Origin: a virus
DNA length: 64,000 bases
UHGV virus genome: UHGV-0038492
Direction: 5' to 3' (one strand)
Program-made: the position numbers and the translations under genes
Shown here: one piece after another, positions 1 to 64,000 of the stretch
Position numbering within the stretch: the first letter of the stretch is position 1
Layout: the number at the start of each line of letters is the position of its first letter
The notes under the pieces: model-generated
Database searches by the model: none
What the model was told of the DNA's origin: nothing
What the model saw: the letters and a program-made list of their open reading frames with translations, nothing else

Positions 1-2
1 GT

Positions 3-317
3 GTAAGTTATTTCAATGCATCAACAGAGTCCATGGTACTAGGAGTATCCACACACGCAATCAGTCAAACTGAAACGGAATCTAAACGTAACAGCAAAGG
101 CGGTAAAACGGTTAACCTTAACGACCGTACGAAGCACGCTTCTGCATCGCACCTCGAATGCGGTAACGTTTATTACATTCCGAAGTCGTCCCCATTCAAA
201 TGGGGTGTCCTTAACCCGTATATGAAAACTAACCGTCAATTAGTGATGGTTCGTAATCCAAAACTTGACGAGTTAATCCAAGCAACCGAAGAAGACATTG
301 CGAAGATTGGCCGTTAA
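3..317 (+). CDS. hypothetical protein, 3' fragment (ORF open to window start)
   Basis: Frame is open from base 3 to the stop at 315-317; no RBS before the internal ATG at 33, so the gene probably starts upstream of the window. Confidence 0.4.
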   Translation, partial: VSYFNASTESMVLGVSTHAISQTETESKRNSKGGKTVNLNDRTKHASASHLECGNVYYIPKSSPFKWGVLNPYMKTNRQLVMVRNPKLDELIQATEEDIAKIGR

Positions 318-356
318 CCACGAAAGACGTATTAAGACCTATTAGGAGAATTAAGA

Positions 357-1967
357 ATGGCAAGCTACAGCGAAACTCGTGAATTTATCTTGAAAGTTTT
401 TATGGCTAAACAGGATCAGCTGTTGAACTATCTCGTCGACGCGATGAATGCGAAAGGGATAAAAGAAGATCCGTTTGTTAATGCAGCGTGTATTGTGGGT
501 AACTGGTATCTGCAAAACCGTCGTCCTAGCGACCAGACTAACGTTGCGGTTATCGAAACCTTTAAGGCAACGCTCTATAGCCGTCTGTTAGGTTTAGGTC
601 TGACCCCGTTGCAGCCGGACATTCATAGCGCGTTAGAGAAAGCGTTTGTGCTGGCGAATCAGCTTGCAGAAGAAGCTCGTCGTGCCGGGCAGGGTGGCTT
701 CGGTGTACGTACTGAACCGGTTAACTTCGGTATTCAGAATTCGCAAAATGCGCAACCAACTGCACCGATTCAGGGTTCTTCTGTACCAATGGCCAGCTAT
801 ACTCCGGCCGGTGTAACAGTGCAACCTGTACAACCCGCTCCGGTATTCGGTGGTACTCAGCAACCTCAACCTCAACCGCAAACACAGCCTGCTATTATTC
901 AGCCGACTGTTCCGCAGGAAGTGATGAACAAAAGCAAGCCTGTGGATATGAATAAGGAAACGATGGATGATATCATTCAACGTGCTAACCGTCCTCACCA
1001 TGACATTTTGCGGGTAGAAATTGTGGAAGACTATTTAGATCACGAGCTGAAAGAAAAGATTCAGCAAAACGTTGTTTCGCCGAAAGAAGCCAACACACGC
1101 GTCAAGAATTCTGTGTATGCAGAACATCGTGACTGGGGTGATAAGGTTAGTGAACTGGTTGAAGATAACGACAAACAATATTGCTCGTATGACGATGCGG
1201 GTATCATGGTGAAAGTCGAAAGCGAATATCGTCTGTATCCGATGGCACAGACTGAAACTTCTGCGGTGTATCTCCAGGAGTTTTATAGTTCGGTTCGCCA
1301 GATTATCGACGATCTCGATACCGTACGTGATATTGACGATATTGAAAAGCTGATGGAGCGTGTTTCTAATGACGTCTTCAGACTGCGTGATCTTGCACAA
1401 CGTTTGTTAATGTACTTCCTCACCAAATCTGATGAGAATGAAACGTATCGTAGCGAATGTTCAGCGTTTACTCGTCGTTTCATTGCAACATTAACTGTGC
1501 TGGTTCACAACGCCATCTCCGTGGCATCTGCTTATGGTAAAGACGTTCCGGGTACGAAATTCGTACAGTTGGAATGCTGCCTGGATGACATGACCTACTT
1601 TAAAGAGACGGTGTACGGTCGTACCATCGGTGAAAACGGCGTGAGCAAGTCTGCGGATTATTTCCGTGAAATGTTCCTGCTGATCGCGCGTTCTCTGCGT
1701 AAGCTGCACATTCGACTGACCTGCGATAATAAAGCCATTGAACTGTCTCAGGTAACGTACACGATTTCTCTGCAAGCAGATTATCAATCCGCTAACGATC
1801 GCCACATCGTGGAAATCTCATCATTTGGTAATAGCTTCGAACCGATTGTTTCAATCTACGAAGTCATTAACCAGAAAGCACCAGAAGCGTTCATTAAACT
1901 TAAGACCCCGTCTCACGTTTATTCGCTACTGAGCACAGGTGACGTTACTGCACCGGTTCGTTATTAA
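357..1967 (+). CDS. hypothetical protein with central Pro/Gln-rich linker
   Basis: 536-aa ORF; AGGAG RBS about 10 nt upstream of ATG; low-complexity linker PQPQPQTQP between two ordered halves; no catalytic motif recognised. Confidence 0.8.
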   Translation: MASYSETREFILKVFMAKQDQLLNYLVDAMNAKGIKEDPFVNAACIVGNWYLQNRRPSDQTNVAVIETFKATLYSRLLGLGLTPLQPDIHSALEKAFVLANQLAEEARRAGQGGFGVRTEPVNFGIQNSQNAQPTAPIQGSSVPMASYTPAGVTVQPVQPAPVFGGTQQPQPQPQTQPAIIQPTVPQEVMNKSKPVDMNKETMDDIIQRANRPHHDILRVEIVEDYLDHELKEKIQQNVVSPKEANTRVKNSVYAEHRDWGDKVSELVEDNDKQYCSYDDAGIMVKVESEYRLYPMAQTETSAVYLQEFYSSVRQIIDDLDTVRDIDDIEKLMERVSNDVFRLRDLAQRLLMYFLTKSDENETYRSECSAFTRRFIATLTVLVHNAISVASAYGKDVPGTKFVQLECCLDDMTYFKETVYGRTIGENGVSKSADYFREMFLLIARSLRKLHIRLTCDNKAIELSQVTYTISLQADYQSANDRHIVEISSFGNSFEPIVSIYEVINQKAPEAFIKLKTPSHVYSLLSTGDVTAPVRY

Positions 1968-2011
1968 GTTTGGATTGGGGGTGGAAACATCCCCATTTTT
2001 AAGGAGTGCGT

Positions 2012-2260
2012 ATGGCCGCTTATGTTGATTACAGTAAAGCCAAGATAGAGCTAAACGTAATTGATACCGTAGAGCGTTTAAAGCAACAACTTTCTTTGGA
2101 GTTATATCAACTTCGCGTCCGTATTCACGAGCGTGAACAACTTATTGAGAAACGTCCATTATTTATCGACGAGAAGCAGGTAAAACTTATCACTGCGGAG
2201 TTAGAAGTTATGGCCGCAGAGAAACTGTTACTCGAAGAACGTATCGCTGCTATTGGTTAA
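2012..2260 (+). CDS. small coiled-coil protein
   Basis: AAGGAG RBS 5 nt upstream of ATG at 2012 (track start 2006 is a GTG inside the RBS); heptad-like Leu/Glu-rich sequence; followed by hairpin terminator. Confidence 0.6.
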   Translation: MAAYVDYSKAKIELNVIDTVERLKQQLSLELYQLRVRIHEREQLIEKRPLFIDEKQVKLITAELEVMAAEKLLLEERIAAIG

Positions 2261-2270
2261 TCACCACACA

Positions 2271-2302
2271 AGGAGAGCCTAGGCTCTCCTCCTTTCTTTT
2301 TT
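2271..2302 (+). terminator. intrinsic terminator
   Basis: AGGAGAGCCTAGGCTCTCCT stem-loop followed by a T-run. Confidence 0.7.
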
Positions 2303-2344
2303 ATTCCCAAATTTATTATAGTACCCACTCATTAGGGAATTAAG

Positions 2345-2644
2345 ATGATTAAGTATATTGCAATCAATGTAAACTACGAACGTAACCCACGTTTTCGTTT
2401 TGAGTTACCTGAAACCAAAGCAACCATGGAGTTTAATCGTTACCTGTTAGAACATTCAAACACCAAAATCAATCACGGTAGATACTGGCTTATCTACTAT
2501 AATGCCCGTAATGAGTTACTGAAAGCCGTCAAGAAATCAGGTCAGTCAGAACTGTTAGCGAAACTGATGGCGTTTGATGGCGATCCTTTAGCAATAGGAA
2601 TTATGTTAGACCTTGCTATCAATAAAGACGAAATAGCATGGTGA
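2345..2644 (+). CDS. hypothetical protein
   Basis: 99-aa ORF with ATG and weak GGGA RBS; followed by bidirectional terminator. Confidence 0.55.
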   Translation: MIKYIAINVNYERNPRFRFELPETKATMEFNRYLLEHSNTKINHGRYWLIYYNARNELLKAVKKSGQSELLAKLMAFDGDPLAIGIMLDLAINKDEIAW

Positions 2645-2657
2645 AAAAAAGAAAGCT

Positions 2658-2704
2658 ACTCCGACCCCAGAAGGGTCGGAGTAAGCTCGAATTATTTTTT
2701 TTTT
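2658..2704. terminator. bidirectional terminator between convergent genes
   Basis: CTCCGACCC-CAGAA-GGGTCGGAG hairpin flanked by an A-run upstream and T11 downstream. Confidence 0.7.
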
Positions 2705-2709
2705 GCTAT

Positions 2710-5379
2710 TTAGAGAGTTTCATCGGTGTTGTCGTCTGTACCGGTATCCGTCTCGTCCGTGCCCTCAGTTGAAACTTCTTCTTCCGTTGTCGTATCGGTT
2801 TCCGTCGTTTCATCATCGGTCATGTCCAAGTCTTCATCACCGCCCAGATCGTCGCCACCAAAGTCGTTGCCCCCGCCGAAGTTATTGGCGTCTTCAGGAT
2901 TCAAATCAGCCGCTTTTGCTATCGTCTGAACTTTACCGGTCGCACGTTTTGCTAACTGAATCAGCGTCTTCGATGCTGCTGCAATTTCATCAGAAATCAT
3001 CTTGACGTTTTCACCACGTTTATCTTCATCGTAGATCAAATCAAACAGATCGGTTTCGATGCCCTGATTACGTAGCCAGTTGCGCGCGTAGAAGGTCTTA
3101 ACCATCGTCTTGAGGTCATCAGGTGACATTTCAATACCTTCGTTCTGAAGCATATTAGCAATGTCGTCCGTGACCACCAGATCTGCAAGTTTCTCGATAA
3201 ATTCATAGCGTTTATCGAAGAGATCAGCTTGAGATGCTGTTGCAGAAGTATCAGGCGGCGGCAAGGTGACCTTCATACCGTTTATAAACTTCGCCATATA
3301 CTCTGACGTTTGTTTTGTCATCTCTTCGCTAGTTACATTCGGATTCTGCTCACGGATATACTCAACGATAATACGGATGAGTTCTGCTTGCAGTTTCGGT
3401 GAAGCTTGCAGACTGTTTGTAACGTAGCGCGTAAGCGGGGTTGAGAGGATTTCCTGTTTCTTCACAATCTGTTGAGTAACCAACAGCGATTTAGAATAAA
3501 TCTGAGAAGCAAACTCCAGGTTCTCCGGGGTAAGTACAAGGTCAGGATCAACACACGCGATGTGACATGTACGGCGTAACAGGTTCTCGTCAATTTGTTG
3601 ATCAGGAACTTTATACTCCGGCGTGGTATCAGACACAGATACTTTGTGGCTGGCGTAGTAATCGTTACCCGTTACGTTAAAGGCAATCCCCGCGTTAGCC
3701 CCCATTGACCAGGCGTCGTTGATATCACCCCACATCGGCAGGCGACGATTGTAGGAATTAAGGATATCTGATTTAACTTGGTCAACAGTTTTTTGACCGT
3801 TTGCATCATCTGGTGACAGCTCAATGTCGTACTGCATGTGACGTGCCGAGTTCAGTACAGATGAGTTCATCGTTGCGAACAGCAGCGCCATCCTGACAGT
3901 AGAGATAATAAAGGAGCGCTCAGTAATAGAAACCCCGATACCGTCTTCGTTAAAGTCCGTTGCAAAATAGCACAAGTTATTAACCGGAATGTAAACCACC
4001 TGAGTATGACGTTTTGCGAGATGCCGCGCTAACAGAATACGACCGAATGTTTCGGTAATATTCATGCTGATTTCTGCGCCACCTAGTGCCTGACTTAATG
4101 CGCGTGCAAATTCGTTTTCAGCGATTTCACCACAACGTGTACTTAAACGGTTGGCGATTTCCGGGGTAATACGAGAAGTGTTCCCTAAGCCCAGATTAGA
4201 ACGGTTAATGATGCTGTCCGTCATCCCGTCGTTATTCAGGTAGTTCATAAAGTTCGCATCGCCGTACAGCGAGGAGCGAGCATTGATGAAGTTACCCATG
4301 TCATCTACGATGGTCAGATAACCGATAGGGTTACGAACGTCATCGCCAATTACCAGTGGCAGCGTTGACTCTGCGGGCAGTAAACGTTCGATGTATTCGA
4401 TTTTGTTATTCTCATCCATTGAGATAATAGGAATATCACCGTACGTTTGTGTTTTCGGTGTTGACTTATACGCCTCGTTTAAATCACCCAAGTTAATGAA
4501 CCCTTTTTCAGCAGCGTCACGCTGACGGTCATCGAAAGATTGATTAGGGTCGAACGGACTGCCACCGTTTGGTGTAGACGGCTTTTCATATGCGGCTTGC
4601 TCTAATTGCCCGTACAATCCCGTACGTGCGTTCTCATGCGCAATACGACGATACAAATCCGGCAGCATGGTAATGCGCGGGTTATCGGTAATCGTGATTT
4701 CCATCTGGAATTTATCCGAGAACATCGAATCGTGCTTACCGAAATCGATTTTCAATGTTTGTGGACCAGTAACGGCTCCGCGTAAACGGTTGAGAATTGA
4801 TTCTACACCAACTCGCTGCCCTTCTTTCGGCGCATTAATAGGCCCGAGGATACCAAGCTGTTGTTCGAAGAACGCCGTTTGAGAACGACGAATAGATTCA
4901 GTAGCGACCTTTGTATTCAGACCGAATAATTGGTCGAAGCCGGTATCCGAGATTATCATCACTGGACTTGCGCCTTTGGTTTTTAACGCATCGTAAATCC
5001 ACTGATATAATTTCTTAGGTAGCTGACGAATGTTATCGTGATAATCACGGGTCGGTGTCAGTAGCGCGTTACGCAGATCAATGGGGATGTCCGCGAAGTT
5101 GTCGTAAATCAACGTCGTGTTGATTAAGTCTTTTGTTGATAGCAGGCTCGAAGTTGCAATAGTAACGATTGTTTCGAGTTCAGGTAACGCATCAAAGATA
5201 CGTTCCGCATTTTTGATAGTACGAATACGTGAACTCGCAATTGCCGTGAGTTCTTGACGTGTTGGCGTAGAACCACCCTCGCTACGCGTACCGCGTTGTT
5301 GCTGAGGTGCTGGGCCCGTAGTTTTACGAAGAATTGCAGCTACGGCGGGGTCGCCCGTTAATTTACTAATATCGTCCAT
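2710..5379 (-). CDS. large hypothetical protein with strongly acidic C-terminal tail (possible virion protein)
   Basis: 889-aa ORF; last ~55 residues almost entirely D/E/T/G; no P-loop seen; a virion/portal-like role is speculation only. Confidence 0.8.
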   Translation of the reverse strand: MDDISKLTGDPAVAAILRKTTGPAPQQQRGTRSEGGSTPTRQELTAIASSRIRTIKNAERIFDALPELETIVTIATSSLLSTKDLINTTLIYDNFADIPIDLRNALLTPTRDYHDNIRQLPKKLYQWIYDALKTKGASPVMIISDTGFDQLFGLNTKVATESIRRSQTAFFEQQLGILGPINAPKEGQRVGVESILNRLRGAVTGPQTLKIDFGKHDSMFSDKFQMEITITDNPRITMLPDLYRRIAHENARTGLYGQLEQAAYEKPSTPNGGSPFDPNQSFDDRQRDAAEKGFINLGDLNEAYKSTPKTQTYGDIPIISMDENNKIEYIERLLPAESTLPLVIGDDVRNPIGYLTIVDDMGNFINARSSLYGDANFMNYLNNDGMTDSIINRSNLGLGNTSRITPEIANRLSTRCGEIAENEFARALSQALGGAEISMNITETFGRILLARHLAKRHTQVVYIPVNNLCYFATDFNEDGIGVSITERSFIISTVRMALLFATMNSSVLNSARHMQYDIELSPDDANGQKTVDQVKSDILNSYNRRLPMWGDINDAWSMGANAGIAFNVTGNDYYASHKVSVSDTTPEYKVPDQQIDENLLRRTCHIACVDPDLVLTPENLEFASQIYSKSLLVTQQIVKKQEILSTPLTRYVTNSLQASPKLQAELIRIIVEYIREQNPNVTSEEMTKQTSEYMAKFINGMKVTLPPPDTSATASQADLFDKRYEFIEKLADLVVTDDIANMLQNEGIEMSPDDLKTMVKTFYARNWLRNQGIETDLFDLIYDEDKRGENVKMISDEIAAASKTLIQLAKRATGKVQTIAKAADLNPEDANNFGGGNDFGGDDLGGDEDLDMTDDETTETDTTTEEEVSTEGTDETDTGTDDNTDETL

Positions 5380-5390
5380 TGGGGTCTCCG

Positions 5391-7574
5391 ATGCAGAGAT
5401 TTAACATATTTCGTGAACAGAACATCGCGTTGGCGAAATCACTGATTATTAAATCAGAATCAATCGCACAACAGATGAATCTGGCAATAACCGAGAACGG
5501 CGGTTTCGTTTCCGATAACCGAAGTACGTGGCGATACTACCTGCATTTAGCAGGACAACGTCACGAATGGGATAAGCCCATTTACATAACGTCGCTCGAC
5601 ACGCAAGAGCAGATAGAATTAACGACAGCCAACCTGTCCCGTCATAAAAAGACCTCAAACGTATTTCGTTCGAACGGCGAGTACATTGAGGAGCTGATCA
5701 GAACGTATCCTGACTACGCGATTTATATCCGGGGTGTGTTTAATCCGGTGGATATAAACTACGCCATCCGTGTGGCTGACTGCTCTATCCTCTATTACGA
5801 CAGTTCATTAGTGGAGTCGCAAGAGACGTCGCTGATGTCGAGATTGGAAGACAGAATAAGGGCAGCTCACGTTCGCTATATGTCAGAAGGGTGGAAAGTT
5901 CACAACGATGCGTTCGTGTTAGCATTCTACTGTATTCTGTATCCGCAGCTACCCGGCATTATCGGCTATATCCGTTCTTCTTTACAGCATACCACGGAAA
6001 CACATTCTTTTTACGTGACCGAGTTCTTAGCATCACACCAAGAACTTCACGAGTTTATGCCTTATCTGACCCAGAAACAGAAATTCATTCTGTATCGGAA
6101 TATTCGTTACTGGGAGCGTAATTCAGGGAAAGAGGAGATTTTCGACTGGCAGATTGATGCGCTACTGACAGGTTGGGGGATGCCTGCGGTCGGGTATAAT
6201 GTTGCGCAGCAGATACACGAACCGAAGGATGATGACGATTCCACGTTAACACCGTTACCGATTGGTTATCAGCAATCGCTTAACTATACGGAAAAGGATT
6301 CTGGTCGAGACCTTGACATTGTAACGACGACGGACATTATCCAGAAGGAAGTCGCGTTAGCGTACAATAACCCGGCGTACGAACCGGAGTATCAAGAAGA
6401 CTTAGATACCCGTTTAAGTTTAACGCAATACCCTAACCTAAAAACCAAACTCATTGAAGTTACAGCAGTCGATCCAGAAGCGATTGAGCGCTTCGAGTAT
6501 CTGCATAACCTCTTTAACGAATGGGTACATCTCGTCGCGAAAGGGAAATACAACATTTACCACGAGATTCTTAACCCAACAAACGGGGATACCTTAAAGC
6601 TTAGCTCAAAAGAGTTATTGGCGCTGTTCTTGTACGCGGCGTATAAAGGGTATTCTGACGTTGCGTTAGAAGAGATTCCTGTGTTCAACGTATTCGGGGT
6701 GTTAATCAAACGCTGGGTTCCATTCGATGAAATGGAACAACATTTAATCCCGAGCTGGGAAAACCGTTTCGATGCGTTGATTAACTATTATACCGATACG
6801 CACACAGAAGTCGTCGGAACGATTCTTAGTGCTGATGAACTTTACGACACGGTTAATGAAATCATTACCCAGAAACGCCGTCGTTGGCGTTATAGCCAAA
6901 ACCGTCGGAAGATTCCTGACCGCGCTGCGGGCTTGATGCTGTTTAACTACCATTATCGTGATTATCGTTGCGATTTAAAACTGAACTACCGTAACTACGA
7001 TGAGTTCTTTAAAACGTTTGGGTTAGACTATACGTTGGTTTCGGCGGAGACGTGGCAAGACATTGCTATTGATGCGTTTAACACCGCAACTAACCTGGAA
7101 ACCCGCGCAACGATTTCACAGTCTGAGATTCAGCGTGCGATGGTACGACTGATGACGAAGCTGTCATCCTACACCGTACATTTTGCTGCACGAATGGGGT
7201 CAGATTCTTACGACGTTATGGACCCGCTCTGTCCTATCTTAGGGGATATCCCTATGAGTGGGGAGGGGACAATTACAATTATTGAACCCCTCTTAGGCGT
7301 ACAGCAAGTTACGCGTCACCAGTATATGTCCACCGACACTGTGTTACCGGCAGCGCCTGTTATTAAAGAACTGTCGATGCCACAGCACATCAAACTCAGG
7401 ATGAACATTTACATGGGTATCCGAGTGAAAGTAACACAGCAGGTTGTGGTGGATATTAACGAGCCGACTACCGGGGTTGTTAAAGTGAAATCTTCGCTTG
7501 ACGATTGGACGTTAAACGAACAGGTGAAAATTAACGATCTGGACGGCTTCACGCTTGACCAGCTACCTAAGTGA
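5391..7574 (+). CDS. hypothetical protein
   Basis: 727-aa ORF from ATG 5391 (track start 5379 is a TTG); diverges from the 889-aa gene with no intergenic space; no Walker motif seen. Confidence 0.75.
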   Translation: MQRFNIFREQNIALAKSLIIKSESIAQQMNLAITENGGFVSDNRSTWRYYLHLAGQRHEWDKPIYITSLDTQEQIELTTANLSRHKKTSNVFRSNGEYIEELIRTYPDYAIYIRGVFNPVDINYAIRVADCSILYYDSSLVESQETSLMSRLEDRIRAAHVRYMSEGWKVHNDAFVLAFYCILYPQLPGIIGYIRSSLQHTTETHSFYVTEFLASHQELHEFMPYLTQKQKFILYRNIRYWERNSGKEEIFDWQIDALLTGWGMPAVGYNVAQQIHEPKDDDDSTLTPLPIGYQQSLNYTEKDSGRDLDIVTTTDIIQKEVALAYNNPAYEPEYQEDLDTRLSLTQYPNLKTKLIEVTAVDPEAIERFEYLHNLFNEWVHLVAKGKYNIYHEILNPTNGDTLKLSSKELLALFLYAAYKGYSDVALEEIPVFNVFGVLIKRWVPFDEMEQHLIPSWENRFDALINYYTDTHTEVVGTILSADELYDTVNEIITQKRRRWRYSQNRRKIPDRAAGLMLFNYHYRDYRCDLKLNYRNYDEFFKTFGLDYTLVSAETWQDIAIDAFNTATNLETRATISQSEIQRAMVRLMTKLSSYTVHFAARMGSDSYDVMDPLCPILGDIPMSGEGTITIIEPLLGVQQVTRHQYMSTDTVLPAAPVIKELSMPQHIKLRMNIYMGIRVKVTQQVVVDINEPTTGVVKVKSSLDDWTLNEQVKINDLDGFTLDQLPK

Positions 7575-7581
7575 GAAAACC

Positions 7582-8109
7582 ATGGCATATCGCGTCGACT
7601 TAACGAAAACTCCGAAACAAATTCTGGTAGATCGTATTAACTACGTTTTCGGGGTATCCTATACCACTGATAACATCGATTTTAACGATAAAGGTGTGCA
7701 ACCACTGACGAAAGACGAAGCCCGTCGTTACGGACTGGAATCGAAAGTGGCCGCTGACTTTAAAAACGGTGTTACAGGGAACCAGGAATTCATCTTAACC
7801 CGTGTTGACCTGGCAACGTTCTTAGCTGACGAACCGGTTACGGTACCGAAAGGCGAAGTAACCAGCAGCCAAGAACTGGCAGACTATATCGTTGCCCAGA
7901 CCGGTATTGATTTGACCCAAGACGACATTATGATCGAGCCTATCAGTGAGGAACTCGATTCTTATGATGTTCGCTTAGTCCCGAATCACTTATCTTTTAA
8001 AGGAACGATTCCGGTCGTATTTACTGACCCCACACCACGCACGTTGGCGTCTCTCGTGACGAAACTTGCGCTGGACGGGTTCCGCCCTGGAGAATTAATC
8101 AATGTCTAA
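7582..8109 (+). CDS. hypothetical protein, distant member of the fibre-associated small-protein family
   Basis: ATG at 7582; contains the motif ELADYIVAQTGIDLTQDDI resembling the xNLxPxDL motif of ORFs at 27860, 38024, 47326 and 48188. Confidence 0.6.
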   Translation: MAYRVDLTKTPKQILVDRINYVFGVSYTTDNIDFNDKGVQPLTKDEARRYGLESKVAADFKNGVTGNQEFILTRVDLATFLADEPVTVPKGEVTSSQELADYIVAQTGIDLTQDDIMIEPISEELDSYDVRLVPNHLSFKGTIPVVFTDPTPRTLASLVTKLALDGFRPGELINV

Positions 8110-8989
8110 TGTCAAAGTTTACGACGGTAAACTCTCGACGGTAACACTTAATGCGATGCGTCTGGCTACCGCATTAATTACCGGTGCCGATGTGCAATAC
8201 CCACAGAAGTCCACACTGAATGAGTTTTATAAACTCATGCAAACCCCAGTGCCGGACGGTAAAGCACGTCCCCATTTGCAGTACATGGCGATTGGTAACC
8301 GTGGCCATATGGTCGACACATCAGACGTTGTTGCTGATGTTGTTCCTGTAGCTAAAGAACCTATCGCGTCCGGGATGTTTTCACGCGTTCCGTTTGTCCT
8401 GCGTACTAAAGACAACGATTTGTCTGATGAACAGCGTAAGAACTACGCTTTCCGTACTCTGGAAACCATCAACAAACGTGAGTATTGGGCGTACTACTTA
8501 AAACGCATTGACATGCGTGCAGTAAAAACTACCGACTACGACATTAAGCGTGAGAACGGTGTTGAAACTGTAGAAGACTTTGTCTATACGGATACTGAAC
8601 TGAACCCGGTACCGAAAGTGTTGCCGGACTACGATTACGATGATGACGGTACCGTTGCAATTCCTGACGGCCGTTATGTGGAATCAGGTGCAGACCTGGT
8701 TATTCCGTGGACGGACTTTGACGTTCAGGAGTACATGAACGTGACCAGCATTATGCGCGGTAGCCCTCGTAGTTCGATTATCTCTGAACTGGCACTGTGC
8801 TCTGGCTTAGACCAGGTAACGTCCGGTGACTCTGCTACAGGTTCGAAGTTCAGCTACACTGAAGCTATCGGTGTACAAGCCCTGTATTACATTTCGATGT
8901 TTACTAACCTGGCGCAGACGAACGATAAACTGTCACTGACAATCCGTATCGGTCAACCTGCACCGTTCTTCTTAGGGACAGCGAATTAA
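8102..8989 (+). CDS. hypothetical protein
   Basis: 295-aa ORF, GGAGAA RBS, start overlaps upstream stop. Confidence 0.7.
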   Translation: MSNVKVYDGKLSTVTLNAMRLATALITGADVQYPQKSTLNEFYKLMQTPVPDGKARPHLQYMAIGNRGHMVDTSDVVADVVPVAKEPIASGMFSRVPFVLRTKDNDLSDEQRKNYAFRTLETINKREYWAYYLKRIDMRAVKTTDYDIKRENGVETVEDFVYTDTELNPVPKVLPDYDYDDDGTVAIPDGRYVESGADLVIPWTDFDVQEYMNVTSIMRGSPRSSIISELALCSGLDQVTSGDSATGSKFSYTEAIGVQALYYISMFTNLAQTNDKLSLTIRIGQPAPFFLGTAN

Positions 8990-9633
8990 TGTTGATTCCT
9001 GAGCCGAGACTTCCCGATAAAATGGTCAGGATCGCGGCGATAGACCCCGGTACGAGCCATCTCGGGATGGCGGTGCTGGATTGGGAATATGGCAGCGACC
9101 AAGCCGAAGTGGTGTGGGCTGATACCATGCACGTATTAGACCCAACACATCCAAGTGCGTTTGCAGAGTGTGTCGGTAAACGCGACGATCGCTTAGTAAA
9201 ACTCGAAGCGTGCTACCGTGAGTTTCTTCGGATTGCGCGTCCGACGTTTGTTGCAACAGAAACGCCGTTTATGCGGCGGGCAAAACTCTCCGCGTATGAG
9301 TCTGGTGTAGAGTTACAGCTGATGTTAAGACGGGCGTTATGGGACGTGTTTCCAGAGAAAGTGTTACACGGGTTCAATCCGATTATTGTAAAATCATTCG
9401 TCGGTGTGGAAGCGAAAGGAACGGACAAAACAGATATGTTTCGTGCCGTAACGAAGTTGTATCGCGACCACGCGTTGTTTGACATTACAACGTTGGATGA
9501 GCACAGTATCGATGCCGTGGCGGTGGGGAATATCTTTGTCAGGGTAAACCTGTTAAACTTGAATAGTCTCCTACCGCCAAAACAAAAGTCTGCTAAGACA
9601 GCAAAACGGCGGAGAAGACGTCGGAGGAAATAG
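8989..9633 (+). CDS. RuvC/RNase-H-fold protein (putative Holliday-junction resolvase) with poly-Arg C-terminal tail
   Basis: N-terminal RIAAIDPGTSHLGMAVLD resembles the first catalytic strand of RuvC-family resolvases; C-terminus KRRRRRRRK. Confidence 0.5.
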   Translation: MLIPEPRLPDKMVRIAAIDPGTSHLGMAVLDWEYGSDQAEVVWADTMHVLDPTHPSAFAECVGKRDDRLVKLEACYREFLRIARPTFVATETPFMRRAKLSAYESGVELQLMLRRALWDVFPEKVLHGFNPIIVKSFVGVEAKGTDKTDMFRAVTKLYRDHALFDITTLDEHSIDAVAVGNIFVRVNLLNLNSLLPPKQKSAKTAKRRRRRRRK

Positions 9634-9635
9634 CG

Positions 9636-10214
9636 ATGTCGCAACCAACACAAGACGTGTCAGCCGCAATTCTTGACATTCTTATCCAAGCAGGGAACAG
9701 AAAGTTAAGTAAAGAGCAGTCCGAAGAACTGTCTAAGATTCTCAAAGACAACTTCGGTGATGATGTCTCTGTAGACGTAACGCGGTCGGGTACAAAGATT
9801 CTGTCGGAGCTACGCCCAACGCTTCTTGAGAACATTGGAAAGATGGCGGAAAACTTTCAGCAGCAAGCCACAAATGCTGTAGAGAGTTTAGGTGACGAAG
9901 TAAGCAAAGAAACGATGTTGACACTGTGGCCGAAACTTGCCGGTGCACAGAAGTTCATTATTGTTCTGCTTGCACTCGCCACTGTGGTCGTGACAGGCTT
10001 CTTAGCGTACGACACGCATCAGAACTATCCAACAGACAGTATGGAAGTGTTGTTTGTATCCTTACTTCCGCTGTTCGGACTGGTAGTATTTGCAACGTGG
10101 CCGATTAAAACGTTGGCTTACAAGTCGTTGGAGATTGCTACCAAAGTTGTCGAGAAGAAACTTGAGAAATCAGGTCAGGTCGTCGCGAAGACGGAAACAA
10201 AGACAACGAAATAA
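9636..10214 (+). CDS. membrane protein (two predicted TM helices)
   Basis: GGAGG RBS; hydrophobic segments FIIVLLALATVVVTGFLAY and LFVSLLPLFGLVVFATW; followed by terminator. Confidence 0.65.
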   Translation: MSQPTQDVSAAILDILIQAGNRKLSKEQSEELSKILKDNFGDDVSVDVTRSGTKILSELRPTLLENIGKMAENFQQQATNAVESLGDEVSKETMLTLWPKLAGAQKFIIVLLALATVVVTGFLAYDTHQNYPTDSMEVLFVSLLPLFGLVVFATWPIKTLAYKSLEIATKVVEKKLEKSGQVVAKTETKTTK

Positions 10215-10220
10215 AACCAA

Positions 10221-10255
10221 CCTCTACCTTCGGGTAGAGGTTTTCTTCTTTTTAT
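10221..10255 (+). terminator. intrinsic terminator (UUCG tetraloop)
   Basis: CCTCTACC-TTCG-GGTAGAGG followed by T-rich tract. Confidence 0.75.
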
Positions 10256-10302
10256 TTTACAATTTTTGATCATACTGTGAGACTTGAACAAGGAGACTTA
10301 TC

Positions 10303-10956
10303 ATGGAACCACTACGTTTAATGACCAGAACGCTACTGATTCCTATCTGGGAATTGAAGCTTGCCCCATTGTCTGCCTCTAATGGGGAGGTCATTGATTT
10401 TATTAAAGACGAAGAATTTGTGTTGACGGCTTTCCAGGAGACGCTGCATCGTTATTATAATGCAGTGCCTTTATCTGGCGGATTAGATTGCCCTGGTGTA
10501 GAAGGGAGTACGTCTGCGTTAATCGCAGAGTATTTAGAACAGAAAGGAATCGGGGTTGGGAAAGGCCGGGTTTATGTGGACGCCGATAAACTGAGGAGTT
10601 ACCAGATTGAGCTGACGTTTCAGATAAGAAAATTACTTACCCGCTACGGTCTTTTCTCGATTAACTGTAAGGTTGATGACGTACGGATGTTAGACCACGG
10701 TTTTACCACTGTCCTCAAAACCTGTCGCGGTAAAAGATTCGTACAGTTTGCGTGGTGGGTACCAGTATTGCGTGGTGAGAGAAAAACGGTGGAGGGGTTG
10801 TACGGCTGGGCGCTATGGAGCGAAGTTCCAGTAAATAAACTCGATGCAGTTATTCCAAAGCACCGAAACGTTCCGCTTAGCAGTTTATTTACTTCCGGCG
10901 AGAACACTACGTGGGCTGAATTCGTTAATAACGTTATGTCAATTGGGGAACAATAA
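10303..10956 (+). CDS. hypothetical protein
   Basis: 217-aa ORF, AAGGAG RBS. Confidence 0.65.
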   Translation: MEPLRLMTRTLLIPIWELKLAPLSASNGEVIDFIKDEEFVLTAFQETLHRYYNAVPLSGGLDCPGVEGSTSALIAEYLEQKGIGVGKGRVYVDADKLRSYQIELTFQIRKLLTRYGLFSINCKVDDVRMLDHGFTTVLKTCRGKRFVQFAWWVPVLRGERKTVEGLYGWALWSEVPVNKLDAVIPKHRNVPLSSLFTSGENTTWAEFVNNVMSIGEQ

Positions 10957-11432
10957 TGCAGCAATTAGATATTACCGAAGACAAAATCTCCGCTAAATTT
11001 CCACAATTACGTGAATACATCAAAGACTTAAATTCGATACGCGAAACACCGGTCCGCATTACCTTAGCGGTAGAAGATGACATTACACACGGTATTGCGA
11101 TTTGGGAACCGGGCAATCTTATCTATTTGGTGGTGGCGGAAGGTTCTCGACGTTTCGGTGTGGGTTCGTTCTTATTGCAGTACGTTCAGTTGAATTCCGA
11201 TCGTCAAATGGTGACGTGTCGTGTCCACCCTTCGAACATTGACGGCCTGTGTTTCTTTTCGAAAAAAGGCTACCAGATTGACCGTTGGTATATCGCCAGC
11301 GACTCTCGTCGGTATTTTCGTATGACGAACGGTAACGTTGTTTCGTCATACGCCCCGCCGGAAGAAGGATATTTGGTGGATTTTATCGAAAACACGCCCA
11401 TCTTTCTCTCTGTTGCGGATAAAATTTATTAA
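10956..11432 (+). CDS. hypothetical protein, possible GNAT-like fold
   Basis: 158-aa ORF; segment GIAIWEPGNLIYLVVAEGSRRFGVGSFLL loosely resembles a GNAT acetyl-CoA binding core. Confidence 0.45.
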   Translation: MQQLDITEDKISAKFPQLREYIKDLNSIRETPVRITLAVEDDITHGIAIWEPGNLIYLVVAEGSRRFGVGSFLLQYVQLNSDRQMVTCRVHPSNIDGLCFFSKKGYQIDRWYIASDSRRYFRMTNGNVVSSYAPPEEGYLVDFIENTPIFLSVADKIY

Positions 11433-11448
11433 CCGTTGAGAGTCTAAA

Positions 11449-11925
11449 ATGATACGTGTCGAATATGAGACGCGGTGCTTAGAAGACAATCGAGCAAAAG
11501 CATTACGTTGTGTTGAAATCGTCCCCGAGCACGAACTGGATATCCAAGCTGGTAAGGTTCGGGGCGTTCCGGTTAAGATCGTACAACATAGCCATTGTTC
11601 GCAATATAAAGAGAAAGCTGTCCCAGTAGTACGTTCCAGTAAACGAGAAGACTTTTCAGAACTCCGTAAGTGTTTTCAACGACACTACCGTCGGAGTAAA
11701 TGGAAAGTGTTGGTATTAATGTTAGTCGACGATTTCATTAAAGACCTGGTTTGGGAAGAAGTGCTTAAAGAGCGTGGTTTTCAACCCAAACCGTTCTCGT
11801 ATCACTGGGAACGTTTCAAAAAGAAATACCACGAGTCATTGCGTTGGTCTCCGAACACCCGGAATATGATGCCACGTTTGGAATCAATGCCTTGGCTTCG
11901 TGTTTATCTCGATGAGGTAAACTGA
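11449..11925 (+). CDS. hypothetical protein
   Basis: 158-aa ORF with ATG start. Confidence 0.6.
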   Translation: MIRVEYETRCLEDNRAKALRCVEIVPEHELDIQAGKVRGVPVKIVQHSHCSQYKEKAVPVVRSSKREDFSELRKCFQRHYRRSKWKVLVLMLVDDFIKDLVWEEVLKERGFQPKPFSYHWERFKKKYHESLRWSPNTRNMMPRLESMPWLRVYLDEVN

Positions 11926-12314
11926 TGAAACGTTTTATTACTCCATTTCTAATGTTACTTTCGTTTTCTGTATTAGCTGATTTTAAACCTTACGATATCA
12001 GTCGTTACGAACCCGCTGTCCCTGGCGATAAACCGGTTGTGTTTAAAGCAGACGACCAACCCGTCACTGCGGTTCAAAACGATGAGTTTGCAGTGGTGAA
12101 TTACGGCAAAACGGACTTATGTCCTGCGGGTGGATTTTATCTGGTGAACATCAAACGTCGGACTTACCAGTTTGTTGATCCGGGTAGCTGCTCTGCAATG
12201 GTTAAGGTGACGTTAGAAACCGTACCTTACACGAATAAAAACATTAATATACAACGTTTAACCTTTTATGCGGGTGATGAAATCACAGCACGTTATCCGT
12301 TATACGGGTATTAG
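11925..12314 (+). CDS. secreted protein with N-terminal signal peptide
   Basis: MKRFITPFLMLLSFSVLADF has the n/h/c organisation of a Sec signal peptide; ATG overlaps upstream stop. Confidence 0.6.
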   Translation: MKRFITPFLMLLSFSVLADFKPYDISRYEPAVPGDKPVVFKADDQPVTAVQNDEFAVVNYGKTDLCPAGGFYLVNIKRRTYQFVDPGSCSAMVKVTLETVPYTNKNINIQRLTFYAGDEITARYPLYGY

Positions 12315-12337
12315 TGATTAGCCCCCACGGAGTTCGT

Positions 12338-12976
12338 ATGTCTTTTGTAATTGATTTCGACGTTGGCCACAGACAGAACTTACTTAATCTCGTTAGTTAT
12401 TGTAACAGTGACAGTGTACGGAAAAAGCTTTCGGCTGAAAAGGTAGACGTTACGCTCGTCGGTGCCCCAACACCGGAAGGACGCTATAAGGTAAAGTTAA
12501 CGAACCGTAACGACATAAACGATGCGGTACTGATTACCTACACAAAGCTTCAACTGAACGACTTCCTTGAGATTCCTGCCAAGTATCTGGATTGGTTTGA
12601 TTTCGAAAACGGTCAACCTAAGAACTACGATACGTGGGCAGCTTCCGCTAAAGTCGCTGTAGAGAAAATGTGCCAAGACCGAGGTATGGTGATATCTCGC
12701 GCTTGGGACACCGGTTCACAGTGTCACATTGAGTTTGACGAGTCTATCGAACGGTATGTGGTTGTCTACGAGTGCGACTCTTTTATTTATAGTGCGAGAA
12801 ACCGATTCATCTTACCTCTACACTTAGGGCAGGTGATCAACGACACGACATTAGACGGTCTTGATTACAATAACGAACTGAACAAGAAACCATTGGCGGA
12901 TTTGGACGGTGAGTTAGAAGTGTGGATGGGTCAGGCGTTGGTTGAGACAGTCGTCTTAAGCGGCCTGGAAGTATAA
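12338..12976 (+). CDS. hypothetical protein
   Basis: GGAG RBS 6 nt upstream of ATG at 12338 (track start 12314 is a GTG without RBS); terminator downstream. Confidence 0.65.
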   Translation: MSFVIDFDVGHRQNLLNLVSYCNSDSVRKKLSAEKVDVTLVGAPTPEGRYKVKLTNRNDINDAVLITYTKLQLNDFLEIPAKYLDWFDFENGQPKNYDTWAASAKVAVEKMCQDRGMVISRAWDTGSQCHIEFDESIERYVVVYECDSFIYSARNRFILPLHLGQVINDTTLDGLDYNNELNKKPLADLDGELEVWMGQALVETVVLSGLEV

Positions 12977-12986
12977 TAGTAACGGC

Positions 12987-13030
12987 GGGTAGAGAGAGCT
13001 TTCGGGCTCTCTCTACTTTTCTTTTTTTTC
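12987..13030 (+). terminator. intrinsic terminator
   Basis: GGGTAGAGAGAGC...GCTCTCTCTAC hairpin then T9. Confidence 0.75.
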
Positions 13031-13059
13031 CATTATCGACGGTCTTTATGGAGGTGACC

Positions 13060-13614
13060 ATGAAAGACTATAGAATTGCAATCATCGGGTCTCGAGAAAC
13101 ACCGGAAGACGTTATGCAGGAAATGTTAGACACGTTACGGGAAGGGTTTCGAATCTTACGAAAGAAAGGCTACACGATTACCACCCGTTCTGGCGGGTGT
13201 TATAAAGGCCCAGACCAGCTTCAGTTTATGATAGCACGTACCGAGGACGTTAAGAGCGTTTGTTATCTGCCGGATGAAAAGAAAATGTGGTTAGGGAAAA
13301 TACACCCTAAGGTAGAGTTTCGTTATATCCCACAAGACGTTCAGTACCGAGCGATAGTTGCTTCACTTCACCCAAATCCAGATAAGCTCTCACCGATTGC
13401 CTGGGCGCTACACGGCCGTAATCTGAATATCATCGCAGGTGACTGCTTAGACGAACCGGTAGACGCAGTCTATTACTTTAGCGACCACGACAAACACGGA
13501 AACGCAAAAGGTGGTACTGCGATGGGTGTAAAATACGCGAAGTCAATCGACGTTCCTTGTTACTACCATACCGTCGATCGGGATAAGTGGTTGGAAAGTC
13601 TTCGTTTATTATGA
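13060..13614 (+). CDS. SLOG/DprA-like Rossmann-fold protein (tentative)
   Basis: GGAGG RBS 5 nt upstream of ATG at 13060; IAIIGSR followed by RSGGCYKG resembles the glycine-rich strand-loop of DprA/LOG-type Rossmann domains. Confidence 0.45.
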   Translation: MKDYRIAIIGSRETPEDVMQEMLDTLREGFRILRKKGYTITTRSGGCYKGPDQLQFMIARTEDVKSVCYLPDEKKMWLGKIHPKVEFRYIPQDVQYRAIVASLHPNPDKLSPIAWALHGRNLNIIAGDCLDEPVDAVYYFSDHDKHGNAKGGTAMGVKYAKSIDVPCYYHTVDRDKWLESLRLL

Positions 13615-13737
13615 ACTTGACTTTAACCGCGTAGTTGAGTTCAGCGATTCACCGTGCGATGGGAACAGAAGTTACTGTGTATCCGTTAGCAGGGTGAACT
13701 GGGTAAAAGTAAGATCAAAGCAAACGAGTAAATTATC

Positions 13738-14871
13738 ATGTCAACGTTAGATAGCGACTTAGAAGTGCTTTGTGACGATTACGACCGACTCGTAGCGTTA
13801 GAATCCATTGGAGTAAAAGACAATTATCCGGCTATCGTTGCTATCCGTAAACGTTGGCTTTTGGATGATGTGGTTGTTGCGTCAGAGTCTGCGGCCATGA
13901 TGCACCGTGCACAGTTTTTGTCAGACACGGAACCTGATAAAGGGATAGGCAAAGCGGCGGCACGACTCACCGGACGTGCGGTTCGTGGCGTAAGTCGGGT
14001 AGCAGGACGTGCTGCCAGTGCAGGTGCAAAAGCATCGGCGAACTTCGCAGGTAAACATTCCAAACAACTTGCTTTACGTTTTGTGGATTTTGCTGAGGCT
14101 GCGGGTAAAGAAGTCATTAAGGAATTAAAAGAAGCGACGTCTAAAGCGACGACCTTAGAGCGCAAACTGCAAAAGTTAAATGCACGTCTAAATTTAATCG
14201 GTGACAAAGACACCTTAAAACCGGTTGACTGCGACACGGGAAGCTGGACGACCAAAGTTTGTTTAGAAGACAAACCTAACGTAAAAGCGTGTATTGAGTT
14301 CAGTAAGAACCTGAACGCAATGGATGCGATGGTCAACGAGTATACCGTTAAAACGCGCACCATTATCGGTAAGAGCAAGAAAGTTACTGAGAGTGGCTTG
14401 GAGAAAGTAGGTCGCTCAACGAACTGGGCGATTAAACGTAGTGCAGGGCTGTTCGGTATTATCGATCCGTTTAAAACGGTGAAAGCGTATCCGTGGCCAG
14501 GTAACGTGGTGGTCGTTGAACACGACAACGGTAAGATTGAGTGGGCGATTGCCCGTGATGGTGATTTTGGCCACTCAATCAAATCTCTGAACTTACACGA
14601 AATCGGTTCGGCTCTCGAAGCCGTTGAAAAAATTATCCGAGCTTTACGTCAGCGTGGTACGAAGCGACGTAGCGTTGGTTATACCGGTATTTACGATGAA
14701 GTTCAGCGAATGAAAAAAGAGCTGAAGTCGTTAGACGGTCGTGAGTTACGCGATGCTACCGTTCGGTATAAGAACGCACTGCGTTTAGAAGATGCGTTTA
14801 CTACCTCGTTAGTGCGTGTTGCGGAAGGCTTACTGGAATGGTGCAGGTTGTCGCTGATTGAGGTTAAATAA
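13738..14871 (+). CDS. hypothetical protein
   Basis: 377-aa ORF; Ala/Arg-rich low-complexity segment near residue 80. Confidence 0.7.
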   Translation: MSTLDSDLEVLCDDYDRLVALESIGVKDNYPAIVAIRKRWLLDDVVVASESAAMMHRAQFLSDTEPDKGIGKAAARLTGRAVRGVSRVAGRAASAGAKASANFAGKHSKQLALRFVDFAEAAGKEVIKELKEATSKATTLERKLQKLNARLNLIGDKDTLKPVDCDTGSWTTKVCLEDKPNVKACIEFSKNLNAMDAMVNEYTVKTRTIIGKSKKVTESGLEKVGRSTNWAIKRSAGLFGIIDPFKTVKAYPWPGNVVVVEHDNGKIEWAIARDGDFGHSIKSLNLHEIGSALEAVEKIIRALRQRGTKRRSVGYTGIYDEVQRMKKELKSLDGRELRDATVRYKNALRLEDAFTTSLVRVAEGLLEWCRLSLIEVK

Positions 14872-15338
14872 TGCGTATTACTATTATTCTCAAACCCGAC
14901 AGTAAATACGGAAAGTTATACGGCGACCAGGTACTCAAACTGCACAACATGTTGTTCGCAGAAGAGAAAGTGCGTATTAGTCAGTTAACTGGACGTGACA
15001 CGTTCAACCCCATCGAACGTTTAGAAGAGATTTGGCCTCAAGACTATCTCTGTGCGTGTGCGGTGGGTGACAACGAACAGCTTCTGGGATTTATGACGTT
15101 CTCATTGGGTTCTTGCTCAAAAGACACGTTTGTTTACATCGGGAATTACTATGTGATTCCTGAAGCACGTTCTCAAGGGGTAGGGCGTGCGCTTATGGAC
15201 AAAGTCCGTGAATACGGAAAGTCCAAAGGTTGTGGTTGGATGAGTCTGGATGTGTTAGACAACAACGTTAAAGCTATCTCCTTGTATGAGAAAATGGGAT
15301 TCCGTACCGAATGCAGGGAAATGATAAAGGAAATCTAA
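14871..15338 (+). CDS. GNAT-family N-acetyltransferase
   Basis: YVIPEARSQGVGRALMDKVREYGKSKG matches the GNAT motif A (Q/RxxGxG/A acetyl-CoA loop); ATG overlaps upstream stop. Confidence 0.65.
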   Translation: MRITIILKPDSKYGKLYGDQVLKLHNMLFAEEKVRISQLTGRDTFNPIERLEEIWPQDYLCACAVGDNEQLLGFMTFSLGSCSKDTFVYIGNYYVIPEARSQGVGRALMDKVREYGKSKGCGWMSLDVLDNNVKAISLYEKMGFRTECREMIKEI

Positions 15339-15339
15339 A

Positions 15340-15972
15340 ATGGCTGCAAGATTCGTACCGTTTCATGACGGGTCTAGATATACTTTTGGTGTAGAGCGTT
15401 ACGCTGTGGGTTTTCGTCCTGGTTGGAGAGTGGTACGAATCGATAAAGCGTGTTGGTGTTTACCGACCGGCATTTTTGATTACTTTACGCCTGAAGCTTT
15501 AACGCGGTTTGTTTCTCTGGGTTCTCCCACGCAACGTGCTGCGTGGGAAAAGAATATTCGTTGCCGTTATTTGGGTAAAACACGAAACGCGACGGTACGT
15601 GGTGTTTATCACGTAGGGAGTCGTTGGTTACACGTTGAGCCAACACATCCCCGTTGTGCCGTCACACCCTTTAACGGTGAATATCGCGGTCAGGTGTACA
15701 CGGGGTTACATTTTGCGTTCCCGGATAACCCTGACCTTAATTATTTTCTGGCTACCCCGAAAGACGTTACATTAGCCACGTTCTATAAATACCTTTTGTT
15801 CTATCCTGCCTACGTCGTTGCAGAATACGAACACAAAGCATTTCCTCTGCCTTACGGTAGAGACAGGAGATTAGCAGGATGTTCTATCGAGAACTTCAGC
15901 AATACACCGACGCTCTCCGAAAAGCGACCATTGATGCTCACAACAACCTCAGAGATGTCGTTAGCGTTATAG
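15340..15972 (+). CDS. hypothetical protein
   Basis: 210-aa ORF; 3' end overlaps next ORF by 94 nt in another frame. Confidence 0.6.
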   Translation: MAARFVPFHDGSRYTFGVERYAVGFRPGWRVVRIDKACWCLPTGIFDYFTPEALTRFVSLGSPTQRAAWEKNIRCRYLGKTRNATVRGVYHVGSRWLHVEPTHPRCAVTPFNGEYRGQVYTGLHFAFPDNPDLNYFLATPKDVTLATFYKYLLFYPAYVVAEYEHKAFPLPYGRDRRLAGCSIENFSNTPTLSEKRPLMLTTTSEMSLAL

Positions 15973-16250
15973 AACAGTGTTCGGATGTATTGTATGCGGA
16001 AACGATTGAAACGCCAACCCACGACGGTGTGAAATCGCTCCAGCTACACGTTTGTAGTAAACACGGCAGTCTGTCGTTAAACTTCCGTGTAGGTTTAGAT
16101 TATTACATGGTTCGTAAGAGCTATTTAAGTTGTGACGGTGACCTTTATCCGGTTGTCTGGAACAACGATTATTCTAAGTTTGTTTATCCACTTGAAGAAC
16201 ACCGACGCACGGTTTATGAATTTGTGAAAGCTGTTCTCGAGGGGTTCTAA
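15879..16250 (+). CDS. hypothetical protein
   Basis: 123-aa ORF with GGAG-type RBS; overlaps upstream ORF by 94 nt. Confidence 0.5.
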   Translation: MFYRELQQYTDALRKATIDAHNNLRDVVSVIEQCSDVLYAETIETPTHDGVKSLQLHVCSKHGSLSLNFRVGLDYYMVRKSYLSCDGDLYPVVWNNDYSKFVYPLEEHRRTVYEFVKAVLEGF

Positions 16251-16263
16251 AGAGGGTATTGTG

Positions 16264-16869
16264 ATGTCAGAGATGATTCTCGACTCATTACTGCTGATTA
16301 CGGTGGCGTATATCAACAAAACCGGTAAGCTACCAAAGCGTGGGGTGACGATTGAACGGGAGGGGTTTAAGCACCGCTACCCGTTAACGAAAGTTCTCGA
16401 TTTGGCAGCGCGGTTAGCGAAGATGCGTAGACCGACGTCAGACGCAGCACCGAAGTACGTCTTAGTGGTACTCCAACGTGCGATTTCTGAAGTCCGTCGT
16501 GCGCGTCGTCGTGCCTCGTTTCGCTTTTATCCAAACTCTACGCAGCAGGTTGTGGGGGTCTATAACGAAATGGTTGTTGATTTACGTACCGAACACTGTA
16601 ACGTTACAGGACTTGCGTATAACCGCCTCAAACGCATTCTGGACGACTCAGACGCGTTTACCACACCGCAAGAAGGTCAAGCGGCTTTAGCGCTTCTACG
16701 AGGCGCTGAGCTCGTTATTGTGGACACCGCAGTACAGGCCGCAAGAATGCAGCACTATCTTGCTAAGCAAGGATTAGTTTTACTGTGTGTTCCGTCTGCA
16801 CAGGCTGCTAATCTTACCGCACCGGAAACGTCAGAAGTGTGGAGTGGTCCGATTGTTGACCATCAATAA
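16264..16869 (+). CDS. hypothetical protein
   Basis: GAGGG RBS before ATG at 16264; terminator downstream. Confidence 0.65.
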   Translation: MSEMILDSLLLITVAYINKTGKLPKRGVTIEREGFKHRYPLTKVLDLAARLAKMRRPTSDAAPKYVLVVLQRAISEVRRARRRASFRFYPNSTQQVVGVYNEMVVDLRTEHCNVTGLAYNRLKRILDDSDAFTTPQEGQAALALLRGAELVIVDTAVQAARMQHYLAKQGLVLLCVPSAQAANLTAPETSEVWSGPIVDHQ

Positions 16870-16874
16870 AACCT

Positions 16875-16911
16875 TACCCCTACCTATCGGTAGGGGCGGG
16901 TTTCTTTTTTT
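16875..16911 (+). terminator. intrinsic terminator
   Basis: CCCCTACC-TATC-GGTAGGGG then T-run. Confidence 0.75.
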
Positions 16912-17008
16912 ATCCTAAAATTTATTACAACCAATAGCTATTATGTGAACGCCGGTATGGAATAAAGAAGTATCGGTTTAAATTTTTGTGCGTAAAGGTA
17001 AAACGATA

Positions 17009-17632
17009 ATGCTTAAGACAGTGTCTATTGATGGCCCTGACTTTTCTGGGAAATCGACGTTGTGCAAAATAGTAAAAGGTATGCTGGAATCTGCGGGGTT
17101 AAAGGTCTGCATCCGTAATCACCCTACGACGGAGACCGAAGCGGGTATCCGCGCACGCAGTTTAGTCGTTCAGTCCGCAGCAAAAGCAAAAATTGCCGAA
17201 GCGATGTGCGACGATTTCCTTCACACGTTAGACCATGTTGTTGACGATTACGATGTTGTTATTTTCGACAGGTTCTGTCCCTCTACAATCGTTTACCAGG
17301 GTGTCGACGGTAAAGACGAAGTTTTCCGACGTAAGCTAACGCGTCATTTCCACGCACCAGATTTGTACGTTTGGACGGACGTGGATTACGACGGCGCAGT
17401 AGCACGCTTTAAGAAACGGGTAGAAGAACAAGGTAAGAATTGGGACGACGAGGTTCTTACCGTTAAGTATTTAAAAGACAACCAAAGTTGGGAAGCGTTA
17501 CGTGACCACTACCGCTTTGCCCACCACATCCTCACTGAAGGCGGTTGTCTGCACCATTTATTACCCGTGAAGCAAGACGACGATTACCGTTTGAAAGCGG
17601 CTGAAATCGTTGCTTGTATTTTAGAGAATTAA
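17009..17632 (+). CDS. P-loop nucleoside-monophosphate kinase (thymidylate-kinase-like)
   Basis: N-terminal IDGPDFSGKSTL matches the xDGxDGxGKST P-loop of thymidylate/dNMP kinases; start moved to ATG 17009. Confidence 0.6.
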   Translation: MLKTVSIDGPDFSGKSTLCKIVKGMLESAGLKVCIRNHPTTETEAGIRARSLVVQSAAKAKIAEAMCDDFLHTLDHVVDDYDVVIFDRFCPSTIVYQGVDGKDEVFRRKLTRHFHAPDLYVWTDVDYDGAVARFKKRVEEQGKNWDDEVLTVKYLKDNQSWEALRDHYRFAHHILTEGGCLHHLLPVKQDDDYRLKAAEIVACILEN

Positions 17633-17640
17633 TCACATAC

Positions 17641-17674
17641 CCCTACCTTCGGGTAGGGGATTATTTAATTTTTT
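17641..17674 (+). terminator. intrinsic terminator (UUCG tetraloop)
   Basis: CCCTACC-TTCG-GGTAGGG then T-rich tract; immediately upstream of promoter-like motif. Confidence 0.65.
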
Positions 17675-17715
17675 CTCAGATATATATTACCTTAGTGAGA
17701 TTACACAGTAATCTC
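17671..17715 (+). promoter_or_regulatory. promoter-like motif TTTTCTCAGATATATATTACCTTAG followed by hairpin (copy 1)
   Basis: Near-identical 20-nt AT-rich element recurs at 39209 and 43638; hairpin GAGATTA-CACAG-TAATCTC follows; sits just after a terminator and ~55 nt before the HTH gene. Confidence 0.55.
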
Positions 17716-17750
17716 TTTACGACTTGTTCTACAGATTAGGATTAAATATC

Positions 17751-18110
17751 ATGGCTTACAATCACAACTCTATTGTTTTAGCAAAACGTAAATTCGGTCT
17801 TCATCTTTCTTACGTGATTCGTCATTTGACAGCGAAAGACATTACACAGCGTGAACTTGCCCAGCTTGCGAAAGTTTCACAGCCGGTTATTTCATCTATT
17901 AAGAACGATCATAGCGAACGCCTGAGTCTACCAATAATGATGAAGGTTGCTGATGCAATTCGTCTGAAATATCAGATTACGTTTAATTCTGTTAAAGGGC
18001 GTTGCTCAGTAACGGTTCACGTAGAGTCTGCGTTGGACTACGTTGCAAATACGTCCCTTAAACGTACAGCGAAAAATATTCGTTTTGTTACTAACAGCGC
18101 AACACACTAA
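17751..18110 (+). CDS. helix-turn-helix DNA-binding protein (XRE/Cro-like)
   Basis: ITQRELAQLAKVSQPVISSIKN is a typical HTH; gene lies about 55 nt downstream of a promoter-like motif; ATG at 17751. Confidence 0.55.
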   Translation: MAYNHNSIVLAKRKFGLHLSYVIRHLTAKDITQRELAQLAKVSQPVISSIKNDHSERLSLPIMMKVADAIRLKYQITFNSVKGRCSVTVHVESALDYVANTSLKRTAKNIRFVTNSATH

Positions 18111-18131
18111 TCAACCTAAAGGAGTATTATC

Positions 18132-18815
18132 ATGGCACCGAAAACTAAGAAAACTGAAGTTAAAGAAACTGTAGAAAAGCCGACTGATACTAAGGAAGCG
18201 GAAGTTAAGCAGACTGGGCCTAGCAAGAAGCTTGCGCTTATGCCACCCACCACAGAAATACACGGGGATAAAATCTTAAGTTACACTCCGCGCGCGAGTT
18301 TAACGATGGATATTTACCATTACCCGGTATTCGACCTGTACACGCTTGTCTGTCGACTCGACGATGAGATACTGGCAGTCGTTCCAGGTATCCACAAAGA
18401 AAAACTGCTTACGGGTTCAGTCATTAGCGAGATTTTCCTGCGCTTGATGTTTAAATCAGACGATAAGATGATCAGCCAGATTGCTAGTAAATTGACTGAC
18501 TTCTTTGTTGAGGCTTCAACGTGGTTAGGCTTTCACCCAACGGCTTATTTCATTTTCGACACCAAAATGTTGTATGCTGAAATGGGCGATAGCGTTAAGT
18601 ATCCTATCTTGCTTAATGAAGAAGTCGTTCCGTTTTCCCTTACCAGTCCTAACAAACATCTTCGCTTTCATCCTGCGTTAGAAAACCTGATTGAATACAA
18701 TCGGTTGGAAAAATATTACGCTTATCATCGCATGTTCTTTGAACTTCTGCGTGATAAATTAAGAGGCAAAGTTCCAGATTCTAGTGCAGCATTCACTAGT
18801 TCTAAGCTTTGGTAG
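18132..18815 (+). CDS. hypothetical protein with basic Lys/Glu-rich N-terminus
   Basis: AAAGGAG RBS; 227-aa ORF; terminator downstream. Confidence 0.65.
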   Translation: MAPKTKKTEVKETVEKPTDTKEAEVKQTGPSKKLALMPPTTEIHGDKILSYTPRASLTMDIYHYPVFDLYTLVCRLDDEILAVVPGIHKEKLLTGSVISEIFLRLMFKSDDKMISQIASKLTDFFVEASTWLGFHPTAYFIFDTKMLYAEMGDSVKYPILLNEEVVPFSLTSPNKHLRFHPALENLIEYNRLEKYYAYHRMFFELLRDKLRGKVPDSSAAFTSSKLW

Positions 18816-18828
18816 TTTGTAACAAACA

Positions 18829-18856
18829 GGGAGCTTCGGCTCCCTTTTTCTTTTTA
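18829..18856 (+). terminator. intrinsic terminator (UUCG tetraloop)
   Basis: GGGAGC-TTCG-GCTCCC then T-run. Confidence 0.7.
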
Positions 18857-18901
18857 CAACTTTTTCTTTTGTTGTGAGGAAAGCCGATAAGGAGTATTAA
18901 A

Positions 18902-19888
18902 ATGGTATATCGTAAAACGATAGAAAGAACCTCTTCTGATTTAACCGTAGGACGCTTAACCCGTAGAGATATTCGCAATCCTCAGCTTCAGGCATGTTTA
19001 ACGGGGCCTAACGGTGCGGTGATTCGAGAAGCACTGTGTAATACCGAGCTGAATACGTTCTCTTTACAAAAAGGAAAAACAATCCAAGGGTTTATCATCA
19101 CAAAACACATTTACGGCGACCCAACGTTACACTGCTTGTATATGCACGAAATTGTACCTGGGTGTTTGAACAAACTGAGCCTTCTATTGGTACTTGACTA
19201 TACGGGTTTTACGTACCTTAACCGAATTGCCAGAGGTGTGGAAGAAATCGCCGAGCTTAACGATTTAGGGTTTAGACATACCCACACAGCATATCGTTTA
19301 GGTACACGTAAGTTACTGGATGTCACTTTACCGACGAACGTGAAGAACGTCTCCGACGACTTCTATAAAGACTTAACCGGAGCACAACGTGAACAGCTTA
19401 TGATGTTGCTTGGCACTAGCGTCGTTGAAAACATCAATGCTGACCCTGTAACGCGTTCTCGACAAATAATGCCACAAGTTGAAACATTGGTGGAATTAGT
19501 GCGGCACGTCAATCACTACACTTACGTTTGGATGGACGGTAATGACGTTGTGGGTGTGGTGCAAGTTAAATCACGCAATCTTAGCGAGTGCGAACTAAAA
19601 GCCATTGCGGTAAGTGAAACACACCGGGGCCGTGGGATTGGGCGTGCGTTGTTGTACCGTGCTTTACAGATTGCATCGACAACAGCGGCACCATTAGAAA
19701 TAGGGTGTTACAATAACAACCCAGCATTTAGACACCTGGCCGTAGATTTGTTTAAATTCCGTCCCTACGAGTACGAATTTGTTTTAGTGCGCGACGACGA
19801 TGTCGTCAGTTGGGAGCGTCGGAAAAACCGCGTCGAGTTAGTGTTAGGCGACGAAATGTCATCGTTACAAGGCGGAATTAATGCATAA
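18902..19888 (+). CDS. protein with C-terminal GNAT acetyltransferase domain
   Basis: AAGGAG RBS; C-terminal VVGVVQVKS...AIAVSETHRGRGIGRALLYRALQIA matches the GNAT acetyl-CoA loop. Confidence 0.6.
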   Translation: MVYRKTIERTSSDLTVGRLTRRDIRNPQLQACLTGPNGAVIREALCNTELNTFSLQKGKTIQGFIITKHIYGDPTLHCLYMHEIVPGCLNKLSLLLVLDYTGFTYLNRIARGVEEIAELNDLGFRHTHTAYRLGTRKLLDVTLPTNVKNVSDDFYKDLTGAQREQLMMLLGTSVVENINADPVTRSRQIMPQVETLVELVRHVNHYTYVWMDGNDVVGVVQVKSRNLSECELKAIAVSETHRGRGIGRALLYRALQIASTTAAPLEIGCYNNNPAFRHLAVDLFKFRPYEYEFVLVRDDDVVSWERRKNRVELVLGDEMSSLQGGINA

Positions 19889-20696
19889 ACCAATTATAAA
19901 GTGGATGGGTGGCAAATCGCGGATTATCGACACCTTACTACAAGTCTTACCTGAACGTACCACTTTCGTTGAACCGTTTGTTGGCGCAGGGTCAGTGTTT
20001 TTGAACACACGTTATAAACGTTACATTCTTGCTGACTCTAACCCTGACTTAATCCAGTTGCTGAATGTAGCGAAAGACCAACCTGAAGAACTTATCTTGA
20101 AGTCGAAACCGCTATTCGAAGACGGTAACGATTGTATTAAGTATATGGAGAGACGAGAACTGTTTAATCGCGAAACGGATATGGCTCCGTTAGACCGGGC
20201 AGCAATGTTTCTGTACTTAATGCGTCACGGTTTTAACGGGATGTGTCGTTACAACGGCAGCGGGGGTTTTAACGTTCCGTTTGGTCGCTATCCTAACGGT
20301 GTGTATTACCCGTTAGAAGAGATTCGTGGTTGGGCTAAACGTTGTCAAGAACCGGAATACTTAGAAATTGTTTGTGAAGATTTCCGAACAGTTTTAGAGC
20401 GTACGCCGGAAGACAGTGTGATTTACGCAGACCCACCGTATATACCGCTCTCAGAGACCGCTAAACACGCGCAATACCATCGGAAGGAGTTTTCCCAGGC
20501 CGACCATCGGGAACTCGCCAGAGCGCTGTTTAAGCAGGTTGAGAAGGGGAATAGCGTTGTGTTGTCCAATGCGGATACGTTACTAACGCGTGAGATTTAT
20601 TACGGGTTCGAATGGCGTTCTGTGGAAGTTGGCCGATACATGGGTGCGTCAGGTGCTGCTCGTAAAACGGTAACGGAATTGTTAGGAGTGCTCTAA
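19881..20696 (+). CDS. DNA N6-adenine methyltransferase (Dam/D12 class)
   Basis: N-terminal KWMGGK (SAM-binding motif I of Dam/T4 Dam) and catalytic DPPY in VIYADPPYIPL. Confidence 0.8.
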   Translation: MHKPIIKWMGGKSRIIDTLLQVLPERTTFVEPFVGAGSVFLNTRYKRYILADSNPDLIQLLNVAKDQPEELILKSKPLFEDGNDCIKYMERRELFNRETDMAPLDRAAMFLYLMRHGFNGMCRYNGSGGFNVPFGRYPNGVYYPLEEIRGWAKRCQEPEYLEIVCEDFRTVLERTPEDSVIYADPPYIPLSETAKHAQYHRKEFSQADHRELARALFKQVEKGNSVVLSNADTLLTREIYYGFEWRSVEVGRYMGASGAARKTVTELLGVL

Positions 20697-21469
20697 TGCG
20701 TATAGTGGATATCCACGATTATCGTAATGACCATTTAGCGATTGGTGTAGAAGGTAAGATGGTTTCGTTAACCCGTGTACGCAAAGGGTTAATGGAAAAG
20801 GAGATCATTCGGGAGTCCGAAGACCCTACCTTTATCATCCTTTCGAACACTAATCAGTTACAGGGCATCTTTTCAGGGCGTGCTGACGGTAAGATTTTCT
20901 ATATGTCCGCAATCGTTGTGTTTGCGAAGAAGAACATCAACTTTGCCCAACTCAAACGTTTGTTAAACGTGAAGATGTTTGATGTCACCTACCCTGCTAA
21001 TGACCTAAAACGTCGTGATCAGTTAATGGCGTTTTTGGGTATGCAGCCAACGTCAATCGATTATGACCTTACGATTACTGAAAAGCCGGAAGTACGTACT
21101 GACTTACCTGACGTGGTCGACGTTGAATCCCTAACGTTAGAAGAGACGTTTACGATTCCTAAGGTTGTTAATGTCAACCTGGACACGCACTGTTTAGGGT
21201 TGTTAGCCGTAGGTGCAGCAGAAGGGTTGTGTTGTCGTAAAGACGGTAAGGTTGAAGGAATCTTAGTCTATTCGAAAATCAACGAAAAGACGTTTGCCAC
21301 CGAAGGCTTTTTCTATAACGACTGTACTTACGGAAACGCACTACTAACCACGTATTTCCGTATTGCTTATCTGAAAGGCGCAACTGTACGCCTCACGTTT
21401 CCATACACAGCTCCACCGTCTATGGGTGGAGTTGAGGTAGAACCATTAACCGGCCACTTTATCTTTTAA
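20696..21469 (+). CDS. hypothetical protein
   Basis: 257-aa ORF, ATG overlaps upstream stop. Confidence 0.65.
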   Translation: MRIVDIHDYRNDHLAIGVEGKMVSLTRVRKGLMEKEIIRESEDPTFIILSNTNQLQGIFSGRADGKIFYMSAIVVFAKKNINFAQLKRLLNVKMFDVTYPANDLKRRDQLMAFLGMQPTSIDYDLTITEKPEVRTDLPDVVDVESLTLEETFTIPKVVNVNLDTHCLGLLAVGAAEGLCCRKDGKVEGILVYSKINEKTFATEGFFYNDCTYGNALLTTYFRIAYLKGATVRLTFPYTAPPSMGGVEVEPLTGHFIF

Positions 21470-21478
21470 GGATGATGA

Positions 21479-21706
21479 ATGGAAATCAAACGTATTGTAA
21501 CCAAAAACAAACAGATTGTTTACGTCGCAGGTGATAACGAATTCTCGGCGGTAATCAACAGCGAAAATGTGCTCGTTATCGGTTATCCGGGTAAAGTTAT
21601 TACGCGCAGTCACCAACGTGTGATTGACAAACTTATCGCAAAAGCGAAAGCGCGTGACGGTGTTGGTTCAGTACAAACCCACACGGGGTTAACGCTGGCC
21701 CTCTAG
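21479..21706 (+). CDS. small hypothetical protein
   Basis: 75-aa ORF with AAGGA RBS. Confidence 0.5.
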   Translation: MEIKRIVTKNKQIVYVAGDNEFSAVINSENVLVIGYPGKVITRSHQRVIDKLIAKAKARDGVGSVQTHTGLTLAL

Positions 21707-21745
21707 TCAGCAGGTAATATGACCTCTTAACTGGAGACTTTAATA

Positions 21746-22252
21746 ATGAGTGAGACTCTGGATTTTAATCAGCTCGAACAACACGATTTCGACCTCGGTG
21801 TTCGTGATATCGATGCTGATCATGAAACACGTTGTAAAGAGCTGTTTAACCGTTACGGTCAGCTCATCACCGGTGCCTCTGATGACACCGAATTCAGTTT
21901 AGATGAGTTTGAAAAAGTTCTGTCGTGTTTTATCACTGACTGTCTGGCGAAGAAAGCGTTGCTGGTCGAACTGAACTTAGACTCCGTCGAACCTACTGAT
22001 GCCCATGCGGTGTTGAAAGAATCCATTATCCCAACTGATGAGATTATGGACACTGTCGCAGGTATTCGCGGTACGTTTGAAACTGCCGTAGAAGAATACA
22101 CGGAACAGCTTCGTGAATCAGGACTGACGTTGTGTGCGCCAGCAGGTGAGCCTTTACCGTCCGACGAAGAAACTGAAGAAGCGCGTAGTCGCTTAGCGCG
22201 TTATGTTATTACGTCTATCTTGGTAGATGATCGCGAAGAGAATCTGCTATAA
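21746..22252 (+). CDS. acidic hypothetical protein
   Basis: 168-aa ORF, strongly acidic; terminator downstream. Confidence 0.6.
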   Translation: MSETLDFNQLEQHDFDLGVRDIDADHETRCKELFNRYGQLITGASDDTEFSLDEFEKVLSCFITDCLAKKALLVELNLDSVEPTDAHAVLKESIIPTDEIMDTVAGIRGTFETAVEEYTEQLRESGLTLCAPAGEPLPSDEETEEARSRLARYVITSILVDDREENLL

Positions 22253-22256
22253 GCTG

Positions 22257-22294
22257 CCCCTCTCTCCGTTTGGAGAGAGGGTGTATTTATTTTT
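22257..22294 (+). terminator. intrinsic terminator
   Basis: CCCCTCTCTCCG-TTT-GGAGAGAGGG then T-rich tract; near-identical to the hairpin at 23304. Confidence 0.7.
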
Positions 22295-22350
22295 ACGCGT
22301 ATAGCCGTAGTTATGCACAAGTAAACAAAATTAATTGAGGAAACAATCTG

Positions 22351-22668
22351 ATGTGGTTAAGTGCTATTCACCGTGATTTGCCAAAACGTGAAGTGTCGTT
22401 TACTGTTGAGGACGCACCGATTGAGGTAGGCGTCGCGAAATTCGAAAGAATCGAAGAAGGGCAGTTTGTTGTAATGGATGACAACGACAACGAATTTATG
22501 TTGTTCCATCCGGAAGTTGACACGTCTGAAATTTGTGACGGTGTTCTTTTGTTGTCTTGGCAAAACCCTGAAACCAAAGAATGGATGTGGTGTGTTGCTA
22601 AACCGACAAATGAAGCCGAAACTGCATACGTGTTTGGGGAAATTTATGTCGAGCCAGAACCGCACTAA
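22351..22668 (+). CDS. hypothetical protein
   Basis: GAGG RBS; 105-aa ORF. Confidence 0.55.
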   Translation: MWLSAIHRDLPKREVSFTVEDAPIEVGVAKFERIEEGQFVVMDDNDNEFMLFHPEVDTSEICDGVLLLSWQNPETKEWMWCVAKPTNEAETAYVFGEIYVEPEPH

Positions 22669-22957
22669 TACTGATGAGTCCAATATACAGCGCTTGCAAC
22701 GGGCACTAACTGCGCCTCTAGGCGGCGAGATTCACGATCGTTGGGTAATTGCGAGGGTGGTAGAGATTGATTATTCTCAGGGACAGTTAATGTTAAATAA
22801 CTGCTCGACGAACGTGCCTTTCACGTTACCGCGCGATATATTCCGTCTTACGCCCAACGTTGATGAAATACTGACAATTGACAGGAAACTTCTATCGATA
22901 GAACTTCAGCATTTCCCCCTGCCTGGTAAGTCGGTTAACATTGCTTTGTCCAGTTAA
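22646..22957 (+). CDS. hypothetical protein
   Basis: ATG at 22646 overlapping the end of the upstream gene; track start 22478 would overlap most of the upstream ORF. Confidence 0.5.
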   Translation: MSSQNRTNTDESNIQRLQRALTAPLGGEIHDRWVIARVVEIDYSQGQLMLNNCSTNVPFTLPRDIFRLTPNVDEILTIDRKLLSIELQHFPLPGKSVNIALSS

Positions 22958-22966
22958 CGGTCTAAA

Positions 22967-23003
22967 AAATTTAAGATATATTTCATCTATGTGAGAATTC
23001 TCA
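22967..23003 (+). promoter_or_regulatory. variant of the promoter-like motif (TTTAAGATATATTTCATCTATG) with palindrome GTGAGAATTCTCAC
   Basis: Shares AGATATAT and the downstream GTGAGA...CTCAC hairpin and CTCACTTAACTAAA leader with the copy at 43638. Confidence 0.4.
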
Positions 23004-23027
23004 CTTAACTAAATGGAGTAATCTAAA

Positions 23028-23297
23028 ATGGCTAAGATTTACATTGTTGAAAAACGTTCAGGTAATGTTATTTCTTATCACGAAGAAGGTAAACCTGAAA
23101 AAGTTAAAACACTCAAGCTTGAAGGTTTTGATGTGAAAAGCCTGCGTAAAGGCGTGAAGATTACTTTCAAAGGTTTGATTCGTGCAGGTAACTTACACAT
23201 CATCAAAACAGATGGAACGATGGTTGCGTTAGCACCGGCTACCGCTGCGAAAACGACAGCCGGTCGTGGTTGCTACGGCAGCAGTCGTAAGTTTTAA
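23028..23297 (+). CDS. small basic hypothetical protein
   Basis: 89-aa ORF about 25 nt after a promoter-like motif variant and hairpin; terminator downstream. Confidence 0.55.
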   Translation: MAKIYIVEKRSGNVISYHEEGKPEKVKTLKLEGFDVKSLRKGVKITFKGLIRAGNLHIIKTDGTMVALAPATAAKTTAGRGCYGSSRKF

Positions 23298-23303
23298 GCA
23301 GTG

Positions 23304-23342
23304 CCCCTCTCTCCGCTAGGAGAGAGGGTACTTTTATTTTTC
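23304..23342 (+). terminator. intrinsic terminator
   Basis: CCCCTCTCTCCG-CTA-GGAGAGAGGG then T-run. Confidence 0.7.
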
Positions 23343-23355
23343 TTCGAGGTGTGTG

Positions 23356-23844
23356 ATGACAACGGTATTAGTAACAAAGGATTACATTTTAGCCGATCGG
23401 TTGGTTGATTACGGCGGTACAGTTAAAGAGCTTCCTAAATTACACAAATACAAAAACAAATTCGTTGTTTACACTGGGGAACGTGTATTGGACTCTGATC
23501 TCTGGAAAACGATGATAATGTCCGCAGCAGAAAAATATTTAATTGAAGAAAAGCGAACTAAGGTTGAAGGGATATTTAAAGATCTTATCGAAAAAGAACG
23601 ACTTTTCGATCAGGTTATTATTTTTACAGCTAAGGAAACGTTTTGGCTAGGGTTGGTAGCAGATAAATTTGAAGCCCACACATTGAATAAAAACACGGTT
23701 TGGACAACGGGTTCAGGTCAAGGTTTTGCTCGAGCAGCATGGGCATCAGGCATAGCCGAAAAGAATATCGTCCCCTTAGTAGGTTCGATCGATACAGCGA
23801 CATCACAGTCTTACGACTTGTTTTACAGGAAGCATTTACGATGA
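23356..23844 (+). CDS. hypothetical protein
   Basis: 162-aa ORF; ATG at 23356. Confidence 0.6.
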   Translation: MTTVLVTKDYILADRLVDYGGTVKELPKLHKYKNKFVVYTGERVLDSDLWKTMIMSAAEKYLIEEKRTKVEGIFKDLIEKERLFDQVIIFTAKETFWLGLVADKFEAHTLNKNTVWTTGSGQGFARAAWASGIAEKNIVPLVGSIDTATSQSYDLFYRKHLR

Positions 23845-24362
23845 AAATAAATGCGGTTTTAATTGGCGAAGAAATATTCGTGAATACAAAAACACAATAC
23901 TTGTGCTACGAAGGCATTACTGTAATAGATGACTATTACGGTAAGTACGGTTGGTGGATTCCGTCACCTAACTCTTTGCGATTAGAAGAAGCAATAACTG
24001 CCGAAGAAAACAAACTGGATGATGAATGGACTTATATCAGCTCCGTAATTGACGTTAGCGGACGAATTAAAGACGTCTTCTGGGCTAAAGGTATAGGGTG
24101 GCGTGTTACGCTACATCAAGCCACACCGGTAAGATTGTTGTACGACCACACTGACACTTCGGAGTTAGCGTTTACCATTGAGACGCTCTCAGTGCGTAAA
24201 GATTTAGATAACGTAGGTAAAGGGAAGTGGTCGATTGAACGTATAGAGGAAATTCTCAGTCACTTTAAAGCCAACAACCAATTTAAACGTTGGTGTACGC
24301 TACCTGAGTTAGTAGAAGAGTTGAAAAAGCGGGATTGCAAGCCGCTACCTTTTAATCCGTAA
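23841..24362 (+). CDS. hypothetical protein
   Basis: ATGA start/stop overlap with upstream gene; 173 aa. Confidence 0.6.
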   Translation: MKINAVLIGEEIFVNTKTQYLCYEGITVIDDYYGKYGWWIPSPNSLRLEEAITAEENKLDDEWTYISSVIDVSGRIKDVFWAKGIGWRVTLHQATPVRLLYDHTDTSELAFTIETLSVRKDLDNVGKGKWSIERIEEILSHFKANNQFKRWCTLPELVEELKKRDCKPLPFNP

Positions 24363-24406
24363 CTTTTTACGAATGCAGCTATTTTAATGATTAGGAGAAT
24401 ATAGAG

Positions 24407-24802
24407 ATGACAGCAATACTAGGTGTAATGGCAAGAAAAGCCGACATCATTGAAACGTTTATTGAGCAATACAACAACTCGCCGTATACGCGTTTTAGAT
24501 TACATAAACCGAAGAATAGTACAGAATGGGTTCGCTGGTTCAGGATTTGGGATAAAACAATAAGTAAAATTGATCCGTTATTTAGAATAACGGTTGAACC
24601 TGCTTATTGGATTGTAATGGAAATTTCGCTATTACGTATTATCGAAAAACGTCCGATTGACACTATGACGATGTTTGGGAAAGATACGTATAAAATGTTG
24701 ACCAATGGTTTTGTGGGTAATGGGGAACACACGTTGTATCAGGCGATGCTGGAAATGTGTTTGTTCGATTTAGTTACTTACGAATTGGGGATTTCAAAAT
24801 GA
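24407..24802 (+). CDS. hypothetical protein
   Basis: GGAGAA RBS; 131 aa. Confidence 0.6.
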   Translation: MTAILGVMARKADIIETFIEQYNNSPYTRFRLHKPKNSTEWVRWFRIWDKTISKIDPLFRITVEPAYWIVMEISLLRIIEKRPIDTMTMFGKDTYKMLTNGFVGNGEHTLYQAMLEMCLFDLVTYELGISK

Positions 24803-25263
24803 ATTGCTTCGAATCTAAAGAAATTGTTGAGTTGTTTAAGCAACGTGAGAAAACAACATTCCGTGACCTGTACGATTCCGATTACCGTCCTCTGTTTGCG
24901 GTATTGTTGAAACTGGATAAAGAACCCGAAATCGCACTAGCAGAAGTTCAGCATCATCACATCAGTTTCGTGTTAACTGAAAACAAGGAACGTTGGGTAG
25001 ATGACATACTGGGTCGTATTGCGCTTTTGGAAACGCCGCATCGCTGGGAAGTGGTTATTCAGAAATCGTTGTTCCCGCGTGAAGACATTTTCAACAATTA
25101 TCGTCCGAAACAGTATTACAACCACGACGGGTCACCAAAACGTGCTTTTCTGGCACCCCAGCATTTCGTAACCTACGTAACGTTGCGTTACAAAGACACC
25201 GTGGTACCGTTTGACACCTACCTGGAAATGCGTGAGATAATTTTAGGGAAGAATCCAACATGA
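24799..25263 (+). CDS. hypothetical protein
   Basis: ATGA overlap coupling with upstream gene; 154 aa. Confidence 0.6.
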   Translation: MNCFESKEIVELFKQREKTTFRDLYDSDYRPLFAVLLKLDKEPEIALAEVQHHHISFVLTENKERWVDDILGRIALLETPHRWEVVIQKSLFPREDIFNNYRPKQYYNHDGSPKRAFLAPQHFVTYVTLRYKDTVVPFDTYLEMREIILGKNPT

Positions 25264-25742
25264 TTCAATTTTCTGTTGACGCAGAAAGACTGGCGTCGTT
25301 TAAAGAACGTGCTCAGTCTGCAACTAAAAACGGCTATATCGAGAAAGGTGTTCGTGATACCTGTAAACTAATTAACGACCATCCGCACCTGGCGACAATG
25401 TGGAGCTGTGAAGGTCACGGTATGTATTCTAAGTCACCTGGAAATCTGCATATCGTTTTTGCAACAGACGCTATTGGAAGTCAGATTCCAATGCAGGTTA
25501 TGTCCGAACTTGCAAAATCGGATTTACCTAATTTTTGGAATCTTAGTTTGTGTCGTCTTTATATACCAGATTCATACACGGATTTGGTATATCTTGAACC
25601 TGACTATGGGCTAAACACCGACGACACGTCTTACTGGGCTTGGAAAATCGGATACATGTGCTTGATTAATCGGCCAGCATTAATTGAGACACGTCAAGCT
25701 CTTTACAAAGCATTTCACACAGTATTAGTTGAGAATAAATAA
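25260..25742 (+). CDS. hypothetical protein
   Basis: ATGA overlap; 160 aa. Confidence 0.6.
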   Translation: MIQFSVDAERLASFKERAQSATKNGYIEKGVRDTCKLINDHPHLATMWSCEGHGMYSKSPGNLHIVFATDAIGSQIPMQVMSELAKSDLPNFWNLSLCRLYIPDSYTDLVYLEPDYGLNTDDTSYWAWKIGYMCLINRPALIETRQALYKAFHTVLVENK

Positions 25743-26434
25743 TGGCTACCAAACAAAAGAAACCTCGTAACAAAAAGTATAACCCGAAAGCGGCTGCTAA
25801 CCGTACTGCGCACACCATTGCTGAAAATGCGCTAAACCGTATTACTTTCGTCGGTAGCTCTATTCGTCCTATTGGTCCGTACGCAGGCCGTGGTTTCCAG
25901 TTCACAACGTCACCGCGTATGCGCATGGCAGCGACTGATATGTTAATCGGTGGTTTGTTTGACGAACCACGTAACTGGAAACTCTGGGTTGCGCATCTGT
26001 ACGAAACGGATAATGGTGTACAAGCAGAAACCGTCGTGGCAACGCTTGACGACTACACGTTAAGTGACTTCTGTCAACACGGCGACAAAATCATCAAGTC
26101 GTTACGTGAGACAGAAGAAAACTACTTCGGTTACGCTTTCGTTGCTGCACCTAACGAACGCTATGATTTCGACCAGGGAGAAGAACGCTTACTGGAAAAC
26201 TTCATGCATTCTGGACTGTTAGACAAATCCTTACACTTACCTGAAGAAGAACTGATGGTTTCGCGTAAGGATATGGTAACGTTGCTGTTAGCCGACCGTG
26301 GTCGTTTTGATATCACCGAGCCACATGTACGTAAGGTACAGAAACTCGTGGATAAGGTAGACGAAACTGACCTGGACACTAATGAAGTCGCAACGCGTAT
26401 TCAAAGTGTAGTAAACCAGATTGAGGATTACTAA
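25742..26434 (+). CDS. hypothetical protein
   Basis: 230-aa ORF, basic N-terminus, acidic C-terminal half. Confidence 0.65.
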   Translation: MATKQKKPRNKKYNPKAAANRTAHTIAENALNRITFVGSSIRPIGPYAGRGFQFTTSPRMRMAATDMLIGGLFDEPRNWKLWVAHLYETDNGVQAETVVATLDDYTLSDFCQHGDKIIKSLRETEENYFGYAFVAAPNERYDFDQGEERLLENFMHSGLLDKSLHLPEEELMVSRKDMVTLLLADRGRFDITEPHVRKVQKLVDKVDETDLDTNEVATRIQSVVNQIEDY

Positions 26435-26436
26435 AC

Positions 26437-26967
26437 GTGATAGCACGACTTGTGGGTTGGTTTAAGCAACGTCGTGCAAAGGCGGTCGAATGGCCGCCTA
26501 TTACGCATGACGAGAAAGTGGCTCTTTTTTTGGGGTATAACAAAGACTTGGGGAGATTAGGCGAGTTAATGCACTTAACGGAACGCCAGGTTTTTGCTAA
26601 GATTTCGAGCAGCGAGTTGCGTAAAGAAGTAATTCCCCACCTATCCTTTTTAGGGCAGGTTTATGCAAAGACGACAGAGGAATTTTTATCAACCCAAGGT
26701 AGCGAACGGCCACATATTCGGTTTTCCGTCGTAGGTGAACCTGATACGGTAGGTGAAATCGATTTTAAGATGCTGTATCGCAGAATAAAAGATGATGGGT
26801 TTATACATGTTAAACGATTATCAGAAACTTCTGTGGTGATTTATCATCGCACTGATCAGGATTTGTTAGGGTGTGTTATAAAGCTATCAAATTTACATAG
26901 TTTTTACGTTGATTTACTTACGGACTTTTATCCAGAACCTTGGTGCTTTATAGATGAAAATAAATGA
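26437..26967 (+). CDS. hypothetical protein
   Basis: 176-aa ORF with GTG start. Confidence 0.55.
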   Translation: MIARLVGWFKQRRAKAVEWPPITHDEKVALFLGYNKDLGRLGELMHLTERQVFAKISSSELRKEVIPHLSFLGQVYAKTTEEFLSTQGSERPHIRFSVVGEPDTVGEIDFKMLYRRIKDDGFIHVKRLSETSVVIYHRTDQDLLGCVIKLSNLHSFYVDLLTDFYPEPWCFIDENK

Positions 26968-27166
26968 CGGATATATCATTTCAGCAATCGTTTCAACTGC
27001 GTTGATTGTAGCGATGTTGATGTTCTACGTTAAGACGTCTGACGAATCACGTAGAGACTCCCTTTATCGTGAATGTATGTCAGGCACTACTGTAGATAGC
27101 CCACGTTACGCTGAATTAGTAATGGCGTGTACGGAATACGCTAATCGAATGGGAGGAGGGAAATGA
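26954..27166 (+). CDS. small membrane protein (single N-terminal TM helix)
   Basis: 70 aa; IISAIVSTALIVAMLMFYV hydrophobic helix; paralogous to next ORF. Confidence 0.5.
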   Translation: MKINDGYIISAIVSTALIVAMLMFYVKTSDESRRDSLYRECMSGTTVDSPRYAELVMACTEYANRMGGGK

Positions 27167-27360
27167 AAATTTGGTTGCCGATTGTAGTTTTTATCGTTAT
27201 TGCAGGGGCTTTAGCGAATGCCGAGTACGACTCTCGTACTTTAGAAACGAAACGTGAATTGTACCAGGACTGTATAAAGGATTATACACCGGGCACAGAA
27301 CTTCATGCGCAAGCTGTAAAAAGCTGTGCGCTGATGGCTGAATCGCAGACTCGTTCCTAA
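27163..27360 (+). CDS. small membrane protein, tandem paralog
   Basis: 65 aa; WLPIVVFIVIAGALA helix; shares RxxLYxxC...C pattern with the previous ORF. Confidence 0.5.
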   Translation: MKIWLPIVVFIVIAGALANAEYDSRTLETKRELYQDCIKDYTPGTELHAQAVKSCALMAESQTRS

Positions 27361-27734
27361 TGCGTATCTGGACGCTACAACTCGCTAAGTGGCGGTTAGC
27401 TAAGCAGAAAGGATTTCACGCAGTGGATATCACTGTGAAGTCAGGGCGGAAGGAACTCGCCCCCGACTGGGATTTCCTAATGGCGTATAAAAACTCTGCC
27501 CAAGACGCCGCCGCTGAGCGTGAATACACGATAAAGTATTTGTACAAGCTCGAACGACTGTTAGATGCCGATGCCGAAACGTTGGTCTCGTTGCTTAGAC
27601 ACGAAGATTTGGTTTTGATGTGTTATTGTCCCGCAGGTAAGTTTTGTCATCGTCACCTACTGGCGAGCAAACTTCAAGAAGTAGGAATGATGTTCGGTAT
27701 CGATGTTGAGTTGTGTGGCGAATTAACCGAATGA
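27360..27734 (+). CDS. hypothetical protein with Cys/His cluster
   Basis: 124 aa; CYCPAGKFCHRH could be a metal-binding site; terminator downstream. Confidence 0.55.
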   Translation: MRIWTLQLAKWRLAKQKGFHAVDITVKSGRKELAPDWDFLMAYKNSAQDAAAEREYTIKYLYKLERLLDADAETLVSLLRHEDLVLMCYCPAGKFCHRHLLASKLQEVGMMFGIDVELCGELTE

Positions 27735-27796
27735 AAAACTTTATCAAAACCTTCCGAAAATCACCAATCGTTCTTGATTTTTAAGTACAGAATAGT

Positions 27797-27843
27797 CTCC
27801 TACCGCCCGATTCTATGGGCGGTAGGTGTTTTATTTTTTTTTC
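27797..27843 (+). terminator. intrinsic terminator
   Basis: CTACCGCCC...GGGCGGTAG hairpin then T10. Confidence 0.75.
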
Positions 27844-27859
27844 GATCTTGGAGGGTTAA

Positions 27860-28423
27860 GTGGCCACATCTTACGTACCTGATTTGAGTCTGACCTCAGC
27901 AGAGCTAGTGGTCGCTTTAATCAATCATGATAACGGGTTACAGCTTACACTAAACGAAATCCGTATTAGCGGAACTGTAACAAACCCATCCCCAACAACT
28001 TCGCGACGTAACACTATCACCGAAATCAGTAAAATCAGAAAACCAGATGGTGCGTCTGTTGTGGTTTACTACGACAGACTTGACGCCGATGAGGTATTAA
28101 CGTCCGAACCTATTTTGATTTCGTTAGACGGTACCGAAGCGAACATTCGTGATGTGCTTAGTGTTGTAAATGAATACTGCGGTACGAATTTACAACCTGA
28201 GGACTTACGTGCCTCAGATATTACTTCAGGTAATGATCCTATTGCTATTAACGTTGCTGACGATTCTCCTGCCTGGATGAATGCGTTTATGGTGACGTTG
28301 TTTGATAAAACCGAACGTGCGTTAGCGAACGAAGAAGATGAAATCTTCTGCATCGGTGACGATAGCGTTCTTACATTCGAGGTTACAGATGGCGACAGCA
28401 CTGAAGAAGACGAGACTCCATGA
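27860..28423 (+). CDS. fibre-associated small protein, family member 1
   Basis: GTG start after GGAGGG; homologous to ORF 38024 (PDLSLTS..., ...NLQPEDL); directly precedes a fibre gene. Confidence 0.65.
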   Translation: MATSYVPDLSLTSAELVVALINHDNGLQLTLNEIRISGTVTNPSPTTSRRNTITEISKIRKPDGASVVVYYDRLDADEVLTSEPILISLDGTEANIRDVLSVVNEYCGTNLQPEDLRASDITSGNDPIAINVADDSPAWMNAFMVTLFDKTERALANEEDEIFCIGDDSVLTFEVTDGDSTEEDETP

Positions 28424-28850
28424 GCTCGAAAGCTACGCAGGCACACCCCAAGGCGGGGTACTGCTGTATAGCAAAGACAATAAAGAATATAAAATTGATG
28501 TTGATAAGTTAGCCCCGGTTGCGACAGTCACCACGGTTAACGGTTCGAATAATGCCGCCACGTTGGATTTCAATACCAGCACTGACATTATTCTGGTGTT
28601 AAACGATCCTAACACTACAGTGACGTTCGCAGCCCTTACCAACGTTGCAGAAAATACCCGTTTCGAAGTAATGCTAACGATTAAGCAAGGAACAGGGGCG
28701 AATAAAGTAACCTGGCCTGAAAACGTTAAATGGCCTCACGGTGCACAACCGGTTTTATCCTACGCGGCAAATGCGGAAGACACTCTGTCGCTTTATACCC
28801 TTGATGGGGGTGCCACCTGGAAAGGTTCTCTTCTTGCAGCGGGTTACTAA
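28389..28850 (+). CDS. short tail-fibre-like protein with conserved N-terminal anchor motif
   Basis: Internal ATG at 28389 with GAGG RBS gives MATALKKTRLHELESYAGTPQGGVLLYSKD, homologous to the N-termini of ORFs 31938 and 38539. Confidence 0.6.
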   Translation: MATALKKTRLHELESYAGTPQGGVLLYSKDNKEYKIDVDKLAPVATVTTVNGSNNAATLDFNTSTDIILVLNDPNTTVTFAALTNVAENTRFEVMLTIKQGTGANKVTWPENVKWPHGAQPVLSYAANAEDTLSLYTLDGGATWKGSLLAAGY

Positions 28851-31800
28851 ATGAGAAAACATTTTCAGCGTCACGCGATTAGCTACGCGTTATCGTTAGC
28901 TTACGGACACCAATCCTTCGTTACCCGGAATACGGGAACGACTCACGACGCGCACAACGAACACTATATTCAAAACGAAGAAGGTGTTCTGTCGAATAAC
29001 CGTCATTTCATTGCTGACACTATGGCGGAATACCAACCGAACGGGGATGCGACGACCGAGGGTCAGTCGTTACACGTTATTGGTTACTGCCACATGTATA
29101 TCGCGACGAAAGACGAAAGATGGTTAGATGCGGCGAAACGTGCCTGGGATGCGTACAACACGTACTTCTACGTCGGACAACCTATTCCGACCACACCCCA
29201 GCGTCGTATTTGTAACTGGTTGGTAAACGGGAAAGAACCGGTATTAGCACATTATCCAATACATCCTACAGAACCTACCCAAGGTGGGTATAAAAGCGTT
29301 CCTGTAAGGTTTACAAACGGACAGTGTAAAATACCGCATGGTGCACCGTTCTGGGGAGAGTATTTGGATACCTTTACGTTTGCGCATCGTGGTCACCCTG
29401 CCTGGGAAGCCATTAACGCAGACGTACAGATTATCAAGGAAGACAAAGAAGGGTCAATTAATTGGGAAGATGTTTTAACTCACGTTATTACCAATCCTGA
29501 TAAACCCTACGAGGCCAAAGCGTGGGTTGATTGGCCTACGTTATTAAACAACGCTACAGGGTACACCCCGCTTTGGGGTGGGAGCGCAACAAAAGCCCCT
29601 AAACACGACGTTGACTGGATAATTGCCTGGACAGGTAACAAAATCCAGGACAGTGAGATTATTGAAACAGGATTAGCAGATGCTGATAAAGGTACCGTAC
29701 AGTTAAAAGACACGCAGTTAAACGGTGTCTATTTGATTAACTACGCGGTAAAACTGCCTGTCGAACACGGTGGTTACGAGTTTAAACGTAACGAACCGTG
29801 GCACAACCGTCCAGTTCACACGCCGTTCTTAGGATCGAAAAACCAATACGGTAACGCCGCTGATGCTGAACTGTGGTTTATTGACGCCTGTTATTTGCTG
29901 TGGCGAATCACGGGTGAAGAGAAATACAAACAAGCATTAGACTGTACTTTCTACACAGCACACGAGTACACGTATATTGATGCGGTAGATAAATTCTTCC
30001 GTCGTTCTACCGCTGCGGAAACACCGTTTACGGACGGCATTTCGTACGACTTCAATTACCCGGACACCGTAAGTGCTACATACGGCCGTGATGAGAATGG
30101 GGATATTACCATCCATGTGCCTGAAGCGGCACAACACTTTATGGAGCAGAAAGCGGTTCGATTCAGGATTAACAAAGACTCCAAACTACGTGTCACGTAC
30201 GGCGGGGTTTGTAAGAACGGCGATCCTGTCTACTGTAAAGCAATGGTAAACATTAACCCTGTGAAAGCTGATACCGAGGAAGTAAACTGGTACGGTTTAA
30301 CTTTACCTCGGTCTACGGTAAATACCGTTAAGCAGTACGATGTTGACTTAGGCCAACTTGCCCGTATTAGCACCCCAGAAGGGGAAGATTACCTGATAGC
30401 TGATGACCGTGCGTGTTCGGACTATGGTGGTTGTACGTGGGAAGAACGTTTTGAGGACAGCATTTACGACGGTCGCGCGGGTACCGTTATAGAAGCTGAA
30501 TTTCCTGATGACGGTGCCGGGTTTATTATCGGGTTCTGGTTAACCGCTGAAGAGAAGGTAAAACCGGTTTCTATTGTCTACCGTGCGGACGCAGATTTTA
30601 ACCTGCGTTTAGCTGACAGCGATAAGTGGCGTTGGTGGTGGATGTTACCCAACACAAACAACGAATGGCGTCAGGTAACGTTAAATCCGGATGATGCCAC
30701 ACTTTCCAGTTATCAGCCGGACCACACAGACGACGACCCTAAACCGGCAGCGCCGAATTTCGATAAGGTGGATCAGGTCACGATTCTCCCTGACTCTACG
30801 GTTGACCATGCGCACTTTGCTTACTATTGTGTTAACGATGTTCCACCGCTCTTTAATAAAGACGACGGTTATATTCTCACCTTCCGTATTGGGTTACGCG
30901 GCGGTGGAGAGTTTGATGCGAAGGTCGGCGACTGTACGATCAAAGATTACCGTTTGGATTCGTTAGCGTATTGTCCGGGTACGATACCGTTCTCGAACAA
31001 CTATTCAGAAGGTTCAGAACAGTTAGGTGCTTGGCACGGGATGCCTTATCCGGGTTATCAGTATCCGTTTATGTACACTATCCACAAAGACGACCGGTAT
31101 AAGCTGTGGTTAGATAACCAGATTCAATTCATGTACGATTCGCAGTTGGCTTACCAACGGCAGCTCGGTGAATTAGGGCCTGGTTGTGCAGCTTATATTT
31201 GGAACCGTTGGGACAACTACACCTACGGAGAAGCGGATACCTGGACAACGTTCCATTGGAGCGACGACCATCCGTGGCCAGGGTATCAACCTCGTGCGTT
31301 TCATGCTGCGTGTCGTTGCTGGTACGAACTGAAACTAAGAGGTAAAGAGGTTCCTGAAGCGTTAACAAGCTATATTGAAAACTGGGTGAATTGGCTAGGT
31401 GGGTTTGTGGATCGGTTTAACGGACACACCCCTAACGAGTTTCCTACAGCACCGAATAAACCCGTTTGGGTGGAAGATGACTTCAACGCACATATGTGTG
31501 CGTTGTGGTTAGCAGGCTGTTGTTGGGCATTACTCGCTGGTGCAACGAATCCGAACTACGATAAGGTAGTTAATGCGGCAATTAAGGAGTTAGGTGAAGG
31601 GTTTACGATTACCTCAATTCCGAATAAGCCGATTAACGGGGCGTGGTCTCCAGCCGCTCGAGAGTCTTCCGATAACGGTATGGCTTTTGGGTTCTACAGT
31701 GGGGAAGCGTTCCGTGCGTTAGGTCTCTACGTTACTTACAAAACTTACGGAGCCAACGCTAATATTTATCGTGACTTAGCGATTACTGACCACAGTCAAG

Positions 31801-31856
31801 CGGTTTTAGACGTTACGTTAACGATAGAAGACGATGCATTAAAACCAGAGCAATAA
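28851..31856 (+). CDS. large tail-associated protein, possible glycan hydrolase/depolymerase
   Basis: 1001-aa ORF between two fibre genes; Trp/Tyr/Asp-rich composition typical of carbohydrate-active enzymes; no motif-level proof. Confidence 0.7.
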   Translation: MRKHFQRHAISYALSLAYGHQSFVTRNTGTTHDAHNEHYIQNEEGVLSNNRHFIADTMAEYQPNGDATTEGQSLHVIGYCHMYIATKDERWLDAAKRAWDAYNTYFYVGQPIPTTPQRRICNWLVNGKEPVLAHYPIHPTEPTQGGYKSVPVRFTNGQCKIPHGAPFWGEYLDTFTFAHRGHPAWEAINADVQIIKEDKEGSINWEDVLTHVITNPDKPYEAKAWVDWPTLLNNATGYTPLWGGSATKAPKHDVDWIIAWTGNKIQDSEIIETGLADADKGTVQLKDTQLNGVYLINYAVKLPVEHGGYEFKRNEPWHNRPVHTPFLGSKNQYGNAADAELWFIDACYLLWRITGEEKYKQALDCTFYTAHEYTYIDAVDKFFRRSTAAETPFTDGISYDFNYPDTVSATYGRDENGDITIHVPEAAQHFMEQKAVRFRINKDSKLRVTYGGVCKNGDPVYCKAMVNINPVKADTEEVNWYGLTLPRSTVNTVKQYDVDLGQLARISTPEGEDYLIADDRACSDYGGCTWEERFEDSIYDGRAGTVIEAEFPDDGAGFIIGFWLTAEEKVKPVSIVYRADADFNLRLADSDKWRWWWMLPNTNNEWRQVTLNPDDATLSSYQPDHTDDDPKPAAPNFDKVDQVTILPDSTVDHAHFAYYCVNDVPPLFNKDDGYILTFRIGLRGGGEFDAKVGDCTIKDYRLDSLAYCPGTIPFSNNYSEGSEQLGAWHGMPYPGYQYPFMYTIHKDDRYKLWLDNQIQFMYDSQLAYQRQLGELGPGCAAYIWNRWDNYTYGEADTWTTFHWSDDHPWPGYQPRAFHAACRCWYELKLRGKEVPEALTSYIENWVNWLGGFVDRFNGHTPNEFPTAPNKPVWVEDDFNAHMCALWLAGCCWALLAGATNPNYDKVVNAAIKELGEGFTITSIPNKPINGAWSPAARESSDNGMAFGFYSGEAFRALGLYVTYKTYGANANIYRDLAITDHSQAVLDVTLTIEDDALKPEQ

Positions 31857-31880
31857 TAACCCGCTTATAAAAAAAATATT

Positions 31881-31905
31881 GGGGGGGGGGTAAGCTACTC
31901 CCCCC
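31881..31905 (+). other. G10...C6 homopolymer hairpin upstream of the long fibre gene
   Basis: GGGGGGGGGG TAAGCTACT CCCCCC about 35 nt before ATG 31938. Confidence 0.6.
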
Positions 31906-31937
31906 GATCTTTAGCTCCCGATAGAGAACTTAATATC

Positions 31938-34900
31938 ATGGCAAAAGCGGTAAAGAAAATACGATTACATAATCTTAGACCATATACCGGTGATATCGGT
32001 GAAGGCGTTTTACTTTTCTCCAAGGATGAGAAAGATTATAAGTTACCAGTCCGTGAGATCATTGCGGATATTGACACCGTACGTAATGCGGTGGCTGAAG
32101 CACAGACAGCAGCAACACAATCACAAGAAGCTGCAACTCAGGCTACACAAGCAAAGAATTTAGCAGAAACAGCAAAACAACAAACTGACACCGTTGCAGC
32201 TACGGTTGCTCAACAAGCGCAAACTGTAACCGAAAAAGCAACTGAAGTCGGTACAAAACACACTGAAGTGTTAGCCGCGAAAACTGCGGTAGACGAAGTA
32301 TCAGTGTCGGTGAATGAGAAGGCTCAAGCTGTCGCCGCAAGCGAACAATCGGTGACGGCTGCTGCGGCTGATGTAACTAAGAAAGCAGAAACGGTTGCGC
32401 AACAGGCCGGACAAGTTCAACAGACGGCTACCAGCGTCGCAAATACTGCGGCATCAGTTGAGGCCAGTAAAGGTGCAGTGGAGAAAATTGCTGCGCAGGT
32501 CACGAAAGATAAAGAAACGTCGGAGGGCGCGGCTACCCGCTCAGAAGCGGCCGCACAACGTGCTGAGAAAATCGCCGCCCAAGGCTTAGTTGACGCTAGT
32601 ACGATCGGTAAAGGCATCGTTAAACTTAACGATACCCTGACTAGTGAATCCGTGACGGAGGCTGCCACGCCGTCCACGGTTAAACAGCTGAACGACGAAT
32701 TACAGTTAAAAGCCAATAAACATTCGCCGAATTTTACGGGTAAACCGACATCCCCAAAACCGCCGAAGGACTCGAATGACACGAGCATCTCCACAACGTC
32801 CTGGGTGCGTGACGCGATTGCTGAATTGGTTGGTTCCTCACCCGAGACGTTAAATACCTTAGCGGAATTAGCAGAGGCGTTAGGTAATGACCCTAACTTC
32901 GCAACAACGATCACTGAGGAGCTTGCGCAGAAGCAACCTATCAGCCCATTACTCACCGCAATCGCTGCGGTTACAAGTGCAGCAAACAAACTCCTGTATT
33001 TCACGGGCTCTAATAAAGTCGAGTTAACCGATTTTACAGAAACTGCCAGATCCTTGTTAGCGAAAGGGTCAACTGCGGATATTATTAACTTCCTGGGTTT
33101 GAAACCCACCGTTGATAAAGCAAACGGCGCACTACAGAAAAACTCTAACGGTGCTGATATCCCAAATAAAGAAACTTTTGCTCGCAACATCGGCCTATCT
33201 CCTGATACCTATCTGCGTTTCCGTGGCAAAATGCCTGTAGATGCTGATATTAACACATTTGCTCCAGATGCTAATTACACAGGAACGTGGTCTAAGTCGA
33301 CATCAACCAATGCGTCGATGGCAAAACACTTCCCAGAAGACGGTGCAGTCGGTTATCTGGAAGTGTATAAAGCGGGCAACTACAGTGGCGCGCAACGTTT
33401 TACCTGTCGTAATGGTAACGTGTACAACCGTATGTTGTCAGCCGCGTGGAACGGAACTAATGGCCCGTGGTCGCCGTGGAGAATGGTAACTACCGGTGTA
33501 CGCCCGTTATCTACATCGATTGATCTGAACTCTTTAGGCGGTGCCGAACACATGGGTAACTGGCGTAACTCGTCCAGTTCGTTAGCGGTGTTTGACAGAC
33601 ATTATCCTGAAGAGGGCGGTGGCGCTCAAGGTGTTCTGGAAGTCATGGAAGGTGGTCTTTACGGACGGTTGCAGCGATACACTACGCGTCGTGGCACAAT
33701 GTATGTCCGTGGTTTGACTGCAACATGGGATTCATCAAACCCACAATGGGAAGATTGGATTCAGGTTGGTTATCAGACTGACGGTGCTTTCTTTAAAGCC
33801 AATTTTAACGATCTCGTTAAACCGGGTCGTTTCAGTGTCACTGGTCAGGCAACTAACGGCCCACTTACCGGTTCTTCTGGCGAAACCATATTAGGCGTTT
33901 GTGAAGTTACCTTACGCTTAGACGGTACAGGGGTCGAACAGAATTATACCACATACGGCACGGGTGCAGAAACTAAAGGTCGTAAATTCCAACGTATCCG
34001 TACGGGTAACATTTGGAGCGATTGGCGTGAGGTTTTCACATCCTATTCGCTTCCGTTGGCCTTAGGTATCGGTGGGGTTGCTGCCAAGGTCGATCCGTTA
34101 GACTGGCAAACCTTCGACTTCGTTCCTGGCCAGATGATAAGCACACCGTTGAATACCATGAAAAACATTCCTGCGGGAATGGATTGGGGTGTTATTGACG
34201 GTAACTTGGTCACTATTCTTGTAGGGGCGTCGGAGGACACCGGTACTGGTCGGAGTATGTTGGTCTGGCGTGGTACAGTGTCTACTGCTAACTATCGCTT
34301 CTTTGCAGTACGTATCGCCGGTGAGAAGGGTAGCCGTACGATTACGCCACGACAGATGCCTGTGTTAAATGCAGCACACACTTGGGCCGAGAAACAAACG
34401 TTCTCTAAAGGCTTAGCGGGTGAATTGACAGGTAATGCGTCAACGGCAACGAAACTGAAAACAGCCCGTTTAATCGGTGGTGTAAGTTTCGACGGCACTA
34501 GCGACATTCCACTCCCTGGTGTTAACCAGCAAGGTAATCAAAACACCACTGGGAACGCGGGAACCGCAACCAAATTACAAACGGCTCGAAACATCAACGG
34601 TGTGAAATTCGATGGCTCTAGAGACATCAATATCAACACCTTGGTAGGACGTGGACGTGTTACTGCACTGACGGGATCAAACAAAGGTACGCCTGGTATT
34701 CAGATGTACGAAGTTTACAATAACGGTTATCCGACCGCTTATGGTAACTTATTGCATTTGGGTGGTGCTACTGCGCTAGGCGAAGGCGAGTTGTTAATCG
34801 GATGGTCGGGGACGAGTGGTGCGCACGCGCCAGTTTATATTCGTAGCCGACGTGATACGGCTGACGCGCCGTGGTCAGATTGGGCACAAGTTTATACTGC

Positions 34901-36497
34901 CCGTGACAGCATTCCTGGCGTAAATGCCACAGGTAATCAAGATACTACCGGCAATGCCGCTACCGCGACGAAACTGAAAACCGCTCGCAGAATTGGAGGC
35001 GTTACCTTTGACGGTACTGGGGATATCAATTTACCGGGGGTTAACCAAGCCGGTAACCAGAATACGTCAGGTAATGCTGCGACAGCGACTAAACTTCAGA
35101 CTGCGCGAAATATAGGCGGTGTGGCTTTTGATGGTACTAAAGACATCAGTTTACCTGGTGTAAACCAGACGGGTAATCAGTCGACTACCGGAAACGCAGC
35201 CACGGCCACAAAGTTGCAGACAGCTCGTACCATTAACGGTATCCCATTTGACGGCACTAGAAATATATCGTTAGGGCCTGCCGATATAGGTTGCCCGGCA
35301 TCACCTAGTGGTTGGTTAGAAACTGGCGCTGATGGCGCTGCAATAACTACAGCACAGCTAGTGACGTTATTGAAAAATAACGGCGCGTTTACCACAAGAT
35401 CGTGGGTTGCTCGCTGCGCATGGGCTTATGCCGCTAGTGCAAGTATACCTCATAGCGAGACGGGTTGTGGTGTTATTCCATTAGCTGGGGCTGTTATAGA
35501 AGTGATTAGTAACGGCAACAGCACAAACAACTACACGATCCGTATAACGACCGCCACAACGACGAGCGTCTCCGGCGCACTCACTAATGCGGAGTTTATC
35601 TACGTATTTAACGGCGATACTTACTCACCAGGTTGGCGTCGCGTGTACAATACGAGAAACAAGCCAACTGCTGCGGATGTTGGGGCGTTGCCATTATCTG
35701 GCGGTCAGTTGAATGGCGCGTTGGGTATTGGAACCACTAATGCTTTAGGTGGGAACTCCATAGTTTTAGGGGATAATGACACCGGCCTTAAGCAGAACGG
35801 GGATGGCGTTCTAGATGTTTACGCCAATAATGCTCATGTTTTACGCTTTACGAGTGGGGCTGTTCAAAGCAATAAACCTCTCAACGTTACCGGAGATATA
35901 AGAACCAATACTTGGGTTTATGCAAATAGATATTCTATTAACAGCAACTCAGGTTCTTGGATTAGCATGAGAGACCATAACGTTATTTTTGGTCTTAATC
36001 CGGTAGGAACTAGTTCTGCTCAGGCATTGTTAAGACAAGACCATGCTGATAGGAAATTTTTTGTTGGTGGTTTAGGTAACTATCAATTCGGCTTTTACAT
36101 GATAAACAACTCACGTACTGATAATGGCACCGATGCTAATGCTTATTTGCAAAACGACGGTACTTGGGTTTGTGGTGGGAACGGTAACTTTAACGACGTT
36201 TATATACGATCTGACGCCCGGCTGAAAAGTAATTTCTCTCCAATAACTAATGCATTGGAGAAGGTAAAGGAATTGTCAGGTTTAATATACGACAAAAAGG
36301 AGAACTTTAAATCCACTAATGTTCATCGTGAGGCTGGTGTTGTAGCGCAGACCTTACAAAAAGTGTTACCTGAAGCAGTTTCTACTTATAAAGACGCTAA
36401 TGGTGAGGACGTTTTGACGGTCTCTAACTCTGCACAAATAGCTCTACTTATTGAAGCAATAAAGGAGTTGGCGGAGATAATTGAGACCAAGTTATAA
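31938..36497 (+). CDS. long tail fibre protein with C-terminal intramolecular chaperone (peptidase S74-like) domain
   Basis: 1519 aa; conserved N-terminal anchor; Ala/Gln/Thr-rich helical stretch; four knob-like repeats ending W-x-x-W; five copies of the TGNAATATKLQTAR...FDG fibre repeat; C-terminal SDARLKSN motif of endosialidase/T5-fibre-type self-cleaving chaperones. Confidence 0.9.
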   Translation: MAKAVKKIRLHNLRPYTGDIGEGVLLFSKDEKDYKLPVREIIADIDTVRNAVAEAQTAATQSQEAATQATQAKNLAETAKQQTDTVAATVAQQAQTVTEKATEVGTKHTEVLAAKTAVDEVSVSVNEKAQAVAASEQSVTAAAADVTKKAETVAQQAGQVQQTATSVANTAASVEASKGAVEKIAAQVTKDKETSEGAATRSEAAAQRAEKIAAQGLVDASTIGKGIVKLNDTLTSESVTEAATPSTVKQLNDELQLKANKHSPNFTGKPTSPKPPKDSNDTSISTTSWVRDAIAELVGSSPETLNTLAELAEALGNDPNFATTITEELAQKQPISPLLTAIAAVTSAANKLLYFTGSNKVELTDFTETARSLLAKGSTADIINFLGLKPTVDKANGALQKNSNGADIPNKETFARNIGLSPDTYLRFRGKMPVDADINTFAPDANYTGTWSKSTSTNASMAKHFPEDGAVGYLEVYKAGNYSGAQRFTCRNGNVYNRMLSAAWNGTNGPWSPWRMVTTGVRPLSTSIDLNSLGGAEHMGNWRNSSSSLAVFDRHYPEEGGGAQGVLEVMEGGLYGRLQRYTTRRGTMYVRGLTATWDSSNPQWEDWIQVGYQTDGAFFKANFNDLVKPGRFSVTGQATNGPLTGSSGETILGVCEVTLRLDGTGVEQNYTTYGTGAETKGRKFQRIRTGNIWSDWREVFTSYSLPLALGIGGVAAKVDPLDWQTFDFVPGQMISTPLNTMKNIPAGMDWGVIDGNLVTILVGASEDTGTGRSMLVWRGTVSTANYRFFAVRIAGEKGSRTITPRQMPVLNAAHTWAEKQTFSKGLAGELTGNASTATKLKTARLIGGVSFDGTSDIPLPGVNQQGNQNTTGNAGTATKLQTARNINGVKFDGSRDININTLVGRGRVTALTGSNKGTPGIQMYEVYNNGYPTAYGNLLHLGGATALGEGELLIGWSGTSGAHAPVYIRSRRDTADAPWSDWAQVYTARDSIPGVNATGNQDTTGNAATATKLKTARRIGGVTFDGTGDINLPGVNQAGNQNTSGNAATATKLQTARNIGGVAFDGTKDISLPGVNQTGNQSTTGNAATATKLQTARTINGIPFDGTRNISLGPADIGCPASPSGWLETGADGAAITTAQLVTLLKNNGAFTTRSWVARCAWAYAASASIPHSETGCGVIPLAGAVIEVISNGNSTNNYTIRITTATTTSVSGALTNAEFIYVFNGDTYSPGWRRVYNTRNKPTAADVGALPLSGGQLNGALGIGTTNALGGNSIVLGDNDTGLKQNGDGVLDVYANNAHVLRFTSGAVQSNKPLNVTGDIRTNTWVYANRYSINSNSGSWISMRDHNVIFGLNPVGTSSAQALLRQDHADRKFFVGGLGNYQFGFYMINNSRTDNGTDANAYLQNDGTWVCGGNGNFNDVYIRSDARLKSNFSPITNALEKVKELSGLIYDKKENFKSTNVHREAGVVAQTLQKVLPEAVSTYKDANGEDVLTVSNSAQIALLIEAIKELAEIIETKL
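34428..35272 (+). repeat. in-frame tandem tail-fibre repeats (about 38 aa each), five copies interrupted by one knob-like domain
   Basis: Protein-level repeats GNQNTTGNAGTATKLQTARNINGVKFDGSRDI and variants; nucleotide copies are diverged. Confidence 0.8.
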
Positions 36498-36501
36498 TTA
36501 T

Positions 36502-36524
36502 CAGTGAGGGGTTCCCCCTCACTG
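36502..36524 (+). terminator. hairpin after the long fibre gene (no T-run)
   Basis: CAGTGAGGGG-TT-CCCCTCACTG perfect palindrome directly after the stop codon. Confidence 0.4.
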
Positions 36525-36544
36525 ACTCACAAGTACGTTATAAG

Positions 36545-37336
36545 GTGGTTATTTTGTCTGTATCAGCGACTCCCGGATGGATTGGTTCTTCAGCAAAAGC
36601 TGAAGCTGGTAATGGTTGGATGTCTGGCGCGATGCACACACTCGGTGTGCCAGTTCCAGGCTGGATGTCGCAATTGGCGGGAAAATCAAAAGAGGCTCAG
36701 TATTCGATCGGGGCTAATCACAATTACAATAAAGATACGCTTATTAACTATTTACGTTCCATAGGCTCTACTGCTGTCGTTGTGACCATTACAGGGGATT
36801 TAGTGTCTTATAGTAGCGGGGTTCCTTGTTTAGAGTTCCCTAGCAATCTTCCAAATTCGTATATTACCCTCATCATCAATCCTGGGGTTACAGTATACGG
36901 CAGAGGAGGCAACGGCGGTTCTAACTCACCAGGCGGTGCAGGTGGAACCGCAATACAGAACGGAATAGGAAACAGACTGCGTATAACCAACCGTGGCGCT
37001 ATTGCCGGAGGCGGTGGCGGCGGTGGCGGCGGTAACAGGGGTAGACTAATATTTGGTGGTGGCGGTGGTCGCCCATTCGGTGCTGGTGGGTCTTCCTCTC
37101 ATATGAGTTCCGGTGCGGCTGCTGGTACTATTTCCGCTCCTGGTAGAGGATCTGTTGGTGAGGGGTCTCTTAGTGCATATACAGGCGGTTCGGGTGGTAA
37201 TGTCGGTGCTGGTGGAGGAAGATGTAATACTCATGGTAACGGTACAGAATATAACGGCGGAGCAGCTGGTGCAGCTGTTACTGGTAATGCGCCAAGATGG
37301 GACGCAGTAGGTGCAATATACGGTTCACGTGTTTAA
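36545..37336 (+). CDS. glycine-rich fibre-associated protein
   Basis: 263 aa; run of nine Gly encoded by (GGN)9 and overall Gly/Ala/Ser-rich C-terminal part; N-terminus homologous to next ORF; start may be GTG 36545 or TTG 36554. Confidence 0.65.
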   Translation: MVILSVSATPGWIGSSAKAEAGNGWMSGAMHTLGVPVPGWMSQLAGKSKEAQYSIGANHNYNKDTLINYLRSIGSTAVVVTITGDLVSYSSGVPCLEFPSNLPNSYITLIINPGVTVYGRGGNGGSNSPGGAGGTAIQNGIGNRLRITNRGAIAGGGGGGGGGNRGRLIFGGGGGRPFGAGGSSSHMSSGAAAGTISAPGRGSVGEGSLSAYTGGSGGNVGAGGGRCNTHGNGTEYNGGAAGAAVTGNAPRWDAVGAIYGSRV

Positions 37337-37352
37337 TTAAAAAGGAGGGTAG

Positions 37353-37865
37353 ATGGGGGTAGCGTCAGGATGGGTCGGATCTTCAGCTAAGAATGAAACT
37401 GGCCAACAATGGATGAGCGCTGCGGGTAGTAAATTAGGATTGGGTAGACCTTTTATGATGAGCCAAATGGTAGGCAAGTCCGTAGGTTGCAAAATAGCAA
37501 CAGCTTATTATAAAACGTCAAATACTGATAAAGTAGAGAACTGGGGTGCTGTCGGAGCCGATTGGCCGTTGGTAGATAAGAACAAAGGAACGCTTTCTGG
37601 TGCCTCGAACTGTGGCTTAGGACGTTTAGTGGGGATCGTACTTACGCAAGCTCACTACATTTCTGGTGTTCCACCCACTGCGGCTTTATACATCGCAGGA
37701 GGAAGGGCAAGTAATATTACAGTAACAGTTGGTGGTGTTTCGCAAGCATTTACTTACGATAGTGTTATTAACGGTTTTCACTATTATTGGCAAGGAACGC
37801 CTAGTTCGGCCTTTATAGCGGCAATGAAGAAGACGGGTGTTACACAAGATTTGAAAGTTAGCTAA
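37353..37865 (+). CDS. paralog of the Gly-rich protein N-terminal domain
   Basis: AAAGGAGGG RBS; MGVASGWVGSSAKNETGQQWMSAAG aligns with SVSATPGWIGSSAKAEAGNGWMSGA of the upstream ORF. Confidence 0.65.
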   Translation: MGVASGWVGSSAKNETGQQWMSAAGSKLGLGRPFMMSQMVGKSVGCKIATAYYKTSNTDKVENWGAVGADWPLVDKNKGTLSGASNCGLGRLVGIVLTQAHYISGVPPTAALYIAGGRASNITVTVGGVSQAFTYDSVINGFHYYWQGTPSSAFIAAMKKTGVTQDLKVS

Positions 37866-38023
37866 CTAATTGGGGTAAAACGATAACTAAAACTAGTAAA
37901 ATAAGAGTTCGTGAATTCGTAATTCAATAATTTTTTATAGAAAGATTGATTTATTAGAATCGGAGGGGTGCGATGTTTTTAGCCAACATTTTACGTCTCC
38001 CCAATCATAGGAGGTAACCATAC

Positions 38024-38536
38024 GTGGAACAATTCACGCCAGATTTGTCGTTAACTTCACTTAACATGGTTATTTCACTGGTTAACCATGACCTCCAGCT
38101 TGACTTGCAAGAGAACGAGGTTGAAGTCAGCGACGTAAAGACCAGTAACGAAATGGATCGTGACACCACTGCTGTTGTAAAGATAAAACGTCCCGGTAAC
38201 AGAACGTTACAAATCTATTACAACCGTTTAACCGCAGAACGTTGGTTAAACCAGCAACCTATTCTGGTGCAAGTAACTGGAGAGGGGTTTAACACACACG
38301 ATTTAATCGATGCGATTAACGCAGCCTGTGGTAGTAACCTGCAACCCGAAGATCTTCAGGACGATTCATTTACAGTAGGAAAAGACGCTGTAACGTTACA
38401 GGTATCACCTAACTCCCTAAGTTATAAAGGCCAATTCTCTGTTTTGGTTTTTGGTAACGGCGAAGAGGCCGCAGTAACAAAAGATGACAACCTAATCGTT
38501 ACCGCAGATAATCGCGTCTTAACCTTTGGAGGTTAA
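38024..38536 (+). CDS. fibre-associated small protein, family member 2
   Basis: GTG start after AGGAGG; homologous to ORF 27860; precedes a fibre gene. Confidence 0.65.
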   Translation: MEQFTPDLSLTSLNMVISLVNHDLQLDLQENEVEVSDVKTSNEMDRDTTAVVKIKRPGNRTLQIYYNRLTAERWLNQQPILVQVTGEGFNTHDLIDAINAACGSNLQPEDLQDDSFTVGKDAVTLQVSPNSLSYKGQFSVLVFGNGEEAAVTKDDNLIVTADNRVLTFGG

Positions 38537-38538
38537 CA

Positions 38539-39159
38539 GTGGCTGAACTGGTAGGAAAGGTACGCATTCACGAGCTACCGTCACTTTCAGAAGACATTAC
38601 TGGTGTGGTGGTGTTAGCGTCTAAGGAACAAACCGAATACCAACTCCCGATTGAGAATTTAGGGGGTGGTGAGGTTACAGTGAGTCCGTCAGCGAATAAC
38701 ATCCTTAAGTCTAACAGCGATGGACTGTTTGTTGATGGCGCACATCCTATTGTACCGAAAATGGATGCAAAAACCTTATCGGGAAATATGGTGGTAGAAA
38801 AAACGCTGACAGGTGGTGCGGTAATCTGCAAAACAACGGTTGACGTTAATAATAGGCTGGGGATTTCGCAATTATCTGGGGTGTCAATTTATAGCCAGTG
38901 CCTGCTGGAAAATAAATTGGTTTACCTGGCAGAAGACGGCAGTATTATTGATGCGTACTTCTACATTAGTAATACAAAGAACACGGCCAGTACAATAACC
39001 CACACCATTCGGGTTGTCTTAGCGAAAGTACCTTCTAAAGTTGTCGATATCACCGATTTATCTGAAACTGAGGTGCAGTATCAGGATGCTAATTTGCCTG
39101 TTAAGATCGTTATTAAGCATCTTACAGGGACAACACTTTCCCAGAACGGAATGAAATAA
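38539..39159 (+). CDS. short tail-fibre-like protein with conserved N-terminal anchor motif
   Basis: GTG start after GGAGG; N-terminus MAELVGKVRIHELPSLSEDITGVVVLASKEQTEYQL homologous to ORFs 28389 and 31938; terminator downstream. Confidence 0.65.
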   Translation: MAELVGKVRIHELPSLSEDITGVVVLASKEQTEYQLPIENLGGGEVTVSPSANNILKSNSDGLFVDGAHPIVPKMDAKTLSGNMVVEKTLTGGAVICKTTVDVNNRLGISQLSGVSIYSQCLLENKLVYLAEDGSIIDAYFYISNTKNTASTITHTIRVVLAKVPSKVVDITDLSETEVQYQDANLPVKIVIKHLTGTTLSQNGMK

Positions 39160-39163
39160 GTTA

Positions 39164-39210
39164 TAGGTAGTAGGGGCTAAGCCCCTACTACCTTTCTTTT
39201 TTTTTATTTT
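39164..39210 (+). terminator. intrinsic terminator
   Basis: GTAGTAGGGGC-TAA-GCCCCTACTAC then T-run; ends the fibre module. Confidence 0.75.
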
Positions 39211-39258
39211 TTCTCAGATATATATTACCTAGAGGAGAGCGAAATTTACATTCGCTCT
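39209..39258 (+). promoter_or_regulatory. promoter-like motif TTTTCTCAGATATATATTACCTAG followed by hairpin (copy 2)
   Basis: Identical core to copy 1; hairpin AGAGCGAA...TTCGCTCT; sits after a terminator and ~50 nt before ORF 39286. Confidence 0.55.
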
Positions 39259-39285
39259 ATTAGTTATAGCCGAAAGGAGGATTAG

Positions 39286-40137
39286 ATGTATCACCCGTAT
39301 TATCTCCCGCACATTCTAGCAAATAGGGACCCTGATTACTACTACGAACAAACAAAAGGATCTTTTAATCGGCTCTACATTCGCGAATTTAATACCGATG
39401 AAATGACGGACGACCAGTATCTGGAGTATCTAAAAGACCTTTACGGTTTTTCAAAATCGAATAAAGGTGACTTTGGACGTTCCGCAGTCATTAGGGTTGG
39501 TGAATATCGACATTTGGCTAAGCCTGTTACGTATCCTATTGTTACACGCGCCTATACATCGGATAGGCAATATATTGCTGAACTAAAATTTCCTTTACGG
39601 ATAGACGGGCCCCAAATTAGCGCTATAGAAGTAGAGATTCAACCAATTGCTGAAGACTATATTGAAGACTACTTCAAGAAAGCTAAAGACGTACTCGAGG
39701 AGGGTTTAAGCTACTCTGAAGAAGGAACGATTTGTCTTCTCTCGTTACTCTCGAAGACTTATGTCACAGCAAATTTCCGTATCTCCGATTCCAGTAACTA
39801 CAATACACTTACCCCCTCTAAAACAAAACCTGTTTATTGGGACGATCGGTTAGTCGACAGACAACGCTGGCTTACTATCTTAGATAAAGTAAAATTCGAA
39901 CCCCCTAAACACACCGAAGACGATTTTATTTTATTGCACAACTTTGAACCAATTTATATTCCGACGCATTTTGATCAAGCCTTACGTCATCGGTTGAAGT
40001 ATGTGTTGGAATTACGGTACGGAAAGATAAACGGACTAACCTGTTCCGGTGAATTGGGTGAAGAAGAACGCGAGAAGATAAAAATCGTGTTTGATAAGTT
40101 GGTTGAAGATTACATTAAGAAGGAAGGACAAATATGA
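39286..40137 (+). CDS. hypothetical protein (first gene after promoter-like motif)
   Basis: AAAGGAGG RBS; 283 aa. Confidence 0.65.
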   Translation: MYHPYYLPHILANRDPDYYYEQTKGSFNRLYIREFNTDEMTDDQYLEYLKDLYGFSKSNKGDFGRSAVIRVGEYRHLAKPVTYPIVTRAYTSDRQYIAELKFPLRIDGPQISAIEVEIQPIAEDYIEDYFKKAKDVLEEGLSYSEEGTICLLSLLSKTYVTANFRISDSSNYNTLTPSKTKPVYWDDRLVDRQRWLTILDKVKFEPPKHTEDDFILLHNFEPIYIPTHFDQALRHRLKYVLELRYGKINGLTCSGELGEEEREKIKIVFDKLVEDYIKKEGQI

Positions 40138-40577
40138 AACCAAATACTACTAATGGCATTATGCTACTTTGTGATTCTGAAACGTTAGCAAACCGTATTC
40201 GTGGTTTGATGGAAGTACGTTGGAAGCAAAAGGTTCGCGTGGACTATGCTGCACCGTTTGTTCACGTTACTTGGTTACCAGAAGCTAACGATTTCAAAGA
40301 AAATATCACCACGAAAAGAATTAAAAATTGGTTAATGGCAATCATTAACAAACAGATTACCGTTATCAATTTCCAGTTGTTCGGTAGTAAAGAAGAACAT
40401 GAAACCTTAAAACGCTGTTTAAGGGGATTGGATCTTGCCTTTTCTGTTCGTGGAAACTGTTACACAGCGTTCTTCATCGGTTCTCTTGAGTTATTTCAGG
40501 GAACATTAAACATTCAACTAAAAGAAGATTACGGGATTGTAAATAAGATTGATTTCGAATTCCCAGCAATGATTTAA
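40134..40577 (+). CDS. hypothetical protein
   Basis: ATGA overlap; 147 aa. Confidence 0.6.
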   Translation: MKPNTTNGIMLLCDSETLANRIRGLMEVRWKQKVRVDYAAPFVHVTWLPEANDFKENITTKRIKNWLMAIINKQITVINFQLFGSKEEHETLKRCLRGLDLAFSVRGNCYTAFFIGSLELFQGTLNIQLKEDYGIVNKIDFEFPAMI

Positions 40578-40588
40578 GGAGTAGTAAC

Positions 40589-41431
40589 ATGTTTCAGTTC
40601 GAACTAACCGAAGAAGAAAAGGTTATCAACAAGTTTAAAATTTCCCCTATCCCTACTGAAGAACAAATTAAGGAAATCGCTGAGCTACAAAACACGTACA
40701 CGTTTTACTATAAAGTTAAATCAGAAGCGTTTAACATTTTCTGGGTAGAAGGCGAGGTCGATTTCCCTAACAAGCTCATTAGTGCGGTTATGGATATTTT
40801 AGTACGGCCTGTTGAGACGCCTAAAGATCCAGAAATTCCGGATCAAATGACTTGTAGGCTAAAAGACAAGCCAACTGCGAAAGACGTCGCTTACTTCACA
40901 GACGAGATTCTACTTACCCCAAAACAAGCAGGCAAAGTTGAACCAATAATAGACCTTTTTTTCAGTGACGAATTCACTTATGTGGCTGAAGACAACAAGC
41001 TAAAAGTGAGCTATGAGAGTGCTTGTTGTCACTCTCTTTTAAAAGATCTATTGGAAGACATAGAGGATGAAAGAATTCTGCTATTTACCGTTGAAAATAT
41101 TACCGAACTCGATGCTGATGTATTTATCCACGACGTGGATGATGAAATTGGACGTTTTGTAATGGCAATTTGTCAACAAAAATATCTTGAAGGTAACTTG
41201 CATCTCTTGGTCAAAAACGAACCACGGGTTCTTAAAGTTTTGAAGTCCCATGTACGGAAAATTAAGAGAAATAATGAATTATATAAACGTGTTTTCGAGA
41301 AATACGAAAAGGAAGTCAGACAACGTTTTTCACGCCATTGTTCCGGCTGGTTCGAAAATCACGGTGTGGAACTCGCCCAGCTGTTTGATCAGTTTTATAA
41401 TGAGATGAGGAAGATTCAAGATCTTAAATAA
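40589..41431 (+). CDS. hypothetical protein
   Basis: AAGGAG RBS; 280 aa. Confidence 0.65.
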   Translation: MFQFELTEEEKVINKFKISPIPTEEQIKEIAELQNTYTFYYKVKSEAFNIFWVEGEVDFPNKLISAVMDILVRPVETPKDPEIPDQMTCRLKDKPTAKDVAYFTDEILLTPKQAGKVEPIIDLFFSDEFTYVAEDNKLKVSYESACCHSLLKDLLEDIEDERILLFTVENITELDADVFIHDVDDEIGRFVMAICQQKYLEGNLHLLVKNEPRVLKVLKSHVRKIKRNNELYKRVFEKYEKEVRQRFSRHCSGWFENHGVELAQLFDQFYNEMRKIQDLK

Positions 41432-41465
41432 AGGGTTGAAACCCACTTTCGATAATTATTAAACA

Positions 41466-41487
41466 GGGGAATTTACCCCCCCCCTCC
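41466..41487 (+). other. GGGGA...C9 homopolymer hairpin
   Basis: GGGGAATTTACCCCCCCCC about 30 nt before ATG 41518. Confidence 0.5.
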
Positions 41488-41517
41488 ACATAGAGTAAAT
41501 CCCTAAAGGAGCATTAA

Positions 41518-42033
41518 ATGTCTGTAACAATCAACATGAATCTTTATACCAAACGTGAACGTCAAATCTTGGCTAATCAGCCAGGCGTTACTACTATCGA
41601 CGGTAAACCTATCGACCCATTAAAAGTCGTTGTCGCACACAACTGTTTCGAGAAAGACTGGGACATCATGTATTTCCGTTGCCGTTCTGTCGCAAACGCA
41701 CTTACCCAGCTCTCGAATTATCATCCTGGTCCAGTATTAAAAGACTGGGTTTGGTTAGTCCCTAAAACACCTTCAGCGATTGAGTATCCGTCGGGTATGG
41801 TCTATATTCGTCCTGTCGCTTATCCAGAACGTTTAAAAGAATATCTGGAGGTTATCTGGGACCGACCTCGTAAAGAGCTGGTGACGATTATCCGTTTACT
41901 TCAAATGTGCGATATCCCCAATGTTTCGAATCTGAAACTTACGTCTCGCGATGTTAACCAGGCTTACTGGGAACTGGAGTGGACTGAAATGAAATTCGAA
42001 AACACTAACCGCATTTTCTTGCACCGGGGGTAA
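41518..42033 (+). CDS. hypothetical protein
   Basis: AAAGGAG RBS; 171 aa. Confidence 0.65.
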   Translation: MSVTINMNLYTKRERQILANQPGVTTIDGKPIDPLKVVVAHNCFEKDWDIMYFRCRSVANALTQLSNYHPGPVLKDWVWLVPKTPSAIEYPSGMVYIRPVAYPERLKEYLEVIWDRPRKELVTIIRLLQMCDIPNVSNLKLTSRDVNQAYWELEWTEMKFENTNRIFLHRG

Positions 42034-42035
42034 AA

Positions 42036-42317
42036 ATGTTAGATTGGTTGTTGGGCTTAATTAACTCACGTCAACAGGAGCTTTATAAAGAAAACACGCG
42101 GTTACGGCAGCAGCTTAGTAACAATCGTCAAACCAAACGACAATTAATTCGGATGGTAAAACAACAGGCGCGCTGTATACGCGATATCGATTATCAGTAT
42201 CACCGTCTGAATACCTTAGACCCAACAACAAAAGCTTTAGGTAGTACGATTGGACACGCACGTAAAGTCAGTCACGATGCGTTAGTTCGAATCGATACAG
42301 TCGAAGAGAAACTGTGA
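42036..42317 (+). CDS. small coiled-coil protein
   Basis: 93 aa, Gln/Arg-rich helical; hairpin downstream. Confidence 0.55.
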   Translation: MLDWLLGLINSRQQELYKENTRLRQQLSNNRQTKRQLIRMVKQQARCIRDIDYQYHRLNTLDPTTKALGSTIGHARKVSHDALVRIDTVEEKL

Positions 42318-42321
42318 TTAG

Positions 42322-42348
42322 CTCTCCCTCGGGATTACCGAGGGAGAT
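42322..42348 (+). terminator. hairpin (no T-run)
   Basis: CTCTCCCTCGG-GATTA-CCGAGGGAGA. Confidence 0.35.
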
Positions 42349-42360
42349 AAGGCGATTTAC

Positions 42361-42750
42361 ATGATGCGTTTATCTTACATTAAAAGACGTTTGTTACTAA
42401 AAGCTCAACTGTATGCTAACGGGAAAGTTAAAAACTGGCTATGCGGTGAAAGGGTACAACGTATCGTTAGTGAGGGCGACTGGTATACAGAAATCGTGGT
42501 TTCACCAAACGGTGAGCTTATAAACGTTACTATTCGTGACGTTTTAGTTAAGATTGGCAGGGCAGGTGGCCTGCTGTTTGAATCGGAAACTACAAAAGTC
42601 GTTGCTAAACAATTGAAAGAAGGTCGGGTTATATTCAATGTCACCGCCCAGAAATATTACGACCATTTATTCGAATGTCAACGAGCTTTGGACAGAATGA
42701 CCCGTGAGATGCGAAGAATGCACATCACGGAGATCACTATAGGGGTTTAA
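42361..42750 (+). CDS. hypothetical protein
   Basis: 129-aa ORF. Confidence 0.6.
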   Translation: MMRLSYIKRRLLLKAQLYANGKVKNWLCGERVQRIVSEGDWYTEIVVSPNGELINVTIRDVLVKIGRAGGLLFESETTKVVAKQLKEGRVIFNVTAQKYYDHLFECQRALDRMTREMRRMHITEITIGV

Positions 42751-43061
42751 TGATGGAAAGTAAAATCACGAACACAACGACACCTGAGAACATTGTCAAC
42801 TACATTCTCAGTGGCGGGTTATTAGAAGACAACAAAGAAACGTGCGATAAACTCGTTTCTCAACTACTGCCGATTCGTTCAGAATACTGCGAAGTCGTTA
42901 TCCTGGGTTCTGAGTATTGCGTACGTTCCTACTGTCGTCGTTTCGAAGCCTTACGTGTTCCACGTACGTTAGGTGGCGTGATACTCTTAGTCTCTAACTT
43001 TCACAATGCACACGTTCGTGTTGCAACCTGGATTGCTAACGGTGGTGACAATGGTTTTTAA
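42750..43061 (+). CDS. hypothetical protein
   Basis: 103 aa; ATG overlaps upstream stop. Confidence 0.55.
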   Translation: MMESKITNTTTPENIVNYILSGGLLEDNKETCDKLVSQLLPIRSEYCEVVILGSEYCVRSYCRRFEALRVPRTLGGVILLVSNFHNAHVRVATWIANGGDNGF

Positions 43062-43359
43062 ATTGTTAGGTTTCGGAAAATGCAAAGAGTGCGCAAAGCA
43101 CGAAGAATATATCAAGTTATTAGAAGAAACGGTTGAAACGCAAAAAGAACTTATCTCTGAATACCGCGCGAAAACCGGTTCAGTGGAATATCTGACCATC
43201 CTTGTTTGTGCTATTGCTGAATTGGGTTGTGAGGGAAAATTACCTAAAGAAGAGATATTAAAATTATTAAAAGAAAAAACAGAGTTCTACCGTAAAGAAA
43301 TTGATGATTATAAACGTGAAGTTATAAGAGCGAATTGGGAGGTTATTAATGAAGCGTGA
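43051..43359 (+). CDS. hypothetical protein
   Basis: ATG at 43051 overlapping upstream gene end; 102 aa. Confidence 0.55.
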   Translation: MVFKLLGFGKCKECAKHEEYIKLLEETVETQKELISEYRAKTGSVEYLTILVCAIAELGCEGKLPKEEILKLLKEKTEFYRKEIDDYKREVIRANWEVINEA

Positions 43360-43630
43360 AACAGTTGTATTTCGTAGCAACGGTGATGTGGTTTTGTATC
43401 GTGGTAAGAAACGTATTCGTACGTTAGAATACCGAGAAGCAAAACGTTTTGTTGAAGAGTGTGCATGGTTAATGCATTACGAAGGGAACTATCGAGCTAT
43501 CTTAGAAGCACCGCGTTTAGAACGTGCGGTTGCACAGATGGCAATAGGTAATCCTAAGAACTGTTACCTGGCACGTAAGCCAAAATACCTACAGCGGCTT
43601 TCGTTAGGCAGCTTTATTGCTGGATTTTAA
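43349..43630 (+). CDS. hypothetical protein
   Basis: 93 aa; overlaps upstream gene end. Confidence 0.55.
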   Translation: MKRETVVFRSNGDVVLYRGKKRIRTLEYREAKRFVEECAWLMHYEGNYRAILEAPRLERAVAQMAIGNPKNCYLARKPKYLQRLSLGSFIAGF

Positions 43631-43637
43631 TAAAAAT

Positions 43638-43682
43638 AATTTCAGATATATATTACCTAGGTGAGAGTTCAGCTACTCTCAC
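43638..43682 (+). promoter_or_regulatory. promoter-like motif ATTTCAGATATATATTACCTAG followed by hairpin (copy 3)
   Basis: Identical 18-nt core; hairpin GTGAGAG...CTCTCAC; ~50 nt before ORF 43712. Confidence 0.55.
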
Positions 43683-43711
43683 TTAACTAAACCATTTTAG
43701 GAGCATATACC

Positions 43712-44206
43712 ATGAACTTCACTAGACTTGATTACACTAACGAATTAGTTGACAAAGAAAAATACAAATTCACCGTTGATTTGGGTTACGGATTACTGGA
43801 CGTAGAAAAAGATGTTCTGCACAAAGAATTCCGTGAGCAGTTCGGTGCTTTGTTCTGCGCAGGTTTCCGCAGAAACACTATTGATATCGGCTATAGCGCA
43901 ACAGCGTATACCGACGAAGAAATGTTTAAGCTGGTAACACAGATTGTCGGAACGCGTGGAGCCAAACGACTCAACTATTCCAATGAGCTTGTTTCGAAAG
44001 AACATTACAAGTTCACCGTTAGACTACCTGTTCACCTCACAGAAGAAGATAAGAACATCCTCTATAAAGCTCTTCAAACCGAATTCGGTAAAACGCTCAA
44101 AGTAGGGTTCCGTAGTCGTAGTATCGACATCGGGATTAGTGTAGACGTATGCAGTGACGATGACCTTTACGAACTAGTTTCGGAAGTTATCGGAAAACAT
44201 CTTTAA
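43712..44206 (+). CDS. hypothetical protein built from two tandem ~78-aa repeats
   Basis: Two halves align (YTNELVDKEKYKFTVDLGYGLL...FRRNTIDIGYS versus YSNELVSKEHYKFTVRLPVHL...FRSRSIDIGIS); preceded by promoter-like motif. Confidence 0.65.
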   Translation: MNFTRLDYTNELVDKEKYKFTVDLGYGLLDVEKDVLHKEFREQFGALFCAGFRRNTIDIGYSATAYTDEEMFKLVTQIVGTRGAKRLNYSNELVSKEHYKFTVRLPVHLTEEDKNILYKALQTEFGKTLKVGFRSRSIDIGISVDVCSDDDLYELVSEVIGKHL

Positions 44207-44250
44207 CGTAAATTAACACTTCGACTTGTAAATCTAAAAGGAAAAATAAA

Positions 44251-45042
44251 ATGGCTACTTTAACTATTGCTAATACTCTTACTCCTCGTAAAATGAAACG
44301 TCTTACGACTTTTATCTCTCGCTGCACACCTAGCGTCAAATTGGAAACGACCTCTGACAAAATCACGTTTTGGACTTATAGTGACGTAGAACTTGAAACT
44401 GTGAAAGGGTTTGTTAATGGGCTAGTTGAAAATACCGCATCATCGCTCGTTATTAGCTTCACTAGCGAAAATAGCGAGATGAACGAAGCAACAATTTCGG
44501 ATGCAATCTATTACGCGACTGGCAATAATTTTGATACCGCCGACAGACTTAATCTTTCTAATAACCTTTGTAAAATCGACGACAAGACTTACATCCTATA
44601 TTTTAATAGTCCGTTCCCACAAATCGGAGGTTTTAAACATTATCTTTCAATGAAACCTATCTTGGGTATAGAAGTTTTCTCTACGGATCTTGAAGACAAT
44701 GTACAGCTAAACCGTATTCGTTATCGCGGTAAACGTCCAACCGAAACAGATTCTGAATACGGTGCTTGTGCTGAATATATTCTGGTTCATAAAGATCGCT
44801 TCGCTTACTACAACCAAGACGATATTGAACGTCTTGTAGAAGCCGTCAATTTATACACTCGTGATTTTGCATTCCGATTGGTTTATAACACTTATCCGAA
44901 TGGTGTAACGGCTTTCTATATCCCTCCCTACCTTTTCGACAAGGTTTATTGTATTCTGTCTAAAGAACTGGAAAAAATTAAACCGGTTTTCGTGGGCGAA
45001 GACGCTATGGCTTATATCAGGAGTGGTGCTAATGTCCTCTAA
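44251..45042 (+). CDS. hypothetical protein
   Basis: 263-aa ORF. Confidence 0.65.
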   Translation: MATLTIANTLTPRKMKRLTTFISRCTPSVKLETTSDKITFWTYSDVELETVKGFVNGLVENTASSLVISFTSENSEMNEATISDAIYYATGNNFDTADRLNLSNNLCKIDDKTYILYFNSPFPQIGGFKHYLSMKPILGIEVFSTDLEDNVQLNRIRYRGKRPTETDSEYGACAEYILVHKDRFAYYNQDDIERLVEAVNLYTRDFAFRLVYNTYPNGVTAFYIPPYLFDKVYCILSKELEKIKPVFVGEDAMAYIRSGANVL

Positions 45043-45463
45043 ACTTAAAGATGAATTGCGTGATTACATTCGTAAATACCCAGCCAGTATTCCGGTACTG
45101 GCTTCACTCTCTTTATCGGGTATGGACCTTAATACCTTAACGGTAGAAAAATTCCACGAAGTGGTAAAATCGTCGTATCAAATTGTTACCGATATGTCAG
45201 TGCGGAAACGTGCTGACTACCCAGACGGTGATTTCGGTACAGAGATGTTCACAGACTACGCAGTTGCGTATCTGATGGGACGTCACTTTATCGATAAGCT
45301 CAATACAGCTGTAGAAGGAGAAACCGTTACGGAAATTGTCAATGCTTGGCAACAACGTATTGTGAGTGACGCTTACTGTCGTCAAGCCTTAAAGAAAATG
45401 TCGGCGGTAGCATTAACCAACGACCAACGTGCTTTAGAGTTCCTTAAGCACAATTACGAATAA
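45032..45463 (+). CDS. hypothetical protein, paralog A
   Basis: GGAG RBS; paralogous to ORF 46727 (shared N-terminal L-K-D-x-(L/I)-R-(D/N)-Y-I-R-K/N motif). Confidence 0.6.
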   Translation: MSSKLKDELRDYIRKYPASIPVLASLSLSGMDLNTLTVEKFHEVVKSSYQIVTDMSVRKRADYPDGDFGTEMFTDYAVAYLMGRHFIDKLNTAVEGETVTEIVNAWQQRIVSDAYCRQALKKMSAVALTNDQRALEFLKHNYE

Positions 45464-45484
45464 TTTACCAAAAGGAAAAGTACC

Positions 45485-46657
45485 ATGTTTAATATTGAGA
45501 TTACACCGCTCGTTAAAACTGAAATCCGTCCGGTTCCTGAAGCACAGTTACTCGATCAACTTTATCGTATATTCCTGGATAAAGGTGTGCATTTCCGTGT
45601 AGAACAGGTCAATGACGAAAGCATCGTGTTCTACTGGACTCACAGCAACGATTATCTTTGCGATACTATCGCGAAAGAAATTGGTGAGTTGCTCAACCCA
45701 GCAGCCACGAACGCCAAGGTAGAAACGACCGAGACTGAACAACCGAAAGTCGAAGAACAGCAGTGGCCTGAAACCAGCGCCGACAACCCGCTCGTCTATC
45801 GGTATGGTGCCGAAACGAATGAGAAAATTAAAGAAACATTAGAGGCTCTCTATCCTGATTATTTAACCATCAGTCAACAATGCGACGTGTTAGTTATCTG
45901 GATGAATGATTTCGAACCCAAGCTCATTAAAGCTATTCGCATCACCGTTGCACTGATCGTCAAAGACGCCGTTCGCCTTATTTCGTTTGAAGGTATCGGT
46001 CGACGTGACGCGGATGATTTCATGCGTGATGTCGTTCACGAACACAAGGAGAAAATTCTTCGGTCTAATTATGTTGGTGACACTCTAATTGTGCTTGTTG
46101 ATAATGATCCCGTTATTATTAATCAGCTGAACATCCGTATGCGTAAGTTAACAAAGAAAATTTTTCTTAAAGGGGAGCAATCGCTTGAAGAGTCCAAAGT
46201 GTCTAAAGTCTTTACTTACACTGGTCCAGATGCCAAAGCGATTAACGATACTTTGGCAGCTTTCTATTCTAGCAAAGTAGAGACTAAACTCGAGGGCGAA
46301 GAACTCACCATTAAATGGAAATGGTGGGACATTGCTCTTGAAGAAGAAATTCATAGTCTTATTAAAGAGATTGTTGACAATCGTCTACGTCTTCTAACAA
46401 TCACTACTATCGGTGGAGAAGATGCCGATGCGTTTATAAGCGGGGTTCTTCGCGCGTATCCTGAGAAAGTCCGTCAATGGACTTACAATGACGATACACT
46501 TATCATCCTGCTCAACTATGAACCTGGCCTTATTGGGAAATTGAAGGATCGTCTACGCGATCTGTGGTACAAACGATTTCTTAAGGATGGGTCGAAAGAG
46601 CTCATTAAACGATTGTTTTCTGATTGCAACTGTCCTATATGTCAGAAGCATCGCTAA
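45485..46657 (+). CDS. hypothetical protein
   Basis: 390-aa ORF; C-terminal CNCPICQKH. Confidence 0.65.
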   Translation: MFNIEITPLVKTEIRPVPEAQLLDQLYRIFLDKGVHFRVEQVNDESIVFYWTHSNDYLCDTIAKEIGELLNPAATNAKVETTETEQPKVEEQQWPETSADNPLVYRYGAETNEKIKETLEALYPDYLTISQQCDVLVIWMNDFEPKLIKAIRITVALIVKDAVRLISFEGIGRRDADDFMRDVVHEHKEKILRSNYVGDTLIVLVDNDPVIINQLNIRMRKLTKKIFLKGEQSLEESKVSKVFTYTGPDAKAINDTLAAFYSSKVETKLEGEELTIKWKWWDIALEEEIHSLIKEIVDNRLRLLTITTIGGEDADAFISGVLRAYPEKVRQWTYNDDTLIILLNYEPGLIGKLKDRLRDLWYKRFLKDGSKELIKRLFSDCNCPICQKHR

Positions 46658-46674
46658 TTAACTAAATTCGTACA

Positions 46675-46710
46675 AGGGGTGGTTTACCACCCCTCTATTA
46701 TTGTATTTAC
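46675..46710 (+). terminator. intrinsic terminator (weak T tract)
   Basis: AGGGGTGG-TTTA-CCACCCCT. Confidence 0.5.
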
Positions 46711-46726
46711 CTAAAGGAGTATTAAA

Positions 46727-47158
46727 ATGTTTTTCGTATTAAAAGATGATATTCGTAACTACATTCGTAACAATCCGATTGCTCTAGGCGTTTTAGCAGG
46801 TTTCTGTCGTCCAAATACTGACTTCGATTTAGTTAAGTTAGAAGAATATCAAGAAATTGTGAATACTACCTACCTGCACATCTGTAGCTGGGGTAAACGT
46901 CCTCGTGAAGAGTACCCTGTGGGTGAGTTAGGTGACACCATGCACCGTGACCAGAATCTGATGCACGAATTCGTTGAATACACACTGGAAAATCTTAACT
47001 ATCCGCTCCTGGTCGACACTGTACCAGAAATGGTTGACGAATGGTTAAAACGTGTTTATAGCGATCCTACCGCCAACAAGTTACTGAGCCAGATGTCACA
47101 AACTTCTCGTGACATCGACACTCGTACGCTGATGTACTTAGCACATAATGTTCGCTAA
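46727..47158 (+). CDS. hypothetical protein, paralog B
   Basis: AAAGGAG RBS; paralog of ORF 45032; terminator downstream. Confidence 0.6.
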   Translation: MFFVLKDDIRNYIRNNPIALGVLAGFCRPNTDFDLVKLEEYQEIVNTTYLHICSWGKRPREEYPVGELGDTMHRDQNLMHEFVEYTLENLNYPLLVDTVPEMVDEWLKRVYSDPTANKLLSQMSQTSRDIDTRTLMYLAHNVR

Positions 47159-47165
47159 CCTCTTT

Positions 47166-47220
47166 CCGCTATAGGCTTCGGTCTATAGCGGAATTAATTT
47201 TCTTCCCCTTTTCTTTTTTT
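47166..47220 (+). terminator. intrinsic terminator
   Basis: CCGCTATAG...CTATAGCGG hairpin then T-rich tract. Confidence 0.6.
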
Positions 47221-47325
47221 GTTATTTTGACACCACTTTACTTACACCCTACCCGACTATTCCTATGCTGGCTGAGGGATGTAAAACGACCTCTTAAACC
47301 TTTTTACTTACTGTGAGTTAACGCG

Positions 47326-48174
47326 ATGTCTCTTACGTCAAAACAGAAACTGCTAAAACTCATCAACACTGAAAACAATATTATTCCACCGTTGACTTTC
47401 AGTGATGTTGAAATCGGGGAACCTACCGGTACTGGGGTTGATACCCAGGTGGTTCTGACCTCTAAACTTAAAGGCGATGAGTCTACTACTTTAACAGTGA
47501 CTTACCACCGTCGTAACTTACCTGACTACCTAACCGGTGAGTTGGTATTCGGTAACGACAGTGTGGTAACCGCATCAGATTTGCTTAATGCGATTAACGC
47601 AAAATACAACCTAAATATTTTACCCTCGGATATCGTTGACGCAAAAGTTGAAGGCGAAACCCATCAGCTTACCGCTAACGAGAAATCTTACGAGTGGTGC
47701 GGTGTAGTAACGCTTACGCTGCGCGATCCTATTGACCTGACTGAACTGTTACCGGTTACTCAATTAGAGAATCTGGTAGAGTATCCGTCCACGAAGAAAG
47801 GTAACGCGGCGGTTTATTCTCACCCGATTGATTTCACCGCAGAAAAAGATTACCTTGACCCGATTACTATCAACGACGCTGTAGACTTGGTAGAATTAGC
47901 TACTAAACTGGATAGCGTCGTTGACGAGAAATGGGTAAGCGTACCTAAGAACGCGGCTAACAACCTGTACGGAGCGAAGATTATTTACGATGGTCCAACC
48001 GCAGGTTACGAAGGCGCAAATACGAAGTTCACTCGTGTGTTGGTGCTAACACTCAGCCCGCTGTGTTCTAACCTGACCGGTAACCTGTTAATTCACTTTA
48101 ACGGGACCGATCGTCCGAAGTCGAAGATTGAATTAGCACAGACTAATCCGGTCTTACCGGGATTCTTAGATTAA
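47326..48174 (+). CDS. hypothetical protein, fibre-associated small-protein family (extended)
   Basis: 282 aa; contains SDLLNAINAKYNLNILPSDI matching the family motif. Confidence 0.65.
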   Translation: MSLTSKQKLLKLINTENNIIPPLTFSDVEIGEPTGTGVDTQVVLTSKLKGDESTTLTVTYHRRNLPDYLTGELVFGNDSVVTASDLLNAINAKYNLNILPSDIVDAKVEGETHQLTANEKSYEWCGVVTLTLRDPIDLTELLPVTQLENLVEYPSTKKGNAAVYSHPIDFTAEKDYLDPITINDAVDLVELATKLDSVVDEKWVSVPKNAANNLYGAKIIYDGPTAGYEGANTKFTRVLVLTLSPLCSNLTGNLLIHFNGTDRPKSKIELAQTNPVLPGFLD

Positions 48175-48187
48175 GAGGATTACAGTA

Positions 48188-48667
48188 ATGGCCAATCAAG
48201 AAACTATCTTCGACCTTATTAAAAAGGCTAACCCGGACGCTGAGTTCGACACCACCAAAGTCACACTGGGTGAACCGGTTGTGACCACCGGTACTTACAA
48301 TACCGAAATTACGGTTGCGTCGATTAAGAATCTCGGTTATGTTAATAAGCAAACGTTCCAGTATAACCGCATTGACGCAGGTTTGTATTTCCTGAACGTA
48401 TTACCGAAATTGTTGGTAGAATCTGCAACGACTACCGCTGACTTACTGCCCGTCATTAACGAGCAGTACAGCCTAACCCTTACAGAAGACGACGTGTGGG
48501 TAGAACAGGTTGGTGAGTTACCGTTAGACGGTAGCGCAATCGAACACGGTATTTTCTTCCGTCCTGAGTGTCTGACCTGGGTTGGTGGTTTTACAGTGCG
48601 TGTTGCGCGTAAACCGGCTGACGCCACACCGCCAAAGACGGCGTCTCGCGCTAAAAAGAAAAAATAA
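48188..48667 (+). CDS. hypothetical protein, same family
   Basis: 159 aa; ADLLPVINEQYSLTLTEDDV motif; Lys-rich C-terminus; terminator downstream. Confidence 0.6.
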   Translation: MANQETIFDLIKKANPDAEFDTTKVTLGEPVVTTGTYNTEITVASIKNLGYVNKQTFQYNRIDAGLYFLNVLPKLLVESATTTADLLPVINEQYSLTLTEDDVWVEQVGELPLDGSAIEHGIFFRPECLTWVGGFTVRVARKPADATPPKTASRAKKKK

Positions 48668-48671
48668 TCAC

Positions 48672-48706
48672 AGGGTGGGGTAATCCCCACCCTCTTTTCT
48701 TTTTTG
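48672..48706 (+). terminator. intrinsic terminator
   Basis: AGGGTGGGG-TAAT-CCCCACCCT then T-run. Confidence 0.75.
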
Positions 48707-48729
48707 TGTAAAATAGGAGTTAAACGAAA

Positions 48730-49320
48730 ATGGCCGAACGTTGGACTAAAGAAGGTATTATTGAATCCAAAACCGATTTGGAAGGTGGGTACGTCAACGA
48801 CCCTGACGACAAAGGTGGAGAAACCTGTCACGGGGTAACACTGACAACTGCACGCGAATACGGGTACAAAGGAAGAATGAAAGATCTGACCCGTGCGCAA
48901 GCGTTTGACATTTACGATCGTGGTTGGTGGAAGAAACTTAAACTCGATGAGATTTTCGCTATCTCGCCGATACTCGCCGACCGGATGTTTGATTTTGCTA
49001 TTAACTCTGGCCGTGTTAACTGTGTGAAGTCATTACAACGTATTCTCAACGTTTTAAATAACGAAGGGAAACTTTACGCAGATATTGACACCGACGGTGG
49101 TATGGGACCTAAAACACTAGGTGCTCTGAATGCTTATCTAAATTACCGTAAAGGCGAGGGATTAGGCATCTTAATCTTTGCGTTAATCTCACACCAGGTA
49201 ACCTACTACACGGAAATCTCCGAAAAGCGTAAGAAGAATGAAAAATTCGCTTACGGCTGGTACGGACGTGTGTACAGGGAAATGCCGGATTATGTAGTGA
49301 AGGCGGGGTTAGTAAAATGA
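48730..49320 (+). CDS. endolysin-like peptidoglycan hydrolase (GH108-type N-acetylmuramidase)
   Basis: N-terminal EGGYVNDPDDKGGETCHGVT matches the conserved GH108 signature (EGGYxNDPxDxGGxTxxG). Confidence 0.7.
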   Translation: MAERWTKEGIIESKTDLEGGYVNDPDDKGGETCHGVTLTTAREYGYKGRMKDLTRAQAFDIYDRGWWKKLKLDEIFAISPILADRMFDFAINSGRVNCVKSLQRILNVLNNEGKLYADIDTDGGMGPKTLGALNAYLNYRKGEGLGILIFALISHQVTYYTEISEKRKKNEKFAYGWYGRVYREMPDYVVKAGLVK

Positions 49321-49421
49321 ATTGGTTTGCTAAACTCTTAGCGTTATTGTGGAAAGCGTTAACGTCTGGTCGAAAACGTAAAGACGAAAAACGTGGGCAA
49401 GAATTCTTCTGGTTTTTGTAA
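49317..49421 (+). CDS. 34-aa amphipathic peptide (possible lysis accessory)
   Basis: ATGA overlap with endolysin stop; MNWFAKLLALLWKALTSGRKRKDEKRGQEFFWFL; too short for the ORF track. Confidence 0.3.
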   Translation: MNWFAKLLALLWKALTSGRKRKDEKRGQEFFWFL

Positions 49422-49436
49422 GGAAAGGTGTGGGTA

Positions 49437-50102
49437 ATGGAAAAGCTTCAATATAAACGTTTAGATGATAAGTGGTTTGTATTAACGGAGGATTACCATT
49501 ATCCGTTTACGTTACGTGAGATTTATCACGACCACGTACACTTAGACCGTGCGGTTTATTTAACCGGTGTATTACCTGACACGCAACTGTGGTTAACCGC
49601 TCCGAAAGGGTTCGTAACGGACTTAGCGTCGATACCCGAACACTTACAGGGAATTTTCCATCCTGACGGGCCTTGGGCACCGGCTGCGTGTATTCACGAC
49701 TTGTTATACCAGAAATGCAGTACGGAACGTAGCTACCCTATGACGCCCGGTGGAAACGTTTCTCGCATTATCGATAAAGAGTTCGCTGACTTAACGTTTC
49801 TGCGTATTATGCAGTCGTTAGAAATCTCACCGTATATCTGCCAAACGTTTTATAAAGCCGTTGTAGGATTCGGTTGGGATGCTTACGTAGACCCTAACGC
49901 GAAACCGTCTTATACCACTAACGACTACCGTACGTTAGATTACAATCGAAACTATTTGTTCGTTCGCGAGTTTAAGGAGCCTGCTATTCCTGACCACGAA
50001 CGAGTTGATATCACCACAGGTTGTCCCGTTAATGTCAAATACCTGAACATTAAACGGGCTTTTCTGTCTGGGAGGGAAGATGTTTCATCCAAATCCGAGT
50101 AA
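49437..50102 (+). CDS. hypothetical protein (DUF1353-like, tentative)
   Basis: AAGGAAAGG RBS before ATG 49437; segment GFVTDLASIP resembles DUF1353-type phage proteins. Confidence 0.55.
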   Translation: MEKLQYKRLDDKWFVLTEDYHYPFTLREIYHDHVHLDRAVYLTGVLPDTQLWLTAPKGFVTDLASIPEHLQGIFHPDGPWAPAACIHDLLYQKCSTERSYPMTPGGNVSRIIDKEFADLTFLRIMQSLEISPYICQTFYKAVVGFGWDAYVDPNAKPSYTTNDYRTLDYNRNYLFVREFKEPAIPDHERVDITTGCPVNVKYLNIKRAFLSGREDVSSKSE

Positions 50103-50595
50103 CTTTAAAATCAAAGAGTTAGTACCGCAATCGTACATCACCAAATACGGTGATTCTGCAATTCGGTTTATGAACCCGCTGTTAATGATTTCGCTACAGC
50201 AGATTCGTAACCGTTTCGGCAGAATGGTAATTAACTCGTCTGCTGCGCAACAACGTGGTTTAAGAACCTTAGACTTTTTCATCAACCAAGAAAAGCCTAA
50301 GGGTGGTAACTATAAACAACGTGCTTTACAACTCTATTCCGATTCAGGAAGTCAGCACAAGTTCGGTAACGCGTTCGACGCAACATTGTTAGATTCAACG
50401 GTAAAACAAGTCCACGATTACATCGCCGCCAATCCTGATGAGTTTCCGTTTATTCACTTTATTGAATGCGACATCAGTTGGTTACATATCGATGTTCGTA
50501 ACCAACCGAATATCACGTTCTGGTCACCGAATCGGGGTACTGTGAAAGTCGCGAAACAAAGCCCTATCGATTGGAGCGCCTTAGTTAAAATCTAA
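50080..50595 (+). CDS. peptidase M15-like (LAS-type zinc peptidoglycan peptidase)
   Basis: SQHKFGNAFD fits the SxHxxGxAxD zinc-binding motif and a later WLHID provides the second His. Confidence 0.5.
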   Translation: MFHPNPSNFKIKELVPQSYITKYGDSAIRFMNPLLMISLQQIRNRFGRMVINSSAAQQRGLRTLDFFINQEKPKGGNYKQRALQLYSDSGSQHKFGNAFDATLLDSTVKQVHDYIAANPDEFPFIHFIECDISWLHIDVRNQPNITFWSPNRGTVKVAKQSPIDWSALVKI

Positions 50596-50679
50596 GCGCA
50601 TATTCCTTAACTTAGGGTGATTGTACCTTATTTTGTATAAACCGTCTTAGAACGCGTTCTAGCGCGCTCTACGGACAAA

Positions 50680-50718
50680 ATAAACCTACCCTCCTGCTTA
50701 GCAGGAGGGTATTTATTA
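50680..50718. terminator. bidirectional terminator between convergent genes
   Basis: ACCCTCCTGC-TTA-GCAGGAGGGT flanked by A-rich and T-rich tracts. Confidence 0.7.
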
Positions 50719-51195
50719 TTCTACCGGGTGCAGCATAGTGCCGGTATCTGGAATGCTGCCTTCGTGACATCTGAAGAACGTTACACCTTTACCTTCACCT
50801 GTTTTGTAGTTGATGGTAGAATACGCAAACGTTGGGGTTTTCGACAGTAACCCGTTTACACGGTAATAGCGCTCACCGGTAACAACGTTTAAGTTACCGT
50901 CCACTTTACCTAACAGGTCTTTATAAAGTTGCGGAGATTCAATTTTACCTTCGTCCCATGTAGCGACCCAATTCGCTCCTGTATCCATGACTAACACCGA
51001 AAGGGGCATCAGTTTTAGGCTAGACGGTACCGGTTTAAAATCAGCGAATTCTTGAGAAGCACCTGTACAGGTGTAAATGACCATATCGTGTTGGTCAACA
51101 GGTACGGTGGAGAACTGACCTTCTGCGTTCGGCTGAATAGCACAACTTGCCAATGTCATTACAAAAGCAACGACCACGAGAATGCGTTTTAGCAT
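50716..51195 (-). CDS. lipoprotein (signal peptide with lipobox LASC)
   Basis: AAGGATGAG RBS before ATG at 51195; MLKRILVVVAFVMTLASC; lone minus-strand gene between two plus-strand blocks with terminators on both sides. Confidence 0.65.
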   Translation of the reverse strand: MLKRILVVVAFVMTLASCAIQPNAEGQFSTVPVDQHDMVIYTCTGASQEFADFKPVPSSLKLMPLSVLVMDTGANWVATWDEGKIESPQLYKDLLGKVDGNLNVVTGERYYRVNGLLSKTPTFAYSTINYKTGEGKGVTFFRCHEGSIPDTGTMLHPVE

Positions 51196-51334
51196 AATCT
51201 CATCCTTATTAAAATTAAGAAAAATTAATTTTTTCAGGTTAGCGCTTACTGCCAACCGTCATATCTATATTTTAGGAAATGTCTAAAATAACATTCTTAT
51301 GCAATCCACCCCTGCCACTTACGAGGTAAAAACG

Positions 51335-51871
51335 ATGGCTAAAGCCTTCAAACAGCAGCTCATCGAAGCTGTAATTGCTAAAAACTCAGAAACCGCTTCT
51401 AATCTGACGGTTGCTGATGTTGATTTTGGCGCTGTTGCTGAGTTCAGCGGAGACGCTGGCCGCAACACTAAAATTACCCTGACCGCCAAGGCAGAAAGCC
51501 AGAACTTCAAAGGCGAGAAAGAATTCCACTACATTCGTCTGGCTTCTCAAGACCTGATCGGTGCTAAAGCTTACGAACAAGCCGGTAGCCTCGATCTGGA
51601 AAACTCTGCCATTGTAACCAAACTGAACGAAGAAATGGTTACTAAAGGTTATGTCGATGACGAGTTTGCAGAGAGCGAACTGTCCATTGAGAAATCCGAA
51701 GGCGACAGCGGTGCTAAAGTTTACACTGTCAAAGTAAGCGAAGGTCACATCAAATTCCTGGCTGGTACCATTGCCACCTTCACTTATTCCAACCCAGCTC
51801 CTGAGAAGGTAGCACTGAGCGGTCTGGAAGGTGAACTTGATGGCTTCACTGCGCCGGGTGTCGGTGGCTAA
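51335..51871 (+). CDS. hypothetical protein, paralog 1 (C-terminal GELDGFTA motif)
   Basis: GAGGT RBS before ATG 51335; host-like high-expression codon choice; paralogous to ORF 51943. Confidence 0.65.
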   Translation: MAKAFKQQLIEAVIAKNSETASNLTVADVDFGAVAEFSGDAGRNTKITLTAKAESQNFKGEKEFHYIRLASQDLIGAKAYEQAGSLDLENSAIVTKLNEEMVTKGYVDDEFAESELSIEKSEGDSGAKVYTVKVSEGHIKFLAGTIATFTYSNPAPEKVALSGLEGELDGFTAPGVGG

Positions 51872-51883
51872 GTAAGTTAAATC

Positions 51884-51904
51884 GGGGGGGGGGTGACCTC
51901 CCCC
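51884..51904 (+). other. G10...C5 homopolymer hairpin between the GELDGFTA paralogs
   Basis: ATCGGGGGGGGGG TGACCT CCCCCGAT about 40 nt before ATG 51943. Confidence 0.6.
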
Positions 51905-51942
51905 GATATTTCTTTAACTCGTATTATTAAGGACCTAAGATA

Positions 51943-52473
51943 ATGGCCGCTACTAACCAGATGATGTTGGTCGCGCTTTATAATGCTGCTAACACTGAGC
52001 TACCGCATCAGATTACAGATAAAGAAGTGTCCTTTGGTTTGCCTGCTGCGCTGGAAGGCGAAGGTAAGAATACCAAAGTTACCATGACCGCACTACCGGG
52101 TTCTGAGAATTTCAAAGGCGAAATCGAACTGCATTACGATCGTCTGGAGCCAGGTGTTGTAGGACGGATTGAACTAACTGACGATCTGTCTCGCTGGGTT
52201 CAAGAAAATGAACTCCGTGCTTGGTTACAGTATTACATCAACAAAGTAAAACCTGACGACGCTATCGCACCAGGCGACGTTGTGTACAACACCGAAGACC
52301 AGAAAGACGAACATGAAAACGTCACTCTGCGTACCGTGACGTGCACCGTTACTGAAAAGAACCTCCGTTATAAACCAGGTGTAATGGCAACTTTCGTAAT
52401 TACACCGAAGGTTGTCGATAATCGTATTGACCTGGCCACCACCAACGGTGAGTTGGACGGCTTTACTGCTTAA
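51943..52473 (+). CDS. hypothetical protein, paralog 2 (C-terminal GELDGFTA motif)
   Basis: AAGGA RBS; shares TK(I/V)T(L/M)TA...ENFKGE and the C-terminal motif with ORF 51335. Confidence 0.65.
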   Translation: MAATNQMMLVALYNAANTELPHQITDKEVSFGLPAALEGEGKNTKVTMTALPGSENFKGEIELHYDRLEPGVVGRIELTDDLSRWVQENELRAWLQYYINKVKPDDAIAPGDVVYNTEDQKDEHENVTLRTVTCTVTEKNLRYKPGVMATFVITPKVVDNRIDLATTNGELDGFTA

Positions 52474-52510
52474 TCGCTAAGTCAACTACTATAACAAAAA
52501 ATAATAAGTT

Positions 52511-52546
52511 TACCTACCTCCGTAAAGGAGGTAGGTATTTTTTTTT
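52511..52546. terminator. bidirectional terminator between convergent genes
   Basis: TACCTACCTCC-GTAAA-GGAGGTAGGTA flanked by an A-run and T9. Confidence 0.75.
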
Positions 52547-52554
52547 GCCGCTAA

Positions 52555-53226
52555 TTACAGCCCTTGCTCTAATGCAAACGCTTTAATTGAATCGTAATCA
52601 CGGGCTTCGGCCCAAGCTCTGACTTCTTTTTTCTGTTCCGTCATTGCCTGATGCAGTTGCTGGTCGCGTTGCACAATAGCACCCAGCAGTGTTTTGCACT
52701 GCTCTAACGTAAACGGTTCGATACGGGTGTTGTTGGCCGTTAACCAATACGCTGGCGCGGTTTCTGACTGAATATAACGACTCAGTGCTACCTGTGACTT
52801 CTCATCTGCCTGGAAAGTGAAATCACCCACTTGAATCTCGGCATACCGCGCATCCTGATAACGGAATTCCAATGCGCTTAGGATTTTCTGAACATCGGTA
52901 AAGATATACCGCACAGTGGAGCGTAAACCCGTACGAATCTCTTCCAGGTCAATTCCCAACGTGTCGTTAACAAAGTCTTTCGCTTTCTGTAACGTAAATC
53001 GTGCTTCGATTTCAGACATGTCGTAGTTACGCATTTGTTCCAATGCTTCACGATCGGACATCCCATCAATCAATTTATAGTGCAGTAACGCACAAAAACC
53101 CGTACGACCATGATCTTCGCTACCGATTTTTTCCATATAGTTACCATGGCGGTCAATCGGTAAATCGTGCTCAAAATAACGACGACGGATTTCTTCTTTC
53201 GTTAAGCCTTCACCAGTAGCAGACAT
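52555..53226 (-). CDS. hypothetical protein, last gene of the fibre/radical-SAM operon
   Basis: 223-aa ORF overlapping the upstream gene by 25 nt; terminator downstream. Confidence 0.6.
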   Translation of the reverse strand: MSATGEGLTKEEIRRRYFEHDLPIDRHGNYMEKIGSEDHGRTGFCALLHYKLIDGMSDREALEQMRNYDMSEIEARFTLQKAKDFVNDTLGIDLEEIRTGLRSTVRYIFTDVQKILSALEFRYQDARYAEIQVGDFTFQADEKSQVALSRYIQSETAPAYWLTANNTRIEPFTLEQCKTLLGAIVQRDQQLHQAMTEQKKEVRAWAEARDYDSIKAFALEQGL

Positions 53227-53774
53227 TCATCGTCTCCTTTAATCAATCCTAATTCGATTAACAGTTCAAAATCGATATGACGGAATCTTGTATCAAAATC
53301 CGATTCCCAATCGATGCGGATACCCTGGCACTCTTCTGATGTTAGCTCGGGAAAAATTACGGTATTAAATTTCTCACGCTCATCGTAAAACCCATCAATC
53401 GGTGAGTTCGGGTTACGCGTTGCGAAAATAGTAATACCAGGGAAAGATAATGCTAACACAGTGATAGATTCTGCGCTGGGCTCACTTAAAGAGCGGCGTA
53501 GAAACGCAATTTTGTGGCGTGGGAAGTCCAATACGCGTTCTTCAAACCCTGGATTACGTTTTTCGATTTCCGCTACCGACAGGTCAGTAAGTTCGGTGCA
53601 ATACATTGGGATGATTACAGTCACGCCGTGGCGAATCAGTAAACGTTTTACGTCATCGGTAAAATCTTCGCCGTTAATCATCACGTAACAACCGAACAGC
53701 TTACTGTTTTCCAGAAACTTATCCAGAAGTCGAATTCTACGCTTCGTAATATTGTTGATCAGAATTGGTTTCAT
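53202..53774 (-). CDS. hypothetical protein co-operonic with radical-SAM enzymes
   Basis: 190-aa ORF overlapping both neighbours. Confidence 0.6.
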   Translation of the reverse strand: MKPILINNITKRRIRLLDKFLENSKLFGCYVMINGEDFTDDVKRLLIRHGVTVIIPMYCTELTDLSVAEIEKRNPGFEERVLDFPRHKIAFLRRSLSEPSAESITVLALSFPGITIFATRNPNSPIDGFYDEREKFNTVIFPELTSEECQGIRIDWESDFDTRFRHIDFELLIELGLIKGDDECLLLVKA

Positions 53775-55059
53775 CTTTGGCTTCTCTTAATAATTTTTCC
53801 TTTTGGGCGCGTTCACGAACACAGCGTGGGCAATAACACATACTCGTGTCGTGGAACGCTTTTGCTGACGTCGTACCCATCTTCTGTTTCCAGTATTCCG
53901 CCACCATCAGTTTCGCTGTCGTCCACCCGCACTGACGTCGCTCAGCGTGATACGCTTTACGGTCTTCCAGTGTCCCTTCACCGTTTTCGTAAGAAGCCGC
54001 AGCGCAGCTACCACAAGCGTGTTTCATCGGACAACCTAAGCACGTCTCTGGATAGTTGGTATATTGTGTTTGAATCTCTTCTAACAATTTACCGTTGTCC
54101 AGGCTGACGAATTCCCGACCTACCAACTCAAATACCGCAGAACGTGATGTTACGGTTGACATAAAGCGATTGCAACCGAAGATCTTACGGTCAAAACCTA
54201 AACACGTCATGTGTGTTAATGTCCCACAGAACGGACGTAAACGTTCTGGGTTCAACCGCACCGTGTCATTATAAAGTAATTGATCACGCCAGTTCGGTTC
54301 CCAAATCGTATCGAAATCCAACCCTTCTGGGATGATGTGCGATAAGATATTACGTGGGTTGGTGTGTAATCCTTTCTCGACCCAATAATCAATCACATCC
54401 ATCATCTGCAATGCAATTGAAGTAGCCATCCCACGTGGCATAATGTCTTCGAAGGTTACGTTGCCGGAGATAGTTCCGCCACCAGTAATATCAATTAATG
54501 ACTTCATTCCGGCAGCATAGTACGGTAACGTTTCTAACGTAAAGGTCGCCTTTACGCCAAGCTCTGCAATGCCAACCTCTTTTAAGTAGTTATAGCCTCG
54601 TACTGCGGCTTCGTAAGAACCCTGGCGCGTCGTTGTAAAGATACGATAACGGTCATGGGACTCAGGTAAGCCGTCAATTGAAACCCCAACCGAAAGTTTG
54701 TCTTTCCAACGCTCTACGATCTCACGGTTCAACGGGCGATCTAACAACGTCCCGTTTGTGGAAATACTAAACATAAACGGCCGATTATGTTCTTTACACA
54801 ACTGCTCGGCGGTTTCAAATGCAGCCAGCAGCAACTTAGGCTGCATGAACGGTTCACCACCGATAATGTCAATAATAACTTCAACATTCGGTTCGTTTTT
54901 ATCGCGTTCAAAACAGGCGTGCAAGAAATCAACAATATCTGCCGCTTTGTTGTTACGCGGGTACTTACGTTCGTAACAATATTCGCAGTCCAGGTTACAC
55001 GAAAGGTTCGTTACAATCTGATACGTTAGCTGCTTAGGGAATTCATTTACCTGACTCAT
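53737..55059 (-). CDS. radical SAM enzyme with C-terminal SPASM-like Cys cluster (anSME/peptide-maturase-like)
   Basis: N-terminal CNLDCEYC (CxxxCxxC), GGEPFM SAM-binding motif, and C-terminal cysteines (CLGCPMKHACGSC...CYCPRC) typical of auxiliary Fe-S clusters. Confidence 0.75.
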   Translation of the reverse strand: MSQVNEFPKQLTYQIVTNLSCNLDCEYCYERKYPRNNKAADIVDFLHACFERDKNEPNVEVIIDIIGGEPFMQPKLLLAAFETAEQLCKEHNRPFMFSISTNGTLLDRPLNREIVERWKDKLSVGVSIDGLPESHDRYRIFTTTRQGSYEAAVRGYNYLKEVGIAELGVKATFTLETLPYYAAGMKSLIDITGGGTISGNVTFEDIMPRGMATSIALQMMDVIDYWVEKGLHTNPRNILSHIIPEGLDFDTIWEPNWRDQLLYNDTVRLNPERLRPFCGTLTHMTCLGFDRKIFGCNRFMSTVTSRSAVFELVGREFVSLDNGKLLEEIQTQYTNYPETCLGCPMKHACGSCAAASYENGEGTLEDRKAYHAERRQCGWTTAKLMVAEYWKQKMGTTSAKAFHDTSMCYCPRCVRERAQKEKLLREAKDETNSDQQYYEA

Positions 55060-55966
55060 TTGCCGCCCCTCTATTACGACCTGCCATCACTACGCGACGA
55101 ATATATTCGTACGCCTCTACACCGATAGAGAAGGCCAGTTGGTTACACCCGGATTCCAGTACGTTAGGTGCGTTCTGGAGCTGGTGCTCACCACCGTCTG
55201 CATTAATCCAGAGACTTTCGCTGCAAACGTTACACCCTTCTTCAAACACTTTACTTACCGTAAAACCACATTCACGACTGTTTACTACATTCAGTCGTTC
55301 AATGTTGTCCTGAACCCGATAGTAGCCGTAAATAAAGTTCATGACGTGGTCAGGTGATAAAGGCTTTGGCATTTTCGCATCTAAGAGTAACGTCATTGCT
55401 CGGAAACCGTAATGGTAAATCGCGCTGTGCAGCTGAATAATATCTTCATGCCAACGTTTATCCCCCAAACGGTCCCGTGTCAAGACACCCCAAGTCTGGA
55501 CATTATCCAGCTCGTAGATCGTTTCCAGTGCTTCGTAACAGCCTTCGTCAATAAAGCGCATAAATGGACGCTCAGACGACTTAAACCCATCGATGCTAAC
55601 GTAGACATTGTCAAACTGTTTTAGCAACGGGAGATGCGATTTACGCATCTTTAAGCCATTGGTATACAACTGGTGTTTGAGTTCTGGACGAATCACTTTT
55701 AATTCGTCAACAAACGCCTCAATTTTACGGGTTGCCAATAGTGGCTCACCACCCGTCCACTGAATTTCGGTAATGGTTGGATTAGCTTCCAGCGCTTCCA
55801 AAATTCGCTCACGTTGAAACTCTCGCGGAGAATCTTCACGATTCATGTAATAGGCTCCACCGCAGAAGCTACAATCCAGGTTACACTTGGACGTAGCGAC
55901 TACGGACAATACGGTGGGTTTATCGTATAAACGATTCGATAACCTTGGTTCTGCATTGGTTGTCAT
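55043..55966 (-). CDS. radical SAM enzyme, paralog of the 440-aa enzyme
   Basis: CNLDCSFC and GGEPLL motifs; C-terminal Cys pairs (CGFTVSKVFEEGCNVC...GC); overlaps downstream gene by 17 nt. Confidence 0.75.
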   Translation of the reverse strand: MTTNAEPRLSNRLYDKPTVLSVVATSKCNLDCSFCGGAYYMNREDSPREFQRERILEALEANPTITEIQWTGGEPLLATRKIEAFVDELKVIRPELKHQLYTNGLKMRKSHLPLLKQFDNVYVSIDGFKSSERPFMRFIDEGCYEALETIYELDNVQTWGVLTRDRLGDKRWHEDIIQLHSAIYHYGFRAMTLLLDAKMPKPLSPDHVMNFIYGYYRVQDNIERLNVVNSRECGFTVSKVFEEGCNVCSESLWINADGGEHQLQNAPNVLESGCNQLAFSIGVEAYEYIRRVVMAGRNRGAANESGK

Positions 55967-55987
55967 TGCAGGTGACTCCGGTCGTTT

Positions 55988-56887
55988 TTAAATATAATCA
56001 ATGGCGAACAAAGGATCGTCGTCTACGTTAGCACCAGGGGTTAACAAGAATGGAGAGTTATACGCTTCCAAAATACGGTTAAGGTCTTTATAACGGACAT
56101 TTAAACGTTCTAAATCCGCTAACGTTACGTTACGGTCCAACACCGCCGACACTGCTGCTTTCTCTTCGTCAGTTAACGTGACTTTCGTCATTAAGAAACT
56201 AACGAGTTTTGCCAGATCCGCTTCTGTTGACGGATGCTCGCCGATACGCGTTTGAATCAAATGCTGCATCCATGGTTTACGGATGCGTTTTGTGATCTCA
56301 TGTTCATCCGTTAGGGCAACCCACACGGAACGTTCACGATCCCACACGAACTTATAGCTATACGCCATTAAATCCGCTAAACAATTAATCCCTAAGGCTT
56401 CGTACCCTTCAATTTCAATATACGATTCCGTATCGAAATAGTTCTTCGTTTCTGGTGTTACCAGGGTAAAGAAATACGGGAACGAGCCCAAGTAATCTGG
56501 TGACCACCAACGACGGGCAACCGGTTTTGCACCCATTTCTTCAAACGGGGTAAAGAACAATTCCATATCCACGGAGTTATTCAAAATCCCATCACTAAAG
56601 AAATATTTACCTGCAACCAATTTACCACGCAACTCAGAGTCACCGGTAAATACCACTACACTTTCTGCCGTCAGATCACGAATCTTAAACGTATTTTCTA
56701 CACGATAGTTTTTACGATCGGTAAAGAAACGTCCGCGCACTTTAGGCCATTCGCCTGGCAATTGCGTCAGCAGACGAACTTCATCTGCTAAGTGTGCACG
56801 TACGGAATCAGGGGAAGAAATGTGAAGTGGATGATTGAAAATCGTTTTGTACGCTAAATGTAAATCATTCTTCATTGATTGCTCCAA
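55988..56887 (-). CDS. hypothetical protein between Cys-rich proteins and radical-SAM enzymes
   Basis: 299-aa ORF; no motif recognised. Confidence 0.6.
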   Translation of the reverse strand: MEQSMKNDLHLAYKTIFNHPLHISSPDSVRAHLADEVRLLTQLPGEWPKVRGRFFTDRKNYRVENTFKIRDLTAESVVVFTGDSELRGKLVAGKYFFSDGILNNSVDMELFFTPFEEMGAKPVARRWWSPDYLGSFPYFFTLVTPETKNYFDTESYIEIEGYEALGINCLADLMAYSYKFVWDRERSVWVALTDEHEITKRIRKPWMQHLIQTRIGEHPSTEADLAKLVSFLMTKVTLTDEEKAAVSAVLDRNVTLADLERLNVRYKDLNRILEAYNSPFLLTPGANVDDDPLFAIDYI

Positions 56888-56910
56888 CTATTTTACGGTC
56901 AAACGGACGT

Positions 56911-57120
56911 TCAGGGTATAGAACCCACCCCGCCATTGTCTGCCGGTAACTTGAAACTCAGCAGTAAACCCATTCGATTTACTCGGTTGCTGGTTAATCG
57001 CCATACTACCGCCGGAATTCTTAAAACCTCTAAAGAGATAGAAGCAGAAGTCGCATTACCGATTGAGTCTATCTTAAAACTAGCCGCATCTGTAAAATTG
57101 ACAGTAATACCATCACCCAT
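56911..57120 (-). CDS. possible small ORF filling the gap in the operon
   Basis: 69-aa ORF spaced about 22 nt from both neighbours in a tightly packed operon; weak RBS. Confidence 0.3.
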   Translation of the reverse strand: MGDGITVNFTDAASFKIDSIGNATSASISLEVLRIPAVVWRLTSNRVNRMGLLLSFKLPADNGGVGSIP

Positions 57121-57142
57121 CGCAACTCGGGGAAAGGCTTAC

Positions 57143-57349
57143 TTACCGCCCCCCTGCTCCCTTACTACAGCTACCGCTGCACGACCAGCTACATCCACCG
57201 TTACAGTTGTAGTGGCTTAAAGGTAAACCGGCAAGGTTATTGGTTGAAGACACGGTACCCTGGTTTGCAATATAGTTGTTTGCGTTAGCGGTCGTAATAT
57301 ACCCTTCCGCTGTTACTAAACGATCACGAAGGTTCTTAAGGCTAATCAC
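57143..57349 (-). CDS. Cys-rich protein, short copy 3
   Basis: GTG start 6 nt after GGGAGG (which is also the last two codons of the upstream gene); leader ISLKNLRDRL... then NCNGGCSWSCSGSCSKGAGGR. Confidence 0.55.
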   Translation of the reverse strand: MISLKNLRDRLVTAEGYITTANANNYIANQGTVSSTNNLAGLPLSHYNCNGGCSWSCSGSCSKGAGGR

Positions 57350-57351
57350 AA

Positions 57352-57750
57352 TTACCTCCCAGAACACCCACCGGAACAAGAACCTGAACAGCCTGAAGAA
57401 CAGTTCCCTGTACACGCGTTAGAACAGCTCCCCGTGCAACTTCCTGAACACCCACCGGAGCAGGTATTCGAACATCCGCTACAGCCCGCGCTACAACCTG
57501 ATACGCAGTTTGCAGAACACGAGGAACCACAACCACCGGATGCGTTTCCTGTGCAGCCACCAGAACAACTCGAACACGTCCAGCTACAACTACCTCCGCA
57601 GTCGTAGTGATTGCGGGCCTGTCCTCCGAATAAGTCTGCGTTGTTTGTCGCTTTCCCGCGAATATAGTTTTGTACTGCACCCGTATTCTTCAATGCAGTG
57701 CTGTCAATGTTATTTAACCGCGCTTGTAGCGCAGGTAATCCAATTGCCAT
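57352..57750 (-). CDS. Cys/Gly/Ser-rich protein, copy 2
   Basis: 132 aa; ~50-aa N-terminal leader-like region ending DCGG, then about 80 residues with 20 Cys in a C-x2-3 periodicity. Confidence 0.7.
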   Translation of the reverse strand: MAIGLPALQARLNNIDSTALKNTGAVQNYIRGKATNNADLFGGQARNHYDCGGSCSWTCSSCSGGCTGNASGGCGSSCSANCVSGCSAGCSGCSNTCSGGCSGSCTGSCSNACTGNCSSGCSGSCSGGCSGR

Positions 57751-57760
57751 TTTTCACCTC

Positions 57761-58156
57761 TTAGGTTGGGCCAGAACAGCCGCCAGAGCAGGCACCAGAA
57801 CAACCCGTAGAACAACGGCCTGAGCAAGCACCCCCACAGGTTCCGCTACAACCTGAACACCCACCTGAACACGTTGAGCTACATCCAGTACATTGGTTAC
57901 CGCACGCAGAGGAGCAGCTGCCTACACACACAGACGTACAAGTACCCGAACAGCTCGTACAACCATGCGTACAGCCGTTTGAGCACGTCCAGCTACAACT
58001 ACCTCCGCAGTCTAACCGGTTTGGCGTCCAACCCGAAAATGTGTCGGCTGCATTATGTGCTTTCGACGCAACTTGCGGATCAACACGTGGGCCAGTTGCC
58101 ATTTGGTTCTCTACGTTGGTGATTCGGTCACGTACGTTTTTAACACTGATCGCCAT
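57761..58156 (-). CDS. Cys/Gly/Ser-rich protein, copy 1
   Basis: AAGGA RBS before ATG 58156; leader MAISVKNVRDRITNV...LDCGG then 21 Cys in about 80 residues. Confidence 0.7.
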   Translation of the reverse strand: MAISVKNVRDRITNVENQMATGPRVDPQVASKAHNAADTFSGWTPNRLDCGGSCSWTCSNGCTHGCTSCSGTCTSVCVGSCSSACGNQCTGCSSTCSGGCSGCSGTCGGACSGRCSTGCSGACSGGCSGPT

Positions 58157-58223
58157 CACGTATCCTTAAAATAAAAAAGAATGGAGGACTACGTCCATAA
58201 ACATAGTTCCTCCTGTAATTAAA

Positions 58224-59429
58224 TTATTTCGTACCCGCTTCCGCCTGTACGTCATCACGAGACGTCAGGTTAGCGTTAACGTGTACTGCGGCCTGAACCA
58301 CGCCACCGTATTTCTTGTGGAGATAACCGGTGTGTGGGTTATCTGCCGCAATGTGGTTTTGTAGGTTTTGGTTCGCTTGACTGATTGCGTTCGTGTTATT
58401 GTTAACCTGCTGTTTAAGCGCATCCAGGCTTTGTTGTACCTGATTGATTTTCTGATCGGTTTCTTGACCCTGTTGCTCTAACGCGTCAACACGCTGAATA
58501 ACCTGATTCAGTTTTGTGTTTAAATCGTTGATGTTCTTTTGCAGCTGTAACACTAACGAGTTCAGGTTCGCTAACGCTAAGGCCATTTTCTGGTAGTTTT
58601 GAGCAACCACGTTAAGTTGGTCGTTCCACGCTTCCAGAGAGTTGACAACAGCGTCAATACGTTTACCTAAAGCTTCGTCCGCTTTCTTCAGTGCATTGAT
58701 TTCCGTAATCGTTGCATCGATAGCAGACTGAACGTCACGAATAAGCGCACGGATTTCAGTTTCTCTTAACCCGTTAACCTGGTGAATATCAAGATGGTGA
58801 ACGTTACCCGTTGCGTTGATGTGTGCATTTAAAGCATCTAAGAAGTCATTTTTCAGACTTTCTAAAATCGCTTTAATGTTCTCTAACTGTACCGCGTCAC
58901 CAGAACTGATCGCATCTTTAATCCCCGCCAATACGGTGATGATATATTCAAAACCGTAGATGTCACCCACGTCTTTATACGTCGGTGCAGACGGGAATGT
59001 ATCCGGTACGTTACGTAAGTCTTTAAACGCAATCGTACGGTTATCGAGGTTTAACTCAGCAATCGCCTGTTCGATAGCCACGATGTTCGCAGACTGTGGA
59101 CCACCAACGACCTGCGCAGATACCGTAATATCTGTTGGAATCGCTGTGTTAGTGACCACCACCGCCATAACAATCTCGCGGTTTTTAGTCAGCTTTTCAT
59201 AAGTCGGGTGTGCAAAAATCAACTCATAATCGGTACCACGTTCGTAGGTTGCTTCCGGTCGGTTAGCAACGCGTAAACGGAACGTGTCCGCAAAGAACGG
59301 ACCATCAGGAAAAGCAAAAGCACGGTTTACTTTACCTGTACCTAACGTAATCTGACGCTCCACAGCGTTAGACGTTAGCGAGCCCGTTAAATCTAAAGGA
59401 TATTGATAAACAATGGAGGCCATGGCCAC
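58224..59429 (-). CDS. tail fibre protein with long coiled-coil
   Basis: 401 aa; central heptad-rich Asn/Gln/Leu region typical of fibre shafts. Confidence 0.7.
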   Translation of the reverse strand: MAMASIVYQYPLDLTGSLTSNAVERQITLGTGKVNRAFAFPDGPFFADTFRLRVANRPEATYERGTDYELIFAHPTYEKLTKNREIVMAVVVTNTAIPTDITVSAQVVGGPQSANIVAIEQAIAELNLDNRTIAFKDLRNVPDTFPSAPTYKDVGDIYGFEYIITVLAGIKDAISSGDAVQLENIKAILESLKNDFLDALNAHINATGNVHHLDIHQVNGLRETEIRALIRDVQSAIDATITEINALKKADEALGKRIDAVVNSLEAWNDQLNVVAQNYQKMALALANLNSLVLQLQKNINDLNTKLNQVIQRVDALEQQGQETDQKINQVQQSLDALKQQVNNNTNAISQANQNLQNHIAADNPHTGYLHKKYGGVVQAAVHVNANLTSRDDVQAEAGTK

Positions 59430-59463
59430 TCTCCTTTATTCGAGACGTCCTTGTCCCGAGTCA

Positions 59464-62400
59464 TTAAGATGTAAACATAAGATTGAACTGGAGTTTGTCG
59501 ATATCGCGAGTTTCTGCTGGATTCACACCATCGTACGCGGTCGCTACGTAAACCGTTAGCGTGCCGTTAGCGTAAGACGATTTCACCGGTGGGTTAGTTC
59601 CAGTCTGACCATCTCGCACAATGAGTGTAGGTTCACTTGGGAGATTATCAAACTGACCCTTGACCGCTTTATACACCAAACCAGATTGCGCAGACAGTTC
59701 AGTGTCCGTAAAGACAAAGAACGGTGTGTCGATATCAGCCTGTTTAATCGTGGTACCGGTCTCGACGTCAATCAACTGTACCGCCCCAAACTTCGTACGA
59801 TAACTTTCATACTCGTTCTTCGGAATAACGAACGTGACGTGAACGCGAACCTCCTCGGCAGGTTTAAACCCAGCGTGCTCTTTTTCCAGGTACTGGTTGG
59901 CGGTTAACGTGACGTCCTGCTCTTTCATCGTACCACCGGCCTGGTTTAATGCATAGCGAGCTTCAACAATACCGGTTGGCGCAGCAAGTCGCAGTTTCAG
60001 AGCACGATTTGCCGTTCCTGGATTACCTGGCACCTGAACGCGCAAACTCAATGCTAAGTAAACATTCGTTCCGGTAGTCGGTTTCGTATACGCACCAATC
60101 CATTTCATGTTCGCAGACGCTGCCTGCGTGTTCTCAGAAGCAGTGGCTGTCGCAATGTTAGCAGCTACCGCTTTCTGCCAGAATTGGTCAGCGCAGTTCT
60201 CATACGCTACCCTGGCCACGCTCTTATAACCCGAATACGTTTCCTGAATTGGTAACTTAGGACGCGTCGTAATACCAGACAATGAACCCCATTTTTGACC
60301 GTCAACATACCCTTCGCCCTTCGACGCAGACGCCGTAGGCGCTTTAACGGGTTTGTTAACCAGTGTTAATAGAGGACCCGTCTTTCTGTCAAACGCTGCT
60401 GCAACATCATGTTGGTCGATAATTGCTGCGTGGTCTTCCAGTTCTTTCACACGACCCAAACGTTTTACTTTGTCGATGTTGATACCAGTAATACGGCTGG
60501 AATCGGTGGTTACTGACCCGACGAACAGTCTTGTTGAAGTGTCAGCTAACTGCTCCAAACCGATACGGTATTGCGCAGTAGAACCTGACACCTCAGCGTG
60601 CACGTAGAACGTCTGGTTAGCGTGGTTAGACGGGAATTCGCTGCTTAAATCCACAGACCACGTTGGGAGTGTGTAACTGCTGCTACCGAAGTCTAACTTG
60701 ACTTCTTCTGTCAAATACAGAATCCAGCCTTCTGCTGTCTCCACACCGGCAATAATAACAGCCTGACCTCCGGTTGAGAACCTCGTGTCGTTAACGAACT
60801 CTGCGGCTGTATACGCGTTACCTGAACAGAAAACACGGTCAGCTTTAGAGTAAATCAACGCCATCTTGTCCCAATTACCCGCACCCATATAGCACCCAGA
60901 TTCTGGGTTATGTGCAGGGGCCATCTGTCGTAACTGTGACTTACCAGGAACGCGAGACCAACCTGAACCTGGGTCGTAGGTATACTTCGCGGCGTAACCT
61001 AGTGCATTTAAGTCCCCGATATTTCGGATAGTTAACGTATAAGGTAGCCAAATACCGAAGTTTACACCGTCGGCAGAAGCAAAAATTGGCTGACCGACAC
61101 GTCGTGTTTTATTACCCGCTTCTTCCCTCAGAGACTGATAACTTAAACCATAATCGAGGTCTAAGAACCAGTCCACCAACTTAAAGGTGGCTGAGTTGAA
61201 ACGTAAGTAGCCGTTCTCTTTAGATGGACTCACCATGAAGTAATAGATGTCAAGAATTCGACGTCCGTTACTTGAGGTTTTCATGCACGAAACTTGCAAC
61301 AAGTCAAATTCGCACACGGTGTTGATACCCAACATCCAAAGAGCAAACAGTGCATTACCGGTTTGATGTGCAGCACTGATGCGCTCATTCGCGTAACCAT
61401 TTGCTTGACCAGATGGCGCACCGTCAACGATCATCCGAATCATTTTCTGACGATCGGCTTCTTCTAGCGTTAAGCGTTCGGAAGACAATGCGAAATTACC
61501 GTAGATGTTACGATACGGGAACGTTTCTGCTTTGGTCAAATACCAACCGTTTAGCTGCCCGTGACGCTCCTCAGGAGTCATGCACGCAGCCATACAGCTA
61601 AGCTGCTCGTAGAGCGTTGGATCGACTTCACGACGGTTGTTGTTCGGACCGTATCCGCTATAACCCGGAACATCGTAAGGTTTGTTCGGATCAACTTCTA
61701 CTTCGATGGTGTAACGGTTACGTGGGTTAGACAACCACACTTTATTCGAACCGCCTATTCCGACAGGATGGGAAAGACCGATGGTGTAAATAGAACCGCG
61801 ACCTTTATCCCAGGTAAACGTTCCTTCGCCCGAGGTGTTGTTTGGGTTATCGTAACGCAGATAATCGAAAAGCTCTTTGCCTTGTGTACCCTTAATAGAA
61901 ACATTAGGCATTTGGTCCGCATCGTTAATCTGCCAGCAGGAAAGCATCATTCCTGTACCGTTAGGTTTTGCATACGTCGCGAAACAACGGTTGTTTGCCT
62001 GACCACCACCCCACTTACGACTGGTTTCTACAGTTGAACCATCCGCGAACGAGAGTGCAGTAGCATCAGCCTTGATGGGGAAGCGTTCGCGGCCTTCTAA
62101 CGTAACCTTGCCCGTCAACGTATCGATTGTAAAACTTGTTGCCCATTGACGAAAGTTAATTTGTGAGCTGTCGGCCGCTGCAAACCACACAGTAGGCATA
62201 TGGTTCACACGAATCACGCTTTCGCGTACCGCACACGCGTGGTTACATTCTGGCCCGTGAACAAAGTTGTGGCCAATTGTCCATTTAGCCCGTGCTTCCG
62301 GCGTCAAATACGTAAAGAATTGACCCGTCTGCGACTCTTCGGTTTTCTGGCCAATACGTAGGCAGAGGTTATCTCCGAATTGTCCCATTTCACCGGTTAG

Positions 62401-64000
62401 TGTTACACGTTCAAATTCTAACGTAGTGTTAGTAGACAAATCGTCTTTACGTAAGCGCCATGCTGCAACAGCGTAAGCAGAGTTATTTACCGTGGAGCGG
62501 AGAAGATAAACATAGTCCTCAACCAACACAACGTCATCGGCTTCTGGCCACGGATTCCAGGTTTGTTCTGTAGTACCGCTGGGGTTACCGTTACGGTACA
62601 TAGGCATCGTGACACGACATACCACCGTGTGTTTAGTGTGGTCCATCGAACCATTAAACAGCACCAAATAACGATTATTGTCAGAACCCAGGCAAATAAT
62701 CGCTTCCTGACCACCGATCAATATCGCTTTTAGGGTCACTCCAGGATATTTACTCATCCCGGCAGGGTGATATTTCACTGAGGTCTGCTGCGGATTTACA
62801 AACGCGTTTGAGGTGTTAATGTCCGCGTAGCCGTAATAAATGGCTTCTGTACCCGGCACGCCATTAGAACCGTTACGTAGCGAATAAACCTTACCCTGCT
62901 GATACCCAACAACCCCTTTCTGGTAAGACTGGTTTTTGGTATAGCCCGCGTAGTTACCTAACGCTGGGATAGGTAAGAAGTTCTTATTACCGAACTTCGC
63001 ACCGCCTACCGTCCATGCCGGTAAGATGGTATTCAGTTTATCAGAGACTTTCTTAATCTCTTTTGCGAACAACCACCCTTGACGTGACGTGACAGCTTTA
63101 TCATTAGTGGTGTCAATTGCATCCCACAGCTGTAAGACACCGTCAACCGTTGCACTACCAATTGGGACGTTATCCAAGTCAGCAGTGGTGTGGGTGTGCG
63201 TTTTCAAACTCTTGTTTTTCAACACGTTCGTTAACGCTTTTGTCACAGGCTTAGCACTCGGTATGGTGTTATCCATCTTATCGATACCGAAATCGGTTTT
63301 CGTTAAGGTTAACACCATCTTGTCGCCCGTCTTAACAAACCCTTTACCGTTAACGGTATAGTCATCGTCAACGTACAGGTCCAAACGGTCTTTTAGTTCG
63401 GTTACGGCTTTCTGGGAGATGGCAGTACCTAACGCCGCAGACGTAGAGATGTTCGTAATCGAGAACAACCCATAAACTGATTCGGACGCTGTGGGAATAT
63501 TCGCGTTTAACGTGACCGGGTTAGTCTGTTTTGCAGTACCGTACGGTTTTACGGTGTCTGACGCTTTGAAATACGCGTTTGCTTCAAGCAACGTTACTGA
63601 CGTCAGATACATGTTCACCATTTCTGGCGTGACCAGGTACACGGAGTTATAAACCGGTGCTAATACATCCTGTTCTGACCCCGAGTGAACCCAAAGCGTA
63701 TTCAGACCCGCACTAAACTCCACCGCTAAACCTGATTCGTTATTGTCCTGGTCTGCTTTAATCACTAACGGTTGCGGTGAGGTAATTAACCACTTATCAC
63801 CACGAATACTGATGATGTGACCACCTGACGTTTTAAACGTTAATTCATTACCGTTCGTGGTACCCCATCGACCGTAAACAGTACCGAGGGCTTCACCCAT
63901 TAACTGATCAACGTCGGATTGCTCGATACCCGCTGAACCCATCAGCGTAGCCAATTCGTCAATCGTCAACCCAAATGCTTTTGTGGCGTCAACAGCGCGT
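59464..64000 (-). CDS. very large tail fibre/receptor-binding protein, 5' end outside window
   Basis: More than 1500 codons open to the window edge (track start at 63969 is a TTG and the frame stays open); Thr/Ser/Gly/Asn-rich beta-type composition. Confidence 0.8.
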   Translation of the reverse strand, partial: RAVDATKAFGLTIDELATLMGSAGIEQSDVDQLMGEALGTVYGRWGTTNGNELTFKTSGGHIISIRGDKWLITSPQPLVIKADQDNNESGLAVEFSAGLNTLWVHSGSEQDVLAPVYNSVYLVTPEMVNMYLTSVTLLEANAYFKASDTVKPYGTAKQTNPVTLNANIPTASESVYGLFSITNISTSAALGTAISQKAVTELKDRLDLYVDDDYTVNGKGFVKTGDKMVLTLTKTDFGIDKMDNTIPSAKPVTKALTNVLKNKSLKTHTHTTADLDNVPIGSATVDGVLQLWDAIDTTNDKAVTSRQGWLFAKEIKKVSDKLNTILPAWTVGGAKFGNKNFLPIPALGNYAGYTKNQSYQKGVVGYQQGKVYSLRNGSNGVPGTEAIYYGYADINTSNAFVNPQQTSVKYHPAGMSKYPGVTLKAILIGGQEAIICLGSDNNRYLVLFNGSMDHTKHTVVCRVTMPMYRNGNPSGTTEQTWNPWPEADDVVLVEDYVYLLRSTVNNSAYAVAAWRLRKDDLSTNTTLEFERVTLTGEMGQFGDNLCLRIGQKTEESQTGQFFTYLTPEARAKWTIGHNFVHGPECNHACAVRESVIRVNHMPTVWFAAADSSQINFRQWATSFTIDTLTGKVTLEGRERFPIKADATALSFADGSTVETSRKWGGGQANNRCFATYAKPNGTGMMLSCWQINDADQMPNVSIKGTQGKELFDYLRYDNPNNTSGEGTFTWDKGRGSIYTIGLSHPVGIGGSNKVWLSNPRNRYTIEVEVDPNKPYDVPGYSGYGPNNNRREVDPTLYEQLSCMAACMTPEERHGQLNGWYLTKAETFPYRNIYGNFALSSERLTLEEADRQKMIRMIVDGAPSGQANGYANERISAAHQTGNALFALWMLGINTVCEFDLLQVSCMKTSSNGRRILDIYYFMVSPSKENGYLRFNSATFKLVDWFLDLDYGLSYQSLREEAGNKTRRVGQPIFASADGVNFGIWLPYTLTIRNIGDLNALGYAAKYTYDPGSGWSRVPGKSQLRQMAPAHNPESGCYMGAGNWDKMALIYSKADRVFCSGNAYTAAEFVNDTRFSTGGQAVIIAGVETAEGWILYLTEEVKLDFGSSSYTLPTWSVDLSSEFPSNHANQTFYVHAEVSGSTAQYRIGLEQLADTSTRLFVGSVTTDSSRITGINIDKVKRLGRVKELEDHAAIIDQHDVAAAFDRKTGPLLTLVNKPVKAPTASASKGEGYVDGQKWGSLSGITTRPKLPIQETYSGYKSVARVAYENCADQFWQKAVAANIATATASENTQAASANMKWIGAYTKPTTGTNVYLALSLRVQVPGNPGTANRALKLRLAAPTGIVEARYALNQAGGTMKEQDVTLTANQYLEKEHAGFKPAEEVRVHVTFVIPKNEYESYRTKFGAVQLIDVETGTTIKQADIDTPFFVFTDTELSAQSGLVYKAVKGQFDNLPSEPTLIVRDGQTGTNPPVKSSYANGTLTVYVATAYDGVNPAETRDIDKLQFNLMFTS

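What the first reader, a model, noticed from the sequence alone, without database searches (positions are those of the whole stretch)
48730..50595. Lysis region with two different peptidoglycan hydrolases and no obvious holin
ORF 48730 carries the GH108 muramidase signature (EGGYVNDPDDKGGETCHG) and ORF 50080 an M15/LAS-type zinc peptidase motif (SQHKFGNAFD...WLHID). Between them lie a 34-aa amphipathic peptide (ATGA-coupled to the endolysin) and a 221-aa DUF1353-like protein. No classical multi-TM holin is visible, so membrane access may depend on an unrecognised factor, or one hydrolase is a virion enzyme for entry.
Basis: partly seen in the sequence, partly recalled or inferred. Interest (0 to 1): 0.5.

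Follow-up and report, generated by a model that had tools for sequence, protein, structure and literature searches.

The report
Jumbo-phage lysis operon with a phospholipase

Summary
Window 48730-50595 holds four tightly coupled plus-strand genes bounded by hairpin terminators:
- a GH108 muramidase closely related to the Salmonella TtsA and Sen1395 muramidases;
- a 34-aa cationic amphipathic peptide whose start overlaps the muramidase stop codon (ATGA);
- a DUF1353 protein;
- a divergent M15/LAS zinc peptidase.

The new point is that DUF1353 is the TtaP family, shown by experiment in 2024 to be a phospholipase A2. The window protein keeps the invariant His-Asp...Asp residues, and its confident model best matches a group XIII/XIV PLA2.

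Across SPN3US-like jumbo phages DUF1353 is the constant member of this locus. It is paired with GH108, with M15, or with both.

None of the three enzymes has a signal peptide, and the block holds no holin or spanin.

Published SPN3US proteomics place the orthologs gp157, gp158 and gp159 mainly in fractions rich in cell debris, not in well-purified virions. This favours a lysis role over an entry role.

The "no holin" puzzle is not established for the whole genome. About 40 kb away, SPN3US and this phage's own clade encode a signal-peptide SLT transglycosylase, a 2-TM protein, and a pair made of a membrane protein followed by a secreted protein or lipoprotein. None has a known function.

Verdict: a lysis module of known parts with a new lipolytic member. 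The mechanism is inferred, not shown.

The parts
48672..48693 (.). G+C-rich hairpin followed by a T run (terminator-like on both strands), separating the upstream DUF7941 head-protein gene from the operon
   Evidence: stem of 9 pairs with 7 G-C, then CTTTTCTTTT. Sequence shown.
48730..49320 (+). GH108 N-acetylmuramidase with a PG_binding_3 domain (TtsA/Sen1395-like endolysin), no signal peptide
   Evidence: Pfam and PHROG matches. PDB 6V3Z (Sen1395) E=4e-43 and 6V40 (TtsA) E=6.5e-43, with the EGGY..D..GG.T motif aligned. Identities of these entries confirmed in PMC6996933. No N-terminal hydrophobic stretch.
49317..49421 (+). 34-aa cationic amphipathic peptide (pep34), translationally coupled to the muramidase
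   Evidence: ATGA overlap. Net charge +5, hydrophobic moment 0.47. Intact in five near-identical metagenomic genomes with only 3 amino-acid substitutions. A homolog with the core NWF..L..A.W.AL...R[KR][KRQ][KR] overlaps the GH108 stop codon in Seoulvirus.
49437..50102 (+). DUF1353/TtaP-class predicted phospholipase A2 with jumbo-phage-specific N-terminal beta domain and C-terminal extension of about 70 aa; no signal peptide
50080..50595 (+). Divergent M15 (LAS / Zn DD-peptidase fold) peptidoglycan peptidase, overlapping the PLA2 gene by 23 nt; no signal peptide
50687..50711 (.). Bidirectional terminator-like hairpin closing the operon and the convergent lipoprotein gene
   Evidence: 11 pairs with 7 G-C, and T runs on both strands.
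50716..51195 (-). Conserved neighbouring outer-membrane-type lipoprotein (lipobox LASC). Function unknown; membership in the module is uncertain
   Evidence: Lipobox and two further invariant Cys. Syntenic in Seoulvirus and Machina-like phages. Only 17 relatives among 1.8 billion representatives. No PDB or Pfam match. The SPN3US ortholog gp159 was detected only in debris-rich fractions.

Best explanation
This is a late host-envelope demolition (lysis) operon of a jumbo phage related to SPN3US. It makes three cytoplasmic, signal-less enzymes and one small peptide:
- a TtsA-like GH108 muramidase that cuts glycan strands;
- a divergent M15 zinc peptidase that cuts peptide stems or cross-links;
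- a DUF1353/TtaP-class phospholipase A2;
- a 34-aa cationic amphipathic peptide made by translational coupling with the muramidase.

Proposed sequence of events, all inferred. The inner membrane is first breached by something that is not a recognisable holin in this operon. Candidates are the peptide itself, or membrane proteins encoded about 40 kb away. The two hydrolases then reach and dismantle the sacculus. The PLA2 gains access to membrane phospholipid, most likely the inner leaflet of the outer membrane and the exposed inner membrane. There it produces lysophospholipids and free fatty acids that destabilise the last barrier. That is the step carried out by spanins or a disruptin in other phages, and by the lipolytic LysB in mycobacteriophages.

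Shown here: gene structure, family and fold assignments, conserved catalytic residues, operon coupling, and the conservation pattern across lineages. Published for orthologs or family members: PLA2 activity of TtaP, and association of SPN3US gp157, gp158 and gp159 with cell debris. Inferred: the lysis role, the order of events, and the membrane targeted by the PLA2.
For: Operon structure:
- Four genes with overlapping or closely spaced junctions, bounded by hairpin terminators.

GH108:
- Pfam and PHROG endolysin matches.
- PDB TtsA and Sen1395 at about 1e-43.

DUF1353 as a PLA2:
- Pfam match above threshold.
- Invariant H87 and D118 and near-invariant D88 in 56 sequences.

M15:
- Invariant H..D..H zinc triad and LAS fold.

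Localisation:
- No signal peptide on any of the three enzymes.

Comparative pattern:
- The window clade and Seoulvirus have GH108, DUF1353 and M15.
- Machina/Caitlin-like Erwinia phages have GH108 and DUF1353 only.
- CR5/Phobos/Derbicus-like phages have DUF1353 and M15 only, with the two genes overlapping.
- So DUF1353 is the constant partner of interchangeable endolysin-type enzymes.

Unrelated phages place DUF1353 inside lysis cassettes:
- In Fusobacterium FNU_1P it lies between an L-Ala-D-Glu peptidase endolysin and a holin.
- In Pseudomonas Cygsa01 it overlaps the endolysin gene.

SPN3US mass spectrometry (Reilly 2020 Table S2), as PSM counts:
- gp157: 0, 0, 0 in three wild-type-like purified virion or head preparations, but 14 and 25 in two debris-rich fractions.
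- gp158: 8 and 11 in those debris fractions. gp159: 8 and 13.
- The bona fide head proteins gp154 and gp155 are 0 in those same fractions.

Other support:
- Some bacterial DUF1353 homologs carry N-terminal hydrophobic or lipobox-like leaders (rows P0072, P0078, P0096 and P0105), consistent with a target in the envelope.
- The peptide resembles the phiKT disruptin in size class, charge and amphipathicity.
Against: - SPN3US gp157 was listed as a low-copy 'head' protein in one wild-type virion preparation: 4 peptides, 9 spectra, SC/M 0.37. It was absent from particles lacking ejection proteins.
- The block lies among head-protein genes (DUF7941 / Family B).
- Deleting ttaP in S. Typhi gave no envelope phenotype, and TtaP was not needed for toxin secretion in vitro. 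PLA2 activity therefore need not be disruptive in vivo.
- My census of 21-25 diverse viral DUF1353 loci found lysis genes near only some of them and tail-fibre genes near others. Enrichment for adjacent small TM proteins was not significant (OR 1.7, p=0.20).
- A second candidate lysis cluster lies about 40 kb away and could be the main lysis system.
- No expression-timing or functional data exist for this phage.
- I could not align the window protein directly to TtaP.
Confidence: 0.55

Rival explanations
1. Entry module. The PLA2, and perhaps the M15 peptidase, is packaged at low copy in the virion. It would travel in the head with the ejection proteins, or on the tail, and would be used at the start of infection to open the host envelope for DNA and virion RNA polymerase. 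Analogies are the PLA2 domain of parvovirus VP1 and the transglycosylase of T7 gp16 (both from general knowledge).
For: - SPN3US gp157 was detected in wild-type virions and labelled 'Head' (9 spectra, 25% coverage). It was missing from 47(am1), 218(am101) and 244(am84) particles, which lack ejection-protein function.
- gp158 gave 2-7 spectra in several preparations and none in tailless particles.
- The block is embedded among head-protein genes.
- The jumbo-phage DUF1353 proteins carry extra N- and C-terminal domains that could serve incorporation.
- DUF1353 genes often follow tail-fibre genes in small phages.
Against: - gp157 gave 0 PSM in three independent wild-type-like purified preparations, in which the 12-copy portal gave 28-151 PSM.
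- It peaked in debris-rich fractions that lacked the head proteins gp154 and gp155.
- The authors themselves treat gp158 as a non-specific contaminant.
- gp156 is at trace level only.
- gp157 migrates at full length, and I saw no N-terminal A-x-E processing or targeting motif of the kind SPN3US internal head proteins carry.
- The gene is co-operonic and translationally coupled with an endolysin-type muramidase.
Confidence: 0.13
2. Accessory role rather than primary lysis. The main lysis machinery is the separate cluster about 40 kb away: a Sec-exported SLT transglycosylase, a 2-TM holin-like protein, and a TM protein followed by a secreted protein or lipoprotein. The GH108/PLA2/M15 operon would only speed up or complete breakdown of envelope remnants, for example to stop progeny being trapped on debris or vesicles that carry receptors.
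For: - The cluster is present in SPN3US and in the window clade's own genomes, on the same contigs as the block.
- The SLT has a classic cleavable signal peptide.
- gp157, gp158 and gp159 are physically associated with debris.
- The loss of GH108 in one lineage and of M15 in another shows that these enzymes are individually dispensable.
Against: - Every member of that cluster falls in a PHROG of unknown function or in none.
- The 'o-spanin-like' protein lacks a good lipobox in the window clade.
- gp198, gp200 and gp205 were not detected, and gp204 only at trace level, in the SPN3US tables.
- GH108 enzymes of this type act as endolysins or secretion muramidases elsewhere.
- DUF1353 is retained in every lineage examined, which suggests more than a marginal role.
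Confidence: 0.2
3. The DUF1353 protein is a non-enzymatic 'tail assembly chaperone', as annotated in PHROGs and RefSeq. In that case the block is simply two endolysins with an unrelated structural helper gene between them.
For: - PHROG 1158 is labelled 'tail assembly chaperone' (E=1.3e-58).
- Many GenBank records copy 'tail assembly-like protein'.
- Tail-fibre and DUF4376 genes are frequent neighbours.
Against: - I found no experimental basis for the label.
- The family founder TtaP is a demonstrated PLA2.
- The catalytic His and Asp residues are invariant across 56 diverse homologs.
- The best structural match is a PLA2.
- In CR5-like phages the gene overlaps an M15 peptidase gene with no tail gene between them.
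Confidence: 0.04

Closest known systems
Typhoid-toxin islet pair TtsA (GH108 muramidase) and TtaP (DUF1353 PLA2) of Salmonella Typhi, part of a type 10 secretion system
   Same: The same two protein families occur within one small gene cluster. Both muramidases lack a signal peptide and neither cluster has an identified holin: PMC13284979 calls the TtsA holin 'yet unidentified'. The window GH108 matches the TtsA and Sen1395 structures at about 1e-43. The window DUF1353 keeps the catalytic H-D...D.
   Different: This cluster is in a lytic jumbo phage and not a bacterial toxin islet. The genes here form one operon that also holds an M15 peptidase and a small peptide. In the islet, ttsA and ttaP are transcribed from different promoters (ttaP with cdtB). 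The phage DUF1353 is 221 aa with extra N- and C-terminal domains, against 125 aa for TtaP. TtaP's biological role is itself unknown.
Canonical Gram-negative phage lysis cassette (holin, endolysin, spanin; for example lambda S, R, Rz/Rz1 or N4)
   Same: A clustered, co-transcribed set of envelope-degrading functions, including a cytoplasmic endolysin that needs help to cross the inner membrane.
   Different: The block has no TM holin and no pair of i-spanin and o-spanin, and no u-spanin. It has two different peptidoglycan hydrolases plus a lipolytic enzyme.
phiKT gp28 'disruptin' (56-aa cationic amphipathic peptide that replaces spanins; bioRxiv 10.1101/515445)
   Same: pep34 is also a small, strongly cationic peptide (+5), predicted to form an amphipathic helix and encoded within a lysis gene cluster. 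The SPN3US orthologs of the neighbouring proteins, like gp28, end up in particulate fractions.
   Different: pep34 is shorter (34 aa). I did not test sequence similarity to gp28. It is translationally coupled to the endolysin. Function is untested, and it is found only in the window clade and Seoulvirus.
Mycobacteriophage LysB (lipolytic lysis protein acting on the mycobacterial outer membrane linkage; PMC5707550)
   Same: A lipid-ester hydrolase encoded in the lysis cassette next to the endolysin, used to breach the outer lipid barrier after the holin and endolysin have acted.
   Different: LysB has a different fold and chemistry (a serine esterase acting on mycolyl-arabinogalactan) and acts on a different type of host envelope. 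DUF1353 is a His/Asp PLA2 predicted to act on glycerophospholipids.
SPN3US gp156-gp159 and the same block in other Seoulvirus and Erwinia jumbo phages
   Same: Direct orthologs at 54-78% amino-acid identity, in the same order.
   Different: Seoulvirus carries two or three tiny ORFs between GH108 and DUF1353, including a 30-aa TM peptide. The window phage has only the first. In the window the PLA2 and M15 genes overlap.

Membership tests
GH108 / TtsA-like N-acetylmuramidase endolysin | Glyco_hydro_108 catalytic domain scoring above the curated threshold | tested here: met
   83.5 bits against a cut-off of 21.2.
GH108 / TtsA-like N-acetylmuramidase endolysin | C-terminal PG_binding_3 substrate-binding domain | tested here: met
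   59 bits against a cut-off of 24.6. The alignment covers nearly the whole length of TtsA and Sen1395.
GH108 / TtsA-like N-acetylmuramidase endolysin | Conserved catalytic loop motif EGGY...D(D)xGG.T..G | tested here: met
   LEGGYVNDPDDKGGETCHGVT aligns with the same motif in 6V3Z and 6V40.
GH108 / TtsA-like N-acetylmuramidase endolysin | Muramidase activity on peptidoglycan | not testable with these tools
   Needs a zymogram or muropeptide analysis.
DUF1353 / TtaP-class phospholipase A2 | Pfam PF07087 domain scoring above the curated threshold | tested here: met
   57.1 bits against a cut-off of 22.5.
DUF1353 / TtaP-class phospholipase A2 | Catalytic His with an adjacent Asp, plus a distal Asp (H70, D71 and D85 in TtaP) | tested here: met
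   H87 and D118 are invariant and D88 is at least 90% conserved in 56 homologs. The correspondence to TtaP numbering is inferred through the shared Pfam model. No TtaP sequence could be retrieved.
DUF1353 / TtaP-class phospholipase A2 | Helical core resembling group XIII/XIV secreted PLA2 (SvPLA2 1LWB, TbSP1 4AUP) | tested here: met
DUF1353 / TtaP-class phospholipase A2 | sn-2 phospholipid hydrolysis | not testable with these tools
   Shown only for TtaP.
Peptidase M15 (LAS / Zn DD-peptidase fold) peptidoglycan peptidase | Match to a Pfam M15 model above the curated threshold | tested here: not met
   The window protein scores 14.8 bits against a cut-off of 23.2 (E=0.033). However, 16 of 21 family members hit Peptidase_M15_3 (best 6.8e-08) and 12 hit M15_4.
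Peptidase M15 (LAS / Zn DD-peptidase fold) peptidoglycan peptidase | Zinc triad H-x6-D ... H, with a following Asp | tested here: met
   H93, D100, H136 and D138 are invariant in 20-21 homologs.
Peptidase M15 (LAS / Zn DD-peptidase fold) peptidoglycan peptidase | LAS / hedgehog / DD-peptidase fold | tested here: met
Holin | Small protein with at least one transmembrane segment, encoded in the cassette | tested here: not met
   No ORF in 48730-50595 reaches the Kyte-Doolittle TM threshold. The most hydrophobic 15-residue window of pep34 scores 1.11 and contains a Lys. Seoulvirus and Erwinia relatives do carry a 30-55 aa TM peptide at this position.
Spanin (i-spanin/o-spanin pair, or u-spanin) | An outer-membrane lipoprotein paired with, or embedded in, a type II inner-membrane protein; or a lipoprotein with a C-terminal TM segment | tested here: not met
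   The only lipobox protein nearby (50716-51195, minus strand) has no partner and no C-terminal TM segment. A pair of a TM protein and a secreted protein or lipoprotein exists about 40 kb away in relatives, but it has no family support and lacks a good lipobox in the window clade.
Disruptin (phiKT gp28-like) | Small cationic amphipathic helical peptide encoded among lysis genes | tested here: met
   34 aa, net charge +5, hydrophobic moment 0.47, with both Lys of the N-terminal helix on one face.
Disruptin (phiKT gp28-like) | Disrupts the outer membrane and complements a spanin defect | not testable with these tools
   Needs a lambda Rz-amber complementation assay. Sequence similarity to gp28 was not tested.
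Virion-associated lysin or ejection enzyme | Reproducible presence in purified virions | tested here: inconclusive
   From the literature on SPN3US orthologs only. gp157 gave 9 PSM in one wild-type preparation and 0 in three other purified preparations. gp158 gave 0-7 PSM. gp156 gave 0-7 PSM. All were highest in debris-rich or prohead fractions.

The most novel reading that the evidence does not exclude
DUF1353 phospholipase A2 is a previously unrecognised class of phage lysis protein. It would be a lipolytic disruptor of the Gram-negative envelope that takes over, or shares, the outer-membrane step done by spanins and disruptins, or even helps endolysins cross the inner membrane. On this reading the TtsA and TtaP pair of the typhoid-toxin islet is a domesticated remnant of such a phage module. 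That would explain both TtaP's unknown role and how toxin passes the outer membrane.
Probability: 0.3. Interest if true: 0.8.

Novelty: new variant of a known kind. Interest (0 to 1): 0.55.

Why it matters
Lysis of Gram-negative hosts is understood as three steps carried out by a holin, an endolysin and a spanin, with one known alternative for the outer membrane (the disruptin). About 15% of phages have no recognisable spanin (bioRxiv 10.1101/515445), and how most jumbo phages lyse their hosts is poorly understood.

A conserved phospholipase A2 that is co-operonic with interchangeable endolysins across several jumbo-phage genera is a concrete and testable candidate for a lipolytic lysis step.

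It also bears on an open problem in Salmonella pathogenesis. TtaP is a proven PLA2 with no known function, and TtsA has no known holin or outer-membrane partner. The phage context suggests what the pair originally did together.

On the practical side, combinations of muramidase, peptidase, PLA2 and cationic peptide are of interest as enzyme-based antibacterials against Gram-negative bacteria. The widespread 'tail assembly chaperone' annotation of this family should also be corrected.

Tried and rejected
1. Near-identity DNA search against GenBank phages found nothing. Only distant blastn and tblastn placed the phage near Seoulvirus.
2. Single-sequence PDB searches for the DUF1353 and M15 proteins found nothing. 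A profile search for M15 found only chance hits. Fold searches were needed.
3. The neighbourhood census of DUF1353 in 25 diverse viral loci gave fragmented PHROG output. Pfam showed holins and lysozymes in some loci and tail-fibre domains in others. Enrichment for small TM neighbours was not significant. I therefore do not claim a general association with lysis cassettes.
4. The attempt to retrieve TtaP from bacterial genomes failed because the search pattern (GFVTDLAS) is specific to other subfamilies.
5. The hypothesis that the lipoprotein is a lysozyme inhibitor or Spackle-like protein has no sequence support.
6. The head-ejection-PLA2 idea looked strong. The multi-sample table then downgraded it.
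7. The SPN3US infection time-course proteome (PMC6384053) is not held, so expression timing remains unknown.
8. A search for virion proteomes of Erwinia relatives was unproductive.
9. A frameshift fusion of GH108 and pep34 at A-AAA-TGA was considered. I rejected it in favour of ordinary start/stop coupling, because relatives use GTGA or ATGA overlaps without a shared slippery site.
Full report
**What is there.** The window is part of a jumbo phage. It is related at only about 65-70% nucleotide identity to Seoulvirus (SPN3US, SEGD1, SPLA3), to Erwinia phage pEa_SNUABM_29 and to STsAS. Near-identical genomes of about 220-225 kb exist in IMG/VR (L011-L014 and L016).

- a GH108 muramidase with a PG_binding_3 domain, 48730-49320;
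- a 34-aa ORF, 49317-49421, whose ATG overlaps the muramidase stop codon;
- a 221-aa DUF1353 protein, 49437-50102;
- a 171-aa protein, 50080-50595, that overlaps the DUF1353 gene by 23 nt.

A strong hairpin with a T run lies just upstream (48672-48693) and a bidirectional one just downstream (50687-50711). The four genes therefore look like one transcription unit, inserted among head-protein genes of the DUF7941 family.

**The two hydrolases.** The GH108 protein matches Pfam and PHROG endolysin models. Its closest solved relatives are Sen1395 (6V3Z, E=4e-43) and TtsA (6V40, E=6.5e-43), with the catalytic EGGY...D..GG.T motif aligned. PMC6996933 confirms the identity of these entries.

**The overlooked enzyme.** DUF1353 is not merely a domain of unknown function. 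Gartly et al. (JBC 2024, PMC11525133) showed that TtaP, the fifth gene of the typhoid-toxin islet and a pure DUF1353 protein, is a phospholipase A2. It is distantly related to group XIV secreted PLA2s. Its catalytic residues are H70, D71 and D85, and activity was lost in a D85A mutant.

The jumbo-phage proteins add an N-terminal beta domain and a conserved C-terminal extension of about 70 aa. The 'tail assembly chaperone' label in PHROGs, RefSeq and GenBank has no experimental basis that I could find and looks like a label given by gene position.

**Comparative anatomy.** Across jumbo-phage lineages the locus varies in an informative way:

| Lineage | GH108 | Small ORFs before DUF1353 | DUF1353 | M15 | Lipoprotein nearby |
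|---|---|---|---|---|---|
| Window clade | yes | pep34 | yes | yes (overlapping) | yes, convergent |
| Seoulvirus | yes | pep34 homolog plus two more tiny ORFs | yes | yes | yes, convergent |
| Machina/Caitlin/Huxley-like Erwinia phages | yes | one TM peptide | yes | no | yes |
| CR5/Phobos/Derbicus-like phages | no | none found | yes | yes (overlapping) | no |
| Vibrio phage pVa-21 | no | not examined | yes | no | no |

DUF1353 is therefore the constant element, paired with one or the other endolysin-type enzyme or with both.

The 34-aa ORF is intact in five near-identical genomes, with three amino-acid substitutions in all. It has a Seoulvirus homolog with the conserved core NWF..L..A.W.AL...R[KR][KRQ][KR], which likewise overlaps the muramidase stop codon. 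Seoulvirus has two further tiny ORFs there, one of them a 30-aa TM peptide. The Erwinia phages have these fused into a C-tail-anchored peptide of about 40-55 aa. The window phage lacks them.

**Where the proteins act.** None of the three enzymes has an N-terminal hydrophobic segment, so all are cytoplasmic when made. No holin or spanin is encoded in the block.

The peptide is cationic (+5) and amphipathic (hydrophobic moment 0.47, with both Lys of the N-terminal helix on one face). It is not hydrophobic enough to span a membrane. Its closest functional analog is the 56-aa phiKT disruptin. This is a resemblance in properties only.

**Lysis or entry?** SPN3US virion proteomics at first seemed to favour entry. 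Ali et al. 2017 list gp157, the DUF1353 ortholog, as a low-abundance 'Head' protein (4 peptides, 9 spectra, SC/M 0.37). It was missing from the gp47-minus and vRNAP-minus particles. gp158 appeared at 2-7 spectra in some preparations.

The multi-sample table of Reilly et al. 2020 changes the reading. PSM counts were:

| Protein | Three further wild-type-like purified preparations | Two fractions described as containing cellular debris |
|---|---|---|
| gp157 (DUF1353) | 0, 0, 0 | 14, 25 |
| gp158 (M15) | 0, 2, 4 | 8, 11 |
| gp159 (lipoprotein) | 0, 0, 0 | 8, 13 |
| gp156 (GH108) | 0, 0, 2 | 3, 2 |
| gp154 and gp155 (true head proteins) | 3-59 and 39-82 | 0, 0 |

In the three purified preparations the portal gave 28-151 PSM. 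These proteins therefore follow envelope debris and not capsids. That is what would be expected of enzymes bound to sacculi and membranes at lysis. I rate the entry reading at about 0.13.

**Is there really no holin?** The SPN3US RefSeq record annotates no holin or spanin anywhere. An architecture scan does find a cluster about 40 kb from the block:
- a run of tiny TM proteins;
- an SLT transglycosylase with a classic cleavable signal peptide;
- an 86-aa protein with two TM segments;
- a protein with an N-terminal TM segment, followed directly by a lipoprotein.

All fall in PHROGs of unknown function or in none. The same cluster is present on the window clade's own contigs. There the second member of the pair lacks a good lipobox, which weakens a spanin reading. 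This region lies outside the 64-kb window. So the block has no holin, but the genome has untested candidates.

**Link to the typhoid-toxin system.** The islet combines a GH108 muramidase (TtsA) and a DUF1353 PLA2 (TtaP). TtsA has no signal peptide and its holin is 'yet unidentified' (PMC13284979). TtaP's role is unknown. It is not required for toxin secretion in an assay where bile salts permeabilise the outer membrane, and its discoverers favour a role in perturbing the outer membrane.

The phage operon shows the same pair in what is most simply read as a lysis context. This supports the idea that the PLA2 is a late-acting membrane disruptor and not the factor that crosses the inner membrane. 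TtaP was overexpressed in E. coli and assayed only after lysis, which fits an enzyme that stays latent until membranes are exposed. That last point is inference.

**Limits.**
- In unrelated phages DUF1353 sometimes sits in clear lysis cassettes (FNU_1P and Cygsa01). My census of 21-25 diverse viral loci was inconclusive: lysis genes near some, tail-fibre or DUF4376 genes near others, and no significant enrichment for small TM neighbours (p=0.20).
- I could not obtain a TtaP sequence for direct alignment.
- I could not obtain expression timing.
- No paper in the searchable library links a PLA2 to a phage lysis cassette. That library is incomplete.

**Verdict.** The block is best read as a lysis operon built from known enzyme families, with an unusual, conserved and probably catalytic phospholipase A2 and a disruptin-like peptide. 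It is a new variant of a known kind. The mechanism is plausible but unproven, and there is a useful connection to an open question in typhoid-toxin secretion.

Noticed in passing
window 50716-51195 (-): Conserved outer-membrane-type lipoprotein convergent with the operon. It has the lipobox LASC and three invariant Cys. Only 17 relatives were found among 1.8 billion representative proteins, and it matches no fold or family. Its SPN3US ortholog gp159 was detected only in debris-rich fractions. A possible role as a periplasmic inhibitor or in superinfection exclusion was not tested.
   Followed up: partly
window 47326-48174, 48188-48667, 51299-51871, 51943-52473 (+): Four DUF7941 paralogs flank the operon. 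They correspond to the large SPN3US head-protein 'Family B' and to gp160, which is present at more than 300 copies per capsid. The enzyme operon is therefore an island inside a head-gene array.
   Followed up: partly
window 52555-53226 (-), 53202-53774 (-), 53737-55059 (-), 55043-55966 (-): A DUF4376-like ORF, an unknown ORF and two apparent radical-SAM ORFs travel with DUF1353 in every lineage examined. In CR5-like and Machina-like phages they lie directly upstream on the same strand. Only the first radical-SAM ORF was checked, by similarity to SPN3US. DUF4376 also neighbours DUF1353 in 3 of 25 unrelated viral loci.
   Followed up: partly
L004 (SPN3US JN641803) about 4203-4493; L001 4339-4629; L002 and L003 about 4581-4847: Two or three tiny ORFs between the GH108 and DUF1353 genes are unannotated in most Seoulvirus records. 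They are the pep34 homolog, a peptide with the motif FFK.LRAIF, and a 30-aa C-terminal TM peptide. Erwinia Machina-like phages (L017-L022) instead have a single TM peptide of about 40-55 aa there.
   Followed up: partly
L094 (SPN3US 171400-181000); L185 7696-16366 (window-clade contig IMGVR_UViG_3300045988_078609): A second envelope-related cluster lies about 40 kb from the operon and outside the window. It holds tiny TM proteins, a signal-peptide SLT transglycosylase, a 2-TM protein, a TM protein followed by a secreted protein or lipoprotein, and upstream secreted paralogs. All are of unknown function. It is a possible alternative lysis set.
   Followed up: partly
window 26954-27166 and 27163-27360 (+): Two ATGA-coupled paralogous small proteins of 70 and 65 aa. 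Each has an N-terminal TM segment and a short domain with two Cys. They have no PHROG match and no homolog in SPN3US.
   Followed up: partly
window 9636-10214 (+): A conserved 192-aa protein with two C-terminal TM segments (phrog_8722, unknown function). Its ortholog lies at SPN3US 84978-85550, among virion genes.
   Followed up: no
phrog_1158 and the RefSeq/GenBank annotations of DUF1353 orthologs (for example NC_027402 ACQ60_gp109): The widespread product names 'tail assembly chaperone' and 'tail assembly-like protein' appear to be a mis-annotation based on gene position. The family's only characterised member is a phospholipase A2.
   Followed up: yes
L008 (Pseudomonas phage Cygsa01) 1301-4222: A GDSL-like lipase/acylhydrolase gene lies two genes upstream of the overlapping pair of DUF1353 and endolysin genes. 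This is a second lipolytic gene beside an endolysin in an unrelated large phage.
   Followed up: no

Follow-up and report, generated by a model that had tools for sequence, protein, structure and literature searches.

The window analysed here, a 64,000-nucleotide stretch of a virus genome, contains a minus-strand open reading frame (ORF) at exactly 50716–51195, which encodes the 159-residue precursor of a putative lipoprotein and terminates with a double stop codon (TAATAA). A Shine-Dalgarno sequence (AAGGA, 51203–51207, minus strand) can be read 7 nt upstream of the ATG, in agreement with the original prediction of a real minus-strand gene with its own ribosome binding site. A purine-rich AGGA or GGA block occupies the equivalent position in six other phages included in the upstream comparison, and in NZ_CP173450.1 PGAP places an equally long gene (480 bp) at the matching locus. 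The gene had also been described as isolated on the opposite strand, which holds over a long distance, as no other minus-strand gene is present between positions 5379 and 52555.

Facing the opposite way to its neighbours, the lipoprotein gene appears to form a transcription unit of its own. A bidirectional, intrinsic-terminator-like hairpin identified by a terminator scan at 50687–50711 begins 5 nt past the lipoprotein stop codon and is shared with the convergent, plus-strand M15-like peptidase gene (50080–50595). It consists of an 11-bp stem with seven G-C pairs and a 3-nt loop, with T-rich runs on both strands. RNAfold comparison of the window with SPN3US, Asesino, SPAsTU, Wellington, ChrisDB and Caitlin revealed a comparably strong hairpin directly past the stop codon in all seven phages, with differing stem sequences. 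On its 5′ side, the gene shares a 139-bp divergent intergenic region (51196–51334) with a plus-strand gene encoding a gp160-like head protein (51335–51871). The terminator scan detected no hairpin in this region, and the next ones (51881–51907 and 52511–52537) are located after two neighbouring plus-strand genes. Hence, of the terminators originally proposed on both sides of the gene, the one on the 3′ side was recovered, whereas the 5′ side is divergent and hairpin-free.

Upstream of the lipoprotein gene, approximately 60 nt before the start codon, the minus strand contains the element ATATGAC (51258–51264; consensus tATATGAC), of which TATGAC is present in seven of seven aligned phages while the remainder of the spacer is poorly conserved. 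ATATGAC occurs only three times in the 64 kb, and two of these copies are intergenic and ahead of a gene. As it contains TATG, the core of the phiKZ late promoter (PMC7598289), it is a candidate promoter core for a phage RNA polymerase. By this sequence, the element resembles the late type and differs from the AT-rich motif that precedes non-structural genes in the window; the plus strand of the same intergenic region carries TTATGCA ahead of the gp160-like head gene. Intergenic TATG is not clearly enriched on the sense strand of the window (12 sense vs 6 antisense occurrences), so that the assignment to a promoter class depends solely on the conservation of ATATGAC across phages. A host sigma-70 promoter was also considered and rejected, since matches were no better than chance; such matches are probably irrelevant because phiKZ-like phages transcribe with their own polymerases (PMC7598289).

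The lipoprotein gene is flanked by genes encoding the M15-like peptidase, a DUF1353 protein, a GH108 endolysin (48730–49320, within 1.4 kb) and DUF7941 head paralogs. A cationic amphipathic peptide of 34 residues is encoded directly after the endolysin. The originally suggested proximity to receptor-binding modules is borne out only loosely: a gene encoding DUF4376, which is also found in tail-fibre-annotated PHROG families, is located at a distance of 1.4 kb, whereas the immediate neighbours encode head proteins and hydrolases and the tail-fibre gene (31938–36497) lies 14 kb away. Neither the window nor any of six named phages has a receptor-binding gene adjoining the lipoprotein gene, which is instead surrounded by genes for head paralogs, hydrolases and DUF1353 proteins. 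Among more distant homologs, the one termed L023 directly follows a gene encoding a 1024-residue tail fibre and a DUF4376 gene, and the one termed L025 is located among DUF7941 proteins, two of which match LRR_5 (faintly) or DUF285.

The N-terminus of the precursor (MLKRILVVVAFVMTLAS followed by Cys) has the layout of a bacterial lipoprotein signal peptide: a basic n-region with K3 and R4, a hydrophobic h-region of 11 residues, and the lipobox L15-A16-S17-C18, which conforms to the pattern [LVI][ASTVI][GAS]C and is followed by Ala at position +2. The predicted signal peptide (residues 1–17) and the predicted lipid-modified Cys18 are encoded at 51142–51195 on the minus strand. Among the approximately 80 genes of the window, only this one encodes a lipobox within the first 40 residues. 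The lipobox is retained in all 21 family members, with C18 invariant, L15 nearly invariant and A, V or S always at +2, in agreement with the lipobox signal peptide recognized at the outset. According to the Lol avoidance rule of Enterobacterales, lipoproteins without Asp after the lipidated Cys are sorted to the outer membrane. Since this position is Ala in the window and never Asp across the family, outer-membrane sorting is predicted. As far as sequence can tell, the product carries every feature of an outer-membrane lipoprotein, and it is probably a small beta-barrel protein that is lipid-anchored to the host outer membrane.

The predicted mature lipoprotein comprises 142 residues (15.6 kDa, pI 5.1). 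An AlphaFold model (pLDDT 79.6) consists of a compact all-beta barrel of ten strands, spanned by residues 31–140 with a pLDDT of approximately 85–93, and of a helix at residues 2–16 corresponding to the signal peptide. The mature barrel is predicted to hang on a tether of approximately 10 residues. Besides the lipid-anchor Cys18, two further cysteines are invariant in the family, Cys43 in the second predicted strand and Cys143 in the last, and the barrel is probably locked by a Cys43–Cys143 disulfide. Pfam, NCBIfam and PADLOC returned no family for the lipoprotein, even at an E-value of 10 and with all 21 members as queries, and sequence searches of the PDB gave chance-level matches only (E at least 0.09). 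Foldseek identified no PDB match below an E-value of 0.03 and retrieved only family members and unnamed proteins from viral models. The structural matches are generic small barrels, with no enzyme family among them. Neither profile nor structure searches related the protein, by sequence or by fold, to Llp, Cor, MliC, spanins or any annotated exclusion family.

The lipoprotein is an ortholog of SPN3US gp159 and Asesino gp174 and matches PHROG 9559 (E = 9e-70), a family of unknown function. A literature search on gp159 or on an SPN3US lipoprotein returned nothing relevant. Homologs were identified by tblastn in 55 phage records, the lone-strand position is conserved across Seoulvirus, Erskinevirus, Wellingtonvirus and Machinavirus, and dN/dS values of 0.06–0.12 relative to close relatives indicate purifying selection. 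This is a real, well-conserved gene of SPN3US-like nucleus-forming giant (jumbo) phages. The M15-like protein (78% identity) and the radical SAM protein (82%) are closer to their SPN3US counterparts than the lipoprotein is (54%), and identity to the respective homologs of the distant relative L028 is 60% and 67% compared with 31%. The lipoprotein thus evolves faster than its neighbours, as is typical of interface proteins. Its core sequence is conserved whether the phages infect Salmonella, E. coli, Proteus or Erwinia, and it diverges along the phage tree rather than with the host, which argues against a variable receptor as the target. A megablast search with 4 kb around the gene yielded no match among phage records, and the clade is seen only in metagenomic viral contigs, isolate assemblies and two ‘plasmids’. 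Its occurrence in many bacterial isolate assemblies has been interpreted as a carrier-like state (PMC12768965). Virion proteomics tables of SPN3US list gp155, gp157, gp158 and gp160 and lack gp159 (PMC5694885).

The gene had been proposed to be a moron. In Derbicusvirus, the M15-like and gp160-like genes are located side by side with no lipoprotein gene between them, and in Phobos and CR5 the gp160-like gene directly follows the M15-like gene, whereas in the window the lipoprotein unit (50596–51334) separates the two. Judged by gene order, the comparison of Derbicusvirus with the window gives the classic moron layout, and the absence from Derbicusvirus suggests that the gene is dispensable, as expected for an accessory fitness gene. 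With regard to autonomous expression signals, the hairpin is conserved, as is the upstream element that constitutes a putative promoter, and sigma-70 matches are at chance level. Both GC content (0.454 vs a window mean of 0.444) and GC3 (0.438 vs 0.439) are native, the codon adaptation index is 0.774 compared with 0.737 for the window, and homologs with 28–32% identity are present in distant relatives that share the same neighbouring gene families. The native composition and codon usage together with the retention in these relatives argue against a recent import. The layout is therefore that of a moron, a gene placed between two that are adjacent in Derbicusvirus, whereas composition and distribution are those of an old, native gene.

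Phages are known to employ outer-membrane lipoproteins for exclusion, lysis and serum resistance. For the lipoprotein described here, superinfection exclusion or another role in the envelope is our best guess, held tentatively and with less than even confidence, and a function in shielding the cell from further phages is plausible. The lipoprotein would act in the cell envelope during infection or persistent infection. Its most likely binding partner would be either a conserved part of the outer membrane that faces the periplasm or a component of the incoming phage tail. Binding would stop productive adsorption or injection by the same or related virions, and progeny would no longer be wasted on cell debris. 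Such exclusion would resemble that by T5 Llp or Rtp45, carried out by a larger, unrelated protein. This reading is favoured by the invariant lipoprotein features, a predicted fold that matches generic small barrels and no enzyme family, the conserved lone-strand unit, the absence of gp159 from the SPN3US virion tables, the apparent dispensability, the faster evolution relative to the neighbours and the links to fibre genes at L023 and L025, together with the DUF4376 gene 1.4 kb away in the window. Furthermore, exclusion would pay in the carrier-like state suggested for isolates (PMC12768965).

Llp, the superinfection exclusion lipoprotein of T5, binds the periplasmic face of FhuA. Like Llp of T5 and BF23, the lipoprotein is phage-encoded, contains a lipoprotein signal peptide with a predicted anchor in the inner leaflet of the outer membrane, and appears to be the product of a single gene with its own expression signals in a virulent phage. 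In T5, llp adjoins the receptor-binding protein gene, whereas the lipoprotein gene has no receptor-binding neighbour in the window. The N- and C-terminal parts of Llp are tied by a Cys11–Cys58 disulfide (PMC9586334), to which the candidate pair Cys43/Cys143 can be compared. In contrast to the 142-residue beta-barrel described here, however, mature Llp comprises 61 residues (PMC9586334), and the two proteins share no detectable similarity. In small siphophages, exclusion directed at LptD or FhuA is exerted by Rtp45 and Cor lipoproteins. Rtp45 is a periplasm-facing lipoprotein of approximately 6 kDa that binds LptDE on the periplasmic side of the outer membrane and alters the extracellular loops of this receptor from inside (PMC12685063), and the small Cor lipoproteins serve exclusion in T1-like phages (PMC9586334). 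The mechanism proposed here would be of this type, although Rtp45 is unrelated in sequence. As periplasmic outer-membrane lipoproteins, Llp and Rtp45 provide precedent for an exclusion role (PMC9586334, PMC12685063).

Several observations argue against exclusion. The lipoprotein has neither homology nor a specific fold match to known exclusion proteins, is more than twice the size of Llp and Rtp45, and its gene has no receptor-binding neighbour in the window or in the named phages. Llp is produced shortly after infection (bioRxiv 10.64898/2026.03.26.714494), whereas the lipoprotein gene is preceded by a late-type TATG element. Moreover, the reported receptor of SPN3US is the flagellum (PMC11428620) and not a TonB-dependent transporter. 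A periplasm-facing lipoprotein cannot simply mask flagella, so that a mere block of an outer-membrane receptor is no obvious fit.

A role as a lysis-related outer-membrane factor acting late in infection with the GH108 endolysin and small membrane peptides, either in breaking the outer membrane as a non-canonical o-spanin-like protein or in lysis timing or lysis inhibition, is unlikely, yet it is the alternative that survives best. Like o-spanins of the lambda Rz1 type, the lipoprotein is a phage outer-membrane lipoprotein, and in most genera its gene is located within a few genes of the endolysin (1.4 kb in the window; also near it in SPN3US, Asesino, Wellington and SPAsTU). It is also the sole lipobox protein of the window, the membrane proteins tested from the window included no annotated spanin, spanins are not mentioned in a 2026 review of jumbo phages, and the late-type TATG core would fit a function in lysis. 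However, o-spanins are short, proline-rich, largely unstructured and paired with an adjacent or embedding i-spanin, whereas the lipoprotein is a folded, probably disulfide-locked barrel of ten predicted strands with Pro at only 9 of 142 mature positions. No neighbouring gene encodes an i-spanin with its N-terminal membrane anchor and periplasmic coiled coil: proteins of the window with an N-terminal membrane helix are encoded at distances above 7 kb and gave no match to spanin families. The sole spanin match of the lipoprotein (PHROG 1275, E = 0.08) covers only the signal peptide. Spanin identity was therefore rejected, given the lack of a partner gene and the folded domain. The wider lysis role is further weakened by Machinavirus, L023 and L025, where the gene is located apart from the endolysin among structural or fibre genes, and by Derbicusvirus, which lacks the gene. 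In addition, the 34-residue peptide encoded after the endolysin is a more natural candidate for membrane disruption.

More doubtful still is a periplasmic inhibitor of a cell-wall hydrolase comparable to MliC, PliC, PhiA or T4 Spackle, which would block a tail enzyme such as the M15-like gp158 and thereby protect the cell from lysis-from-without and secondary injection. MliC, PliC and Brucella PhiA are lipoprotein or periplasmic inhibitors of peptidoglycan hydrolases, and the MliC/PliC family fold is an eight-stranded beta-barrel. E. coli MliC likewise contains two cysteines, one within the first conserved strand (EYQC) and one close to the C-terminus (LNNC). The lipoprotein and M15-like genes converge in the window as well as in SPN3US, SPAsTU and the distant L028, and SPN3US gp158 is a virion protein absent from tailless particles. 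However, the lipoprotein is larger than these inhibitors, with ten predicted strands. None of the 21 members matches the Pfam MliC family (PF09864), even at an E-value of 10, and hhalign against a small MliC/PliC alignment (E. coli MliC, P. aeruginosa MliC and Brucella PliC) gave a probability of 0.3%. A match to the family profile and its conserved loop motifs, e.g. the SxSGAxY stretch of three MliC/PliC chains, was not obtained, and other members of the MliC/PliC family were not among its best structural matches. Co-occurrence is also poor, with an M15-like match in 8 Erwinia phage records compared with 27 containing the lipoprotein. The annotations of the Asesino, Wellington and Machinavirus loci contain no M15 gene, and Derbicusvirus encodes the M15-like protein while lacking the lipoprotein. 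T4 Spackle (Sp), which inhibits the tail lysozyme gp5 of superinfecting phages in the periplasm of the infected cell, offers a functional analogy only, as it is a small, helical, soluble protein and not a lipoprotein. Finally, a ligand-binding barrel resembling lipocalins, YceI or LolA, which would bind a lipid or another hydrophobic molecule and thereby adjust the outer-membrane composition of the infected cell as it enlarges and lives on, without acting directly in exclusion or lysis, is improbable.

The most far-reaching form of superinfection exclusion is likewise a long shot: the lipoprotein might enable nucleus-forming jumbo phages (Seoulvirus, the proposed ‘Bapsvirus’ and relatives) to persist in bacterial isolates. 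Positioned on the periplasmic side of the outer membrane, it would prevent a late and conserved stage of entry guided by flagella, or of tail penetration, so that neither reinfection nor lysis-from-without could affect carrier cells or their progeny. The lipoprotein would then represent a new family with a new exclusion target. To our knowledge, no outer-membrane lipoprotein has been described for nucleus-forming jumbo phages, and neither a 2026 jumbo-phage review nor a 2021 comparative genomics survey mentions one for this group. As a lysis or housekeeping factor, the lipoprotein would be the product of an ordinary accessory gene. If it does block reinfection, it may help to explain the persistence of Seoulvirus- and ‘Bapsvirus’-type phages in Salmonella, E. 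coli and Shigella isolates, would be relevant to phage cocktails containing SPN3US-like phages, and would indicate that these phages depend on some conserved component of the envelope.

The lipoprotein gene occupies 50716-51195 on the minus strand, exactly where the original prediction had placed it, and comprises 159 codons followed by a double stop (TAATAA). Its ATG start is preceded, with a 7-nt spacer, by a Shine-Dalgarno sequence of its own (AAGGA, 51207-51203, minus strand), as had been proposed. A longer reading from a TTG codon (to 51255) was rejected, as all homologs begin at the MLKR/MKR position and the NCBI pipeline places a gene of 480 bp at the equivalent site of a related E. coli record. 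The expected lipobox signal peptide was likewise recovered: the N-terminus reads MLKRILVVVAFVMTLAS followed by C, two basic residues preceding an 11-residue hydrophobic core and the lipobox being L-A-S-C with Ala as the next residue, and no other of the approximately 80 genes in the window encodes a lipobox within the first 40 residues. Furthermore, the gene is indeed alone among plus-strand genes, as no other gene between 5379 and 52555 lies on the minus strand. Its dN/dS is 0.06-0.12 relative to three close relatives, and its GC content, GC3 and codon usage match those of the surrounding genes. Judged from its sequence, the gene is real and constrained.

The window contains hallmark genes of SPN3US-like giant phages, including numerous DUF7941 proteins, a radical SAM pair, an internal head protein, a 1001-aa tail protein, a 1519-aa tail fibre and large virion structural proteins. 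No close DNA-level relative was identified among deposited phage records. Proteins 97-99% identical to those of the window are encoded on contigs of ~220-227 kb from viral metagenome bins, isolate assemblies of many Salmonella serovars, E. coli and Shigella sonnei, and two closed circular 'plasmids' of E. coli 98232 and Enterobacter ludwigii (NZ_CP173450.1 and NZ_CP134650.1). The phage fits the proposed genus 'Bapsvirus' of the Chimalliviridae, which comprises Seoulvirus-syntenic genomes of ~220-249 kb (PMC12768965) described from bacterial assemblies, an occurrence read as carrier-like persistence (PMC12768965; bioRxiv 10.1101/2024.12.31.630880).

The lipoprotein matches PHROG 9559 (function not annotated; E 9e-70), and its orthologs include SPN3US gp159 (SPN3US_0159) and Asesino gp174. 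It was identified by tblastn in 55 phage records (27 Erwinia, 22 Salmonella, four Escherichia, one Proteus and one 'Enterobacteria'), and the neighbouring DUF1353 protein gave 64 full-length matches; genomes lacking the lipoprotein include Derbicusvirus (Phobos, CR5, EarlPhillipIV, Derbicus) and Vibrio phages. The family is small, since only 14 proteins were recovered when 1.84 billion representative proteins were searched exhaustively with a profile. Its most distant members (28-41% identity) retain the lipobox Cys, C43, C143, R109, Y111, R112, S126, G133 and G135. No member matched a family in Pfam, NCBIfam or PADLOC, database entries are named 'hypothetical protein' or 'Lipoprotein' (PHROG 9559; UniProt), and no paper discussing gp159 or its family was found. 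Two protein library entries (P0019 and P0022) resemble block-shuffled SPN3US gp159, with scrambled or reversed segments in 7-8 separate matched stretches, and are probably assembly or gene-calling artefacts.

The lipoprotein diverges faster than its neighbours, sharing 54% identity with its SPN3US counterpart, compared with 78% for the M15-like peptidase and 82% for the radical SAM protein, and 31%, 60% and 67%, respectively, with those of the distantly related locus L028. As L028 is about as distant from the window as Derbicusvirus and nevertheless contains the lipoprotein gene, the gene is old in this lineage, and loss in Derbicusvirus is at least as likely as gain elsewhere. This age and the native composition contradict the proposal of a moron in the sense of a recent acquisition.

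On the plus strand, DUF7941 head paralogs (47326-48667) are followed by a GH108 endolysin with a peptidoglycan-binding domain (48730-49320), directly succeeded by an unannotated 34-codon ORF (49317-49421), a DUF1353 protein (49428-50102) and the M15-like peptidase (50080-50595), which overlaps the DUF1353 gene by 23 nt. Beyond the lipoprotein lie two short plus-strand DUF7941 paralogs (51335-52473) and then minus-strand genes encoding a DUF4376 protein, a gp162-like protein and a radical SAM pair. The suggested location near receptor-binding modules thus does not hold for the immediate neighbours, the tail fibre gene being 14 kb upstream. In SPN3US, gp160 is a highly abundant head protein ('paralog family B'), the virion further contains gp155 and gp157 as well as low amounts of gp158, which tailless particles lack, and the virion tables contain neither gp156 (endolysin) nor gp159 (PMC5105663, PMC5694885), which makes the lipoprotein a non-structural gene among structural genes. 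The M15-like peptidase, an ortholog of gp158, has a weak Pfam Peptidase_M15_3 match, matches PHROG 894 ('endolysin') and shares 27-35% identity with proteins encoded by KVP40-like Vibrio phages and by small Vibrio cholerae phages such as VP2 and phiVC8, some of these Vibrio phage relatives being annotated as endolysins. These relatives and the absence of gp158 from tailless particles make it a likely cell-wall enzyme associated with the tail. The 34-codon ORF encodes an amphipathic peptide (MNWFAKLLALLWKALTSGRKRKDEKRGQEFFWFL; net charge +4.5, pI 10.6) with similar peptides at the equivalent place in SPN3US (unannotated) and Asesino (gp172), and SPN3US and SPAsTU encode a second small membrane peptide at this place (DNDDWPKGLMP...); all are candidate lysis peptides of a holin-like or outer-membrane-disrupting kind.

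Gene blocks are rearranged across the genera compared; in every case the lipoprotein gene stands alone on its strand, divergently oriented to a short gene in the SPN3US gp160 position, with M15-like, DUF1353 or virion structural genes as its 3' neighbour. In Derbicusvirus no lipoprotein gene intervenes between the M15-like gene and the gp160-like gene immediately after it, in gene content a moron-type presence/absence pattern. Among the distant relatives, the homolog in L028 ends a run of structural-type genes (two DUF7941) and is convergent with an M15-like gene, that in L025 lies among DUF7941 proteins, two of which have LRR_5 (faint) or DUF285 matches, and that in L023 comes directly after a DUF4376 gene, itself preceded by the gene for a 1024-aa tail fibre. 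DUF4376 (E 1.3e-11 in the SPN3US gp161 ortholog at 52555-53226, minus strand) also occurs in PHROG families annotated as tail fibre proteins. DUF7941 is the domain of SPN3US head 'paralog family B', and its combination with LRR_5 (faint) or DUF285 matches (L025 1-3520 and 6623-8341; L023 1-1698) suggests putative head-anchored, adhesin-like decorations.

Terminators had been predicted on both sides of the gene, of which only the downstream one was confirmed. A hairpin with an 11-bp stem and 7 G-C pairs (50687-50711, both strands) starts 5 nt past the lipoprotein stop and has T-rich runs on either strand, so that it can serve both the lipoprotein and the convergent plus-strand gene at 50080-50595. 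Similarly strong hairpins of differing sequence follow the stop codon in SPN3US, Asesino, SPAsTU, Wellington, ChrisDB and Caitlin, so that the element is conserved as a structure. On the 5' side, the scan detected no terminator in the divergent intergenic region (51196-51334); hairpins at 51881-51907 and 52511-52537, each after one of the two neighbouring plus-strand genes, insulate the lipoprotein from the minus-strand operon ending at 52555 without directly bracketing it. Terminator-like G-run hairpins (9-10 G, GGGGGGGGGGTGACCTCCCCC) recur after structural genes, at 51881-51907 and also upstream of 31938, an unusual stem composition for a phage of 44% GC. The stretch separating the M15-like gene from the terminator hairpin contains the window's single exact copy of the motif TAGAACGCGTTCTAAG (50646-50661), which begins with a perfect palindrome of 14 bases; the motif recurs exactly in Asesino and several metagenomic relatives and is recognisable in SPN3US, SPAsTU and Wellington.

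Phages related to phiKZ use their own polymerases for transcription; their early promoters are AT-rich, phage-specific motifs, and a TATG core at the start site is the sole common element of phiKZ late promoters (PMC7598289). In all seven aligned phages, TATGAC, usually tATATGAC (51264-51258, minus strand), is located ~60 nt before the lipoprotein ATG, the remaining spacer being poorly conserved, and the divergent head gene carries TTATGCA on the opposite strand. Three exact copies of CAGATATATATTACCT (approximately 17676-17691, 39214-39229 and 43642-43657, with the core ATATATTAC at 17682, 39220 and 43648), each preceded by a hairpin and T-run, lie upstream of one HTH protein gene and two genes without a family match, and related TTTATTAC variants precede the thymidylate kinase gene and others. 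By the published classes (PMC7598289), CAGATATATATTACCT is probably the early-type promoter motif of this phage. The lipoprotein gene may depend on the non-virion polymerase for its transcription (middle or late class) and not be expressed with the earliest genes, a weak assignment because TATG alone showed no sense-orientation enrichment in the intergenic DNA of the window. TATG is under-represented overall (219 copies on both strands versus ~500 expected) and in coding regions occurs at 2.45 per kb in sense versus 0.86 per kb in antisense orientation, which could reflect avoidance of spurious late-promoter cores or simply codon bias.

In an AlphaFold2 model based on a 13-sequence alignment (mean pLDDT 79.6), residues 2-16 form a signal helix, which is followed by a short tether modelled at low confidence and by ten strands (residues 28-145; pLDDT ~85-93). 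C43 belongs to strand two and C143 to the final strand, and a disulfide between them might close the barrel. Foldseek returned no significant match in the PDB and only family members and unnamed proteins among viral models; lower-placed fold matches were NHBA, YceI, nitrobindin, OmpW and TbpB handle domains. The modelled fold is a small up-and-down beta-barrel without a specific functional relative or any sign of an enzyme.

Together, the predictions solidly support an outer-membrane-targeted lipoprotein with a folded periplasmic barrel, encoded by a non-virion, accessory, conserved and putatively self-expressed unit. The lipoprotein would act at the inner face of the outer membrane via a non-enzymatic, binding-type domain, from which a phage would gain little other than exclusion or protection at the envelope, a role that we tentatively favour as a real possibility. 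This role is also suggested by the dispensability of the gene in one genus, its rapid evolution, as in interface proteins, the distant homologs adjoining fibre genes, and the presence of these phages in numerous isolate assemblies, a setting in which protection from reinfection would be valuable. Direct precedent is set by Llp and Rtp45, lipoproteins that face the periplasm and reshape the receptor from its inner side (PMC9586334, PMC12685063). However, no homology to Llp, Cor or Rtp45 was found, these proteins differ greatly in size from the lipoprotein, SPN3US reportedly uses a flagellar receptor (PMC11428620), the putative promoter core is of late type, and phages infecting four host genera share a conserved lipoprotein core, which indicates a conserved target and not a variable receptor. 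A lysis-related role, which the nearby endolysin and the lack of recognised spanins would accommodate, is unlikely given the folded domain, the missing partner gene and the varying position relative to the endolysin. Inhibition of a hydrolase is more doubtful still: the lipoprotein matches PhiA and its gene is convergent with that of the M15-like tail protein, but hhalign and Pfam offer no support and the two genes co-occur poorly. A ligand-binding housekeeping barrel, to which only generic fold matches point, is improbable.

The lipoprotein lacks a defining feature of each of Llp/Cor/Rtp45, MliC/PliC and o-spanins; it resembles phage outer-membrane lipoproteins in its putative mode of action while standing outside these families, and we regard its family as a new one among phage-encoded outer-membrane lipoproteins. 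Several details enlisted in the original prediction proved wrong, namely the two-sided terminators, the adjacency to receptor-binding genes and a recent acquisition as a moron; its observation is nevertheless largely correct, and its interpretation as superinfection exclusion is a reasonable but unproven analogy.

Follow-up and report, generated by a model that had tools for sequence, protein, structure and literature searches.

Proteins of the DUF7941 family are among the most abundant virion components of chimalliviruses, and a role for them was first proposed in 2026 (bioRxiv 10.64898/2026.04.21.720040). The only member to have been resolved is phiKZ gp127, a 290 aa protein with a C-terminal domain, of which each star lobe of the baseplate contains one copy; it lies in the outer baseplate, where the gp139 band ends (PDB 9xqd; PMC13250141). 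In SPN3US the family includes gp160, which in abundance ranks among the top four non-capsid proteins of the particle, with an estimated >300 copies and an SC/M (spectral counts per mass) of 9.46, a value exceeding that of the tail sheath; gp160 belongs to the 20-protein "paralog family B", is unprocessed in particles, and does not figure among the eight SPN3US head proteins that are processed (PMC5694885, Ali et al. 2017). The Goslar virion is reported to contain ∼2140 copies of gp23 and ∼580 of gp22; purified gp22 forms filaments (gp22 only, a protein with an extra C-terminal domain), in AF3 head-to-tail dimers the segment after the N-domain binds the N-domain of the next protomer, and the authors place the filaments at the baseplate (bioRxiv 10.64898/2026.04.21.720040, preprint). 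The location of DUF7941 proteins is disputed, a filament cloud at the baseplate standing against the head.

Here we describe two adjacent DUF7941 genes, ORF A and ORF B, in a viral genome of 64,000 nt (UHGV-0038492), the whole of which is referred to below as the window. The pair belongs to DUF7941 and to SPN3US paralog family B and is not a new system; the family and its abundance, as well as the idea of a polymer, are already in print (2017, 2026). What is added here is the definition of a C-terminal motif common to a large part of the family, the finding of this motif in linkers of fused relatives and on the wedge and gp127-like proteins of this clade, the conservation of a terminator-like element between pairs that look independently duplicated, and a quantification of the codon bias. 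The locus offers a clean minimal case, with two single-domain subunits and a sharply conserved C-terminal peptide.

The coordinates of both genes were verified in the window, and their products are 178 aa (A) and 176 aa (B) long. As the preliminary description had proposed, they are tandem paralogs: in BLASTP the two proteins align over their full length with 31% identity (E 8e-20), including the block TK(I/V)T(L/M)TA..(Q/E)NFKGE..HY.RL. A-type and B-type genes stand in tandem in all six related loci fetched (L005-L010). The start of A was set at the ATG at 51335, with a GAGG 8 nt upstream of it; a longer frame from the ATG at 51299, present in a mechanical ORF list, was rejected, as a 1-nt indel puts it out of frame in L009 and L010. 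The positions of these genes, and of the other features discussed below, are collected in Table 1.

Table 1. Features of the A-B locus and related genes elsewhere in the window.
Feature	Position	Strand	Description
Baseplate-wedge gene	5391..7574	+	homolog of phiKZ gp128/SPN3US gp82, 727 aa; 9xqs_C PHIKZ128, E 2.9e-81; ends ..INDLDGFTLDQLPK
DUF7941 paralog, SPN3US gp83 position	7555..8109	+	Pfam E 6.6e-14; tail ..LALDGFRPGELINV; directly after the wedge gene
DUF7941 paralog, 187 aa	27860..28423	+	local family HMM E 1.3e-22; tail ..SVLTFEV..; just upstream of fibre genes
DUF7941 paralog, 170 aa	38024..38536	+	Pfam E 2.8e-16; tail ..NRVLTFGG
Full-length DUF7941, 282 aa	47326..48174	+	phiKZ gp127 homolog; Pfam E 1.4e-51, whole profile
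N-domain-only DUF7941 paralog, 159 aa	48188..48667	+	Pfam E 4.7e-28; lysine-rich tail, without LDGF motif
TATG	51298..51301	+	candidate late-promoter/transcription-start motif, weak (4 nt), putatively serving the A-B unit
GAGG	51323..51326	+	ribosome-binding site of ORF A, read from the sequence; kept in relatives
ORF A	51335..51871	+	single-domain DUF7941 of the Goslar gp23 type, SPN3US gp160 ortholog; proposed major filament subunit
C-terminal tail of A, L161-A173	51815..51853	+	core GELDGFTA; proposed donor peptide for head-to-tail docking
G10 hairpin and T-rich tail	51881..51917	+	terminator-like element between A and B; proposed attenuator
ORF B	51943..52473	+	DUF7941 paralog of A; proposed minor subunit
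Bidirectional terminator	52511..52546	.	closes the A-B unit; 11-pair stem TACCTACCTCC/GGAGGTAGGTA, then T9

Membership of the family was supported by the Pfam profile DUF7941 (PF25613), against which A scored 31.9 bits and B 37.3 bits (gathering cutoff, 27); these matches cover only profile positions 7-82, i.e. the first ∼80 residues. PHROG 4862 was matched over the full length of both proteins, with E values of 7.5e-42 for A and 5.9e-34 for B. By tblastn, full-length relatives with ∼46% identity were found in 62 jumbo phages (Seoulvirus/SPN3US, Erskinevirus, CR5 and Proteus phage 7). SPN3US gp160 is 46% identical to A (tblastn, over 93% of A) and 37% identical to B, and its neighbourhood is that of the window: a GH108 endolysin, a DUF1353 gene, a small divergent ORF, gp160, a convergent DUF4376 gene and two radical-SAM genes. 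The gene order of the locus matches that of SPN3US and of Erskinevirus. By similarity and gene order, A can be assigned as the ortholog of gp160, and the source of the pair is an SPN3US-like (chimallivirus-type) jumbo phage, of the giant Salmonella/E. coli phage type. A megablast search of the locus against isolated phages gave no match, and a 16-kb query was matched among them at only ∼73% identity, limited to the radical-SAM genes. In annotation, the label "hypothetical" can be replaced for both genes by "DUF7941 virion filament protein (SPN3US gp160-like)".

The Goslar proteins provide a close parallel. Goslar gp23 (180 aa) aligns with A over the full length with 27% identity (E 1e-8), its tail ..ADGFVKPTV included, and like A it consists of an N-domain and a tail only, ending in a ..DGF motif. 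As in the window, the Goslar genes form an adjacent pair of paralogs with an endolysin gene nearby; the copy number reported for the Goslar products in the virion is very high. The two loci differ in that the Goslar pair is divergently transcribed and gp22 has its extra C-terminal domain, whereas the pair in the window is co-directional, both of its products are N-domain-only, and a terminator-like hairpin lies between them. SPN3US, in contrast to the clade of the window with its tandem pair, has gp160 in a single copy, and that protein was assigned to the head. Compared with phiKZ gp127, A and B are short and tail-bearing, and by homology they would be present in hundreds of copies per particle. 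A second pair, gp176 and gp177, occurs in Erwinia phage Stratton (Erskinevirus). ORF B, only 28% identical to Stratton gp177, is nearer to SPN3US gp160 than to that protein, so that the two duplications look independent.

Codon usage was examined with the Sharp-Li CAI weights, which agreed (r = 0.98 on log weights) with a set computed anew from 30 E. coli K-12 genes for ribosomal proteins, rpoA and elongation factors (locus L004). ORF A has a CAI of 0.580, the highest of the 75 ORFs in the window (z 3.6), and ORF B, with 0.431, ranks third (z 1.8); the median was 0.29 for the window ORFs and 0.584 for the E. coli reference genes. In 5000 resamples with synonymous codons drawn from the window's own usage, the observed CAI was never reached for either gene (z = 8.2 for A and 4.0 for B). 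The codon usage of highly expressed genes that had been attributed to the pair is therefore confirmed by calculation; the bias is very strong in A and moderate in B. In five of the six related loci A (0.51-0.56) likewise exceeds B (0.34-0.47), and in L008 the two are equal (0.44); in Stratton the values are 0.46 for gp176 and 0.26 for gp177. The suggestion that the products are abundant virion proteins gains support from orthology, through the copy numbers of SPN3US gp160 and Goslar gp23. Taken together, A and B can be regarded as late, very highly expressed structural proteins.

The structures of both proteins were predicted by AlphaFold2 run on an alignment of 48 sequences, with a pLDDT of 93.8 and a pTM of 0.81 for A, and 92.2 and 0.79 for B. 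Both models run through the same series of elements: a helix, then five to six strands that form two halves with hairpins, and finally a long helix reaching to about residue 152. Beyond it the C-terminal tail displays no regular secondary structure, yet its pLDDT stays at ∼91 up to residue 170 in A and at 84-86 in B. Both proteins have the N-terminal globular domain with the phiKZ gp127 fold (PDB 9xqd) that is expected of a DUF7941 member. A Foldseek search of the models against the PDB returned no match; against BFVD it gave 52 matches at E <= 1e-3, every named one from a jumbo phage. The named matches include proteins annotated as virion structural, tail or tail-fibre, and in several cases the match is the N-terminal part of a long protein with a tail or tail-fibre annotation.

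These models, together with the published virion data, bear on the two functions put forward in the preliminary description, namely that the pair are decoration or scaffold proteins. If A and B were scaffolding or assembly proteins, abundant in infected cells and removed from the mature virion, this would be in keeping with their high codon adaptation and with their position among morphogenesis genes. However, the predicted domains are compact, globular and of alpha/beta type, with no extended helix or coiled coil as in a helical scaffold, and the orthologs are abundant and unprocessed in purified mature virions, as is the case for gp160; a scaffold role is accordingly very improbable and was dropped. 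A and B likewise do not group with capsid decoration proteins of the T4 Soc/Hoc and lambda gpD types, and the decoration role was not borne out, the only solved relative being located in the outer baseplate of phiKZ.

The sequence GELDGFTA is identical in A (nt 51830-51853) and B (nt 52447-52470), as had been noted at the outset, although it forms the exact C-terminal end in B only, PGVGG following it in A. In the group composed of A, B and gp160, no variation is seen at L161, L168 and F171 and hardly any at G166, E167 and G170, in spite of the ∼30% identity between A and B; SPN3US gp160 has the same tail, TTNGELDGF. The group has two conserved patches, this tail and the hairpin block at residues 44-69. 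A profile search of 1.84 billion representatives yielded only 188 proteins at E <= 1e-3. The pattern [LIVMA]-x-G-F was present within the last 32 residues in 40 of the 84 short representatives, and many of the others have x-G-L instead (LDGLT, LNGLT); a tail motif [LMV]-x-G-[FL] is common to much of the DUF7941 family. About 20 representatives consist of two to three DUF7941 N-domains fused in tandem, with a spacing of 160-180 aa that matches A and B in length. Most of these proteins have the motif (LAGF, MDGF, LDGF, LPGF, LTGF, LNGL and others) in the linker, ∼15-25 residues ahead of the next domain. These fused arrays constitute "Rosetta-stone" evidence for a head-to-tail line-up of the domains with the motif at the junction. 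One further protein, P0153 (2709 aa, with 22 matched stretches), was initially taken for a giant fused array; it resembles a Mollicutes-type repeat surface protein with ∼78-aa repeats, and was excluded from this argument. Cleavage by a prohead protease of the phiKZ type, which cuts after S/A/G-X-E, was also considered for the G-E/L of the tail and rejected, as this motif is not matched at its first position by the E-G-E preceding L168 in A or by the N-G-E of B and gp160, and gp160 is unprocessed.

As to the function of the tail, the two possibilities raised in the preliminary description, a docking or a sorting signal, fared differently. Nothing pointing to a sorting signal was found. The docking role holds in spirit, in view of the docking of the segment after the N-domain in the Goslar AF3 dimers and of the motif in the linkers of the fused relatives.

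Searching the window ORFs by phmmer with A or B alone recovered only the pair, and profiles were needed to find its relatives. With these, seven DUF7941 modules were identified in the window: A, B and the genes starting at 7555, 27860, 38024, 47326 and 48188. Such a set is in line with the family, whose phiKZ-like/chimallivirus jumbo phages usually have several paralogs each. The product of 47326 matches phiKZ gp127 in the PDB (9xqd_0 PHIKZ127, E 2.5e-5) and carries an added C-terminal tail, ..IELAQTNPVLPGFLD; positions 146-171 of the A/B profile, those of the tail, align to its residues 256-281. The order of the wedge gene at 5391 and the DUF7941 gene at 7555 is that of phiKZ gp128-gp127-gp126. 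The ORFs of 150-230 aa located at 8-28 kb were considered as a possible counterpart of the SPN3US family-B array and rejected, since a Pfam scan of 17 of them found DUF7941 in none; one ORF, 27860-28423, was later matched by the broader local HMM, among the seeds of which it was not included.

The wedge protein encoded at 5391 is not a DUF7941 protein, yet it carries the tail motif at its C-terminus. This C-terminal [LM]DGF is kept in the homologs from SPFM16, phiEaH2 and Caitlin (Seoulvirus, Erskinevirus and Machinavirus) and is absent from gp128 of the phiKZ type. The occurrence of the same peptide on otherwise unrelated proteins argues for a portable docking element that acts in trans, and its presence on a baseplate-wedge protein suggests a site at which filaments may be nucleated.

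The explanation that we favour, and hold to be reasonably probable, is that A and B polymerise head-to-tail through the GELDGF tail into filaments attached to the virion, with A as the major and B as the minor subunit. Each subunit would consist of a globular domain of the DUF7941 N-terminal type (approximately residues 1-152) and a short tail ending in GELDGF, and the tail of one subunit would dock onto the globular domain of the next, to yield flexible filaments. The acceptor is likely to be the beta-hairpin at residues 44-69 (RNTKITLTA...NFKGE..HY.RL), the other conserved patch, and candidate anchors on the virion are the proteins with the same or a related tail, i.e. the gp128-like wedge, the gp127-like and the gp83-like proteins. 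We infer the polymerisation through the tail, and likewise the site of attachment, from the observations above. For this head-to-tail model, F171 or residues 166-171 as a whole offer a precise target for mutation.

Donor-strand or tail-exchange polymers, such as the chaperone-usher pili, are constructed on a similar principle: a terminal peptide of one subunit binds the domain of the next, giving rise to a linear polymer with specialised terminal subunits. The resemblance is in principle only, as A and B have no sequence or fold relationship to these pili and neither a chaperone nor an usher is present.

A different fate of the tail is conceivable, in which it packs on its own domain and A and B are monomeric accessory or adaptor proteins of the baseplate or fibres, their expression reflecting stoichiometry. 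The confidence with which the tail was placed in the AlphaFold2 monomers fits such a fold-back equally well, and in the multi-domain relatives each domain might just as well end with the motif. Against this, hundreds to thousands of copies per virion are hard to fit on fixed sites, no ordered density has been reported, and purified Goslar gp22 does form filaments; we therefore judge an intramolecular tail to be distinctly unlikely.

Where on the virion such filaments would be attached is the point at which the published data disagree. The SPN3US tailless mutant contained the proteins of paralog family B, gp160 included, at an estimated >300 copies per capsid, whereas the fibre/baseplate proteins gp168-170 were absent, and gp160 is labelled "Head ejection?" in Table 1 of that report (PMC5694885). 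These data conflict with filaments anchored at the baseplate. They could mean that A and B are head-associated, as capsid or neck fibres or as internal or ejected head proteins, with the C-terminal peptide docking to a head component and not to each other. However, the outer baseplate is where the only solved member of the family, phiKZ gp127, is located, and the capsid contains no DUF7941 protein in either the phiKZ atlas or the Goslar model. The known internal proteins are cleaved by the prohead protease, and gp160 is not. Moreover, the DUF7941 domain stands at the head of tail-fibre-like proteins both in BFVD and in Goslar, and self-assembling filaments could simply co-purify with tailless heads. 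We consider a head location unlikely, if less so than a tail folded back on its own domain. Free filaments that co-purify with heads, or additional anchors at the neck or capsid, could reconcile the two sets of data. A literature search for micrographs of "hairy" SPN3US-like phages gave nothing usable.

An extension of the filament model, which we put forward as a speculation of rather low probability, on a par with the head location, is that the short peptides act as a "plug-and-socket" code for the assembly of a filament apparatus, complete with caps, nucleators and a subunit ratio set by an attenuator. The class of tail would decide which DUF7941 domain binds where: tails of the LDGF type are found on A, B, the gp83-like protein and the wedge, LPGF on the gp127-like protein, and a VLTF type on two paralogs. 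Donors that have only the tail, such as the wedge, would nucleate filaments, the product of 48188, which has a poly-lysine end in place of the tail, would cap the chains, and the terminator-attenuator would fix the ratio of major to minor subunits. If correct, such a code would explain how one small domain family builds heterogeneous appendages on the micron scale, and it could reconcile the head and baseplate data, given additional anchors at the neck or capsid.

The proposed difference in dosage between A and B relates to the transcription signals of the locus. The G10 hairpin described earlier as separating the two ORFs is indeed present: the 71-nt spacer contains ATC-G10-TGACCT-C5-GAT followed by ATTTCTTT, and in a terminator scan the G10 run (51884-51893) was found within ATCGGGGGGGGGGTGACCTCCCCCGAT (51881-51907), which forms a stem of 11 pairs, 8 of them G-C, with a loop of 5. 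The 76-nt hairpin region folds with -27.2 kcal/mol, which is only z -1.97 against shuffled sequences. Just 3' of ORF A, the G+C-rich stem passes directly into a T-rich stretch, and the U-tract, ATTTCTTT, is weak and interrupted. Hairpin and T-rich tail are kept in 6/6 of the related loci, with G-runs of 9, 10 or 12; the surplus Gs of the longer runs would fall in the loop. The terminator that follows B is much stronger; it is common to the convergent genes and is conserved in the relatives and in SPN3US.

No sigma-70-like promoter was found on the + strand upstream of A, and none is expected where a phage transcribes with RNA polymerases of its own. The sole conserved feature of phiKZ late promoters is T(-3)ATG(+1), overlapping the start site (PMC7598289). 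The candidate TATG upstream of A is part of a TATGCA kept in all six relatives, and the sequences of L009 and L010 diverge from the window upstream of this TATG and not downstream of it; the A-B spacer contains no TATG. We infer from this arrangement that a single late promoter would be followed by A, a leaky hairpin terminator, B and a tight terminator, so that A would be made in excess over B. The dose of B, which would co-polymerise with A as the minor subunit, would depend on how much transcription from the one promoter upstream of A passes the G10 hairpin, and on the weaker codon adaptation of B. A canonical terminator occupies the same position in the spacer between Stratton gp176 and gp177, and its sequence is unrelated to that of the G10 hairpin.

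Besides A (ORF 51335-51871) and B (ORF 51943-52473), the tandem DUF7941 paralogs proposed to be virion filament subunits, the window was found to contain five further DUF7941 paralogs, which differ in their C-terminal ends (see table); these varied ends may represent separate docking classes or chain terminators. The baseplate-wedge protein ends in ..INDLDGFTLDQLPK, and its C-terminal [LM]DGF is kept in the SPFM16, phiEaH2 and Caitlin homologs; among the wedge homologs compared, this motif was absent from phiKZ-type gp128. The wedge protein may serve as an anchor for the DUF7941 subunits.

Features of the window outside the A-B unit
Feature	Coordinates	Strand	Remarks
Baseplate-wedge protein	5391-7574		phiKZ gp128 homolog; PDB 9xqs_C, E 2.9e-81
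DUF7941 paralog	7555-8109		end type LDGF
DUF7941 paralog	27860-28423		end type VLTF
Fibre, 1519 aa	31938-36497		Phage_fiber_2 repeat and Peptidase_S74 chaperone domain
Full gp38 adhesin	36545-37336
Second gp38-type ORF	37353-37865		Gp38_N domain only
DUF7941 paralog	38024-38536		end type VLTF
DUF7941 paralog	47326-48174		end type LPGF
DUF7941 paralog	48188-48667		lysine-rich end, without motif
ORF divergent from A	50716-51195	-	PHROG 9559, E 9.1e-70
DUF4376 protein	52555-53226		precedes the two radical-SAM-type ORFs
Two adjoining ORFs, convergent with A-B	53737-55966	-	SPN3US and Erskinevirus counterparts annotated radical-SAM

The A/B profile also matched 22 stretches of P0153, a protein of 2709 aa recovered from the protein representatives and composed of ~78-aa repeats together with NWDTS-type repeats; judged by this sequence, it looks like a Mollicutes surface protein. 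The Pfam Spiralin match to ORF A was weak (E 0.0047, residues 6-64), and within several short members of the family two profile matches were observed ~80 aa apart. Taken together, the P0153 matches, the Spiralin match and the paired matches hint that the DUF7941 N-domain consists of an internally duplicated hairpin unit, one that it shares with Mollicutes surface proteins.

In the SPN3US paper (PMC5694885), paralog family B is listed as 'gps83, 138-154, 161 and 237', and its abundant member is gp160, the ortholog of A, according to Table 1 and the text of the same paper (PMC5694885). Since SPN3US_0161 is the DUF4376 protein, the '161' of the list is probably a misprint for 160.

The ORF divergent from A stands where SPN3US has gp159, and a GH108 endolysin (48730-49320) lies close by. 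Its N-terminus, MLKRILVVVAFVMTLASC, resembles by eye a lipoprotein-type signal peptide that contains a lipobox. The radical-SAM-type ORFs, for their part, are situated in a phage structural region.

When the 16 kb at 40000-56000 were used as query, the closest match in the phage collection was SPN3US-like, with ~73% identity across 14% of the query; on this result, the window is assigned to a jumbo-phage lineage without a close isolated relative in the collection searched. NZ_CP173450.1, a 221,873-bp record from the human E. coli strain 98232 which is labelled as a plasmid, covered 83% of the query at 89% identity, and many contigs of 219-227 kb in assemblies of Salmonella, E. coli and Shigella isolates carry A/B homologs (58-96% identity). 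The plasmid label and these isolate contigs suggest a jumbo phage carried extrachromosomally, be it in a carrier state, by pseudolysogeny or as a phage-plasmid.

The G-run of the terminator-like hairpin between A and B measures 10 nt (51884-51893), and 9, 10 or 12 nt in six related loci; these differences could be genuine changes in homopolymer length within the loop, or they could stem from errors in assembly. An additional observation concerns 28851-37865, where host-recognition genes of T-even style are found within this phiKZ-like jumbo phage.
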